Shown: positions 1 to 64,000 of the stretch, piece by piece
How positions within the stretch are numbered: the first letter of the stretch is position 1
How the letters are laid out: every line of letters starts with the position of its first letter
Source: Emiliania huxleyi CCMP1516
Lineage: Eukaryota
Length of the DNA: 64,000 nt
Direction: 5' to 3'
NCBI RefSeq assembly: GCF_000372725.1
Contig: NW_005201298.1
Coordinates: 311,393 to 375,392 of the forward strand
Notes under the pieces: model-generated
The model's input: the letters and a program-made list of their open reading frames with translations, nothing else
What the model was told of the DNA's origin: nothing
Databases searched by the model: none
Position numbers and translations under genes: made by a program

Positions 1-160
1 TCGGAAGTGCCTCGGAAGTGTCTCGGAAGTGTCTCGGAGGTGTCTCGGAAGTGCCTCGGAAGTTGTCTCGGAAGTGCCTCGGAAGTGCCTCGGAGGTGTC
101 TCGGAAATGTCTCGGAAGTGTCTCGGAAGTGTCTCGGAAGTGTCTCGGAAGTGTCTCGGA
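1..160. repeat. Tandem 11-mer (TCGGAAGTGTC-like) intronic repeat
   Basis: About 14 degenerate copies; the same unit recurs at 690-722, 948-978, 7735-7780 and 59449-59531. Confidence 0.95.
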
Positions 161-1271
161 GGCTGGCCGCCCACGAGCCCTCTGCGCGCACCTGAGTCGT
201 CGCCACGCGGCCGAGATGGCGGGCGAGGGCTGCGGCGGCGGGTGCGGCGGCGCCTCCGCGCTGCTCGGAGGCCCAGGGCGGCCCCCCTCCCCTCCCGTCC
301 GAGAGAGGGGCCTCGGCCGCCGCGGCGAGAGCGCTGCGGAGAGCCTCGAGCGTCTGCGCGGCGCCGGCAGAGAGCTCCCCGCTGGCAGGGTGGAACGCGG
401 GCGCCGCTGCCAGCTCCGGCACGCCGCTCACGTCGACCAGCGCGGCGTTTGCTTGCGGCGGCAGCCCGCCCGCCGTCGGGCCGCGGGGAGTGTAGTACTT
501 TCCGACCCCCATGCCCGTGTTTCCACAGTGCAGCAGCGCGGCCGGCTCGCGCCGCAGCAGCTCGACCTAATTAGCCAACAAGCTTCCTCTGAAGTGACTG
601 GTTGAGGTAGGCGGAGAGCTCGCGCCGCAGCAGCTCGACCAGACCCTCGAGCGAGGCTGGCCGCGAGTAGCTCAGCCCGCTGCCTGAGGGAAGTGTCTCG
701 GAAGTGTCTCGGAGGTGTCTCGGAGGCTGGCCGCGAGTAGCTCAGCCCCGCTGCCCTCGTCTTCATACCGCAGAGAGACGGGCGCCCGCGCGCGCGCCGC
801 GACCGCCGCCGTCGGCGAGACCAGCCGCAGCGCCCTGTCGCACTCGCGCCTCGCCGCCGCCCTCCGGCCCGCCTCGCCGTTTGAGAGAGAGGACGCCTGC
901 AGCGCCGCGTCGCACCTTCGGACCGGACGGCGTGGCTGTGGCCCTTCCGAGACACCTCCGAGACACCTCCGAGAAGGTTCGCACCGGCGGCCGCACGGCT
1001 TGCCCGTGGCGACGTCGTGGCACGGCGCGCACGTCTCGAGGTCGGTGATGCAGGAAGAGTCGTCGTGGGCAAAGGCGCGCTTGAATGCCTGCAGTACGAG
1101 GGAGTGACTGCCGTCACGGTGTGTGACGTGCTGTCAAGGCGTTCTCGCGGTCCTCGAGGGTGAGGGTGAGGGTGAGGGTTAAGTTAGGGTGACGGTTAGG
1201 TTAGGGTGAGGGTGAGGGGTGAGGGGTGAGGGGTGAGGGGTGAGGGGTGAGGGTGAGGGTGAGGGTGAGGG

Positions 1272-1304
<33 letters not shown>

Positions 1305-2158
1305 AGAGGGGGAGGGGGCGGGGCCTGGAGGATGGGCCGGTAGCCGGTGCAGCGGCAGAGGTTTCCATCCAGGCTCTCCTCGATCTCCTTGGCAGTGAGG
1401 TGCGCCGCGCCGCGCGCCGCCGCCCCGCCCAGCAGCGCCGACATGGCAGTCACCCAGCCGGGCGTGCAGAAGCCGCACTGGCTGCCTTGCCCCTCGGCGA
1501 TCGCCTTCATCACCTGCGAGTACCCGGCGCCTTGCGAGCCGAGCCCCTCGACAGTCGTGAGCGCGAGCCCGTCGCAGCCGCAGAGGAGGCGGAGGCACGC
1601 GTTGATCGCCCGCGGGTGGCCGTCCGACCCGACGGCGATCACCTACTTCTCCCACCACACTCAGGCGAGGGGTGGCCGGCGGCAGTTCCACCCCCAAAGG
1701 GCGGCCGACGGCACCGTGCACGCGCCGCAGCCGCCCTCGGCGCACCCAATCTTGGTGCCGGTGAGGCCCTCGGAGCGGAGCCACTCGGCGAGGGTGAGGG
1801 AGGGAGGCGGGTCGACGAGTCGCCGCTCCCGCCCGTTCAGGCTGAAGACCAGCTCCCGGCTCGGCGCGTCGGCCAGTCGAGCGAGCGGGTGGGACGGCGC
1901 GATGGCGCGTCGGGACCAGCGCTGCCGGGCGAGCAGCGCAGCTAGGACCGCGGCAGCGAAGACCGCGACGCTTCTCGCGTGCGGGATGTCTTGGCAAACT
2001 GCAGCCAGCCAGCCCAAGCCGAGCCCAGCGCTGACGAGGAGGAACTCGTGCGCGCCGCGGGTGAGCTGAAGCCTGCGGCGTCGGGTGGCGCCCGGAGGCG
2101 CTGCCGGGTCGAGCAGCGGCTCAGAGAGGCTCTTTGAGAGTCCTTTGCCGGCCTTCAT
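1..2158 (-). CDS. Xanthine dehydrogenase/aldehyde oxidase family molybdo-flavoprotein, 5' part, multi-exon, continues off the window start
   Basis: 2Fe-2S motifs GLTGTKIGCAEGGCGACTV, INACL, GSQCGFCTPG and GNLCRCTGYRPIL; then FAD-domain start YSRPASLEGLVELL; ATG at 2158. Confidence 0.9.
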
Positions 2159-2223
2159 GAGGTTGATGTGTGTATGGAGCCGTGTATGGAGCCGGCCGAC
2201 GACAAACGGGGCCGGGGCGATCG

Positions 2224-2335
2224 CTAAAAAAGAATTCACCCTGCGCCACAGCACACAGGTTCGACACAGGTACGCCACGGTACCAAAAGAGAATTTAACA
2301 ACAAAACTCCCTCGCACGACACTGGGCACGAGAGA
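2224..2335 (+). other. AAAAGAATT/ACACTGGGCACG intergenic module, two units
   Basis: Shares words with 4052-4290, 4620-4670, 11784-12595, 40126-40215 and 63270-63400. Confidence 0.7.
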
Positions 2336-2560
2336 CTGCCAGCGACAAGCTGGAGGCAGGTCGCTAGACTGAGATGAGACCGCCAGTGGATGTGGGAGTC
2401 CACCGCGCACCGCGCTGCGAGCCTGTCGTGTCCCTTGTCAGGAGCAGGAGAGCCCCACCTGTCCCCCTGATCGTCCTTCCAAAATCCTGCTCGTGCAGGT
2501 GGGGACCCTGTCCTCGTCCCATCCCTCGTTTGGCGTGCGTGTCTGTTTTCTTTCTTTCTT
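2330..2560 (+). mobile_element. Retroelement 3' end, family A (TTTC/TTTA tail)
   Basis: Near-identical to 36811-37043; related copies at 14562-14960 (-) and 62350-62497. Confidence 0.8.
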
Positions 2561-2576
2561 TGAGCTAGAACTTCGT

Positions 2577-3382
2577 TGTTAATAGGAACAAGCGAAGGCA
2601 CACACGACATGACGCCAAACACACGATTGCACGCACCGCACCGCACCTCGCACCCGCGCCCGCCGCCCCCCCGACCCCCGCCCCGCCTGGGTGGGAAAGA
2701 GATGAGGAGATGGGACAGCGAAGGAGGAGTACGAGCACGTATGGGAGGGTTCAATGATGCGCCACGCTGCCCGGCGTTTCTCACTTTCCGGGACAGCCCC
2801 GCCCTTGTGAGGCAGGAAAGTGACGGCTACCCCGTACGCGCCTGCTGCTCTACTCGTCGCCGACCGCCCATCCCCCCTCCTCGTTCCCCCCTGGGCGAGC
2901 CGATGATCGTCGAGCCTCTGCCCTGCGTGCCCCCCCCCCCCCCCCACACACACACACACCGCCGCCGCGCGAGCGCCGCGCGGCGGCACACCCAGCTCAA
3001 AAGAAAAAGAAAAAAGGGAATGAGGAGACCAGCGAGGGAGACTCCCCGCCTATGCAAGCCCCAGAGAGGGGCCGCCATCGCCGAAGCTGTGCCAAAGCAT
3101 AACTCCAAAACCCGCAGCGGCCCAGGGGGCCTTGGGGGCAGCCTGCCGGACCGCCGCTGCACGGGGCTAGGCACCAGAAGATGAGTGGAATTGATGAATT
3201 GGGCCGTTGTCCGTGCCTCCCCTCTATACGTCAGAGTGGGACCTACGCCGCGCCGGGAAAGGGGCGCGCCCGGTCCTCGACGGAGCCGCGCGCCCCAAAC
3301 GACCCAGGCGGCGAGTAGTCGACCTCGAACCTTCGACATGTAGTTGCCCATAGTTAGCGCCCGCCCGCCCCCCCCTCCGTCG
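2577..3382 (-). mobile_element. 5'-truncated non-LTR element, 3' UTR only, family E
   Basis: Reverse complement matches 40735-41559; candidate 6-bp TSD CTTCGT at 2571-2576 and 3383-3388. Confidence 0.8.
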
Positions 3383-3761
3383 CTTCGTAAAAGAAAAAAC
3401 AAAATAAAACCACGCAAAAGAGAAAGCGAGGCCAAAAAACGATTGCGTGAACGGCGTCACAAAGCCCGCCGGTTTTGATCGACAATCGTGAGATTGACCG
3501 CCGTCGACCAGAGAATGGCAGACGATGCGTCAGCTTGTGCGGCGCTCGCGCCGCGCAGGCTGGCCCATCGAGGGCACTCTCTGGCGCTGTCCGGGCCAAG
3601 CGCGGCGCCGCGCATGCCGCGTGCCACTCGCCGTGGCTCGCGGTGCAGCGCCACTGCAGCCTCGAAAACGTCGCGCACAGCACCAGCATGCTGCCCACCA
3701 GGCAGCAGAGTGCTGCACCGGCGTGCAGCGGACGCTGCGGCGCTGCGGCGTCGCCTCCCCG

Positions 3762-4040
3762 CCCTGTCCACGGAGCAGACGAGCGGCGGCACGGCCCTCC
3801 ACCAGCTGCAGGAGTTGCGCACTTCCCAAAGGAAGCACAGGATGCTCCCGCAGTTTACGCAGCTTTGTGCAGCGCAGCGCACGGGCCACGCCACACAAAG
3901 CCGACCCTCAGCCTGGCCAAGAGGCTGTCTGCGGAAGGCCTGGCAGCGCGTACGCGCCTCCTCCGCGGCCATGCCCTCCGCCCGGGCGAGCGAGGAGCGA
4001 GGACACAACCATTTCTGGAATCTTGTGTCCCCGCCCCCCC
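3762..4040 (+). repeat. Segment duplicated in inverted orientation at 9310-9589
   Basis: Apparently identical ~280 bp; the ORF track shows the same peptides in both places. Confidence 0.9.
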
Positions 4041-4051
4041 CCCTCTTTCTT

Positions 4052-4290
4052 TTACACTGGGCACGGGACTGGCGCGCACTGGCACTAACACAGGCGCTAA
4101 AAAAGAATTTAAAGAGCCGAACTCTCTCTCACAGCAGACAGGCTCGACACAGGTGCGAACTGGCGCGTGCTAGCGCTAAAAAAGAATTTCTCGAAGTAAA
4201 AAAGAATTTTTCGAATTTCGAATTGAACAAACGACTCCCTCTCAGACAGGCTCAAGGTGCGAACTGGCGCGTGCTAGCACTATCACAGGC
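4052..4290 (+). repeat. Tandem array of the AAAAAAGAATTT...CAGACAGGCTC...GGTGCGAACTGGCGCGTGCTAG module
   Basis: Three AAAAAAGAATTT starts and two GGTGCGAACTGGCGCGTGCTAGC ends. Confidence 0.8.
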
Positions 4291-4384
4291 AAACCACCGG
4301 AGCCGCCTAAGCGACTCTGAGCGCCCAGCGACGCGTGCCGGATGGAGTCCGGCCGCGCCCCGCGCGGGTGACTAGGGAAGTTCG

Positions 4385-4545
4385 CTCAGGATGTGTGGCA
4401 GCCGCCCCGTTGGCTGAGTGTCTTGTCTTGTGGTTCTGTGTGTCGCTCCTGTGTGACCGTCATCGCCCGTCTAGCGTCCACCCATACCGCGTTGGTGTCC
4501 CAGTCGTTGGTCGGACTGTGTTTCGCCTTCCCATCAATCAATCAA
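4385..4545 (+). mobile_element. Retroelement 3' end, family B, (TCAA)n tail
   Basis: Core GCGTCCACCCATACCGCGTTGGTGTCC shared with the copies at 17340 and 30619, variant at 58015. Confidence 0.75.
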
Positions 4546-4882
4546 GCGACTCCGTTAAGTCTTAAGAACGGCAATGCACTTAGCTCCGTGCACAATGCCG
4601 CTCTCCCCGCACGCTAGCTCGAAAAGAATTTGCGCTGAGCGACACTGGGCACGGGACTGCCACACCAGGGAAAACAAGCGACATGAGAGTTACAAAAATG
4701 AAATCGGTGCCACGCACTCGCCACTCCAGGGGGCGGGGTGCGCGCTGTGCCTCTGTGTTCGTGCGTCGCCCATCTCTCATGGAGATAATAGAGTTACGCG
4801 TGTATTTATTTATTTGTCCAAGTTGCCAGCCAGAACTCAGTACTCTGCAGGCCCAGTACTCAAGGCCCAGCCCGCCTCACCC

Positions 4883-5685
4883 TCAGCAGTACAAGCTCAA
4901 CCCGATCGTGAAGAGCGCAGCGAGAGCGGACTGCGTGGGCGGGCGCAGCTCGAGGGGGAGGAAGCGGAACGACAGCAGGTTGTATGGCGTCCAAATGCAG
5001 AGCTCGAGCAAGGAGACTGCCCCAAACCCGTCGAGCATGATTTGGAAGGCGGCGGCGGGCGTTTGGCCCATGAGCAGCGGCACGAGGACCAAGTATAAAG
5101 TGTTGGCGATGGGTGCCCAGATGAAGTAGTCCGCCGTGCACTTGAGGACGATGATCTCAGGCGTGGTCTCGCTGCCGGCGGACGCCTCGAGCAGCCGCTG
5201 CCACGAAGCGCAACCCACTCCCGAGACGAAGAACGCACGAAGCCCAACGCCGCGCCGTGCACATACACATTCGTCGCCTCTACGTCAAGCGCGTAGGCTT
5301 CCGCCGGTATTAAGGAGCGCCCAACGACGTCTGCGCCGCCGCGCAGGACTGCGGCCTGCACGGATGCGAGCAGCAGATATCTGCGCTGCATGAGGCGGCG
5401 GTACTTGACGGCGGAGCGCTGTCCGAAGCGTCTGGCGCGGGCTGCTGGGCCCAACGTTGTGCGTCGGTCAGGAGGAGACGGCGTGAAGAGCTCCTCAGAA
5501 GTCAGCGCGCAGAGCTCCTCGGAAGGGCAGAGCGGGTCAACCAGAGCGTGGATGGCGGCAGCTCGACGTGAGAGCAAGCCGATGGCGGCGGCAGGCTGCT
5601 GGTGAGCCGCCGGCATCCAGGCATTCGCAGTCGCGATAGAGAGGTGCAGGGCGAGCCACGATGCCGACGTGGGCCGACGGAGCAT
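4883..5685 (-). CDS. Mpv17/PMP22 family membrane protein with signal-peptide-like N-terminus; 1-nt frameshift near 5235
   Basis: KCTADYFIWAPIANTLY and IWTPYNLLSFRFLPLELRP match Mpv17 motifs; the N-terminal half lies in another frame. Confidence 0.75.
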
Positions 5686-5826
5686 GGTCGCGACTCGTCG
5701 CAATTTCGCGCAAGCAATCGAATGGTTTGTAGTCTGGGCAAATGACATGGCAGCAAAAAGAATTTACACAAGAGAACTCTCTCTCAAAAAGAATTTCTCT
5801 CCGCGAGGTGGATATCCTTTGGCCGC

Positions 5827-5990
5827 GTTGCAGCGAGAAGCGGCGAGAGACTGCGAAAAGAGATACGAAGAGGCAGACTCCCCAGGGTGGGCGACGGCTA
5901 GCGCACCACACTCCTCTCCTTAAAATCCCTGTGTGGTGGCGTGCCCCACCACTTTGTGTGTGTGGAGAAATTTACCTTACCTTACCTTAC
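5827..5990 (+). mobile_element. Retroelement 3' fragment (same body as 55246-55362) ending in the family C (TTACC)n tail
   Basis: About 115-bp match to 55246-55362; tail matches 43250-43305 and 43530-43587. Confidence 0.8.
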
Positions 5991-6302
5991 GACTTTTGGG
6001 ACACAATCACGATGCACGTGTGTCGTTGTGAAAAACCCCAGCCGCCAGCCCCTGCCGGGGGGGAGAGAGTCTAGCTACAGTATACTGGTGACGTCAACCG
6101 CGCAAAATCGCCCGCCCGTCCTCCTCCGCTCCTGCTCGTAAGTTCGCAAGATTTTACGAGCAGGGGGCAGGGGGGGGCGGGGCGGGGGCCGCCGCCGCGG
6201 GGGGGGGGGGGGGCTCTTTTGTACTTCAAGTCTCCTATCAGTCTCCACCCCCATGGAATCAATTTATAAACAAGTGACTGGAACGGACTGACAGAGCACT
6301 CT

Positions 6303-8511
6303 TTAGCACAAGCCCTCGTCGGCACTCTGCGTGCCACCATTGGGCGCTGCCGCCGCATCGCCGAGCGCGACCTCTTGCAGCACTGGCGTCAGCATCCCGA
6401 TCGCCTCGTGAACCAGCGTCAGCGCCGCCCCCGCGTCCAAGTGCACCGCCGTGCAGAGAGCGCGGCGCGCCCGCTTGAACGCGGCCGCGTCGGATGCCGC
6501 GGAGCAGCTGCGCGCCGCCTCCGCCCCGAGCGACGCCGCAGAGACTCGGTTGACGGCGTCAGCGAAGTGGGCGGCGGCCGCGCAGACGGAGGTGGCGAGC
6601 CAATCCGCCTGCTCCGCCCGCGACAGAAACGGCCAGTCGGCGCCGCGCAGCATCGCCTCCGCCGGCGCGTCCTCCCCGAGACCGAGCGGCGTCTGCGTGG
6701 GCGCGCGTTGGCACGCGAGCCCGAACCTAGGAGTGTGAGAATTCATTGGATGGAGGAGGACGGCGTCATTCAGAGCTCGCCCGCGCAAACCCGAGCCTCC
6801 GAAGCACCACGAGCGCGCACGTGGCGAGCTGCCCGAAGCATCGCGCGGAGTAGGCGTGCACCCGTGCCACACCCTCCTCCTCCGTCCAGCTCTGCTCCTC
6901 CCCCTCCAAGCCGCCCTCGGCCGCACCTACTAGACGCCAGGCCGCCCCTCGGCGTCGCGCCGCCTACCCACACGCGCGCCGCCACCCCCGCGCCGCCTCC
7001 CCGACCGACCGCATCCTCTAGCTCTGCGACCGGCGGCGCGAGCGCTGCTGCGAGAGCGTCCTTCAGCCGTGTCGGCGGCGGCGCGCCGCCCCGACTCGGC
7101 GGCGGCGGCGGCGCGTTGGCGGCGGCCGGCGACGCCTCCGATTCGAGCGCCACGGCGATGGCGTCGAGCGCGGCCTCGATGCGCGGCGTCGAGGCGGCGG
7201 GCAGGCGTGCGAGCTGGAGCTGCACCTATAGTGAGGAGCTGATTCGTTGAGGAAGGAGGACTGACTGGCGCCCGAGTCTCGTGGATCAGCGAGCGGGAGC
7301 TGCACCCGCAGCAAGGCTCCGTCCCTTAGCCCCTCTAGCGCGCCGAGCGAGGCAGAGCCGCCCAGCCTGTCGAGCCAAGCCTACGCGCGCCACAAGCCGA
7401 CACCTCACACTCTCCCTTTCCGCCACCGGCCGCAGACGACCGCCGGCCGCAGCGCCTCGAACGGCGCCAGCTCGGGCGGCGGCGGCGGGCCGGACTCCTC
7501 CTCCGCCGCCGCGCCCTCCTCCCCCCCCTCCTCGCCACCGCCACCGCCCGCCGCGAGCGGCCGAGCGAGCGCAAGCGTGGAAGTTCCGACGTCGGCGACG
7601 GCGCCTGTACGGAAGGTTCCGAGAAGGTTCAGTGGAGGCGCAGCACCTGCACCATCGCACCCGCCTCGGCGACAGCGCGCCGGCCGTCTCGCGAACGTCG
7701 GTGGCGAGCTGGAGGAAGCCGCTCGCCGACTCCTAGGAAGTGTCCAGGAAGTGTCTAGGGAGTGTCTGGGAAGTGTCGAGGACACCGCTCGCCGACTCCT
7801 TTGCGAGCGAGCTGATTGTACCGGTGACGGCGCCGCCCCGCTCCACCAGCTGGCCGCCCCCCTCCTTTAGCCCCTCCTTGAGCCCGCGCGTCATTCCTCG
7901 CGCCAGCCCGTCGCCGACCACCTAGACAATACCCTTCAACCTGAGACACGCACACGCAACACTTCCCCGACGCGTGAGCGTCAAAGCAGCGGCAGTGGCC
8001 GACGGCGCCGTCGCCTCCGTCGGCGCGGCTCCGAAGTCAGACGCCGACGTTGCGGCTGTATCTCGGCTATCTCTCGGCTATCTCGCGGCTATCTCGCGGC
8101 TATATCGCGGCTATGTCTCGGCTGTATCGCGGTTGTGTCTCGCCAATATCGCGGCAACGTCTCGGCTGTTTCTCGCCTCGGTCGCCGCAGCGCCGAAATC
8201 GGACGCAACCATCGCGCTCACGGCGCTCGCGACGCTCACCGCGCCCCCCGCAAGGCCGCGCACGTTCCGGAGCGGCGAGCCGAGCTCCGCCGCCGCCGTG
8301 TCGCTCTCGCCGGCGGCAAGGCCGTGCGTCGGCTCCGTGTCGGCGCTGGCGAGCCGCGAAGAAGCGTCGACGACGCCCTTCCCCACTGCGCCGGCGGTCG
8401 CACCGACGGCTCCGACCGCCCCGCTCGACACGTCGGCCGCGAGCGCGGCGAGGCCGACGGCAGACTCGAGCGCGATCCTGTTCCTTTGCCCAGTCCAGGT
8501 GAGTGTGCTGC
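6303..8511 (-). CDS. Hypothetical Ala-rich multi-exon protein; 5' end lost in the gap
   Basis: Chained coding-like minus-strand exons separated by repeat-filled introns (7733-7798, ~8056-8176); no family recognised. Confidence 0.45.
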
Positions 8512-9309
8512 NNNNNNNNNNNNNNNNNNNNNNNNNNNNNNNNNNNNNNNNNNNNNNNNNNNNNNNNNNNNNNNNNNNNNNNNNNNNNNNNNNNNNNNNN
8601 NNNNNNNNNNNNNNNNNNNNNNNNNNNNNNNNNNNNNNNNNNNNNNNNNNNNNNNNNNNNNNNNNNNNNNNNNNNNNNNNNNNNNNNNNNNNNNNNNNNN
8701 NNNNNNNNNNNNNNNNNNNNNNNNNNNNNNNNNNNNNNNNNNNNNNNNNNNNNNNNNNNNNNNNNNNNNNNNNNNNNNNNNNNNNNNNNNNNNNNNNNNN
8801 NNNNNNNNNNNNNNNNNNNNNNNNNNNNNNNNNNNNNNNNNNNNNNNNNNNNNNNNNNNNNNNNNNNNNNNNNNNNNNNNNNNNNNNNNNNNNNNNNNNN
8901 NNNNNNNNNNNNNNNNNNNNNNNNNNNNNNNNNNNNNNNNNNNNNNNNNNNNNNNNNNNNNNNNNNNNNNNNNNNNNNNNNNNNNNNNNNNNNNNNNNNN
9001 NNNNNNNNNNNNNNNNNNNNNNNNNNNNNNNNNNNNNNNNNNNNNNNNNNNNNNNNNNNNNNNNNNNNNNNNNNNNNNNNNNNNNNNNNNNNNNNNNNNN
9101 NNNNNNNNNNNNNNNNNNNNNNNNNNNNNNNNNNNNNNNNNNNNNNNNNNNNNNNNNNNNNNNNNNNNNNNNNNNNNNNNNNNNNNNNNNNNNNNNNNNN
9201 NNNNNNNNNNNNNNNNNNNNNNNNNNNNNNNNNNNNNNNNNNNNNNNNNNNNNNNNNNNNNNNNNNNNNNNNNNNNNNNNNNNNNNNNNNNNNNNNNNNN
9301 NNNNNNNNN
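8512..9309. other. Assembly gap
   Basis: Run of N; a second 100-N gap lies at 21441-21540. Confidence 1.
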
Positions 9310-9589
9310 GGGGGGGGCGGGGACACAAGATTCCAGAAATGGTTGTGTCCTCGCTCCTCGCTCGCCCGGGCGGAGGGCATGGCCGCGGAGGAGGCGCGTA
9401 CGCGCTGCCAGGCCTTCCGCAGACAGCCTCTTGGCCAGGCTGAGGGTCGGCTTTGTGTGGCGTGGCCCGTGCGCTGCGCTGCACAAAGCTGCGTAAACTG
9501 CGGGAGCATCCTGTGCTTCCTTTGGGAAGTGCGCAACTCCTGCAGCTGGTGGAGGGCCGTGCCGCCGCTCGTCTGCTCCGTGGACAGGG

Positions 9590-10806
9590 GGTGGAGGGGG
9601 CGGCGGCAGGGGTGATGACTGTCGTACCGGCGGGCGGAGCGGCGGGCGGACGCGGCGGGCGCGGCGTCGCCAGCAGATGGCTGCGGTGGCGGCGGCGGGC
9701 CTGGGGGCGGTGGCTTGGGCTTCGGCGGCGGCGGAGGAGGAGGCTTGGTCTTGGGCTGCGGCTTGGCTGGCTGCAGCTTGGCTGGCTGCGGCTTGGACGG
9801 CGGAGGCTTGGACGGCGGAGGCTTGGACGGCGGAGGCTTGGACGGCGGAGGCTTGGACGGCGGAGGCTTGGACGGCGGAGGCTTGGACGGCGGAGGCTTT
9901 GGGAGTTGGGGAAGCTTTGGCGCCGCACTCCCCGCCGGGGCGTCCTCCCAGCCGTCGTCGCCTATGGGAAGGTCCCGGCAAGGCTCCGAGACGGTTTCGC
10001 AAGCTCGCGCCTTCCTCGCCGACGCCGCCGCCGTCGTCCCACCCGCCCGGTGCGGCTGCTGCGGGCGGGACCGGCTGCGGCGGCGGCTGCGGAGGCTTCG
10101 GCCGAGGGGCGGAGGCCGGAGCGGTAGGTTTCGCAGGCGCCGTCTCCCAGCCCCCACCGCCGTCGCCCCAGTCGTCGTCGTCCTCCCAGCCGCTTGCCGC
10201 CGGCGCTGCCCTCGGCGCTGCCCTCGGCGCCGGTGCCGGCGCGGCCTGCGCCGGCGGCGCGGCTCGTGGCGCGGCTGGCAGCAGGGTGCGCGGCGCCGAC
10301 GCTGCGGCGCCTCGACCCGCCGCCGCCGCCGCGCCTTGTGATTCTGGCGAGGCGATGCCGGCGACTGCGCCGACGTCAGAGGCGAGTGCAGCAAAGCCGG
10401 AGACAGACTCCTTCGCAAGGCCGGAGGCGGCGCCGACGACCGACCCGGCGATGCTACCGAGGCCTCCCCACAGCCCGCCACGCGCACTCTCAGCGCTCGC
10501 TGCGCCGCCCATGCCGCTGCTGCCGACTCCGCCGAGCCGCCCTCCGCCGAGGCCGCCCGAGCCGCCAAACTTGGCGCGCATCCGTGCCGCGGCCTCTTCG
10601 CGAAGCCGCGCCTGGCGTGCGACATACGCGCTCTCGCTCTCGCCAGGCAACGCCTCTACGCCACTCGGGTCATTGGGAACCTTTGCCGCCTTTGGCGGCG
10701 GCGGCGGCGGCGGCGCTCTCGGTCCGGCACGAGTGGCGGGGGCCGGCGCCTTGCGCGGTGGCGGTGCAGGCTCCCAGTCATCGTCATCGTCAGCCCAGTC
10801 GCCCAT
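9590..10806 (-). CDS. Pro/Ala-rich protein with a segment resembling the C-terminal region of algal/oomycete ArfGAP-type proteins
   Basis: MGDWADDDDDW start; GESESAYVARQARLREEAAARMRAKFG; acidic-Trp motifs; no ArfGAP zinc finger seen. Confidence 0.5.
9790..9897. repeat. 15-bp coding minisatellite (GGCTTGGACGGCGGA)x7, read as KPPPS on the minus strand
   Basis: Direct reading. Confidence 0.95.
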
Positions 10807-11439
10807 GTTTGGAAGGAAAGCTGTGGAGGGGCCCTCACCCACTCGCCTGCCGCGCTTCGACCTGAACGCGCCAGCGCCCGCAAGCGGCTAAGCGAGAAAT
10901 CTGCGCGGAACACCCCGCCCCCACCCCTCGGGGTGGGGGCACCCGTGTGTGTGTGTGTGTGTACTCACACACGGGGCACCCGCTCCTGCCGGGCACCTGC
11001 CGGGCACCGCTTGCGGCGCCTGGCAGGGGCACCCCCTGGGTGGGGGCCGGCGATTCCCATGCCGGCTCTCCGCCACAACCCCGACTCCAACGGAAACGCT
11101 CGCGGCAACGGCGCGTCTACCTATCCATATCTGTCGATCGATTCGGCCATCCCGCATGCAGGGGCAAGACAATAGAGCAAACGGTTCTGTGGGGGGCGAT
11201 TAGTTGGCACCTCGACGCTGTGGAACGAAAGAATTCTTAAGGAAATAAACCCTCATACCTAACACATAAACCCACAGCGGCGGAATTTTTCAGTCTATGT
11301 AGCTCTTACGAACATATCCGAGGGTGAACTGCTGACAGGGTTTGCGATGAGAAGCGATCCGAACGTAGCATTCGGGTGATTTTTGGTCCCCCTAGCTGCG
11401 GAGCGCCCCTTCTCCTCGGAGCTAGTCATTTAAATTATT

Positions 11440-11780
11440 CTTTTCCTTGGGCCACCAAGAATTGGCTTGGGCTGCAGAAGCAGCGCATCTCAGTCGTTCT
11501 TTTTGTTGTCATTCTTCACACGGCAATCGCAGAGCAGATTGTGAATGAGCTTGCCTGCGGCGAGGGCGGTCGAGTGCTGAAGGCACACGAGGATTTCGCT
11601 CGCAAGGGTGGTGCGTGATCCCCTGTGGCACCCACGTCCCACGATGTCTCGGCCCACCACCATGCCTACCTAGGAGCCGAACCCAGTCTGTGTGTATATG
11701 CGGCCGTCGCGCGCCGTCTCGCTCCTCCTCCTCTGGGATCGCTGGGTGGGCGGCAAGCCGACCCCCCGCATGCATTAAAC
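11440..11780 (+). mobile_element. Degenerate C-terminus of a restriction-like endonuclease (RLE) non-LTR element
   Basis: WATKNWLGLQKQRISVVL..HTAIAEQIVNEL resembles WSTRSWLSLQAQRMSVALQLAAAEEIATEL of the 17847 copy. Confidence 0.6.
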
Positions 11781-11823
11781 GCAGAAGAATTCTTAAGATA
11801 CAAGCCTCTCTCACAGCACACTG

Positions 11824-12551
11824 CGGAGGCGCCGCCTCCCGTGCCGACGGGCACTTCATCGCGCTTGGCAACACTGAGGAGCACCTCTCCGTCGTCGTTC
11901 TCGGCCACCCCCAACGGGGTGACCCGGACACGGAGGAGCAGTTGGACCGCGTCAGCGGCGACGGATGGGTGGCAGCGAAGGACGGCGATTATGCCGACGC
12001 CCTCGCCAAGGGCCACACGGTCATCCTCCTCGTGACCGAGTCGACCGGAGCATTCTCCGCCGACCTCGATCGCGTCCTCCGCCAGCTTGCGAGGACCGCA
12101 CGCGCCAGTGGGTCCATTGACCACACGCCGTATGGCACCTCTCGCGCGTCCACCCGCTCACACTACACCTTCCACTCCGCCGCCATCTCCGCCGCCATCG
12201 TCACCGCCGACGCCCTCACCATTCAGAACTCGGCCGCCGCCCTCGGCTTCGAGCTCACCCTCGACCCTCGCGATCTCGCCCGGCGCTCGACGTCGGGTCG
12301 GCCGCCATTGCGGTCGGCGCCACCACCTCCTCCCGCCCCCCCCGCAGCCACTGCCGCGCGGCCGCCAATGCGACCGACCCCACCCTCCTTCCCCGACCCC
12401 GCCCTAAACGCCCCCGACAGCGAAGCCCGCGCCGCGCGCGGCACCCCCACCGACTCTACCTCCGACCCCAGGGCCTAGGCGGCCCGCCATGAAATCTAGC
12501 CGTGTGTGCTGGCGTCCGGGTCCCAGCGGGTTTTCACGTAACAAGTACACA
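11824..12551 (+). mobile_element. 5'-truncated RLE-type (CRE-like) non-LTR retrotransposon with 7-bp TSD
   Basis: ORF ALGNTEE..GWVAAKDGDYADAL..LVTESTGAF..AISAAIV is homologous to the 17847 copy; TSD CACACTG at 11817-11823 and 12552-12558. Confidence 0.8.
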
Positions 12552-12628
12552 CACACTGGCACGACAAGGGCGCAGACTGGCGCGGACTGGCACGTACACC
12601 CGCGGCGCGGGCAGCTACCTCGCTCTCC

Positions 12629-13731
12629 ATGACGAACGAGCTCAAGCGCCCCGCCGAGGAGGACGCTCCCGGCGACCCGGAGGCGAAGCGAGCGGCAGCC
12701 GACACGCCCGCTTCGGGATCGTGGGGCTGCGCCGGCGCGAGCTTTGCTTCGCTCTCAGCGACAGCGGCATCTGGAGGTGGTAGCGCTTGCTCGTGGGGAT
12801 CGAGCGGCGGCGGCGGCTTTGCGGATGTCGCGGCGGGCGGCGGCGGCTTTGGCGCCGTCGCGGCGAACGCCGGCGCCGCGGCCGGCTTTGGCTCCAGCAG
12901 CAGCACGCTAAACCCCGACGCCGCCGAGTTCGTGCCGGGCGGGGGCGGCGCGGGCGGCGGGGGCGGCGGGGGCGACGGCGAGGCGGCGCCTGCGGATGCC
13001 GCGGACGAGGAGGGGGCGGCGGCGGAGCCCTCCATCTCCGCTGCGCCCGGCAAGGGCGAGGAGGAGGAGGTTTGCGCACACCGCGTGCGGGCGAAGCTGT
13101 TCCTGCTGTCGGGTCGCGAGGTGCGCCGAGGTGGTGACGGCGCCGAGGCGCCCTCCGCCGAGGGTGCGAAGCCAGCGCCGAACGGCGAGGCGGCGGCACG
13201 CGAGGGCGGCGGTGACGGCGGCGGCGGTGGCAACGGCGTCGGAGGAGGGGAGGACGCGGGCGGCGGTGCGGGCGAGGGCGACGGCGCTGAGCATGGGGCG
13301 GATGGCGCGGGCGAGGGCGGCGCGGGCGAGGGCGGTGGGGGCGAGGGCGGTGGGGGCGAGGGCGGCGCGAAGGCGGCCGCCGGTGCAGACGGGGAGAAGG
13401 AGGGCGGCAAGGAGGGCGGCAAGGAGGGCGGCAAGGAGGTAGAGGCGAGGTGGGCGGAGCGAGGGGTGGGGCAGCTGCGGCTGCTGGTGCCAAAGGACGG
13501 GGCGGGCGTGCCGCGGCTGGTGATGCGAGTGGAGCATGTGCGCCTCCTCCACCCTCCGCCGCCCTCGCCCTCGCCCTCGCCCTCTCCCTCTCCTTCTGCG
13601 TGCAGGCAGGCCGCCGCGTGCCGCGTGCCAACCTAGGCTACCTTAGTCCCAGTGGGGGAGCGAAGCCGATCCCGCCGCTCCGTACGCAATCTCTCGGGTT
13701 CTCGGTTCAAAACGGTCCGGTCAGTGACTGA
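12629..13731 (+). CDS. Ran-binding domain (RanBP1/NUP50-like) protein with PAM2-like motif; C-terminus looks truncated
   Basis: GEEEEVCAHRVRAKLF...WAERGVGQLRLL...RLVMR; STLNPDAAEFVP. Confidence 0.75.
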
Positions 13732-13754
13732 CACGTGACACTGTCACGTGTCAG
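13728..13754. promoter_or_regulatory. 27-bp palindrome containing two CACGTG boxes
   Basis: CTGACACGTGACA-C-TGTCACGTGTCAG; function unknown. Confidence 0.35.
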
Positions 13755-13996
13755 CGTGTCTCTCTAGCGCGCGGAAGCCCGGCGGGTCTCCGCGCAAAGA
13801 GGGCGACTTTTTTGTGCACTGAGATTAACCTTCACCACGTCTCAGCGCGCCCTCTCTTCGTCCGGCCCGCGCGCAACCCTAAGCGTTGGCGCCGGCCGCC
13901 TCTCCGCTCGTCTCCGGCTGAGCAGTTCACAACTCCACTGTCGCCGCACACTCCCACCCTCCACGGCGCTGGCGTGCGCAACCGGCCGTGCCCCGC

Positions 13997-14356
13997 TCAG
14001 CGGAGCGTCTCCTTCTGCATGTGGTTCTGGATCGCACGCTGCTGCGAGACGGCACCAACCACGTGCCGCTGCTCCAAAGGAGCGCCCTCGCCGCCGAGGT
14101 TCTTCAGCATTCCCGAGCGCTCCGCCCTGCGCATCTCTGCCTCTGCGCGCGCCTCCATATTCTTCGGCATACCACCAATGTGCGCCTGACTTTCACGCTC
14201 TTCCTTCAAGGGCTTGCCTCTCCCGGAGAGCTTTGCGAGCGTGCCGCGGCGCACTGCCTCCGCCTCGACGCGGTCAGCAATCGTCATTGGAAGCACGTCG
14301 TCAACGATCCGCGCGGTGGAGGAGAGGAGCCGACGAGCTTGGTGGCGAAGCAGCAT
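13997..14356 (-). CDS. DUF1992/DNAJC28-like small protein with mitochondrial-type presequence
   Basis: MLLRHQARRLLSS; two repeats, G.LAKLSGRGKPL and GMLKNLGGEGAPL. Confidence 0.65.
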   Translation of the reverse strand: MLLRHQARRLLSSTARIVDDVLPMTIADRVEAEAVRRGTLAKLSGRGKPLKEERESQAHIGGMPKNMEARAEAEMRRAERSGMLKNLGGEGAPLEQRHVVGAVSQQRAIQNHMQKETLR

Positions 14357-14422
14357 GTACACACGTGTATGATGGCCAGAGGGGGTCTTCGCGAGAAAAA
14401 AAGAAAAACATGGGATCAGACA

Positions 14423-14508
14423 TTGCGAGAAAAAAGAAAACGGGGAGGCAAAACGTTCTGGCCGCTCCGCCGCCACGCTGTTAACGGCCACACGAGCGCC
14501 ACGCAGTC
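14423..14508 (+). repeat. ~85-bp dispersed repeat, second copy at 18454-18538
   Basis: TTCTGGCCGCTCCGCCGCCACGCTGTTAACGGCCACACGAGCGCCACGCAGTC identical in both. Confidence 0.9.
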
Positions 14509-14561
14509 AAACCCGCAGCACAAGGGAGGGATGGGAGGACGGCACGCCCCCCTGCAAGTCT

Positions 14562-14960
14562 ATAAAATAAATAAAACGGGCACGCCAAACGAGGGGTGGG
14601 AGAAGGACAGGGTCCCCACCTGCACGAGCAGGATCTTGTAAGGACGATCAGGGACACAGGGGAACGGGAGCGGGGAGCGCATCGCGACACGGAGGGGGGC
14701 TGGGCAGGGTTCACCCACACGACAGGGTCCCAGGGATTCCTCTCTCGTATAGGACAGGTTGCACCCGGCGGCACGGGGGCAGGCGCGGGCCTCCTACTGG
14801 TTGCGCTCTCCTAGTTCTCCTGCTCCTGACAAGGGACAGCGACCCAGGCTCGCAGCACGGTGGACTGCTGGACTCCCTATTCCACTGGCGATCTCTCTCG
14901 ACTAGCGACCTTCCTCCGGCTTCTCACCAGCAGCCTCTCACTACCACGGGCACACTACAG
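14562..14960 (-). mobile_element. Retroelement 3' end, family A, (TTTA)n tail
   Basis: Matches 62350-62497 and 2330-2560 in reverse. Confidence 0.75.
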
Positions 14961-15068
14961 AGGCGGCCAAAAGGCTCACGTGGGTGGCAGGGCGGTGATA
15001 GGAGTCTCCCCCTCTGTGGGCTTCGCTAGAGGTGCGGCCCCTGCGCGTGTCCTCGCCCTGAAGGGGCT

Positions 15069-15224
<156 letters not shown>

Positions 15225-15998
15225 CTGCGGGCGCTGTGCGAGCCGCCATGAACGACCACAATGTTGAGCGCGCTCGAGCACCGAAGCACCGCGAGCGCCG
15301 GCGAGCACCACCCCCCCGCGCCTTGGCGTGGGTCGGTAGTACACGATGCGGCGCCCAGCATGCTCTATCATGCGTCGCACCCGCAGTGGCCGACCGCCGC
15401 TCGAACTGGCGCCGAGAGTGGCTCCCAGATCGAGCGCGGCAGGCTCAGTCGCACCGTCGCGGGGGCGAACGCGAACCGAGCCGTCGCCGTTCGCCGCAGC
15501 CGCCAGCCGCCAGCCGTCAGCCGTAGCAAGGCGCCGATCGCCCGCAGGAATTCTTTTTTCACATCACGCGCGAAAGGAAAATTCTTTTTGGGAATGGCGC
15601 GCCCCATGAGCCATGTACAGAGCTGGCCGTGGGCGACCTGGGCACGCTGCGCGCCCTCCTTTCCGGGATCTAAAACGTAAAAGACATGTAAATAAATAAA
15701 TAAAACGGACACCTCTACTAGGAGATGGGTAAAAAGGAACAGGTGTCAGGTCCCCGCCCCCTGCGGAGTGCGGTCTTTGTGCAGGGTTCTTAAAAGACAT
15801 GTGCATGCAGCATGCAAATTGTTTGCAAATTTTCCCTCCGACTCAGGCCTTTTAGTTGCCTGTTGCCACACCTCCACGCCTTGATGCGAGTGGCTGCGAC
15901 CTCGCCGAGCTAATCCAGGTTGAAAGAGATAGGTCGCGGCTCGGTTCTCGCACAGAGAACATGTGCTCCACGGGTGCTCTCGCTAAGAGTGCTGCCTC

Positions 15999-16876
15999 TC
16001 ACGCCGCGCCGGGCAGCGGGGAGGGGAGGGGGAGCCTGAGCCGCTCGGCGGTCTGCCGCGCCTCCTCCAGCGAGATCATCTCCACCGGATTATGCGCGCC
16101 GCAGCGCGTGGCACGCAGCCGCCACGCCCGCCGCCCGTCCGCCTTCCACATGACAGCCTCGCCGACGGGTGCATTCTGCTTGTAGAAGACCGACACCACT
16201 TCGCCGTTGGCGTACCGGAAGACGCCGGGCCCCTCCTTCTCATCCGCCTTCCACTCGCCCTCGTAGACGGTGCCGTTGGCGTACCGGTAGACGCCGTGCC
16301 CCTCCCTCTCACCCGCCTTGTACTCGCCCTCGTAGACGTCGCCGTCGGCGAATCGCATGACGCCGCGCCCCTCCTTCTCGCCCGCCTCCCACTCGCCCGC
16401 CTTCCACCAACGCGGGGTCAGGAAGGTGAGAGAGGGCGGCCGTGTAGCGGGAGCGCACCTCCTCGAAGATCGTCTCGCCGAACTTGGAGTCCTTGAGCTT
16501 CTTGGACGCCTTGCCCGGCGTCTGGTTGCCGCCCGGCGTCTCCGCCATTTCGCCCTGTGTGGACAGAGGTGCGTGGGGCGATTCAGGAGTGCCTGGGACG
16601 GCGGTGCAGTATGGGGGCCTCCACCAGATCGAGACCGACGTCCGCTGCCTCCACCGGCGCGGCAGCCTCTGGCGGTGCTGGTGCCGGGTCGGGCTCCGGC
16701 GCGGCTCTGTCGGCGTGACGGAGCGACTCCAGCGCCGAGATGATCTCGCTCGACTTTGCGTTTGCCCGCACGCCCCTCCGCTTGGCGACCTCCTGCAGCT
16801 CTCTCCGCGAGAGCAAGCGCAGGTCTGCAGGGCTGCTCACGAAGTACGCGCGTCCCTTCTGCGGGGTGCTTGCCAT
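15999..16876 (-). CDS. MORN-repeat protein with SAP/HeH-like N-terminus, possibly chimeric or a pseudogene
   Basis: YEGEYKAGEREGHGVYRYANG repeats; LSRRELQEVAKRRGVRANAKSSEII; frames join only via assumed introns. Confidence 0.65.
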
Positions 16877-16980
16877 GGTGCTGCGGTGCCGAGCGGGGAG
16901 AGCGGAGGGTCCGCGCTAGATGAATCGAGTTGAGACCGGCGGGCGGGGACACGAATGGGAGAGCTGAACGTTTCCCGCAG

Positions 16981-17709
16981 GATTCGGTACTTCAGCTTGG
17001 TATAGTATCATCGAATTGTTCTCGAGGGGGTATCAAGGTATGCTCTAGGCCTCTGTGGGGACTTATCTCGGCTGGGTATCAAGGTATCATCGGCAGCCGC
17101 GCAGCGAAGCGACAATTCACACCTCGCGCGGCTGCAGCCGCACCGGCTGCGGCCGCGGGCCCGTCAAACGCGACGACGGCCGCCATTAGCGCCCTCCTCA
17201 CCCAGCGCATTGCTTAGTGGTGCGCTCGCCTCCCTCCTGCGCGACGCTCACTCGAGCGCGTTTGTCTGTCTTGGCGCGCGCGCAGCGCGCGAAGAGGTGT
17301 GAAGAGGGGGGTCGTGTCCGGTGTGAAGGGTAACCCACCGTTGTGCCCTTGTTTGTTTCTCTTGGCACCTGGGAGTGCTGGGGGGGGCGATAGGGAGAAT
17401 GTGGCCCTGAGTTATGTGTACGCCAACTCAGGGTGTGTGGCAGCCAGCTGGTTGTGTGTCTTGTGAGCCTGTTTGTGTCTTTGTGTCGCTCGTGCGTGTC
17501 ATCATCATCTGTCTCGCGTCCACCCATACCGCGTTGGTGTCCAGTCCGAGCCTGACTGTTGTTCATCTTTCTACATACATACATACCCACCAGGGTATCA
17601 GCCTATCCTCTAGGGGCCCAATGCGGGTCCTCTCAAGAGGGTATCAGGGTATAGCCCTGGGGTATGATCTGCAATACGATGATACTATACCAAGCTGAAG
17701 TACCGAATC
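16981..17709. mobile_element. Non-autonomous TIR element with 3-bp TSD (PIF/Harbinger-like)
   Basis: 33-bp perfect TIR GATTCGGTACTTCAGCTTGGTATAGTATCATCG; TSD CAG at 16978-16980 and 17710-17712; subterminal GGTATCA repeats. Confidence 0.85.
17340..17584 (+). mobile_element. Family B retroelement 3' end nested in the TIR element
   Basis: (TACA)n tail; candidate TSD ACCCACC at 17333-17339 and 17585-17591. Confidence 0.75.
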
Positions 17710-17739
17710 CAGGGGCGAAAGGACGGACAGGACGGACAA

Positions 17740-18440
17740 TTTATGAAATGAACTCGGCGGCACGGGACGCGGCACAAACGGGGCACAAACGCCAGGCTAC
17801 AAAGACGGGGAGGCACGTAGTGCAGACGTAGTGACGCAAGGGGAGTCTAGGCGACGGCGGCGTCCTCCGACGCCGCGGCGAGCCTGAGCTCGGTCGCAAT
17901 CTCTTCCGCCGCCGCGAGCTGCAGCGCGACTGACATGCGCTGGGCCTGCAGCGACAGCCACGACCGCGTCGACCAGCTCGCCTCGTCCTCGTGCTGCCGC
18001 TTCGAGAGCTTGTTGCGCACCTTGTCCTTCATCTGGTAGAACAGCCGCTTGACCGCGTTGCACCACCCGCCGAAGGTTTCGAACAGGTACATCTGCACGT
18101 CGGTGTCCGAGCGCGAGAGGGCGTGCGCGTAGTCCGCCTTCTTGTACGCCACATAGCCGCCGCCGTCGCTCGGCCTGAAGTCGCCGTCCCCGACAGCGCC
18201 GCGCTGCTCGAGGCCGAAGACGTCCGCGCTCGTGCCGGGCTCGGTGTTGCCGAGGCCGACGAAAGCGCCTCGCTGGCCGACGTCCTCCGGGCTGGAGGAG
18301 AGCGTGTCCTTGAACTTGACGTCGCCGACGAGGCGTGAGCACGAGCGGCCGGCGCCCGCCACCGAGACGTTAGAGTAGCCGAGGTGGTCCCGCGGCTCCA
18401 CCTCGACGAGCATGCCCCACACGCTCCGCATGACCTTGAG
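17740..18440 (-). mobile_element. 5'-truncated RLE-type (CRE-like) non-LTR retrotransposon
   Basis: ORF with GDVK..KADY..LFETFGGW..QRMSVALQ, typical of an RLE C-terminus; stop at 17847. Confidence 0.8.
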
Positions 18441-18543
18441 AAAAACGTTGCGCTTGCGAGAAAAAAGAAAATGCGCGCGCAAACATTCTGGCCGCTCCGC
18501 CGCCACGCTGTTAACGGCCACACGAGCGCCACGCAGTCTATCG

Positions 18544-20438
<1,895 letters not shown>

Positions 20439-20671
20439 ACGTGCTCTCGCGGAGCGCCGTGAAGCGTGAATTTTCATGTGTGTGTTTGTGTCACAGTGTA
20501 TCTCCGGGTTTTGTTTTGGGTGTAAGGTAAGGTACACACACACATATGCATAAAGGTTTTTTAAAGCCGTGTAGACGTGACGGCTCGTCGATTTTCCTCT
20601 CACTCTGACACACACGACACACGCGCGAATCACAATCAGGCCCAACGTCACGTCTATCCACGCAAAAAATA

Positions 20672-21665
20672 TCAAGAACACAGGCCCAGCTCCGCCAGAC
20701 GCGCCTCCACCCGGTTCACCAGCGGCAGCAGCGCCCCGCCCGCGTCCAATCCGAGCGTGGTTGCCGCCTCTCGGCTCGTCGCGACCAAGTTCTGGCCCGG
20801 CGCTAGGGCGAGCGCCTCGCGAATGCGCGCGACTCGGACGGGCAGAATGGGCTTGCCCGGCGCGGGCGCGGGCGCGGGCGCGGCGCACCTCGCAGCCACC
20901 GGCGGCGGCGGCGGCGGCGGCGGTAGCGGCGGCGGCGGCGGCGGGGCCTGCGTGACCTGCGCGGCCGGCTCAGGGACCGGCGGTTGCTGCTCTCCTCCTG
21001 ACGCGAACTGCGGCACAACTCGTCGCTGCGCGCCCCTACAGACACGCCGGACACGCCTCGCCCGACTCTCGCGCCTCGAGCAGCGCCGCCGCCCGCGCTT
21101 TCGCCTCGTCGCCGGCGCGGCCCTGCTCCTCGTCGCCGCCGCGAGCTCTCCTTCCCGCCTCAACCGCCGCCTCGCCGCCTCGACCGCCCTCGCTGGCCGA
21201 GCGGCAGCCTCCCTCGCCCTGTCCGCCGCCGCTGCAGCGGCCGCCGCCCGCGCCTCCCGCTCGAGCGCCTCCGCCACCTGCGAGAAGGCTCGCAGAGAGA
21301 TCTCCGAGATCGTTGCGTGACGAGGCCTCCCGCTCTAGCCGCAGCCTCCACCTCGGCCCTCTCTCGCTCCGCCTCTCGCGCCCTCGCCGCCTCCGAGGCA
21401 GCCCGCCGACGCGCCGCCTCCCGCGCCTCGGCCTCCTCCTNNNNNNNNNNNNNNNNNNNNNNNNNNNNNNNNNNNNNNNNNNNNNNNNNNNNNNNNNNNN
21501 NNNNNNNNNNNNNNNNNNNNNNNNNNNNNNNNNNNNNNNNCCTCGGTGTCCAAGCCCGCAGCCGGCAAGCTGGCCCCCGCTGAGAGCTCCGCTGCCGAAG
21601 CCCCCGCTGCCGAGGCCCCCGCTGCCGAGGCCGTCGCGGCCGAGGCCCCCGCGGCAGCAGCCGCG

Positions 21666-21700
<35 letters not shown>

Positions 21701-22689
21701 GCTACTGCCTCCCGCCGGCTGCTTGCCTCTCTTGTTGCGGCCTTTGGCCGGTCGTGGCGGAGGCACGGCTCGCCCCTCCTCCTAACTTATTACGTAATCA
21801 ATTAGTTAATTAGTTAATTAAGGCGGAGGCACGGCTCGCCCCTCCTCCTCGGCGATCAGCTCCTCGGCCAGCTGCTGCCGCCTCGCCTCCGCCTCGCGCC
21901 TTTTCGCCTGTGCCTAAGCGAGCGAAAACAAAAGCCGAAGCTGTGGGCACGCATCTTTCCTGGCCCCCGAGGCCGGCCGGCTGGTGCACAGGGGCGCTAA
22001 GGCTGGGCAAGGGGCGCAGTGCGCACCTCTTTGTCTAAGTTGTCCAGCATCGGACGTATGCCCTCAACCATGGACTGAACTCGCTCGTTGGCGATGCGCC
22101 CATCGGGTCCGATCAGCATGGAGAAGGCGGCAGCGAGCGGGGCTAACACCTCCGCCTCCTTTTCCCGGCGCGCCCGAATCTTGTCGCGCGCTCGCCTCAG
22201 CGCAGTGCCGGCGAGAGGGTCGTCGTGGCTGAGTTCCTCGGGAGGGACATGCAACGAGTTGCTGCAGCCTTCGAAGCCCATTCGAATGCAATAGCCCTCA
22301 TCGTCGCCCTTGAAGTCCGCGAGGACGTAATCATTATCGGGTCCGAGCACTCTTCCTCTGCAACCGTGCTGCAACTCGTCGCCACATGGAAAAACCTCGG
22401 TGTCGCCGGTGTAGTAGAGTGTCTCTCCCACTGTGAAGCGCCCGGCCAGTAAGACCGGAGGAGGCGCGCGGCACAGCTCGGACAAGGGCCAATCGTCATC
22501 ATGGCCAAAGCGCACGATCCTTGAGTGACCATCGAAGAGCACGTCGTAACATTCGCCCTCGGGGTCGCAGTGCACAACGCCTCGCTGGCCGTACTCGAGC
22601 ATCATCGTACTCGAGCGGAGTCCGACGTAGTACACGGTCTCGCCGCGACGAAAGCGCGCCACCGCCTGCGACACCTGCGAAAGCGGCAT
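20672..22689 (-). CDS. Hypothetical multi-exon protein with a duplicated F..GET.YY.G domain and coiled coil; spans the 100-N gap
   Basis: RFRRGETVYYVG and RFTVGETLYYTG; exons join in frame across introns near 21915-22020, 21782-21847 and 21278-21352. Confidence 0.55.
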
Positions 22690-23014
22690 ATCTAGCTGTG
22701 GAAGCCGGGTTTTTTCTTCTTCGCTCGTTCTATTCGTTGAAACTTCTTTCTCCCCGCTACCCGTGCACATCACCTTTTATTGTAGGTATGTTGTTGGCAA
22801 CTCAGGATACACACAGAGCTCAGAAAAAATTAAAGGCGTGCGCCGTGCGGCAAGATTCGAGTCGCCGCCGGCCGTTGGGCGCATTCCCGTCACCCTGAGA
22901 AAAAAAAATGCGCGCAAAGTAGATGCAAAACGCGGCGCACCCTGGACGAGGGCTGACTAAGGCGGAGCCGCGCTCTCTCGCACCTCCTCTCCGCGTCCTC
23001 TCGCACCGCCCGCC

Positions 23015-25549
23015 ATGCAAGCCGCGCCCGGGCCGGCGGGCGGGCGGCGGGTCGTCCTCGTCCCCAATGGCGAGTATGACCCTCGCATCGCGATGCGGAT
23101 GGTCTACGGAGCGCCATACAAAGAGGTCGTGCGAGCAATCGGCAGCAAGCTAGCCTTGATTTCAGGAAGCCAGGCGAGTATCGATGACGCACAACTCGAG
23201 CGCGCGCGATTCTATCTGAAGGACGGCTCGATGGTCACCGACTTTGACGTCCTAGAAAAGGACGACCTGCTCTTTGTCGCCTTTGCCGGCCAACCGTTCA
23301 TTCCGAGGGGACCCCCAGCCCCGCCGCGGCACCGGCCTCCGACGCACGTGCTGCCCCCTCCGGGTGTGGCGCCGCCGAACCGGAGGTTCGTCAAGGACCG
23401 GAAGGAGCAGGTGGAGCGGCAGAAGTATCAGGAGGAGGAGGCGCTCGCCGGGAACCGGATCATTGAGGGCGCTGCACTCGACCTGAAGGGGGGGGCGGCG
23501 GGGGCGGCGGGGCCCGGGTATGGGGTGGCCGGGGCGGGCCCCGCGGTCGGGATCATGTCGCGGGGCGGCGTGGGCGGGCTGGCGACGGACGGTCCTGCGA
23601 GTCGCGCCTTTGGGTCGAGCGGCGGCGCGGACAAGTCGCTGGTCGAGCGCGCAAAGGGGTGCATGTGCATCAAGGACAGCAGCAAGGAGTCGCGAGGCCT
23701 CTCCTCCGACGGAAAGGACGACCAGGGCAAGGTGAGCGAGGGGCCGATGCTGTGGAAGTCGGCCGCGCTGGCGGTGCTCGTCATCATGGCGTGCGCCGCT
23801 GCGTGGATGCTTCTCGACGCCGCCGTCGCCGCCGTGACGACTCGCTTCACCGCGCCGAGCTGCGAGCAGCTCGGCTCGCCCGCCGGCTGCAAGCCGCTGC
23901 CGCGCGGCTGCCACCCGCCGCCGCCGTGGATGCTTCCGCTCCTCGAGAGCGCGGCGGAGGAGGCTCTCGAGCGGATGCCGACGCCGCCCTTCCCGCCCGC
24001 CGCCGCCGACACCACCCTCCCGCTCGATGAGCGCTCGTGGCACGACGAGCTGCTCTGGGCGCACTCGGGCGAGCGGCTCTCGCTGCGCCGCGCGGCAGTG
24101 CAGTCCCTCTCCTACCAGGAGAGCCCCCTCGCAAACTCGTCGGGCCCCTTGATCGAGCTGGGCGCGTGCTGGGCCGCCTCCGCCTCGCGCGCACAGCTCG
24201 TCCCGGACGGACTCGTGTTCCGCTTCTACGGCATCAGCGCCCTCCTCGCCGCCGAGTACGCCGTCCTCCCCTCCACCGGCCACGACGAGCTCGGCGAGTT
24301 CGCCTTCGGACGGCGCCGAGCGCTGGCGGCGCGGCCGGCCGGCGGCGGTGCTGCGGCGGCCGGCAGCGCGGCCGGCGGCGGCGGTGCTGCGGCGGCCAGC
24401 GGCGCGGCCGGCAGCGGCGCTGTGGCAGGCAGGCGGCGGCCTCTGTGGCTGAGCAGAGGCGGCGGGTCGTCGGAGAGCGGTTTGCTGTCTCGGTGGGCGC
24501 AGCCGCGCGGCGCGGAGCTTCCTGCGGAGGGCGGGGAGGGCGGCGGTCCTTGCACCACACCGTCTTGCTGGGCGGAGTGGGGGGCGATCGAGCTCGAGGC
24601 GTCGGGCGGCCTCTACCTCGACCACATCCCGCTCGTCGACCGCGGCCGCGCCGGTGTCAACGTCAGCGGCTGCTCGGGCGCCTTTGAGGCGGCGGCGGCC
24701 AACGCGACCCGGGCGGGCGGCGGGGGGGAGGAGTACGGCGGCAGAGTGGAGGCGTCTGCGGCACGGAGCAGCCTCGCTTCGTCGGTCGCGCCGCTGCTCT
24801 GCGACTGGATCAGCGCGACGAACATGAGCGGCGACCCGCTGCGAGACGCGGCGACGAGCGCCTTTCTCGCCGCCAACCCGGCGGAGGCGTGGGCGGACGA
24901 GGCGGGGCACGGACGCATCGGCGCCGGGGGTGCGGAGGCGGGCGGGGCGTCCGCCCGCCGCCAGCTGGCTGCGGGCGGCGGGGCGGGGAGGGGCGTGGAG
25001 GGGGCGGGGCGGGGTGTTGAGGGGGCGGGGAGGGGCGGGGAGGGGGCGGGGCGGTCGCTGGCGTACGAGGCCGAGTACGACCAGGTGCAGCGCGTTGTCG
25101 CGGGCAGCAACGACCGCGCGATCGACAACTTGGGGCTCGGTGCCTCTTCCGGCGGCGCCTACCTCGCCGGCGCGGGCGCGAGCGGGCCGTGGCGCGGGAT
25201 GAGGCGCGAGATGGACGCCTCGCTCGATGCGGTGATGCCGCTGCTGCTCGCAAAGGCAGACTATATCACGCGAGTCCTGTGCGTGCTCGTCGGCTTCGTC
25301 GCCTTCTTGACCGCCGGCGTCGTCCTGACGTTTTGCCGCTGCGGCGCCGCAGACAACTACCAGGTTGGCGCCGGGAGCTGCTGCTGCCTGAAGATCGAAG
25401 GGTATGAGTCGGCGAGCGGCGGCGCGTGCTGTTGCGTCGCGATCCGCGAGGTGCCGAAGCCGCGCCGCAAGGACGACGGCAAGGACTGCTTCTCGGTCAT
25501 CCACCACTGCATACACGTCTGCGACTGCTGCGACAAGTGCTGCGACTAG
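23015..25549 (+). CDS. 844-aa intronless membrane protein: KHA/DCX-like N-terminal domain, two TM helices, Cys-rich C-terminus
   Basis: Long clean ORF; RFYLKDGSMVTDFDVLEKDDLLFV; two hydrophobic helices; ends CIHVCDCCDKCCD. Confidence 0.75.
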   Translation: MQAAPGPAGGRRVVLVPNGEYDPRIAMRMVYGAPYKEVVRAIGSKLALISGSQASIDDAQLERARFYLKDGSMVTDFDVLEKDDLLFVAFAGQPFIPRGPPAPPRHRPPTHVLPPPGVAPPNRRFVKDRKEQVERQKYQEEEALAGNRIIEGAALDLKGGAAGAAGPGYGVAGAGPAVGIMSRGGVGGLATDGPASRAFGSSGGADKSLVERAKGCMCIKDSSKESRGLSSDGKDDQGKVSEGPMLWKSAALAVLVIMACAAAWMLLDAAVAAVTTRFTAPSCEQLGSPAGCKPLPRGCHPPPPWMLPLLESAAEEALERMPTPPFPPAAADTTLPLDERSWHDELLWAHSGERLSLRRAAVQSLSYQESPLANSSGPLIELGACWAASASRAQLVPDGLVFRFYGISALLAAEYAVLPSTGHDELGEFAFGRRRALAARPAGGGAAAAGSAAGGGGAAAASGAAGSGAVAGRRRPLWLSRGGGSSESGLLSRWAQPRGAELPAEGGEGGGPCTTPSCWAEWGAIELEASGGLYLDHIPLVDRGRAGVNVSGCSGAFEAAAANATRAGGGGEEYGGRVEASAARSSLASSVAPLLCDWISATNMSGDPLRDAATSAFLAANPAEAWADEAGHGRIGAGGAEAGGASARRQLAAGGGAGRGVEGAGRGVEGAGRGGEGAGRSLAYEAEYDQVQRVVAGSNDRAIDNLGLGASSGGAYLAGAGASGPWRGMRREMDASLDAVMPLLLAKADYITRVLCVLVGFVAFLTAGVVLTFCRCGAADNYQVGAGSCCCLKIEGYESASGGACCCVAIREVPKPRRKDDGKDCFSVIHHCIHVCDCCDKCCD

Positions 25550-25907
25550 CCCCCCCCCCCCCCTCCCGCCCGCCCCGGCCGGCGCGGGTCCCCTTGAGTG
25601 CGACGTCTGGAAGGGACATGCCATGCGAGCGGAGCGCAGGGCGGCGCGGGGGCGGCGGCGGCGGCGGGGCGCGGCGGGGCTGCGTGGCTCCGCCGCCCCG
25701 CCGACCGGACACTTGCGATACGACGCGGTCCCGGGTATTCTGCTTAAAATCCGGGGCAGAGCGCGCTTGCCGTGTCAGTGCACAGTGGACGATCCTTTTT
25801 CTTCTCTGCCGCAGAGGCTCTGGTTGTCCTGAGTGTGTGTTTTTGACGAAATTATTTGAGTGCGTCAGCGCAGCCCGCCCCGCCGCCCCGTGCGCCGTGG
25901 GGCGTGG

Positions 25908-25983
25908 CAGGTAAGGTAAGGTAAGGTAAACTTCTCCACACACACGAGGTGGTGGGGCAAGGGGGGGCAACCCTCGCGTGGCC
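25908..25983 (-). mobile_element. Family C retroelement 3' end, (TTACC)n tail, interrupted at 25983
   Basis: Reverse complement of 43514-43587. Confidence 0.85.
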
Positions 25984-26775
25984 CTCTGGGCCGGCGCGGG
26001 GGCCCCCGGCCCACACCGTGCGCCGCGCAGCAGTACGGAAACGGGGCTCCGGCTCTATGAGTCTCTATGAGCACCGACTTCCCGATTAAGCTAGGTTAAT
26101 CAGAGGGCAGATTTGGAGAGATCTCGAGGAGTACATACAGATAGACCCTCCAACCATCAGAAAACTCCGACCTGATCGGTCGTACTGACCGCCGACAGAT
26201 CACTCCAGGCAGCAGACAGGCCGACGTCTGCACGCGGCCGGCCGGGCGAGAGGCTTGACACGATCCGACCCTGCGACCCTGACGCTGCTGCTCTAGCTAT
26301 CAGCCATGCACTGCTGACTGCTGCCACAATGTGCGACCTGTGCTGGCCCACTTGGCGGCCTTCCCGGTCAGTGGTGAGGCGCAGTTCAGAGCTGTCGATG
26401 GCGCGATGCCGCACTGGTCCCACATTGGTGACACGAGACCACCAAGTTTGCCGGTCCAAGAGAGAGGCACCGGCGCTGTCCTGAGAAGGTGCGTGGTCCC
26501 TCTTGACTGCCCATGCGCGCGAGGCTGTGTAGGCATAGCCTCGAGAGTGCCAGCAGCCCATCCGAGGTGACGCGCATTGCGCCAGAAGCGTGCACGCAGC
26601 TGGAAGGACACCTTCCTACTGGCCGTACGATCAGGTCGTCACTGAATGCTTAATACTAAGGCCGCGAGCTATGCAGGTGATCAATTGTGCATCATGGCAC
26701 GGTCAGCTGCGCCGACAGGCTGTCGCAAGGCGTGCCGTGATAGCATGGCCGCAAGTACGCCGAATTCCCATGAAA

Positions 26776-29027
26776 GTCAGTCAGTCAGTCTTACACACCT
26801 CCAAGCATGGAGGACGGGCCCACACGCACACACACGCTGGCCTGCACACGATTGGCTCGGGAGCCGACACGAGGCACGCTGTCACCGGCCGTAGCACTGG
26901 GTCCGGACTGCTGGACACACAGCACACAGCTCACAGAACAGCTCACGAGGTGGCGCTGTATAGTGGGGTTAATGGTTGGGTAGTAGGGCTAGAGGGTCGC
27001 TCTACACTTAGCCTCTGCAGCGAGCGAGCGCTCAACTTAGCCCCCACACGGAGCCGGGCTCGGACTTAGACGCTGTATGGTCGGGGGCCATGAACTTAGA
27101 CGACATAAGGCCAACTCCGGGCAAAACCCGGGTATACCTGAAAAGCCTCCAGGTTTACCCGAAATACCTGGACGCGTCCCACCAACGTATGCCGCGTATG
27201 CCGCGCACGACGCCATATCGCCTTCTCCCAGGGCCAGTGCGCTACTTGCGGCGCGCAACGCCTGCTCAAGTACCCCCCCACCATGTGCTGCCGCTATGCG
27301 TGCCTTAAGGCGGCTGCGGCGAAGCGGCGGGCGCGGCATGCCGATGGCAGTGCGGACGATGCGGTTGCGATGTGTTCTGCTTCAAGATCGTGGCGGTGCT
27401 TGGCATGCACTTCTGCGATCCCAATCAGCTCATCGCAACGAAGCAGCGCAACAAGCTGGCTGCTGCCAACAAGGCCCTATGCTACCTCACGCGCGGATCG
27501 TTCAAAGAGGACCAGCACACACAGGCTTCACCGTCACGCGTTTGATTAAGCTTGAGGAGCTTCGTGTCATGTGAGAACTGTTTGGCTAGACGTCGCTCAA
27601 GAATGAAGGAGCAGCAACGAAAATCGGAAGAGGAGGATGCTGAGGCGGCGATTGCTAAGCATGAAGAGGATCCATCGCCCTCCGCAGGCGAAGAAAATTT
27701 GGGGGCTGCGCCGTATCGTTGATCACGGTGGGAGCCTCCTGGCCCCAGGCCGTGCCACGGCCGACTTAGCCGATGTAAGAGGCTCCCGCTGATCTTAGAC
27801 CGCGCAAGCACTCCAGCGTGGCTAGCCACACTTAGACCCGTCCAGCCTCGAGGCTCAGAACTTAGACTACTACCCAACCAGTGTGGGGTTCTCAGGGACC
27901 GACACAGGAGAAGAAGGTGGGGCACAGGGACAGGACACAGGACTCACGAACTGATATCCCAACCCGCGCCGGGGGCGGTGGCGCGCGCGAGCGCCGGGGT
28001 GTTTTGGACCCGCAGTCTGGCAGGCGCCAGGCCACAGATCCGCCGGCAGAGCCTTCAAGCCGCATCCGCGATCCGCGCCGGCTCTCAGAAGAGATCCGGC
28101 GCGATGCTGACCGCGTCCTCGCAGCGGACCACCGAGTTCACGATGATGTCCGAGGAGAAGCGGTGCAGCTGCGGCACGATGCGGTAGTCGCACAATGCCG
28201 CATTGCGGTTTGCGGCACTCCTGCTGCAACGCGCGCGCGGCGGTGAGGAGAGCGCGAGCCCTTGAGCTGCTGGAGTCAGTCCATCGCCCGCGCATGCGCG
28301 CTGGCCTTGAGGTGGTTCCACCAACAACTGGCCCAGGGGTTGTGACCCTGCGCAAAGCGCAGGAATTTGCCGAGCGCGCCCTTGGTCCTAGGGCCCCGCT
28401 CGGGGAGTTGAAGGCGGCCGCCGTGGTGCGCGTAAGGGTTCCGGAGAACCTCTTGGCACCACGCGAGTGGCGGCCGCCAGCCCGCCACTCCGACGCGCCG
28501 CCGGTGGCGCCGCGCAGAGCGCGCAGCACCACCAGAGGTGCGCCCAAAAGCCACGCAGCTGCACCGCTTCTCCTCGGACATCATCGTGAACTCGGTGGTC
28601 CGCTGCGAGGACGCGGTCAGCACCGCGCCGGATCTCTTCTGAGAGCCGGCGCGGATCGCGGATGCGGCTTGAAGGCTCTGCCGGCGGATCTGTGGCCTGG
28701 CGCCTGCCAGACTGCGGGTCCAAACACCCCGGCGCTCGCGCGCGCCACCGCCCCCGGCGCGGGTTGGGATATCAGTTCGTGAGTCCTGTGTCCTGTCCCT
28801 GTGCCCCACCTTCTTCTCCTGTGTCGGTCCCTGAGAACCCCACTATACAGCGCCACCTCGTGAGCTGTTCTGTGAGCTGTGTGCTGTGTGTCCAGCAGTC
28901 CGGACCCAGTGCTACGGCCGGTGACAGCGTGCCTCGTGTCGGCTCCCGAGCCAATCGTGTGCAGCGTGTGTGTGCGTGTGGGCCCGTCCTCCATGCTTGG
29001 AGGTGTGTAAGACTGACTGACTGACTG
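26776..29027. mobile_element. Inverted (head-to-head) pair of retroelement-like 3' ends with (GACT)n tails, inside one 12-bp TSD
   Basis: Left arm 26776-26970 plus 27891-28173 versus right arm 28554-29027; TSD ATTCCCATGAAA at 26764-26775 and 29028-29039. Confidence 0.8.
26971..27882. mobile_element. Non-autonomous TIR element with 8-bp TSD
   Basis: TIR core TGGTTGGGTAGTAG; TSD GTGGGGTT at 26963-26970 and 27883-27890; empty site visible in the opposite arm; CTTAG subterminal repeats. Confidence 0.88.
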
Positions 29028-29446
29028 ATTCCCATGAAAACAAGTAAAAAATCGCGAAAAAAGAAAAAAAACTCCAAAAAATCGGCGCCTGCGGCGGGCC
29101 ATGGGACCCCATCTCCCCCCCGCATGGACACCCTCTGGGCCCCCCGCGCCGGCCCAGAGGCGTGGCCCCCCGCCGTGCAGAGACGAGAGAGCCACTTGTG
29201 AGTGCGACTTTTACCTTGAGCTAGTGGTTTCTTGCTCTTGTTCGTGTTATTCGCGCACACATAACAAACAAGCTGGAGAGAGCGCTGGGCAAAACCCCCG
29301 CAAAAAGAAGCTCTCGTTGATCACACGTGCGCACAGCGCAGTCCCGCACAGATCAGTCCTTCAGTCGCCACTCACAGTCACACGAATCATGAATACCGTA
29401 GTCGAGACAGAGTGCTGCTCCCACGTAGAGGCCGCTCGGCGGCCAG

Positions 29447-30521
29447 TCACTCGTCACGCAGCCCCTTGAACGGGCTCGCCGAGCCTGTCCGGAGCGTCTT
29501 TCGCGCTATCTCGTCGGCGGGGTCGATCCGCTTGAACTCGTTGAATGAAACCTCCTCGCCGGGCGGGACATAAAACCTGAAGCAAGCGCGCCGAGGCGGG
29601 TGGGGGGTGGGTCCGCCCACCCCCGCCGGGCGGCACGGCGGGACCGGCACCGGTTGCGGATGCGGCGGGCCTCCGAGCCAACCTAGGGGGGGGAGGCTCC
29701 GAGGAGGCTCTGAGGAGGCTCGGAGAAGGCTCTCTAAGTCTGTCTCTGCGGGCCTCCAGCCGTGTGGAGGGGGCAGGGGGCGGGAGACGTGTGCGCGAGG
29801 TGTCTGGGAGGCGTCTGGGAGGCGTCTGAGGCAGCTCTTGTGCCGACCATGTACATCGTCGTGAGCAGAAAGACCGAGGCGCACATTGCAATGCTCTCCT
29901 GGAGAGGGGCCGAGGGCGCGAACATGACACCCCCGCCTGCTGCCGCCCATCCGGTGTGTGGGGATCTCGCGAGTGTTCGCCCTCGCCGCGCGCGCGCTCT
30001 CGCGCTCTCGCTCCGGCGGAAGCCCCCCCCCCCCCCCCCCCCCGCGCCGGGAGACTTGCCCTAGCCATGTCCTAGCCTTCCCCGGCCGTGGCGCGCGCCT
30101 CCATCAGCACCCAAGCGGCGGCAAACATGCAGCCGAGGGTGGAGAGCACACCGAGCGCGAAGCAGGTGAAGATGAAGGTTCGCTCGTCGTTCATCGAGTC
30201 GACTGCGTAGTCCATCGAGCCGTCGAGCCCGCGCAGCGCCTTGCCCGATCCCCAGACCGTCACAAACATCACCATTGCGACACAGATGAAGTTGACGCAG
30301 ACGGAGGCGGTGATGAAGAAGTGGAGCACGCCCTTGGCAAAGGCGCGCTCCGGCGGCAGGTCAATCTCCACAAAGGAGGTGAGCGTGAAGCCCGCCATGA
30401 TCGCCGACTGCGAGCCGACGGCCGAAAAGTTCGAGTTGAACAGCTTGAGCTCCCGCTCCCGCAGGTTGATGGCGCGCTGCTTGACCTCGCTCTGCAGCAG
30501 CAGCTTGTCCGCCGCAAGCAT
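29447..30521 (-). CDS. Four-TM Orai-like membrane protein, three exons
   Basis: TM1 SAIMAGFTLTSFVEID resembles Orai SALLSGFAMVAMVEVQ; four hydrophobic helices. Confidence 0.65.
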
Positions 30522-30618
30522 GAGCAGCAGCTTCCGGTGGTACCGGCCACAGCAGCGGGCGCTCGGTGTGCGGCACAGCAAGCAGCAGAAGATTTTTCTG
30601 TTCTGATCTCTCGAGGTG

Positions 30619-30753
30619 TCTTTTGAGCCTGTTTGTGTCTGTGTGTCGCTCGTGCGTGTCGTCATCATCTGTCTAGCGTCCACCCATACCGCGTTGGTGT
30701 CCAGTCCGAGCCTGGCTGTTCTTCACCTTTCTACCTACCTACCTACCTCGTAC
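30619..30753 (+). mobile_element. Family B retroelement 3' end with (TACC)n tail and 9-bp TSD
   Basis: TSD CTCGAGGTG at 30610-30618 and 30754-30762. Confidence 0.85.
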
Positions 30754-30761
30754 CTCGAGGT

Positions 30762-30799
<38 letters not shown>

Positions 30800-32249
30800 T
30801 TATCCGTTAGTGCGGACGTCGCCGCGGCTCGCCTCTGCCGCGGCGGCTGCTGCGCGCACGCGGCGGCGCCGCTCTCTCGCGAGACGGCTGGCGACGCGGC
30901 TCGCCGCCGACGTACGGTGCGCTCGTCCGACGGTCCGCAGCGTGGCGTGCGCGGCGCTGAGCGCCGCTCTGCGAGCGCCTCTGCGCCTGCACTGCCTGTC
31001 TCTGTTGCTGTTGGTGGTGGTGGTGCTGCTGCTGCTGGTGCCGATGCTGCTGCTGGCGCGGCGCGGCTGTGCGACTGGGCTCGACGCGCGCGTCGCGAGC
31101 GTCTGACGCGGCGGGCGGCGTCGGGCAGGTGCGCTTCTCTCTCGGGTGGTGGTGGTGGTGCTGCTGCTGCTGCTGGTGGTGCAGATGCTGCTGCTGGTGC
31201 GGCGCGGCTCTCCGACGCGACTCGATGCGCGCGTCGCGGCTATCTGACGCGGCGGGCGGCGTCGCGGGCGGCAGCGGTGGCGGCTCGCGGGTGGAGGTGG
31301 AGGCTGGTGGCTGTGGTGGACTTTGAGTTTATTTCATGGTCGTGTGCGGGGACCGGGGGGTCAACCGGGAGGCAGGGGGTTCAACCAGGCGACGGAGGAC
31401 CGTGGGCCATCGCGGGGACTGCTGCGTACGGAGGACGCGGCAGGCAGATCCGGATGGTCTCACCCGGTGGGAGGCACCGAGGCGTCTTGGACGCTCAGCT
31501 CTACCTTAAGCTCCTGAGGGGCGCGTGGTTGTAACCACGTAGTATGACTACAACCCACCACAGACACCCTCCCCCACTCCTCACGTGTGTTCACACCCTC
31601 ACCCTCTCCTCTCTCCTCTCTCTCTCTCTCTCTCTCCTCTCTCTCCTCTTGTCTGTGCTGTCTGCCTGACTCAGGCACTCAATCTGCCGATGCGTGATTG
31701 TGTGTGGGCTGCTCCGAGGGGGCCCTCTGTGCGATCCGACGGGTAGGGGGGCTGTGCCCGGGCGGTGTCCGGTGTGGAGTCCCCTTCTGATCCCGCCTGT
31801 GGTGTTGGGTGTGAGGTCGTGGAAGCTTCGATCCCAAGGGGGGGAGCCGAGCCCACTCATAACCAACTCTCAGGGGCAGTAGGTGGGCGAGCTTCAGGCA
31901 CGCTCATCTCGATCGTCAAGACGTTGCTACGCGCGGTCTTCCGCGGGGGGAGCTGCGTCGACGGGTGCGGGACCGCGGCGCAGCCAGTGCCGTGGCGATG
32001 CCTCCGGCTGTTTGCGGCGGGCGGCTTGCTGCTCGCTGCGATGGCGAAAAACTCGTCTCGCCACACGCCAAGGGCTTATGCTCTGGCGAGACGTGAGGCG
32101 CATGCGCCCAGGAGGGGAGGGGGCATGTGTAACGACACTGCTAGAGATGCCTTTCGGGGCCCAGAGATAAAACTTCTGTGATGCCATGCGTGACCTAGTA
32201 GTGTCCCCAGCTATGGGCGTGTCCACGTTGGAGCCAGGTGTGGTGTGGG

Positions 32250-32376
32250 CGCGAGAATAGCTCCGCCGTTCATGGAGGCAACCGATGCGAGTCGACTGGT
32301 GTGTGTCGTCGTGGTTTCGTATCAAGAATTCTCTCTCTCTCTCTCTCTCGAGGTGGATATCCTTTGGCCGCGTTGG
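32250..32376 (+). repeat. Dispersed ~100-bp repeat ending AAGAATT(CT)n; second copy at 62236-62343
   Basis: Apparently identical sequence; its GAGGTGGATATCCTTTGGCCGCGTTG continuation is also at 5805-5830. Confidence 0.9.
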
Positions 32377-33949
32377 GTAGCGAGGATCTTTTCTGATCAG
32401 GTCACAATGCAGCGTGCGAGCAGCGTGCGAGCTCCGCCACGGGTGCCGAGGCCGACGCGAGGTAATGGGCCCCTGGGCCTGGCACTCACACGGCGCGACG
32501 GCGGTTCGCAAAGGGCGAGATGGTGGCGCACGAGCCCCGCCGCTTAGCGGCCACCGAGTAGTCACGGAATGCGCGAGCTGCCTTCTCCCGCACCATGGCC
32601 GCGGTGTTTCGCATGGTTATTTTCTGATTGGTCGTCTGTCTCGTACGTACTCTCTCGTCTCGTACGGAACAAGGCTCGCTTGACCGTCCCCAAGTTTTCG
32701 TTGCAGTTCACAGCCTTGTTATTGAGAAGAAAATACCTCCTATGGCGCTGTGCGTTCACAGTAATCATGTTCACGCGGTCGCCAAGACTCGGTCCCCAGA
32801 GCCTCGGATTTATAGTATTACTGCTCGACGGACACTACTAAACCCGACTACTGAACCAATCGGACGTCGACAAGCCATTGGAAGACACTTGACAGCCGCC
32901 GGCGACGATGGAGTGTGCAATGTGCAGGCGTCATGCTGGGCAATGTTGCGTGTGGCGCACACCTTGCATGCATGGCGCATGCTGCCATGCATGTTGCCGG
33001 CACCTGGAGCATGTCCGCGGCACGCCAGCCGTGAGTGCACTGCGAGCAATCGCGAGAACACGCGCAGGAGCCTCGGACGCGGTCCTATCACTGCTCGCGA
33101 GATATTCCGTTCGGCGTAGCTCAACAGCTATGTCACCGTGTGTGGTGGTAGGTATATTGTTGGCAAATCACACGGTAGCATTGGCGACGGAGCCCCTTAG
33201 AAAGGAGCGCCGTTCACAGCGCCGAAGTTGTGAAAACACCCGCCGGCCAATCGCACACAGGAGGGGCGCATCGCACCTATGCGATGGTCGCTGTGCAGTG
33301 TGACTGAAGCCACTACAGGTCCTGGCTTTGGTTTCACAACGCGTTTGTCCTCGCTATGGTACGGCGCTCACCAGATGCGACAGGAGGGCTAAAATCCGGA
33401 ATATAGACTGCCAAGAGGGTGCTCTAGGCCGCGAAGACACCACACACGGTCTCCCTACTCATGAGCGGCTAGCAGGAGGGTGCCAAAAATGAGGCGCGTT
33501 GTGAAACCGCAGCTGGCCCCGCCGACGGGTAGCACAGGTCATGAGTGAGGCCACGCCAGCTGCCTCGGGTGCTCTGTGTGGTCGGCCTGGACCTTGCCGC
33601 AAGCCTCGAGCAGCGGAGAAGCACTGTCCTTGAAGTCCAGACATGCTTCGCCGCCGTGGCGCAGCGCCGCAGTGCGAGCGAGCACTGCAGTGCAGTGATC
33701 GCTTGGACTGCGGCACCCATCGACTCCCTGCGCTCCGGGCACATTGGCACATGTGCCGGCGGCCTTGTGGATGGCTCGGACACGATCTGCACGACGGCGC
33801 GGCGTCGCGAGGCGGCCGTGTTGTGAAAACGAAGCTGTTGCGAAACCGAAGCCAGGACCTGTAAAGCCGTAGCCTGCTTCGAGGGTGTCAGCGTCACGGC
33901 TTGCGAATTGCCGCTGGTGGCCTCCGAGCGTATGCTCACTGCCGCGACG

Positions 33950-34830
33950 TCCACGGCGAGGTCGTCGTCGTCGCCGTCGGGGCTGCTGCTGCTCGGCTTG
34001 ATGCGCGCGATGGCCTCCTCGGGCGGAGTGCTGATGGGCGGAGAGCTGATCGCCGTCTGGACCGCGCTGACCCACTCGTCCGCGTCCGCGCTCGAGTCGA
34101 CGCCAAACAAAAAGTCCTTGGCCGCCACGTGGACGACGAACTGGTGCGAGGGGCCTTTGGAATCGGCGCCCGCGCTCGGCACGCGCTCGACCGTCGCCGA
34201 CGGGTCCAGCGGCATCATCCAGCTTGTTGGTCGTATCGGCCTCGTCGGTGCCGTCAAAGTAGCAGAGGGCCTGCGGGTTGAGCACGAGGAGCTTGCGCTT
34301 CCAGCGCACCGTCGAGAAAAGCCCGCGGCCGGATCCGCGCTTGCTCACGACGCCCTTCCGGGCCACGCTGCCCGCGGCGATCATCTCGGGGGCCGTGATG
34401 CCGCCACCGCCACCGTCGCCACCGCCGCTGCCCGCCGCGCCGTCCTCGCCCTGCGCCGCGGCGAACGCCGCGGCTTGCGCGGCGGCGGCCGCCTTGGTAT
34501 CGAAGGCGCGCCCCTCGCCGCGCGCACAGAGGCTCGCCACGTCGATGCCCTCCTCCTTGGCGCGCCAGTCCGTGTCGAGGTCGAACTCGAAGGTGCCGCC
34601 CCACCGCGGCAGCATGTTCTCGGGTGTGATGTGCGCCGATAGGTGCGAGAAGGAGGGCTTGAGGACCATCGCCTCGTACGTCTCGCGCCGCATGAAGGGC
34701 TTCACCAGCCGGAAGGCCCACGTCACGAAGAGCGGCAGGCCGCAAAAGTGCGTCGACGAGAAGAGTAGGTCGTTCCTGCCTCTGATGCCACTCTCGCGGC
34801 TTGCAGCGCGTCACTCACGCATGCTCTCCA
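33950..34830 (-). pseudogene. 5'-truncated, frameshifted CRAL-TRIO plus PH domain gene fragment
   Basis: WAFRLVKPFM..LPRWGGT (CRAL-TRIO end); KGVVSKRG..WKRKLLVL; frameshift near 34220; DEWVSAV. Confidence 0.7.
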
Positions 34831-35193
34831 AGAGCTATGGCGGGCGCGTGTCGCGTGTGTGGGGCTGTAGCCTGTGTTTGGCAGGTCCGCGACCCGTTCA
34901 CTATCTCAGAACCATGCCTCTGGGCCACACATCGCACACGGGGAGCAGCTCAGGGGCCCAGTAAGCCGCGGAATCTCGCCAAATGTCACAACCCACCTCA
35001 CCCAGGGCTGGACCTAGCGTGTCCGAGTTTCCCCAGGGCCCCGGACGCGGACCCCGCGCAACTGCGCTCTCTGCCGTGCGGCGCGCGGCGCACGGTGCCT
35101 CCGGGGGCCCCCGCGGGCCGCCTCCCCCCAGAGCTTTGTGCGCGACAGGGGCTTGGCCTGTGGCGGTACACCGCCCTATATTCATATTTATCA

Positions 35194-36617
35194 TCATCCC
35201 GCTCCTGACCTGTCCTCTCCACACACAGCTGTCATGTCCCCTCTCCTCTCCCTCTTCTCTGCCAGCGGGCACGCCATCGTCCCGGATCGGTCTTCATATG
35301 TACGCCGCATCAAGCCGAAGGCCTCCGTCTTTGGCGGCACTGCGCCCCACGCCTCCTCGAGCGCGCTGCAGTCGCCCGCGAGCTTGAGGTGGCCCAGCAG
35401 CTTCCAGCCCGCGATCCGCCCGTCCATGGCGCCTCTGCCGCACCGTGCCGCCGCGCCCGCGCCGCAGAGCGGCCGGATCTCCGTCGCCGAGTGGCGCGCC
35501 GCGCCGAGTTCCTCGAAGAGGGTGAGCCCGGAGGCGCGCTCCACGTCGGCGAGCGGCACGGCGAACTCGTCGATGTCGGGGTGGCCGCGCACCTGCGGGA
35601 GAGCGGGAGAGCGCGGGGGCAGGTCCAGGACAGGTCCAGGACGGGTCCAGGACGCGTCCAGAGGAGGGAGGAGGGGCGGGTGGCGACGCGCGCCGGGGCG
35701 TTTGGCAGCAGGAAGGCGGCGAGTCGCCTCTCGCCCGTGCCCGTCTGCTCGGCCAACACCACCTTGAAGAGGTGCGTCGGGACAGCCACCTCGTGCGGAC
35801 CGATCACGTCGTAGGCGACGCGCCGCCGCCGTGGGCCGGGCCGCCGCCTGGCCGCACTCGCGTCGACGGCCGGAGAGGCAGAGGCGGCGGCTGCGGCTGA
35901 GGCTGCTGCCGGAGGCGGCGCGTCGCTCGCGGCGGAGCTGTCGTCCGGAAGGAAGAGTGGCCCTGTGCACGCGCAGAGACGTCTCAATCAACGGGCGGCC
36001 GGCACGCGACTGCAGTGCCAAGGTGAGGGCGGCGGGCGGGCGGCGGGCTGGTGCGCGGGCGCGAGGGCGCCCGAGACGACGTAGACGTCGCTGTACTCCT
36101 TGAGCAGGCCGCGCGACCAGCGCTCGAGCCGCAGCCAGTCGGAGCCGTTGTTGGAGAGCTCCTGCGGCAGAATGTTGGCCGAGAGCAGGAAGGTCTCGTC
36201 CAGCGCCTCCTGGGACTGCTTGTGCGCGCCGGCGGGAGCCATGTGGCCGCGCGACAGGCGCGAGCCTCGATAGTCGTCGTTGGTGGCTCGGAAGTCGGCC
36301 GGCACGCTCTCGTCGGCACGGAACTTGGAGTGCTTGCGGTCGACTCCGTCCGCATCGCTCTGGTCCCTCGAGTAGTGCTCCGCGACCCAGTTCGGGATCC
36401 TCAGCCGAAAGTTGATGCTGGAAGCGTATCCCTGCTTGACCACTACGTGCTCGTCCGAGGGCAGTCCATACGGGCAGAAGCGCCGTGCAAGCGCTGCAGG
36501 CGACGGAGGCGGCTCCTCCTCTTTGGACGGCCTCGACGCGCCGCCGAAGAGCACGGCGGCGGCGGCTCCGCCGACGGCGCCAGCCGCGGTGAAGCCGGCG
36601 GCGGCGAGGCGCTGCAT
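35194..36617 (-). CDS. ENDOG: Endonuclease G / Nuc1 (DNA/RNA non-specific endonuclease), multi-exon
   Basis: RIPNWVAEH; DYRGSRLSRGHMAPA; ETFLLSANILPQ; W.RLE; VAVPTHLFKV. Confidence 0.9.
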
Positions 36618-36810
36618 GTGTGTCGACCGGGCACCGCTAATACGCGGAGGAAGAAAGAAAGAAACCACAAAAACGCAAGGCAGGGAGGAAGAACGGCACG
36701 CCGCCACCACAAACGCGGAGGAAGGGGGCGCTGATCGACCGGGTCCCGCCAAAAATTACGCAGAAGGCGGGGCGCTGATGTACCCCTGTGTCAGTGTGCC
36801 TGTGTGGTAG

Positions 36811-37043
36811 CGAGAGACTGCCAGCGACACGCTGGAGGCAGGTCGCTAGACTGAGATGAGACCGCCAGTGGATGTGGGAGTCCACCGCGCACCGCGCTGC
36901 GAGCCTGTCGTGTCCCTTGTCAGGAGCAGGAGAGCCCACCTGTCCCCCTGATCGTCCTTCCAAAATCCTGCTCGTGCAGGTGGGGACCCTGTCCTCGTCC
37001 CATCCCTCGTTTGGCGTGTCTGTTTTCTTTCTTTCTTTCTTTT
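36811..37043 (+). mobile_element. Family A retroelement 3' end
   Basis: Near-identical to 2330-2560. Confidence 0.8.
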
Positions 37044-37277
37044 ACAAAACATATATTTTTTCTCTGATGTTCTGCGGTCCCTAATACGCATAAAAAAACG
37101 CGGACTCAATCAATTGTACTGCGGTGGTGTGAGTAAATGCACCATGAGCAAAAACCTGACAAGGAAAAGAATTTGCGGTATGCTAGCGTGGGATGTGTTC
37201 GACGGCCCCATGCCACAAAAAAGAAAAGAAGAAAACGGACCAAGAACGATAGACTTTTGCTGTAATTCTTTTTCTCG

Positions 37278-38745
37278 ATGTCTGCCCCGCGGCGCCGCTC
37301 GCGCCGCCTCGCCTCCGCCGCCACCGCCGCTCCCTCGACAGACACGCCGCCGCCCGCCCGCCTGCTCGACCTTCCCAGGGAGCTCCTCGAGCGCGCCCTC
37401 TCCCGCTGCGACCCCGCCGACATCGCTCGCGTCGCGGCCGTCTCGCTACCTCTTCCACGCCTCGCTTGCGGAGCAGGGCATCCGCTTGTGGGCGCAAGAG
37501 CGCGGCTTCGAGCTGCCGGCGCAGCCAGAGGGCGAGGGCTGCGCCGTGCGGTGGCTGTACTGTTCGGCGCTGCTGCGCGAGTCCAACGCGCCGGCGAGGG
37601 TGTCAGCAGGTGAACGGCACAGCGTCTTCATCGACGGCGAGGGGCGGCTCTCGTCGTGCGGGTCAGCGGCAAGGGAGGGCGAGGAGGAGGAGGATGACGA
37701 CGACGAGGAATTTCCAGGCCTTCTCGGCCACGGCGAGGGCGTGACGCAGCTCAACACGCCGACCCGCCTCCCGTCAATGCTGGGTGACGAGCGCGCCGTG
37801 AGCGTGGCGACTCGAGCATACCACAGCCTCGCCCTCACCGCCGACGGATCTGTGTGGAGCTGGGGCGGTGGACTCTTTGGCCAGTTGGGCCACGGCGACG
37901 AGCAGGACCAGCTGCTGCCCAAGAAGATCGAGACCTTTGCTGGCCGGCGCGTCGTCGCTGTGTCGGCTGGGTGGATGCACAGCCTCGCCATCACCGCCGA
38001 CGGCGCCGTCTGGAGCTGGGGCTGGGGAGGCTATGGCAAGCTGGGCCAGCGCGACCGGCACGCCCAGCTGCTGCCGATGAAGGTCGAGGCCTTTACTGGC
38101 CGGCGCGTCGTCACTGTGTCGGCTGGAGCCCGCCATAGCCTCGCCACCACGGCCGATGGCGCCGCTTGGAGCTGGGGCGCAGGGGGCAATGGCAGGCTGG
38201 GCCACGGCGACCGGCAGCGCCAGCTGCTGCCCAAAAAGGTCGAGGCCTTTGCTGGGCGGCGCGTCGTCGCTGTTGCGGCTGGAGGCATCCACAGCCTCGC
38301 CATCACCGCCGACGGCGCCGTCTGGAGCTGGGGCGAGGGAGGTGTTGGCCAGTTGGGCCACGGCGACATGCAGGGCCAGCCACTGCCCAAGAAGGTCGAG
38401 ACCTTTGCTGGCCGGCGCGTCGTCGCTGTGTCGGCGGGAGGTCGCCACAGCATCGCCATCACCGCCGACGGCGCCGTCTGGAGCTGGGGCTGGGGAGCCT
38501 CTGGCCAGCTGGGCCACGGCGACCAGCAGAACCAGCTGCTGCCCAAGCAGGTCGAGGCCTTCGCTGGGCAGCGCGTCGTCGCTGTGTCGGCTGCGGAATA
38601 CAATAGCTTCGCCATCGCCGCCGACGGCGGTGTTCATGCTTGGGGTCTGGGCGAACGCGGCTGCCTTGGCCACGGAGAGGACCTGTCGCACCAGCTGCTG
38701 CCCAAGAAGATCGAGCGATTCGAGGAGAGGGGGCTGGGGCAGTGA
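37278..38745 (+). CDS. F-box-like plus RCC1-repeat protein; frameshift near 37447
   Basis: LLDLPRELLERAL; about six repeats of HSLAITADGAVWSWG.G..GQLGHGD. Confidence 0.85.
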
Positions 38746-38842
38746 GAGGGTTTGCTCGCGTGCGAGCTCCGTCGATATTCTTATAGTGTGTTGAGCACGG
38801 GAAAAAGGCCATTTCTGATGCGCGCACCGCGGGCCGCACACT

Positions 38843-39297
38843 CAGTGTGCAAACTTTACCGGTATGGGAGTTTTTGGCTAATCAAACCCAAGGCCTGCAC
38901 TAATCAAAAAGTGGTACGGGATACCAGTTGCCGCACGGAAATCAAAGCGAGTCGGAGTGCCTTCTTGGTGGCAAAATCGGCAAAATCGGCAAAATACCGG
39001 GTATTTTGCGGGTATACCTGGAAAACCCCGGGTATACCCGGGTAATACCCGCACTTTTGCATGGTTTCGCCCCCGGGACCACACCGACAGCCGCTACAAC
39101 TAATGAAAACCCCGCATACCACTTTCGCATACCACTATACCATACCTGCGACGGTGTATCATTCACTTTATGCCACCGTTGCATATCCGGATATGCAACG
39201 GTGGCATAAAGTGAATGATACACCGTCGCAATACCACTCCAAAGTTAATCAAAATATCGCCAAATACCGGTCTCATACCGGTAAAGTTTGCACACTG
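38843..39297. mobile_element. hAT-like MITE
   Basis: TIR CAGTGTGCAAACTTTACCGGTATG; 8-bp TSD CGCACACT at 38835-38842 and 39298-39305. Confidence 0.92.
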
Positions 39298-39356
39298 CGC
39301 ACACTACTCGGGGGCGCCCTGAAAAAAAAACTCTGACATTTTACGAACTCCTTGGC

Positions 39357-39583
39357 TGGCACAGAGGAGGCTGGGCTGCTGAACTTAGGATGCCTGCGGA
39401 AGGCTGGCGAGAGCCGGCGACCCACACCCGCAACTCATATTTATCACAACAAGCCATTATGCCCCAACAGGCCCCACCACCCCACCCCTAGGCAATGTAG
39501 CGCACATGTCTAGTCCGGAGAGGACGGGGGGGGGGGGGGGGAGGGGATAGCACTGTGCCGAGTATTTTGGATTAAAGCAATTT
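39357..39583 (+). mobile_element. Retroposed fragment between 18-bp direct repeats
   Basis: TTTTACGAACTCCTTGGC at 39339-39356 and 39584-39601; T-rich end. Confidence 0.6.
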
Positions 39584-39663
39584 TTTTACGAACTCCTTGG
39601 CGACGTGCGCGTCGCGTCGCCAAGGCTCTCCAAACCTCCACACACAGCAGTCCACTCATACCG

Positions 39664-39710
39664 TCCTCCCATCCCTCCCTTGGGTTGTCTGTTTTCTTTC
39701 TTTTTTTCCC
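39664..39710 (+). mobile_element. ~47-bp minimal retroposed unit (family D)
   Basis: TCCTCCCATCCCTCCCTTGGGTTGTCTGTTTTCTTTCT(n); TSD CATACCG at 39657-39663 and 39711-39717. Confidence 0.75.
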
Positions 39711-40125
39711 CATACCGCGTTGAAACGGACATCCCAAGCCAGAGCTGGGTCGAGGACAGAACACGTTCCCACCTTTGCATCTTAACCAGCCGCGCTTTAT
39801 AAATCCGATCTCCCATCCCTCCCTTGCCTGGTGTGTTTTGTTTAAAAGATCGGTGTTGTGTGTGTGGGTTTGGGTTTCAAGCGTTGAGATGTGCTATCTC
39901 TCACGCGCGCAAAGGGACCGGATGAATGCTCGACTCGCACTCCTCCGTGTCACCCTCCGGCGATCTCCAGCCAAACCACTTGATCCAGTACGTTTGCTCC
40001 CCGAGAGGCTGCAGCGTGCCGCGGCGCAGTACCGCTGCCGGGCTGGCACCGCTGCCGCAAAGGGAGTCGACCGGGCACCGCTGCCGCTAAAAACGCGAAG
40101 GGGGCGCTGCCGTCAGGCGGACTTT

Positions 40126-40215
40126 TAAAAGAATTCTTAAGATACAAGCCTCTCTCACAGCACACTGGCACGACAAGGGCGCGGACTGGCGCGGACTGGC
40201 ACACACACAGGCTCA
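40126..40215 (+). other. Uninterrupted copy of the AAAAGAATTCTTAAG module
   Basis: Nearly equals 11784-11823 joined to 12559-12595. Confidence 0.85.
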
Positions 40216-40219
40216 CTTC

Positions 40220-41559
40220 TAGGTCATGGAGGTGAGGCTCGGCTGCAGGGACCCGACGCGGGCGCACGATCCGGACACCAACCCGTACCAGCGGGGCGAC
40301 GGCGTCTTCGGCAACTATGCAGAGTCAGCACGCGCCGTGGTGTACGACGGCACGTGCGTCACCGCGGTGCACCATGACAGGCTGCGCCCGCTGGCGAGCG
40401 GCAAGCGCCTAGCCACCGACTACGCCGAGGCGACGAAGCGGAAGGCCAAGGCAGCGGCGTGCGACGCCAAAAACTGCGACTTTATGACGTGGGCGGCGAG
40501 CACGCGTGGCGGCATCGGGCACGAGGCGGCGACGTGGTTCAACACCAACTTCGACATCAAGGCCGCTAAGGCGTCCTCCGACAGCGAACGATGGCGGGTC
40601 AGTAGCGAGCGCAAGCGCTTCCTGCAAGTGCACTCGACCATCGTCGCGAGGCGCAACGCCGCCATCTTCGACTACAACGCGTGGCCGAAGATGGGCGGCG
40701 AGATGCCGCGGGCGCCTCGAGAGCAGTACGAGTAGGGACGGGCGAGGGAGGAGGGGCGCTGACCACGGGCGACTACGAGTCGAAGGTTCGAGGACGACTA
40801 CTCGCCGCCTGGGTCGTTTGGGGCGCGCGGCTCCGTCGAGGACCGGGCGCGCCCCTTACCCGGCGCGGCGTAGGTCCCACTCTGACGTATAGAGGGGAGG
40901 CACGGACAACGGCCCGATCCATCAATTCCACTCATCTTCCGGTGCTTGGCCCCGTGCAACAGCGGTCCGGCAGGCTGCCCCCAAGGCCCCCCGGGCCGCT
41001 GCGGGTTTGGGAGTTATGCTTAGGCACAGCTTCGGCGATGGCAGCCCCTCTCTGGGGTGTTGCATAGGCGGGGAGTTTCCCCCGCTGGTCTCCTCCTTCC
41101 CATTTTTTTCTTTTCTTTTGAGAGCAGGACGCCGGGTTTGTCTTGTATGTGCATGTCGGGCCTGGGTGTGTGTGAGGGGCAGAGGAGCGGGAGCGTGCGG
41201 GGCAGAGGCCCAACGTCGGGCGGCTTGTCGGGGTCCGGATCATTCGAGGGGGGAACGAGGAGGGGAGAATGGGCGGTCGGCGTCGGGGTAGCAGGCTGCA
41301 GGGCGTACGGGGTAGCCGTCACTTTCCTGCCTCACAAGGGCGGGGCTGTCCCGGAAAGTGAGAGACGCCGGGCAGCGTGGCGCATTACTGAACCCTCCCA
41401 TACGTGCTTGTGCTTCCTCCTTCGCTGTCCCATCTCCTCATCTCTTTCCCGCCTGGGCGGGGCGGTGGGCGGGCGCGCGGTGCGGCGTGGCGTGTGCGTG
41501 TGTGCGACTGCAACGAAGGACCGCTCGCAGAGGACCATTGGGTTTGTACTATTAACAAC
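40220..41559 (+). mobile_element. 5'-truncated RLE-type non-LTR retrotransposon, family E (ORF remnant 40226-40735 plus 3' UTR)
   Basis: RGDGVF..VVYDGT..AEATKRKAK..FMTWAASTRGGIG..STIVARRNA; 3' end TATTAACAAC as in the 2577 copy. Confidence 0.8.
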
Positions 41560-41648
41560 AAAGGCGCTCTCAAAAAAAGAAAAAGCGTACGGAGCGAAGA
41601 ACAAACAAAAACCGGCCGCGCAAGTCACACGGGGGGGCGACAAAGTGC

Positions 41649-42176
41649 ATGCACATCCCGCCGGTCGGCAGCTACGCGGCGGTCCGCCTGCAGCGGCACG
41701 GCGCCGGGCAGCGGTTGGTCGCAGCGCTTCCGGTCGCAGCGGGCGCGGCGATCTTCCGCTTCAGCGGCCAGATCGTCGGGCGCAACACCGGCGACCGCTG
41801 TCTGCAGGTTGGTCAGCAGAGCTTCCTCACGCCAGCCAGCCAAGAGGGCGAGCCTCCGTGGGTCTTCCTCCAGCACTCGTTCCGTCCGAGTGTGCGCATC
41901 ACGCACCCTCCGCTCGCGCCTCGCGATCCCGATCCTCCGGTGCTGACCGCAACGGCGATCGAGGCGCTCCCGGCCGGCGCGCCGCTCACCTTTGACTACA
42001 CGCTGCACGAGTATGTGATGCACGGCGACGGCTTTGTCTGCGAGGAGACGGGCCGGCAGGTGCGGGGCTTCCGCTTCCTCGAGCGGGCGGAGCAGGAGGC
42101 GGCGCTCCCCCGCGCCATGCGGCACATCCGAAGCCAGCACAGCCAGTTTTTGTTTGGACAGGAGAGTCGGTGCTGA
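41649..42176 (+). CDS. Small SET-domain-like protein
   Basis: FLQHSFRPSV (NHSCxPN-like); ALPAGAPLTFDY; post-SET-like F.C..GRQVRGF. Confidence 0.8.
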   Translation: MHIPPVGSYAAVRLQRHGAGQRLVAALPVAAGAAIFRFSGQIVGRNTGDRCLQVGQQSFLTPASQEGEPPWVFLQHSFRPSVRITHPPLAPRDPDPPVLTATAIEALPAGAPLTFDYTLHEYVMHGDGFVCEETGRQVRGFRFLERAEQEAALPRAMRHIRSQHSQFLFGQESRC

Positions 42177-43185
42177 CACCCGCCCGACGCGTGTGCCTTT
42201 TCGTTGTGCCAAAAAGCCTTGTGCGTTTGTCGGGTGTCGCGCTTGAACACCATGACCTTTGTGCACACCGTGTAAAAGAGGGCGTGCGGCGCGGAGATAG
42301 CGCGTAAGCGGGGACGCCCTACGTGGCTGGGTTCACAGCGGTAGGAAAATTGGGGGACCAACTCACGTGAGCTCTGTGTCTTGTTTGCCAACAACATACC
42401 AACTCACGGTCGCGGCCTTCCGACTCGCGCCTCCGCCTCACTGGCACTGTAGCCCTTGCCGGTGCGCGTGCTCAGTTGAAGTTCCGGAGTAAAAATTCGA
42501 ATGCGTTCTCTCCCGGTGACCAAAAAATGTCCACCTCAGAGGCACCTCCGGAGGCAGGCCGCCGCACGCCGGCGACACAGCTCCAGCTGTCGAACTGACC
42601 CGCAGGTCCTCTCAGAGCGGGAACTGTGACGAAAAGTGACTGAAGCGGTTGTCAGGAACCATCATACGGATCACATGGTGGCTCTCTCATGACGGGAGAC
42701 CGCCCGACCACTCCTGGGTGGCACTGCCACCGGTGTCGCTCGACGTCCTGTCGACAGCGTGCCGACAGCGACACAGACCATGTGGGACGCGTCGAGTGTC
42801 GACCTCTACTGCTTACCCAGCCTTCGAGTTTATCCTGGCTGTGGTCCCACACCCACTGGTGTCCATCTCAGAGACCGCAGGAGGTCATGAGGGTCGATGG
42901 GAGTGCCAACCCCACAATGCCTAAAAACCTAATGCCTAAACCCCCCCTATACAGTAGGAGCCGCCGCAGATACGGCCCGCGAGCCGCAGCGCGTCCAGCG
43001 AGACCGTAACGCGCACACGCCGTACCCCGCTCCACACTACCTTCAGGTCGTCGATGTGCTTTTGACGAGGTCGAGGTCCACGCGAGAGAGATTTTTAGCA
43101 ATACCAAACAACTCTAACACTCACACGTAATTTGGGGCCTGGAGCCCTTTTTTTGTGTTTTCCACGCGAGGAGGACAACACTTTT

Positions 43186-43587
43186 TGCACTTTGAATGCC
43201 GCGTGGGGCTCCTGCCCGTGTCCGGGTGTGGAGATGCGAGGGTCGCCCCCCCTTGCCCCACCACTTTGTGTGTGTGGAAAAAATTACCTTACCTACCTTA
43301 CCTTACTTTTTTGTCATTATACGGCTTTAGAGAGGTTTCGCGCTCGTGATCGTTGATGAAAACACAGGAACACGAGCGAGCGTGTGCCCTGAAGGGCGGA
43401 GAGAGAGAGACCATTCTACGCGTTACCGTACCCTACCTCACTCCTCAGGTCGTAGTTCTCGTAGCCTAGCTGCACTTTGAATGCCGTGGGGCTCCTGTCG
43501 TCAGACGTGGAGACGCGAGGGTTGCCCCCCCTTGCCCCACCACCTCGTGTGTGTGGAGAAGTTTACCTTACCTTACCTTACCTTACT
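43186..43587 (+). mobile_element. Two family C retroelement 3' ends (43186-43305 and 43471-43587)
   Basis: Both run TGCACTTTGAATGCC...CTTGCCCCACCAC...(TTACC)n. Confidence 0.85.
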
Positions 43588-43718
43588 CTAAGCGTATGCT
43601 GAACGTGTACCGCGGAGCTCCACGCTCCACACCGCGATGGGAGCGGCCCCCGCGCGCGGTTGGCGAGACACACGCACAACTGCGCCAGGCATTCACGCCA
43701 AGCTGAACGATTCAACGA

Positions 43719-45353
43719 GAGTAATGGAAATCTCTGCGCAAGACCAGTAGATCGTTGGGGTAGAGATAGTAGATTAAGACTGGAGATCCTAGCGGATCTC
43801 TCACACGGACACGCCCAAGTCTCGCCAGTAGATCCGTCCTGTCCGGTTCCCCATTCAAGACTAAAGATCGAAGATTGAGATTGTGGATTGCAGATCGCTC
43901 TGAGCAGCAACAGGGCCAAAATGTGGAGATAGGAGATGGAGAATGCAGATTGTAGATCCTAGCGCCCAGCCATCCGCCCCAGATGTGAGATCGAAGATTG
44001 AAAATGGAGGTCGTAGATTGCTGCCGGCGGCGACAGTGGCCAAGTAGAAGATTGGAGATTGGAGATGAGAGATGGTCAGTGTGAATGAATCCAAATTGCA
44101 TCTCCTTGAAGGTTTGAGCCCCCCTCCTCCCCCGGGCCCCCGAATCGAGATTGGAGATTGGAGATTGGAGATTGAGATCGGAGATCTGATCCGGCCTAAG
44201 ATGACGACGTTGGAGATTGGAGATTGAAGATGGAGATCGGAGATCTGACTGGATCCCCGGCCTAAGATGACGACGCTGTGGATTAGAGAATATTGGAGAT
44301 GGGGAGATCGGAGCCCACCCACCCCCTAGAGCCTAGTGGTGTTGATATATGTTTTATAGATTTTTGTTTTTTCCTGTGGTCTGTGCGCGGACGGCCCGGG
44401 GAGCCTGCGGCGCCATTTTAATCTGCGCTCCTCTTTATGGCCTGCGGCGCCTGGCTTGAGCTTGGAAGTGTAAACGAGTCCGCCAGGGCGGTCTGCAAAC
44501 GGAGCGCGCTGCGCGCGCGGTCTATGTACGCGGTCTATGTCGACGAGCCTATTTGCCGAGTTGGCAGCGTGAACCATGATACCGCCCCCAGTTTGGAGTA
44601 GACCGCGCGCGCCGCGCAGCGCGCTTCGTGTTTGCAGACCGCCCTGGCGGACTCGTTTACACTTCCAAGCTCAAGCCAGGCGCCGCAGGCCATAAAGAGG
44701 AGCGCAGATTAAAATGGCGCCGCAGGCTCCCCGGGCCGTCCGCGCACAGACCTTTATCTAAAAACAAAACAAGAAAATCGATGAGACACCACTAGGGGCT
44801 GGAGGGCTCCGATCTCCATCTCTCCAGTACTCTCCAATCTCCAGCGTCGCTATATCTTAGGCCGGATCCAGTCAGATCTCCGATCTCCATCTTCAATCTC
44901 CAATCTCCAACGTCGTCATCTTAGGCCGGATTCAGTCAGATCTCCGATCTCCATCTCCAATCTCCAATCTCCACTGTCGATTCGGGGGCCCGGGGGAGGA
45001 GGGGGGCTCAAACCTTCAAGGAGATGCGCTATGGACTCATTCACAATGCAAAAGGATCTCCACCCTCTTTTCGCGCCATTTTGCAATCTCCAGTCGGCCC
45101 ACACGATCTCTAGGCGCCTTTGGCGCGAAGTCAGAATCTCCACCTCTGTCGCAAGATCTCAAGCGACTGCACGCACCAAACGCGAGATCTCAGACTCCTC
45201 TCGAGCATCTACACCGGAGAAGATTTGCCTCCACCAGTTCTTCAATCTACTGCAGCTCTTGGCAGGAGATTTGCCACTTAAGAGATCTCTAAAAGGCATC
45301 TACGATCTACAGTCCAAGGATCTTCCGATGTTGCGCAGAGATTTCCATGTATG
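43719..45353. mobile_element. Foldback-type palindromic element, ~1.6 kb
   Basis: Outer IR ATGGAAATCTCTGCGCAA; GGAGATT arrays mirrored by AATCTCC; inner perfect IR 44378-44500 versus 44630-44752; candidate TSD TTCAACGA at 43711-43718 and 45354-45361. Confidence 0.85.
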
Positions 45354-45572
45354 TTCAACGATGCCGCACATGCACAATGAACAACCACAAAGAGACGCAA
45401 ACGGCGGAGACCGCGGAGAGCGCCGCACACCCCCCGGGCACGACGCGGCGACGCGCTGCGCAAGCTGATACTGGGACCTGTGTGTACCAAAGTGAGTGCC
45501 ATGACGGAAGTCCGAGCGTGTCCAAGACGTCGGGGAGAGACTGGGGCAGGACTGACAGGCCCGTGAAGCCGC

Positions 45573-48500
45573 TCACGCCAAGCAGAGCTTCTCGATCCCG
45601 CCGGTGGTCGGCTCGGCATGTCGCCTCGCCTGCTGCATGGCTCGTAGGAAAGGCGCGGTGCCGCCGCCGTCGATTTCGAGCGAGTCGCGGAGCAGCGAAG
45701 GCCCTCTCCCCAAGGGGCCCGCGGCCTAGGGCTCCCTGCCGGCGGCGCCACCCCGGGCTCCGAGGAGAGAGGGCGGCGGCACGTGCGCGCGCAGGAGGGC
45801 GTCGGCGGGGGCGATTGCTTCGGCGGCGAGCGACTCGAGCTCGCTCCGCTGGTCGGAGGCGAGGTGGGAGAGCAGGGCGGAGTGGCGCGCCCCCGGCTCG
45901 CTGCTCGCCGCGAGGAGCGAGTCGAGCAGCGAGAGGACCGCCGAGTTTGCGAGCGAGTCGCGCACGCCGCCCCCTCCGCCGCGGTCCGCAGCGACGAGGC
46001 AGACGAGCCGCCCGACCAGCGGAGCGACGCCTAACACGCCGACCTCACGTGACCCTTCCTGGAACCGTCTCCGGCCCGCCCTGGCGGAGGAGCGGGCCGC
46101 CGTCGGCGTGGGCCGCCTCCGCAGCCTCGGCGAGCAGCACGCGCACGAAGCGAGCGACCGAGCAGCGCAGCACGCGGCCCGGCTGCTCGAGCAGACCGCT
46201 CAGCGACCGCCACAGCTGCGGCGAGGTGGCGACGAAGAGGCCTCGCTCGCCGTGCGCGCCGAGGAGGGACGCGAGCAGCTCGAGGAGGACCTAACACCCT
46301 CGGGTCATCTCGGGTGATCTCGAGTGATCTCGGAGCGGGGGGGGAGCAGCTCGAGGAGGACCGGCGCCGCCGCCGCGGCGGGGAGAGGCGAGTGCGGCAG
46401 CTGCGCGGCCTCGGGGGCTGGGCCGGCACGAGCGAGGTGGCCGAGGTGGAGGATCAGGGAGGAGACGCAGCCGCCGGGCGCGTACGCCGCGGCGAGGAAG
46501 GGCGCCTGTGTGGCCAGTGCTGACTCAGTCAGCAACGGCTTTGGTGGCGCGCCTGCGGGGCGAGCCCTCGCACCTCGGCCTCCTCCATCGAGGAGGGGTC
46601 GAGGAGGGCGCCGAGCAGCTCTGCGGGCAGAGACAAGGGCGAGCTCAAGGGCGTGGGCAAAGGGTGGGTGGGTGGGTGGGTGGGTGGGGGGGAGGGGGGG
46701 GGGGGGGGCGCACCTGCGGCCTGGCGCGCCACGCCCTCGTCGGCGGTGTCGCACAGGCGAGCAGCGAGCAGCTGGGAGGTGGAGGCCGCAGCGGCGGGAG
46801 GTGGAGGGGCCGCGGTGCCGCCGGACGCGTCGGGGAGGTGCGACGCGTCGGCCTGCGATGCTGCGGCTGCCTGCTCGGGGGCGGGTGGCAGCCCAGCCTC
46901 CGGCGGCCCCGCCTTCAGCTGCGCGACCTCGTCGCTCCGGAGGAGGGACGGGTCGTGGCTGCAGACCGCCGACAAGACGTCGCAGCAGCGCACATGCGCG
47001 CCGGCGGGGGCGGATGCCGCGCCGAGCGTGGATCGTGCGGCGGCGAGGAGGCCGAGCGAGGTGAGGCGGCGGTAGACGCGGGCCCGCTCGATCGGGTGGA
47101 GCCTACGGCGGCAAGGGGGGCTCGGCCCGTGCGGTCGGAGAGAGGCGAAGGCGCGTCGCAAGTCGAATCGCACCCGGAGGCGAGCGCAGTCAGCTCGCGG
47201 ACCAAGGACCTGCGGCCGAGGGGAGGCGAGAGGATGGGGAGAGGAGAGCGGTGCCGGCTCGCGCAGCAGGGGGCCAGAGCAGCGCCTCCTGTACCACGGC
47301 TACCTCTCGGCTACCTCTCGGCTACCTCTCGGCTACCTCTCGGCTACCTCTCGGCTACATCTCGGCTACATCTCGGGACCAGAGCTGGAGCAGCGCCGCG
47401 CCGTCGCCGCCGCGCGCGTGGTGGCGGAGGCTGGAGAGGAGGGCGGAGAGGAAGGGCTCGTCCTAACCTCGGGCAATCTCGGCTAACCTCCGTGTCCGGC
47501 CTCGGGGGCAGGGCGGGGAGAGGACGCGGCTCGTCCTGCTGCAGCTTTGCCACGACTGCATGGGCGTTGCCCTGCGCGGCTGCGCTCACTACGTCGGCGA
47601 CGCCTGCGCGGGGAGGGGGTCGCGGCGTCCGCCACTGCGGGCGAGGGGCGAGGGCAGCGGCGGGGCAGGCGCGGCGCCGTGCTCTGCGAGTCTGGGCAGG
47701 AGCGGCAGGACCTGCGAGGAGGGGCGGGGCGGGTGGCGGTGTGGCGTCGCTCGCTCTGTGGCGACGCGAGGCGGCGGGGCACCGAGTCTTGCAGCAGCTG
47801 CATCCGGCGCAGGGCCTGCACGAGCGCGAGCCCCTCCTCGTCCTCCCACGCCAGCGGGCAGGGCGGCCAGGCGGGCGAGGCGAGGCGGGCGCGGAAGGCG
47901 GTGTTCGCGGCGTCTGTCTCCACGTGTAGCAGCGCGCGCGTTTCGTGCTCCAGCGCGCCAAAGACAAAGGACGCGCCGTCGTCCTTCATGAGCCGCCGCA
48001 GCGCAGGCGCCTGTTTGCAGCCCGCAGCCGTGAGGCGACGCCGCCGGCAGCTGCGCCACGAGCCGCCGCGGGCGCGCGTCTGCGAGCGCGAGGAGAAGGG
48101 AGGCCACGCGGCCGAAGGCGGCGGGCGGTTCGCCGCTGGACGCCTCCGCGGCGGCGAAGGCGGAGGCGATCGAGGCGATGTAGTCGTCCGCCTCGCCGCC
48201 CGCCGACTCGGCCACGATGCCCAGAGCGGAGAGCAGCGAGCCGCCGGGCGGCTCCTCGGGGGGCGAGTAGTTGTCCGAGTAGAGCAGCGAGCCGAGGAGC
48301 CGCTCGAGCTCGCAGAGCCCGCCCTCGCTTGCGGGGTCGGGCAGCGGCGCGGGAACCGCGGCGCCGCTGGCCGAGCCCGCCGCCGTCGTCACCACCCCAG
48401 CCGCCGCCTGCAGCATCACGATGTCCTCCCACACGCCAGAGGCCTCTTCGGCGGTGTCGAAGTGCATCGCCCACTCGTCGCCGTCGATCGGGAGCGCGTG

Positions 48501-48746
48501 CAGCACGGTGTCCACCGGCAGGGAAAATCGGATGGCGGCGTCGGGGAGCGTCACAGCAGCGAGCGACGACGCGTGACAGTCCGCAGGAGAGGAGAGCGGC
48601 GGGGCGACGACAAGCCTCTGTTGGCGCTCATCAACCTGCTGCCACATGACGCGGCCGGTGCCACGCACGCTCCACCCGGTGCCGCTCGTGTTGACCAGCA
48701 CCTCGGCCTGCGTGAAGAAGGGCGCGTCCGCGGGATCGGCGAGCAT
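45573..48746 (-). CDS. Divergent PP4 regulatory subunit 3 (SMEK/Psy2-like), multi-exon; 3' end uncertain
   Basis: EVH1-like WSVRGTGRV..AMHF..VWEDI; FVFGALEHE; ALRRMQLLQD; CDVLSAVCSHDPSLLR; RDSLANSAVLSLLD. Confidence 0.65.
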
Positions 48747-49131
48747 CCGGCCGGAAGCGCGCTGGCTTGTGGAAGCAGGCCGGACTGCGACCAGAGGAAA
48801 CGCCCGGGCGTGGGAGAAAAAGAATTCGGTAAGCCTCTCACACGCATGGGGGTTTTTCTTTTTCTCTACCCCACAGTTCTGGGGTAGAGCCGTGGCGTCG
48901 AGCGCCCGCGGCCACTCCTTAACTTATACACGGCCACTCCTTTCTCAAGCTCTGGCTCTGGCGACGGCCGCATCGTACCGAGGCCACACCCTTGTCTCCG
49001 AACCGTCGGCGAACTTTCGCCCGCCGAGAACCGCCGCGCTTCGTTCAATAACGATGAAACGAAGCGCCATAATCAACACAAAATAAGCGTCGGGCGGGAG
49101 CACCGACAGCCCGCGGGGCGAGATCTGTTTT

Positions 49132-50358
49132 ATGTTCGTCGTCGCTACGCTCTCGGCCTCGCGCCAGGGCCACGCGTCGAGCCACGCGCGGCGGCCCGCG
49201 GAGCTGCTCTCTCTCGTGCGCAGCCCGCTCCCCGAGTACCACATCGAGGAGCACTACCTCCCCGCGCAGCACGATTGGCGCGACGTGGGTGGCAAGAGCT
49301 ACGTGACCGCCGATGTGAACCAGCACATACCCGAGTACTGCGGCTCGTGCTGGGTCCACGGGACGGTGGCCGCGCTCAACGACCGCGTCAAGGTGATGCG
49401 GGGCGGCGCCTTCCCCGACGTGATGCTCTCACGCCAGGCGCTGATCAACTGCATCCCCGACGACTCTCGCAACAAGTCCAAGCCGCCGCCCGGCTGCAAC
49501 GGGGGCGACGCGTGGATGGTGCACTCATACCTCACCAACAGCACGGTGGGCGACGAGACGTGCCAGCCGTACGAGGCGCGCAACGGCGTGTGCAACCTCG
49601 CGGGGGTGTGCCGCAACTGCGCGTCCGACAAGAAGGAGGGCTGCTGGGGAGTGCCTTCCTTCACCGGGTTCGGCGTGTCCGAGTACGGCACGGTGTCGGG
49701 CGAGAAGGCCATGATGAAGGAGATCCTCGCCCGTGGGCCCATCGTCTGCGGCGTCGTCTCCGACGGCCCCTTCCTCCACAACTACAGCCAGAATGCGGGC
49801 AAGCACGAGGGCGTCTACATTGACCGGTCGAAGCACACGCCCGACGACATCGACCACGACGTGTCGGTCACCGGCTGGGGCGTCACCCGCAGCGGCGTCA
49901 AGTACTGGATCATCCGCAACTCCTGGGGCACGTACTGGGGCGAGGGCGGCTGGTTCCGCCTCGAGCGCGGCATCAACTCGCTGATGATTGAGGAGCAGTG
50001 CGACTGGGCGGTCCCGAGCTTTGGCCAGCTCGAGGAGCGCCTCGACGGCCCTCGGGGCCTGCTGGGCGACTACAATGACGGGCTGCGCGCGACGAGCATG
50101 GACGCGTCGCAGCGGCCGACCCGCACCTGGCCGATTGGCTGGGCCGGCCTCAGCCTCCTGCAGAGCGAGCAGCCGTCGCTCTTCCAAGCGCCGCCCGCCG
50201 CGCCCGCCACCTCGAGGGTGCAGCTCCTCGCCGCCGGCGCCGCGGGCTTCGCGGTGGCCGTGGCCGCGATGCTCGCGGCGGGCGGCCACAAGTTCTGGGT
50301 GGTTCGGCGCCCGGTCAAGGAGGAGGAGGCGCTCACCACTCCGTATGCCGCGCATTGA
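49132..50358 (+). CDS. CTSZ: Cathepsin Z/X-like papain-family cysteine peptidase with C-terminal hydrophobic anchor
   Basis: NQHIPEYCGSCW; EILARGPIVC; DHDVSVTGWG; YWIIRNSWGTYWGE. Confidence 0.93.
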   Translation: MFVVATLSASRQGHASSHARRPAELLSLVRSPLPEYHIEEHYLPAQHDWRDVGGKSYVTADVNQHIPEYCGSCWVHGTVAALNDRVKVMRGGAFPDVMLSRQALINCIPDDSRNKSKPPPGCNGGDAWMVHSYLTNSTVGDETCQPYEARNGVCNLAGVCRNCASDKKEGCWGVPSFTGFGVSEYGTVSGEKAMMKEILARGPIVCGVVSDGPFLHNYSQNAGKHEGVYIDRSKHTPDDIDHDVSVTGWGVTRSGVKYWIIRNSWGTYWGEGGWFRLERGINSLMIEEQCDWAVPSFGQLEERLDGPRGLLGDYNDGLRATSMDASQRPTRTWPIGWAGLSLLQSEQPSLFQAPPAAPATSRVQLLAAGAAGFAVAVAAMLAAGGHKFWVVRRPVKEEEALTTPYAAH

Positions 50359-50780
50359 TCGCAACGCGCGCTTCCACCGGCGCTTCTTTTCTCGACCGGA
50401 GGGACACACGGCCGGGTGACACGCAACTACTCGATCGCGGATTGACCCCGGCAGCGCGGGCCAGGAGCCACGCGCGCACCCATGCAGGGGGGTGCGGGGT
50501 CTCTCTCACTCTCTCATCCAGAGCGCGACCGTCGCGCGCGTGCGGGCGCGGCACCAGCTGCACCAGCGACGCACTCCGCCGTATTGTTTTACGTATCGAG
50601 AAAAGAATTTTACCACCGAAAGTGGTCGCACAGGCACGAAAAAAAGCTCTTAAAAAGAAAAAAACCAGCTGAAGTTCGATCGCCAATCGCGGCCACCATC
50701 CTCGGTGCCACCGCTGCTTCTGCTGCCCGCGATCGTCCTGGTTTCTATCGCGTCCGTCAACTTCTTTTGACTCGCCTCTG

Positions 50781-53149
50781 ATGGCGACTCCGGCCGCCGC
50801 CAGCGACTGGATTCGCTACTGGGACGAGGCGTCCAGCGACTACTACTACCACCGGCCGGCGACGGGAGAGACGAGCTGGGAGCAGCCCGACCGCTGGATT
50901 TGCGGCGAGGGCTACGATTCGTCGGAGGACTCGGCACGCCGCTCCCGGGCCGGCAGCTCGCTCCCACTGGAGGACGAGGACGATGTCGACGCGCCCGAGG
51001 AGGACCTCTTTGTTGTCCGCGCCTCGCTCAGCGGGCCGCCGCCTCTTCCTGCCGGCGGGCCGCCGCCCCTCTCATTGGGTGCTCCGCCGCCGCTTCCTGT
51101 GGCGGCGGCAGAGCCCTCCTCGGCGCAGCGAGAGGAGCGACGCCGCAGGGTCCTGGGCGAGATCCTGTCGACGGAGCGGACGTATGTGGCCGCGCTCCAG
51201 ACGCTCGAGAAGGTTTACATGGTCCCGATGCGTATGGTCGCCGACGCGGGAGCGAAGGTTGCCATCTTTTCGCACGCGGACCTGGACACGGTCTTCCTTA
51301 ATCTGGACGTCCTCCTGAAGCTGCACGCCCGCTTTCTTGAGCGGCTCGAGCAGGAGGAGGCGAGCGGCCACTTTGGCGCGATCCTCTCGGGCGCGGCCAA
51401 GGACATCAAGGGCTGCTACACGAGGTACATCTCCAACTACGCGCAGGCGGAGGCGCACATCTCCGCGCTCGCGAGCAAGGCGCCCGACAAGCACCGCTAC
51501 CTCGAGGTGTGCAAGTCGCACCCCGACGCGGGAGGGCTCGACGTGCGCTCCTTCCTCATCCAGCCCATCCAGCGCGTGCCGCGCTACCGGTGAGCCCCTC
51601 CCCAGATGGAGCTCTGTCGACCTGCGCGGCCTCGCGCCACCCCGCTCCGCCGCGGCGGCGCCCCCCTCCCCGCAGGCTGCTGCTCGAGGAGCTGCTTGCG
51701 CACACCGAGCCGGGCCACCCGGACGAGGCGGACTTGCGGGAGGCGCTCGCCCGCATCCGCGAGGTGCCGCCTTCGCACGCCGACAAGGAGATGCGGCGAG
51801 CCACACCCCATCAAGCCTCCGTTCTGAACCCCGCCGCGCAGGTGGCCGCCTTCATCAACGAGGAGACGCGCGTGTCGGCCACGCTCTGCAAGCTGCGCGA
51901 GATCGCGCGGCGCTTCGCGCAGCCGGAGGCTCGGGAAGACGCGACCAGGGGGGGGGGGGGGCGCGCTCCTGCAGCACACGCGCGCCCTGACACGTCCGGA
52001 CGGCTGCGCCGCTCAGGTGCTCGAGAAGAGCCTCGTGCGGCAGGGGCGCGCCTTCGTGCGCGAGGGCGAGCTCACCAAGGTGAGGCTCGCGCACCGGCAG
52101 CGGCGCAAGGCCGTCCTCTCCTCCGCGTCCCGTGCTCGTCTCCCTCTGCGGCACGCGTCGGGGGGACGTGTCTTGGACGTGTCCTCTCTAGGTCTTCCTC
52201 TTCTCCGACCTGCTCGTGTACGGCGTGCCCACCGGGCGCGGCTACGTCCAAAAGGGCCAGATCCCCCTCGGCGAGGGGACGCGGGTGAGAGAGAGAGAGT
52301 CGCCGCGCACGCAGCACCCGGCGCACAGACACGTCCCAGACGTGCCGCCCCCCATCTCGCCCCCCCATCGCACGTCCCGTAGGTCGAGCGGCTGCCGCGC
52401 ACGGAGCACCTGACGCACGGGTTCGCCGTCGTCGACGGGCACGGCAAGGGGTACACGTGGCACGGCGAGTCGGAGGCCGAGACGGGGGAGTGGTTCGAGG
52501 AGGTGCGGCGGGCGGGGCGGGGCACGTCCACGACAACATGCACACCCGTCGACATGCACTTTGTCCATGTCCCACAGGTGCAGCGGGCGGTGCGCGCCTG
52601 CCAGCCGGAGCGGCGACCGAGCTCCTTCGACGCGGTCGCGGCCCTGTGTCGCGCCGGCTGTGGCCAACGCCACCGAGCGCCGAGTGCCCCGGTGCCCGCC
52701 CGTAGGTTGCGATCCTTGCGATGGTGGCGCGGAAGACGGCGCTCGAGCACTTCACGGCGGCCAAGGCGGGCTGCACGCTGATCAAGTTCAACCACCGCGA
52801 CGGCCGGTCGAGCCCCCGGTGGGTGCGGATCTCTGCGGACGGCAGCGCCATCTGCTGGGGCGACACCAAGTCCAAGGAGTGCAAGTCGATGATGGCGCTC
52901 TCCAAGGCGGTCGCGCTGATGCACGGCGCCAAGAGCGCGGCCTTCTACCGCGCGCAGGGCGCCAAGAAGGACCGGGACTGGCTCTGCTTTTCGCTCCTCT
53001 TCCGTGGGCGCACGCTCGACTTCGCGGCGACCACCGCCGAGGGGCTCTTCACCTGGTACCTCGCGCTGGCGGCGCTGGTCGGGCCGCGCTCGAGTGAGCC
53101 GATCCTCGACGAGGAGGCGCTGCGCGCGCGCGTCGCGGAGATGATCTAG
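50781..53149 (+). CDS. WW plus RhoGEF (DH) plus PH plus second PH-like domain protein, about 8 exons
   Basis: W..YYYHRPATGETSWEQP; EILSTERTYV; FLIQPIQRVPRY; VREGELTK..VFLFSD; PRWVRISADG..CFSL. Confidence 0.9.
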
Positions 53150-53690
53150 GCGCGGCCGTGTGTGGGAGCTCCCTTGGGAGGACTGGCACAGGCGTCAGGC
53201 GGTCTTAGGGAGAGGGGAGCGCGGGGGCGGGCAGAAGGGGGCGGGGGGGGGGGGGGGGCTGCGCGAAGTGCTATCAGGCCGTAGATGTGCGCCAGGGACG
53301 TGCGTAAGAGATAGCCCTAGAGATACGTGAGCCGTACGAGGTATGTGTGGCTACGGCGCAGGCCCGCCGCGGCTTCGTCTGGGGCTGCGCGGAGCTGTGC
53401 GGCCTCTTCGGAGAGTTTTCATTTTCTTTTTCGTTTTGATTTTGTCGTGTGTCATCTCCATGTCCATGTATGTACAACAATAACATCTCATGTCCTGCAC
53501 AAACAGTAGTCAGCACCTCGTGCGGCCCACACGTATAAACTCTCGTAATCCACCCCGCGCTCCGCCGCGGCTGCCGGAGAGCTGGAGGTCGCCACCCCCT
53601 CACTGTCACATCCTGTCACTTCTTCGCGCACCGGACCGCCCACCCCTAGGCCCACCCTCGCCCTCCCCGCATCGCCACACACTCAACACG

Positions 53691-54584
53691 CTAGTCTGCG
53701 CCCCAGCCCTCTCCCGGCCCGACCCGCCGGTTGATCGAGAAGTATCCCTGCTGCGTGCGCACCACTCTGATGGAGGCGCAGTTGCCGAAGCCGGCAAGCT
53801 CGTCCATGCTGTGCGGGAGCGAGGCCGATGTGAGGCCGAGTGGGGCCGAGTGAGGGAGGCTGGGTGGCGGCGGGGGTGGTGTTGGGGGCGTGCGGCCGAG
53901 AGGCCCGCAAGGGCTGTGGCGGGGAGTGAGGGCGAGGGACGTCAGCGAGGCCTGCCTGCAGAGAAGGTCGAGGGACTCGTCGGCCGCAGAGTCGCCCTCT
54001 GCGAGGGGCGGCCCCTCAGGCCCCTCGCAATAGAGCACTTCGAAAGAGCCGAAGGGCGGCTCGAGCGGCCCGAGCAACTGCAGCGGAGGCGCACTCTCGA
54101 GCGACACGCCCAGCGCCTGCCTCGGCAGCAGCCGCACGCCCCGGATCTTGAGGTCGACGGTCGCTGGCTTGCCCTCGCGGCGAGCAAAGGAGGTGACCAC
54201 GCGCTGCTGCAGCCGGTCGCCCTTGAGGTTGGAGAAGAGCGAGGTCGCCCACTCACGCGGCTCGTACTCGATCACATTCTCGATCGTGCCCTCTCTTTCG
54301 CTGATCCGCTGCCCGATCCGCGAGCACCGCACGAAAGGCCCCGCCTGCGCATCGAGGCCGAGGATATCGGGCGCGTCGGTGTACACCAGCTCCCAGTCGC
54401 CGCCAATGTCGGGGACGGCCTGCTGCGCCGGCGCGGCCTTTGCCAGCACGTCTATCGCCGCCGCCACCGCTTTTCGGTCCGCAGGCTTTGCAGAGAAGCC
54501 GCGGTCGAGCGGCGCGATTGCGTTTAGCAGCGCGGCTCTGGGAGTCGCGACAGCAACGGCGGCGAGCACGACGGAGAGCGCCAT
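53691..54584 (-). CDS. PAP/fibrillin family plastid lipid-associated protein
   Basis: Signal peptide; LLNAIAPLDRG; IGGDWELVYT; GSFEVLY; RVVRTQQG. Confidence 0.85.
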   Translation of the reverse strand: MALSVVLAAVAVATPRAALLNAIAPLDRGFSAKPADRKAVAAAIDVLAKAAPAQQAVPDIGGDWELVYTDAPDILGLDAQAGPFVRCSRIGQRISEREGTIENVIEYEPREWATSLFSNLKGDRLQQRVVTSFARREGKPATVDLKIRGVRLLPRQALGVSLESAPPLQLLGPLEPPFGSFEVLYCEGPEGPPLAEGDSAADESLDLLCRQASLTSLALTPRHSPCGPLGRTPPTPPPPPPSLPHSAPLGLTSASLPHSMDELAGFGNCASIRVVRTQQGYFSINRRVGPGEGWGAD

Positions 54585-54649
54585 GTCGGGGGTTCCCTCG
54601 CGGTAAATTTCCGCTTCAAGAATTCTGCTTCAAGAATAAAGAATTTTCG

Positions 54650-56570
54650 GATGAGCTCCATCGCACACGCACGATGAACTACAGGTAGTGGGGAAGGCAG
54701 CCTCGATTGCCATACAGACATGGGTGCGAAACAACGACAAGACCAAGGCACGGGCAGAGGAACGAGAGAAGAATATAGGGTGGATAAAGCGCCTGTTCAC
54801 GGCATGGAGGGTGAGCCACACCGAACGTACCGAGCGAAGGGCCGAGCGGAAGGAGGACGGGGAAGATGACTCAGAGGAGGACGAACCAGTGGAAATTCAG
54901 TCGTCAGATGTCACGATGCATCCGAAGGGGACCCCAGCGCCAGCATCATCCGTAGAGGCACGAGTGTTCGAAGAGAGAGTGGACCTGAGCAACAACATGA
55001 CGTGTAGGCAAATGATCGGAGTGGGAGTCAGAAATGTGGTCCTTGCGCGAGGGGAGCTTGATAGACTCGAGGGGCCAGGATACGCCGCGAGGAGGACGGA
55101 GTTGCGCAAGGCGAAAGAAGCCGCGAGAACAAGGGACCGGCAGGCGGCGGCGTCGCAGGACGAGGCAGAAGAGAACGACGCGACAGAGGAGGAAGTGACA
55201 AGGGAGAGACCGACGAGAGTGGGACGGCCGCGAGGTGGCATGAAGGTTGCAGCGAGAAGCGGCGAGAGACTGCGAAAAGAGATACGAAGAGGCAGACCCC
55301 CCAGGGTGGGCGACGGCTAGCGCACCACACCCTCCTCTCCTTAAAATCCCTGTGTGGTGGCGGCGTGCCGTTCTCCCAACCTGGTTTGTGGAGCTCCCAC
55401 ACATTACCTAGAGAGCACGGCATTCGGGGCCATGATCTCGGTTCCGCACTGGACTTTTTTTGTAGTGGAGAGAATTCAGGAATCTTTCTGCTCTGGCAGG
55501 CAGCTGCATCATCCCCCTTTACTTCAATCAGCTGTGTACACTCAAGTGCTAGTACTGTCTGAATAGCTGTCTAGACGCTCCGATTTTGCTGTCTGGACGC
55601 TGTCTGGACACTGTCTGGACGCTGTCTGGACGCTGTCTGGACGCTGTCTGGACATGGAAGATCGCGTGAGGTGTGAATAGACCTGCAGACAGGAATCATA
55701 CTCTGATACTCAACAACACGTCAGCCAAATGTGAGCGAAGATTCGCTGCCACTGTTGCTGCTGTTGCTTGGGCGGCGAGAAGCGCCGTGTTTGCGGCGTC
55801 TGTCGCGGAGGAGGGAGGGCGGTCCGGCGGCGATGGGAAAGGACGGCGTGGCGGCGGCGCAAGCGCGTTCGGTCGCGCGCGCCCCGAGGCCGCCGTCGTG
55901 GGTGCAGCGTGCGTGCCTGACTGAACTGCTGGGCTCGCGCTTTGCCCAATGCGCAGCGGCGGGTCGGCGTGGCTACTGCCGGCCCGCAGCTTCTTCATCG
56001 GCGGCGCGGGGCTCGCGGCTGCAGCATGGAACCCGACCAATGCGTGCCCACGCTTGCTCTGCCCTTTCCGCAGCATCGTTGCGACGTCGGCGTTGCCTTC
56101 CACAGTTGCCGCCACCGTTGCTGCTCTGACTCTTCGCGGGCACTTTTGGGGGAACCCTTCTGTGAAGAGGGCCTGTCTAGACAGCTGTCTAGACAGCTGT
56201 CAAGACAAAACTACAAGTTCAAACTTCAAGTTCTCAAGTTCTCTTAGTTCTGCTGTCTAGACGCACCCCCCCCCCCCAATGGCAAGTAAAGAAAGCGGCA
56301 TGTGGGTGGGTGGGTGGGTGGGTGGGGAGTGGCCTCGGCAGCGCCAGGGGTGCTGTCAGGGGTCGTCCAGCCACGACTACGAGACTTTACTGTGAATAGT
56401 GGAGCCATGTGCCACTGTCTGGACGCTGTCTGGACGCTGTCTGGACGCTGTCTGGACGCTGTCTGGACACTGTCTGGACAGGCTCAGGGCTGTCTAGACA
56501 TGTGTGGGAGCTCCACAAACCAGGTTTCCCATCCCTCCCTTGGGTTGTGTGTTTTCTTTCTTTCTTTCTG
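54650..56570 (+). mobile_element. 5'-truncated retroelement (ORF remnant 54688-55320) with family D tail, split by a DNA transposon
   Basis: Body matches 5827-5940; tail GCCGTTCTCCC|ATCCCTCCCTTGGG is rejoined after removing the insert. Confidence 0.65.
55378..56526. mobile_element. Non-autonomous TIR element with 4-bp TSD
   Basis: TIR AACCTGGTTTGTGGAGCTCCCACACA; TSD TCCC at 55374-55377 and 56527-56530; internal CTGTCTGGACG 11-mer arrays. Confidence 0.88.
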
Positions 56571-58014
56571 CACGATTCACACAAAAACACAAGGAAACCA
56601 AGACGCACAAGCTCAGACAGTCGAGAAAGGACGATTCACACAACAGGCAAAGCGCGGACGACGGCTTCTAATAATAGAAGCCGTCGTCCTCACAGATGGA
56701 TCGAGAGAGATCGGGTGAATGAGGAAGCGACGCGACTGATGCACAGCCTACGACCTAGTGTGGCGCGAAGGGGAGGAGAGGCGCGGCGGGGCCAGCGGCG
56801 AGTCCGGGTCCTGCTCCCCTCCCACCTCGTGGGAAGCAAGGGCTAGGTCCCCCCCCCGGAGGGTGGTAGACGATCGGCGCGTGGAGCAGCGGCTAGAACG
56901 GCCGCAGGTCATGGGGCCGCCCCCGAGGCTCCACACCAGGTGTTGCGGCCGCCAGTACCGCCACCGTACCCGCCCCCTCCGCCACCGCCTCCACCCCCGC
57001 CGCCGGCGTGGCCGCCACCGCCCGGACCCACACGAACCTTCATGGGGAACCCGGAGCCGCCCCCGTCGGAGGCTGGGCTACCCGAGGGAGGGGACCGAGG
57101 GAGGGGAGGTGCCGCGAGACGACAGCGGGTCTGTCGGCGAACCGGAAGGCCAAGACCGGAGGGCCCCGAGTGCGACCTGGAGTCAACTGTCGGAGGGGGT
57201 GAGAGTCGAGCTGGCTCGGCCAGTCGGCCTCTGCGCACTACGAGTGGAGAGTCGGGACATACGAGCTCACCGGGGGTATAGACCCGTCGCGGCGGCAGCC
57301 GGACCATCGTGAACCACGGCAAGGGGGCCACGCCTCCCCGAGATCGATGAGGAGTCGGCGGAAGGGGGGGGGCGAGCCGAGTACGATATTAATAGAGAGG
57401 CCGCGGGTGCGAGCGCGATTCGTCGACCAGGGACGGCAGGGAGCGATGACCCGTCCTCCCGGGGAGGGGCGGCGACACGACCCAACGCCGCCGCCCTCGC
57501 CCGGGGAGTTGGGCACGGGATCGCCATCGGCAGGGTCAACGGAATCAGGCAGAGAGGACGAGACGGCGACGGGGCCGCGGCCGAAGAAGTATAAGAGGGG
57601 AAGGCGGGCTCCGCAGCCGCTGCCCAACCAGCGGAAAGCGAGCCGGGAGGAGGACCGGGAGGAGAGGGGAGCCCCTCCGAATCGAGGGTGGGGAGGCCGA
57701 ACGGAGGGGCCCTGAGGGGGAAGCCGGTGGCGGCGATTGCGTCGAGGGAGCAGAGGCCGGTGACGGCGAGGCGACTGCCCGACTGACGAAGCGGGCGCCG
57801 CGGCCGGCGGTGCGGCAGAGGGCTGCAGCGGCATCGACGGCGAAGCAGCGTGCTGCGTCGACAGCGTGGCGCGCCGCGGCGACAGAGTTGGGGCCAGCGC
57901 AGCCGAGGCGAGCGCGGCCTGGACTGGCGGCGAGCGCGAGAGCACCGACGACGGCGACGGCAGCGCCCGTGATCGCGGCTCCGTGGGCGGCGAGGGCGAG
58001 CAGGAGCAGGCTCA

Positions 58015-58162
58015 CTCGGGATGTGAGGCAGCCCAGCTGAGTGTCTTGTGAGTTTGTGTGTCTGTGTGTCGCTCGCGCGTGTCGTCGTCTTCTGTCCCGC
58101 GTCCACCCATTCAGAACGCGTTGGTGTCCAGTCCGAGCTAGACTGTTCTTCACCTTTCTACC
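58015..58162 (+). mobile_element. Family B retroelement 3' end; may extend upstream to ~56700
   Basis: Matches 30619-30753 and 17440-17584. Confidence 0.75.
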
Positions 58163-58581
58163 TCACACGGACCACGGAGTGCTCCAGGCTCTGTCGCAGT
58201 CAAGATGTCATCGTCTGTATATCGGCCGGGTTCAGTCACGAGTGTAGAGGATGCAGAGTGGAGAGCACTCCGTGTGAGCTGTGAGCTGGTGTAGAGAGAG
58301 AGAGATGTGTTGAGCGCTGCAAGAGCTGTTGGTGGTGTTAGGTAGAGCATGCTGTAGGATGGACCTGACCACAGGGGGTGAAGTCTGTCTCGACTCTCGT
58401 CGTTGAAAATGCCGTGCGTGTTGGTCGGTTCTCCCTTCAGCCCCCCCATCCGCCCGACCCGGGCAGCGGCTAGAGCCGTACTGACCGGTAGGGGGCCCGG
58501 GTGTGGGAAACGCCCCGCGCCGCTAGATTAGATCCTAGTACACACCGTACCGCACCACTGCTTCACTGTCTCACCGTCTGA

Positions 58582-60677
58582 CTACTGTCTCAGGGTGCCC
58601 ACGCAGCACGCAGAGAGCATGTCCTCGTTCACCCAAGCGTGGTGCTGTTGGAAGAGGGCTGTGGCGTCCGTGCCGGCCGCGTCGAGAAGCGCGTCCACAC
58701 CTCCCGGGTGGTACCGGAGGTAGGGCGAGACGTTGTACACCTTGCCGCGAACCGCCATCCACGAGTCCTCGGGCGTGGTGTGCGAGGCCACGTCGGCGAG
58801 TGACCACTTCGGCCACGCCTCCTCCTCCTCCTCGTCGAGCGGCCCGACTCCGCCGGTGAGGTCCGCGCCCCTGCTCAGCCGCAGCCACGCGGCCAGGCCG
58901 AAGCCGGGCTCGAGCACAACTTTGCCGCGAGCCTAATTAGTAGTTGATTAGTAGTGAATTAGTAGTGACTTAGTAGTGAATTAGTAGGGCTCGAACACAA
59001 CTTTGCCGCGAGCCTTCTCGAGCCGCCCAAGGCGCGGCGCTGCTTCTCCCAGCCTCGCCAGCTGCACAGCCTCGCACGCGATCCCTCCCGACGCGCACGC
59101 CGTCTGCCGCACGACCCGCCACGCGCCGGGCGGGTAGCGGCGCGACGCCTTGACCACCGCGGCGGCGACGCCTAACGTCGATGTTCACTAACGACTCCTT
59201 GATGGCTCATTCCCAACACCTCGACGGCCGCACCGCGGCCGACGCCTCCCGGCCCCGCGTTGCCGACGAGCAGGCAGCGGCCGCCGGGCCGGACGAGCAC
59301 CGCGAGGGCGGAGAGGAGGGCGCCGACGTCGAGCCGGGCGTGCAGCATCCTACTCATGCCATCTCGTGTGGTGGGTGGTGCTGCACCCCTCCCTGGGCGT
59401 CGAGCCGGGCGGTGCAGCGTCCCGGACGGCAGGCCGGCTACGCATCTCAGGAAGTGTCTAGGAAGTGTCTAGGAAGTGTCTAGGAGCTGTCCCGAACGGC
59501 AGGTCTAGGAAGTGTCTAGGAAGTGTCTAGGAGCTGTCCCGAACGGCAGGTCGGCGAGCACGCAGTCCACGCTCGCGCGAGGGAGGCCCACCTCTCCCCC
59601 CAGCCGCGCCTACTCCTCCGAGCGGCGCGTCACCGCGCGAGGGGCCGTGGAGACGGCACTCATTTCCCCCCCGCCCCGCGCCGCGTCGCCGCAGTGCACC
59701 GTCACCCTCCCGCGCAGGCGCGGCGCGGCGGCGGCGGCGTTTGCGCGCGCGGCGTCGCACGCCGCAGGGTCGAGGTCGACAGAGTGGGCGGTGACGGAGG
59801 CGAGGAGCGCCGCCTCGATGGCGAGGATGCCTGCGCGCGGCGCGAGGGCTGTGGAGAGAGAGTGAAGAGAGCTGTGGGGAGAGAGAGAGTGCGCAGGGGC
59901 GCGTGCCGACGCCGCCCGTCGGGTCGAGGAGAACCTCGCCGTCCGCCTACCGGGAGACGGCTCCGGGGAAGCGTCCGAGGGGGCGAGTCGAGGCGAGCAG
60001 GGCAGCACCTCGCCGCTCGCCGGCGCGAGGAGGCGGGCGAGCAGCGCGGCCCTGTGCGGCCGCATGTGCGCCCGCTCTCCGCGCACGAGCCACTGCCTCG
60101 GCTCCATCGGCAGCGGGTCTGACTTGCGGGGCGAAAAGGGAGGCAGCAGCGCGCCAATCAGGAGCGAGCGGTTGACGAGCAGCGCGAGGACGCACACGTC
60201 GGGGGCCTCGAGGTCGACCCGCCACGAGGGCTGCAGCGCGCTGACGGCTGCGCCGAGCGCGCTGCTCAGCGCGCGGCTGTCAAAGTCGTGCTGGCCGGCG
60301 CGGAGCGAAGCGATGCGGAAGGAGGGCGCGGAGGGGGGGAGAGGAGCGGCGTGCGCGGCGTGCGTGCGCATCGCCGACCGCCAGCGCTCCTCGCTCACGC
60401 TCCCAACGGCAGCGGCGAGAACGTCGCCATCCTCCACCTCGCACCGCACCACGACGGCGAGGGCCGCCTGCAGCACCGGCGCCGAGAGGGCGCGCGCAGC
60501 GAGCGGCTCTTGCCGGGACGCGACGAGGATGCCGAGGCCACCCGCCGAGCCAAACGACTCGCCCTTTCGGGCGGTCGGGGCGGGCAGCGCGCTGGCCCGC
60601 AGCCCGCACTCGCTCGCGAGGGCGTCGAGGGCGACAGACTCGAGGCCTGCCGTCGTGAGGAGGGCGTAGTCGTGCAT
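58582..60677 (-). CDS. THUMP-domain RNA methyltransferase (THUMPD2/3-like) fused in frame to a cytochrome b5-like heme domain
   Basis: SFRIASLRAGQHDFDS..LGAAV..WRVDLEAPD; DLD..AARANA; VLADLPFG; then WMAVRGKVYNVSPYLRYHPGG..AGTDAT. Confidence 0.75.
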
Positions 60678-61744
60678 TAGGACGACGGCAGCGAAAGCGG
60701 CGTCGCAGGCGAACGCCACGGGCGGTGACCGAGCGATATATAGCGCGCGAGAGGGCGCCCCAGCTTGGGCGCCGGGAGCAGGTGTATTCTTTTTTTGCTT
60801 GGGCGGCCCTGATGCTGAAATTCTGGAAAAACCTCCTGCGGTGCCCCTACCTACCTACCTACCTACCTACCCTACTTATGGGAAACTAAAAAAGAAATCA
60901 CCGGATGGGTGAAGGTGGGGTACTATACCAACTGAAGTGATGGTTGGTGGTACTCTCCTGCAACCACAGTCCTTCCTGTGACATAGGTAGGAATCCGCGC
61001 CCCCCCCGCAAGGCGCGCGATACACAATCCTATCTCTCTCCAGCCCGATGTGAGCAAAGACCTCTCGCGCGCGCGTGAACAGGGCGGGGAGTCGGGTGGG
61101 TCATCGGCGTAGCTAGACCTAGAGGCCCCATCACCGATGTCGTCGAGTGGGATGGTTGTACCTCCTCCGTTAATAACCACGTCGTCGCCCACGGTGCTGC
61201 TCTCCCCGTCGTCTGCGTCCGTTGGGATAGATGCGTCTTGCCACTCCGGAGCGCCGCAATCCCTCGCGCCGCTCCTGCCGAGGTCAGCTTGCTTATCGAC
61301 GTAGTCGTTCCACTTATGACCACTGTGCCCCAGACAGGCTCGATCGACACAGGTGCGGACTGGCGCGTGCTAGGGTCCGCAACGCCCACGGGGCATGCGA
61401 TTGCCTGGCCCTATCGCCAAACGGCTCTGCTCCTCCTCTTGTCTGGCGGCAATCGCAAACTGCGGCACAGGCCGCGTTGGCGCAGAGGAGGCGGCAAGCC
61501 GCAACGCGCCTACCCGTGGCATACCGCCGGATCGGGCCAAGACTAAGGCTGCAGGCGTCGGCCCCGGCTGCTGCGAGGGCCCTCCCGGTGAGGTGTCCAT
61601 CTTATGTGCAGTGGGGCTACAACTGTAGCGCGTCGGCAGGATCCCCAAAACCGTCGTAAACCCCCCAAAATTGAATTCGACCGCGCAAAGCTGTCCCCCC
61701 CCCCCCGCAAACTTTAAACCACCATAAACATCATTGTGCAGGGG

Positions 61745-62167
61745 CAGGGGGCGGCAGCGGGCGTAGACGCGCCGCGCGTGGCCAGGGCCCGACACCGGGT
61801 TGATCAGCACCAGCCACCGCTTCTGACGCGGCGGCGGCGCGTCGGGAGCCACGCCGTGCATGATATTCCACACCGCTGCTGCCCACCGCTCGGCCTGGCC
61901 GCCGTCGCGGCAGGGCATCCTGGCCTGAGAGGGCTCGCGGTGCGGAGAGCCGAGGCAGCCGCCGCCGTGCAGCGTCACGCAATGCAGCACCAGCTCGCTG
62001 CGCTCGGCGGAGGCACCGACGCAGTCGGCGAGCGCCACCGACTGCACGCGGCCTGTCGACGTCAGCGGCACGTACTGGACGACCTGCCACGACACGTCGA
62101 GCCGCCCGCCGCCCGTCTCCTCGCTCAGGAGAGCGGTGTTGCTGAGGAGGAGCTCCTCCGCGCTCAT
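61745..62167 (-). pseudogene. Sphingosine/ceramide kinase-like N-terminus, truncated at the start of the DAGK catalytic domain
   Basis: WAAAV..KRWLVLINPVSGPGHA, then an abrupt switch to non-coding-looking sequence. Confidence 0.65.
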
Positions 62168-62311
62168 TGAGTTGAGGTGCCGCAGCTTTGCGCGCAAGCT
62201 CTGATACAAGAAACGCGAACTGAAGAGAGAGAGGACGCGAGAATAGCTCCGCCGTTCATGGAGGCAACCGATGCGAGTCGACTGGTGTGTGTCGTCGTGG
62301 TTTCGTATCAA

Positions 62312-62343
<32 letters not shown>

Positions 62344-62349
62344 GCGAAC

Positions 62350-62497
62350 TGAACTGGAGTAGTCCCCTGCGCTCCCCGCTCCCGTTCCCCTGTGTCCCTG
62401 ATCGTCCTTACAAGATCCTGCTCGTGCAGGTGGGGACCTTGTCCTTCCCCCACCCCTCGTTTGGCGTGCCCGTTTTATCCACAGATTTATTTATTTA
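62350..62497 (+). mobile_element. Family A retroelement 3' end with (TTTA)n tail
   Basis: Matches 14562-14680 in reverse. Confidence 0.8.
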
Positions 62498-63341
62498 TGC
62501 AGTGACGTCATCCCTGACAAAACAAATCGCGCGCGCGTGAACAGGGCCGTGTGTGAGATGTGGATTGTGGCAGGCTGCTGCTGCTGATGGGAAGTGTGCT
62601 CTGTGTGTGGCGCTGCGCTGGCGTGCGACGCGCGCGTGCTGTGTACGTGTGCGTGTTGCGGTCGCGCGCGCGTCTGCGTGTGCTGCGCGCGCGCTGCCGG
62701 TGTGTGCACTGTGTGCTGTATTCTGTTGTGCGCCCTGTTTGTGCAGCTGGGAGGCGCAGGCTTGGCTGGCAGGGCTGCGCGGTGGGCTGCGGCGCGCTGC
62801 GGGTGTTCGTGCGCCTGCCTGGTGGTGTGCGGCGGCCGCGCAGCCCGCCCGACCGGGTCGTCGGCGGCCCAGGGCGCGGGCATGCGGTCTGCGCTGCATG
62901 TGAGGCTGTGTGCGCGGCTGGCGCGTATGTTTCCGTGCGGCGAGGGACGCGCGTATGTGTTCACGCTGCGGGCGCGGGCGGGCGCGGAGGGCGGCGCGGT
63001 CTCACCGCGGTCCGACGCCCGTTGGTTTTCTGCGTGACGAGGCGGGCGCGCAAAGTGGCCTTGCCGCCATCGCGTTGCCGAAGGAAAAAGAATCCCTCGC
63101 GAGACGTGCAGACAGGGTTGCCAGGTGAGAGCGAATGGCGCGGTTCACGCCTCGCACAACAGAGAGAGAGATGCGCTCTGCATGGTGGGACATGAAAGAG
63201 AGCGAGTACTTGGGCGAGTAGGCCGTGCGGTCGACGCTAGGGTTAGTGTTGTTTTTGTGTTACGAGTATATGTAGTGCCAGTCAGTCCCAACGCAGAATT
63301 CTTTTTGCGTGGTGTACCTGTGTTAGTGCCAGTGCGCGCCA

Positions 63342-63386
63342 AAAAAAAGAAAGAAAACAGACAACCCAAGGGAGGGATGGGAGGAC
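63342..63386 (-). mobile_element. 45-bp minimal retroposed unit (family D) inserted in the intergenic module
   Basis: TSD GCGCGCCA at 63334-63341 and 63387-63394. Confidence 0.8.
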
Positions 63387-63478
63387 GCGCGCCAGTCCCT
63401 GCCAACTTCCAATTTGTTGTGTGAATCGAGCTCACTAATTAGCAAAACAACACGTCTCGCGCGCGCGTGAACAGGGCC

Positions 63479-64000
63479 CATGTGCACAACGGACGCGTCG
63501 CACCCGTTCTCGCCTCCGCCGGAGACGAAGGGGCGGTGCGGCCCGCCGCGCACGCTGTCGTAGAGCAGTCGGGGAGGGCCCTCGACGCGCACGTCCGGCA
63601 TGCGCATCGCCCTCGTCTCCGCGCTGATGCGCTGCCCCATCTCCTGCTGCGAGCCGAGGGCGGCCTTCACGATGAGCAGCTGCACGCGGCTCCCGCCCGA
63701 GCCGGAGATGCGGTGCGCGTACCGGCCGCCGATCGGGTAGGACGGGTCCTCCGCAAGGTAGATGCCCTGGCCGTAAAAGCCGCCGTTCGAGAAGCGCGGG
63801 TCGAGCCCGTTCTGATGCGCGAGCACATCCTCCGCCGCCCGCTCCGCCGTGCCGTGGAAGAGGAGCATCTCGTTGCTGACGTCGCCGCCGGCGCAAGTGT
63901 GGACGAGCTGGTCGTCGCGATAGTTGGCGTACGCGCGCCACAGCAGCTTGTTCTGCACGCGCTGCACGCGGCTCAGCTTTGCGCTCGGGCAGCTCCGCGC
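63479..64000 (-). CDS. PARP catalytic-like domain (mono-ART type); starts beyond the window, C-terminus appears truncated
   Basis: QRVQNKLLW..Y; NEMLLFHGT; GFYGQGIYLA; YDSV; the final YP.Y strand is missing. Confidence 0.8.

What the first reader, a model, noticed from the sequence alone, without database searches (positions are those of the whole stretch)
58906..59013. Introns built from a copy of the next exon's start plus filler: candidate intron-creation mechanism
Seen: the 81-nt GC-AG intron 58933-59013 (-) begins with a 27-nt copy (1 mismatch) of the downstream exon start, followed by five 11-mers ending in AG. The same design occurs at 567-639 (22 nt exact), 684-754 (~31 nt), 7733-7798 (14 nt), 21782-21847 (26 nt) and 46291-46361 (18 nt). 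Degenerate versions occur at 20120-20185, 59172-59245, 51764-51841, 52110-52191 and 52503-52577. All are 66-82 nt, and removing them restores conserved motifs where the family is known (e.g. VNGFGGLLVAVVIKY, YSRPASLEGLVELL). Known: intron gain by tandem duplication and TSD-using introners are described, but introners share a family sequence and these fillers do not. Inference: staggered breaks or duplications at G|GY sites are padded with newly made DNA to a spliceable length. This could explain the many GC donors, and the exact-to-decayed gradient suggests an ongoing process.
Basis: partly seen in the sequence, partly recalled or inferred. Interest (0 to 1): 0.88.

Follow-up and report, generated by a model that had tools for sequence, protein, structure and literature searches.

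The report
Introns made of duplication plus filler
Many short introns of this marine alga consist of a roughly 25-base copy of the neighbouring gene sequence plus about 45 bases of repeat-rich filler, a design seen about 120 times in 290 kb of DNA and likely left by DNA-break repair, which would make it an ongoing, genome-wide way of creating introns.

Summary
Observation confirmed. 58933-59013(-) is an 81-nt GC-AG intron whose first 27 nt copy the next exon (1 mismatch). RNA contigs of two studies skip it and a DNA contig keeps it. All 11 named sites are present as described; splicing is shown directly for 2. In 225 kb of independent DNA plus the window there are 121 units (duplication 25±5 nt, filler 46±9, sum 71±7), against 0 in shuffled DNA. 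Two corrections: fillers do share repeat families, and the splice junction can lie at the start (46/121), middle or end of the duplication. Filler junctions carry about 2-nt microhomology (null 0.4-0.5), and several duplications include an older intron's 3' end, pointing to a genomic template. Donors are GC 27, GT 14, GA 8, close to the exon G|GN background. Best reading: staggered-break repair with microhomology-primed filler, kept when spliceable (0.6). An intron-free allele, the proof of gain, was not found. Species is Emiliania-like by traits only. The scan noted single duplication-born introns in other genomes, not this genome-scale pattern.

The parts
58933..59013 (-). Focal 81-nt GC-AG intron
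   Evidence: skipped in RNA contigs of two studies, present in a DNA contig
58987..59013 (-). 27-nt copy of the next exon's start (1 mismatch); supplies the inferred GC donor
58933..58986 (-). Filler: about five AT-rich 11-mers ending in a branch-point-like motif and TAG
58906..58932 (-). Exon start matching the copy (last exon, cytochrome b5 domain downstream)
58582..60677 (-). Host gene: THUMP domain, predicted methyltransferase-like middle, cytochrome b5; 517 aa open after removing 7 introns
   Evidence: middle part named by recalled resemblance only
59172..59245 (-). 74-nt GC-AG intron with a decayed copy (p=0.06)
59350..59421 (-).
59446..59538 (-). Inferred 93-nt GA-AG intron of family 11-mers; holds a 47-nt tandem duplication spanning its donor; no copy of the next exon
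59610..59681 (-). 72-nt GC-AG intron, decayed copy (p=0.026), RNA-supported
59831..59906 (-). 76-nt GC-AG intron without a detectable copy, RNA-supported (counter-example)
59947..60020 (-). 74-nt GC-AG intron, decayed copy (p=0.002), RNA-supported
567..639 (-). 73-nt GT-AG unit, 22-nt exact copy, unique filler
684..754 (-). 71-nt GC-AG unit, about 30-nt copy with one indel, family 11-mer filler
7226..7305 (-). 80-nt GT-AG unit, 17-nt copy (new here)
7605..7678 (-). 74-nt GC-AG unit, decayed copy (new here)
7733..7798 (-). 66-nt GA-AG unit, 14-nt exact copy, family 11-mer filler
20120..20185 (+). 66-nt GT-AG unit with a decayed copy, in a nucleotide-sugar transporter gene
21278..21351 (-). 74-nt GT-AG unit, decayed copy (new here)
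21782..21847 (-). 66-nt GA-AG unit, 26-nt exact copy, AT-rich filler
46291..46361 (-). 71-nt GT-AG unit, 18-nt exact copy, 10-mer filler
51764..51841 (+). 78-nt GT-AG unit, weak copy (p=0.025), RhoGEF-like gene
52110..52191 (+). 82-nt GC-AG unit, decayed copy
52503..52577 (+). 75-nt GT-AG unit, decayed copy

Best explanation
These introns consist of a 16-42-nt copy of adjacent gene sequence plus about 45 nt of filler, and they likely arise when a staggered DNA break in a gene is repaired by fill-in and microhomology-primed synthesis, the insertion then likely being kept only if the spliceosome can remove it exactly. Shown: the unit's anatomy, abundance, length window, junction microhomology, both filler orientations, and removal from RNA at the focal gene. 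Inferred steps: (1) two nicks about 25 nt apart give overhangs whose fill-in duplicates the target; (2) a polymerase primes by about 2 nt of microhomology on a repeat-bearing template (the genome's 10-11-bp repeat pool, telomere repeats, microsatellites) or synthesises AT-rich DNA iteratively, then rejoins; (3) because removing one duplication-plus-filler length restores the mRNA, any register with G[TCA] at its start and YAG at its end works; most often the first copy gives the donor and the filler gives branch point and AG; (4) selection keeps totals of about 60-85 nt; (5) events that span an existing splice site lengthen an old intron instead; (6) the intronic copy then decays. Borrowing donors from GC-rich exon sequence would account for many GC and GA donors. 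The enzyme is not identified; polymerase-theta-type end joining is the closest known chemistry.
For: 121 units with spacing 55-100 nt in 289 kb, against 0 in 6-mer-shuffled DNA and 1 in 127 kb of prokaryote DNA. 61 of the 114 units outside the window lack the 11-mer used to harvest the loci. 96 of 147 11-mer arrays are flanked by a duplication (null 0.45%). Microhomology 2.2 nt at 27 left and 1.9 nt at 29 right junctions, against 0.44 and 0.50 (highest of 5000 shuffles 1.19 and 1.14). YAG-compatible register in 87 of 121 (null 31, max 47); left edge 46 (null 6.7); interior 47 (null 24). Duplication length is 24-28 nt in every register class, as one staggered event predicts. The 11-mer lies in both orientations (12 and 6 of 18 oriented). 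About six units duplicate 7-12 nt of what reads as an older intron's end (judged by eye), which a spliced template lacks. In an SMC3 gene (L036) the donor G lies one base outside the duplication and splicing would swap one base synonymously in the coding frame, as expected if the filler entered uninterrupted exon. 18 unique AT-rich fillers hold 52 internal 6-mer repeats against about 8. Staggered nicks give tandem duplications with microhomology and occasional inserts in mouse cells (PMC5730883, passages).
Against: No intron-free allele or paralog was found among the loci held, and DNA run X1 carries the focal introns, so gain is not shown. Known theta inserts come mostly from the break flanks, but unique fillers match their own flanks barely better than chance (7.3 vs 6.6 nt, null max 7.4). 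Only 21 of 121 units lack any near splice register, fewer than blind genome-wide insertion should leave in non-coding DNA, so an unexplained bias to gene bodies or junctions is needed; the non-coding share was not measured and repeats were masked. Repeated hits at one junction (L086, L115) also fit a junction-targeted process. 3 of 8 RNA- or frame-supported introns in 53.8-60.0 kb show no copy and a fourth is at p=0.06 (58). Loci were chosen by the 11-mer, so densities and family shares there are inflated.
Confidence: 0.6

Rival explanations
1. Target-primed reverse transcription by a non-LTR retrotransposon enzyme: a staggered cut gives the long variable duplication, and the filler is a severely 5'-truncated copy of a repeat-rich RNA (element tails or excised introns, whose 3' ends are YAG). 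These would still be new introns, but an element-driven and self-propagating kind.
For: Variable duplication length, microhomology at both junctions, both orientations, dispersed filler families including a roughly 40-nt family in several loci, and fillers ending exactly in YAG at the duplication edge in 46 of 121 (41). Non-LTR-derived introners exist (PMC12130899, passages).
Against: Fillers are very diverse (telomere repeat, microsatellites, unique AT-rich stretches; 24 of 41 non-periodic fillers have no match in the 289 kb held); no longer element-like insertions were seen among 143 units; antisense 11-mer fillers also end in TAG because of the CTAG palindrome.
Confidence: 0.17
2. The positions are old: breaks in existing short introns are repaired with the spliced message or its cDNA as a guide, so old introns are rebuilt with copies of the flanking exon rather than created.
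For: The repeat edge lies within 2 nt of the junction in 46 of 121 units; units are strongly biased to splice-compatible sites; events recur at existing junctions.
Against: Mid- and end-junction registers have the same total duplication length; several duplications include intronic bases; fillers are young, near-perfect arrays with no remnant of an older intron in left-edge units; one-base swap in SMC3.
Confidence: 0.15
3. Classical tandem genomic duplication of 60-85 nt creates the intron, and part of it is later replaced by invading repeats.
For: Some whole tandem duplications of 45-110 nt exist (20 rows; 47-nt case at 59456-59552); mechanism shown in vivo (PMC3443670, passages).
Against: 69 of 121 units have exact copies abutting unrelated filler at a sharp, microhomologous edge, which needs two near-simultaneous events; most whole duplications seen already contain filler.
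Confidence: 0.06
4. Artefact: mis-assembly, or reverse-transcriptase template switching between the direct repeats mimicking splicing.
For: A 20-nt exact repeat makes the RNA joint ambiguous and could favour template switching.
Against: An independent DNA contig holds the introns without gaps; other assemblies show the design; the unspliced sequence has stops in all frames and removal restores a 517-aa frame; introns with weak or no repeat are skipped in the same contigs.
Confidence: 0.02

Closest known systems
Intron gain by staggered double-strand-break repair in Daphnia pulex (PMC4202315, passages; PMC3443670, passages)
   Same: Direct repeat shared by intron end and adjacent exon; AT-rich insert of unclear source; de novo synthesis proposed.
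   Different: Daphnia repeats are 4-12 bp (33 cases among 90 new introns) and gains were shown by polymorphism. Here repeats are 16-42 nt, make up a third of the intron and supply the donor; fillers come from shared 10-11-bp families; density is about one exact unit per 10 kb of the window; polymorphism not shown.
Tandem genomic duplication model (Rogers; as described in PMC3443670)
   Same: Splice signals borrowed from duplicated exon sequence; precise gain without change of the protein.
   Different: Only part of the intron is duplicated sequence; in the commonest class the acceptor comes from the filler; donors are mostly GC and often GA.
Introners (10.1101/2022.06.06.494994, passages; PMC12130899, passages)
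   Same: Genome-scale intron creation; one splice site taken from the target duplication and the other carried by the insert.
   Different: The examples read have 4-8-bp duplications and a family sequence; here duplication length varies widely and inserts share repeat motifs but not ends or lengths. The 2022 survey removed low-complexity families by design, and neither main text names Emiliania.
Tandem duplications from paired nicks, polymerase-theta end joining (PMC5730883, passages)
   Same: Duplication of the overhang, junction microhomology, occasional inserts.
   Different: Inserts there are short and copied from the flanks; here they are 30-65 nt, nearly always present, and from dispersed families. 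No link to introns there.
Emiliania huxleyi non-canonical donors (PMC4028052, passages)
   Same: GC 56%, GT 40%, GA 4% of 241 curated junctions; 89% of 535 introns with retention reads; left-edge units here are GC 27, GT 14, GA 8.
   Different: That paper attributes GC donors to genome GC content; the passages read mention no exon copies in introns.

Membership tests
Spliceosomal intron | Removed from RNA, present in DNA, G[TCA]..AG ends | tested here: met
   for 58933-59013 and 59172-59245; the exact register within the repeat is inferred from consensus
DSB-repair intron gain (Daphnia type) | Direct repeat between intron end and adjacent exon | tested here: met
   longer than the 4-12 bp reported
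DSB-repair intron gain (Daphnia type) | Insert unrelated to the flanks and more AT-rich | tested here: met
   Filler GC 0.49 vs duplication 0.69; local match near chance
DSB-repair intron gain (Daphnia type) | Intron-free allele or ortholog at the same site | tested here: inconclusive
   One other DNA run carries the focal introns; no empty site among held loci (65-68), which hold few overlapping pairs
Tandem genomic duplication | Whole intron is a copy of flanking exon | tested here: not met
   Copy 25±5 of 71±7 nt
Tandem genomic duplication | Both splice sites from one duplicated AG|GY | tested here: inconclusive
   Fits interior registers (47 of 121 have one, null 24); not the 46 left-edge units; registers outside the focal gene lack RNA
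Introner | Copies share one family sequence end to end | tested here: not met
   Shared repeat motifs with variable phase and length; 24 of 41 non-periodic fillers unmatched; one roughly 40-nt family comes closest
Introner | Short target duplication of fixed length | tested here: not met
   16-42 nt, continuous
Introner | Terminal inverted repeats or an autonomous partner | not tested
   No genome held; no terminal-repeat search run
Polymerase-theta end joining scar | Microhomology at junctions | tested here: met
Polymerase-theta end joining scar | Insert templated from the break flanks | tested here: inconclusive
   7.3 vs 6.6 nt, null max 7.4, 18 fillers; family fillers are not flank-derived
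Polymerase-theta end joining scar | Dependence on the enzyme | not testable with these tools
   Needs genetics
Non-LTR retroposed insertion | Variable-length target duplication | tested here: met
Non-LTR retroposed insertion | 5'-truncated series sharing the 3' end of an RT-encoding element | not tested
   No genome held

The most novel reading that the evidence does not exclude
This lineage runs a self-feeding intron factory: a gene-targeted repair or reverse-transcription activity writes pieces of the existing intronic repeat pool between 25-nt target duplications, has built most short introns of the genome within the recent past, and by borrowing donors from exons produced the GC-majority splice code, the 10-11-bp intronic repeats and the heavy intron retention.
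Probability: 0.3. Interest if true: 0.95.

Novelty: new variant of a known kind. Interest (0 to 1): 0.82.

Why it matters
Where new introns come from is a long-standing question, and recent surveys credit transposons with most ongoing gain while filtering out low-complexity cases. Here a route without a family element leaves a dated scar (the decaying exon copy) in each intron, at a density that would mean thousands of young events per genome (extrapolated from 6 exact units in 63 kb). That makes rate, target choice and age of intron gain measurable with existing strain genomes. It would tie together three oddities reported or recalled for Emiliania: GC/GA donors, 10-11-bp intronic repeats and intron retention. 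It also matters for annotation: RNA junctions here are ambiguous over 15-30 nt.

Tried and rejected
No whole genome is held, so the genome-wide test used 116 of 123 harvested metagenome loci. Seven were dropped as redundant or satellite (L022, L030, L047, L068, L097, L120, L132). A first unfiltered scan was swamped by tandem repeats. The viral collection had no match to the 11-mer pattern; the prokaryote collection gave 9 loci used only as a control. Homolog search with the first exon found nothing. The cathepsin search and cluster look-up did not name the species. Overlapping locus pairs differ only by substitutions, small indels and repeat number; in-silico empty sites matched no other locus except one spurious 72% hit; the apparent L036/L039 paralogy is a shared 10-mer repeat. 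Palindromes and inverted 6-mers in AT-rich fillers are not clearly enriched (20 vs 14±3.5; 14 vs 9±3.6), so snap-back synthesis is not supported. Five one-base-swap cases were seen, but only SMC3 has an independently known frame; the rest are uninformative. The duplication/filler anticorrelation (rho -0.64; -0.59 in 69 exact units) may partly reflect boundary error and is not used as proof of padding. My early favourite, overwrite of old introns from spliced cDNA, was demoted. The 2013 genome paper is not held.

Full report
The observation. On the minus strand, 58933-59013 begins GC, ends TAG and is 81 nt long; 26 of its first 27 bases equal the first 27 of the next exon, and the rest is about five AT-rich 11-mers. 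The other ten named sites match their description. Against 1000 shuffles each, the six near-exact cases give p=0.001 and the degenerate ones 0.002-0.025, except 59172-59245 at 0.06. A blind scan of 3068 candidate acceptors in the window found 10 with a strong intron-start/exon-start match (one a shadow on the other strand) and 2 with the mirror match, both in one minisatellite. It added sites at 59350, 21278, 7226 and 7605.

Splicing. I laid four runs on 45000-60500. RNA contigs of two studies (X12, X11) skip exactly 81 nt and 74 nt at the two named introns, and a 777-nt DNA contig of X1 holds both without gaps. Four more introns were supported: 53809-53955, 59610-59681, 59831-59906 and 59947-60020. 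The host gene (THUMP domain plus cytochrome b5) reads open for 517 aa after removal of seven introns. Four of those seven carry a copy at p<0.05, one is at 0.06 and two have none; 53809-53955 has none. The other nine named sites are not individually RNA-confirmed. Because of the repeat, RNA cannot fix the register; the donors are inferred from consensus.

Organism. GC content near 65%, marine holders and GC/GT/GA donors fit Emiliania (Gephyrocapsa) huxleyi as described in PMC4028052 (passages). No call named the species, so this is a resemblance.

Beyond the window. No genome is held. A scan of metagenome contigs with the window's 11-mer returned 123 loci from 11 of 64 parts of the collection; 116 (225 kb) were kept. 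Forward matches with score >=18 numbered 87 and mirror matches 20 among 9904 candidate acceptors, opposite-strand shadows not removed. A strand-blind search for two-copy direct repeats of >=16 nt in these loci plus the window gave 143 units, 121 of them spaced 55-100 nt. A few are not true members (a coding repeat in L037, the window's 44191 minisatellite, two neighbouring family fillers in L098). Duplications measure 25±5 nt (16-42), fillers 46±9 and their sum 71±7, with mod-3 classes 39/43/39. Controls gave 0 units in 289 kb of 6-mer-shuffled DNA and 1 in 127 kb of prokaryote DNA; 61 of the 114 units outside the window lack the harvesting 11-mer. Of 147 11-mer arrays with full flanks, 96 are bracketed by a duplication (null 0.45%). 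One trehalose-phosphate-synthase-like gene (L086) holds 9 counted units in 4.1 kb and more decayed ones by eye. In the unselected window there are 6 exact or near-exact units in about 63 kb.

The general unit. A G[TCA]..YAG register exists in 87 of 121 units (null mean 31, max 47). It lies within 2 nt of the duplication's start in 46 (null 6.7) and inside it in 47 (null 24); duplication length is 24-28 nt whichever class. Thirteen more have a register just outside or across a mismatch, and 21 have none. Several mid-junction units follow intron-like DNA and copy 7-12 nt of what reads as an older intron's end together with the exon start (L019, L021, L029, L077, L113, L126; judged by eye). These point to a genomic template and to events that lengthen old introns.

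The filler. It is 49% GC against 69% for the duplications; 51 of 121 belong to the CCTAGACACTT family (inflated by the harvest), others to related 10-11-mers, a roughly 40-nt family, telomere repeats, microsatellites, or unique AT-rich sequence. The 11-mer lies in both orientations (12 and 6), each of which can end in TAG. Where a periodic filler runs to the junction, its phase continues into the duplicated target for 2.2 nt on the left (27 junctions) and 1.9 nt on the right, against 0.44 and 0.50 by chance: priming by microhomology at both ends. Eighteen unique AT-rich fillers hold 52 internal 6-mer repeats against about 8, suggesting iterative synthesis, but match their own flanks hardly better than chance. 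In SMC3 (L036) the predicted donor G lies one base outside the duplication, so splicing would replace one exon base by a filler base, synonymously in the coding frame. That is what insertion into uninterrupted exon followed by selection predicts; it is one case and has no RNA check.

Donors. Left-edge units use GC 27, GT 14 and GA 8; G|GC, G|GT and G|GA occur 229, 101 and 96 times in the duplicated segments. GC:GT is 1.9 against 2.3 in the background and 1.4-1.9 genome-wide in PMC4028052. Donors look borrowed from exon sequence.

Mechanism. Most likely (0.6) a staggered break in a gene is filled in, duplicating about 25 nt, and joined through microhomology-primed filler; products that can be spliced out at 60-85 nt survive. 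Retroposition by a non-LTR enzyme (0.17) explains the same anatomy and also means gain. Rebuilding of old introns at old positions (0.15) is not excluded, because no intron-free allele was found and the bias to splice-compatible sites and existing junctions is stronger than blind insertion easily gives. Whole duplication followed by repeat invasion (0.06) and artefact (0.02) fit poorly.

Prior knowledge. Break-repair gain is known from Daphnia with 4-12-bp repeats (PMC4202315, passages); tandem duplication and the other models are reviewed in PMC3443670 (first part and passages); introner surveys show 4-8-bp duplications in the examples read, filtered out low-complexity families, and do not name Emiliania in their main texts (supplements not read); a general survey reports 4-30-bp repeats near 213 introns (PMC11782384, abstract); the Diacronema genome paper leaves haptophyte intron gain open (PMC8379373, one passage). 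Ten literature searches listed no paper describing this pattern in haptophytes, judged from titles and abstract starts. The 2013 E. huxleyi genome paper, which I recall noting 10-11-bp intronic repeats, is not held, and it, its supplements or newer genome papers could mention the duplications. Earlier notes of this scan describe single duplication-born introns in other genomes, nothing in this genome.

Verdict. A real, spliced and widespread feature, a new variant of duplication/break-repair intron gain by its long duplications, family fillers and scale. Gain itself awaits strain or sister-species comparison.

Noticed in passing
window 59456-59552: 47-nt tandem duplication spanning an exon end, the donor and part of an 11-mer array, without new filler: an intron lengthened by plain local duplication.
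   Followed up: partly
window 19176-19397: Four to five head-to-tail copies of a GC-rich ~25-nt segment each followed by GGAGATATGG 10-mers: looks like a duplication-plus-filler unit amplified in tandem.
   Followed up: no
window 1156-1323: Telomere-like hexamer array inside the window; a telomere repeat also serves as filler in L033:1367-1410.
   Followed up: no
window 36637-36707 (-): Possible mirror-type unit: the end of an intron-like stretch resembles the upstream sequence (score 11).
   Followed up: no
window 36952-38745 (+): Long open frame with six RCC1 repeats (156-nt period), no units detected inside it.
   Followed up: partly
window 49087-50358 (+): Cathepsin X/papain-family gene that reads as one open frame of 408 aa, identical to a database protein: an apparently intron-free gene beside intron-dense ones.
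   Followed up: partly
window 54600-55400: Very high summed depth in DNA and RNA runs: a high-copy repeat or mobile element fragment.
   Followed up: no
window 43865-44973: Minisatellite of about 64-nt units present in both orientations; source of the two strong mirror hits.
   Followed up: partly
L086:1-3300 (-): PX domain plus trehalose-phosphate-synthase-like gene in which most introns show this design, some as stacked events at one junction; a good test locus.
   Followed up: partly
L036:680-842 (+): SMC3 gene with two adjacent units separated by a predicted 25-nt exon.
   Followed up: partly
L084:193-234, L086:3093-3131, L078:1358-1397: A roughly 40-nt filler family with internal direct repeats, the most introner-like of the fillers.
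   Followed up: partly
L047:1675-3380: Array of more than 1.5 kb of the 11-mer, a possible template reservoir for fillers.
   Followed up: no
L006: Prokaryote control locus with 37-nt repeats at 74-nt spacing, CRISPR-like.
   Followed up: no
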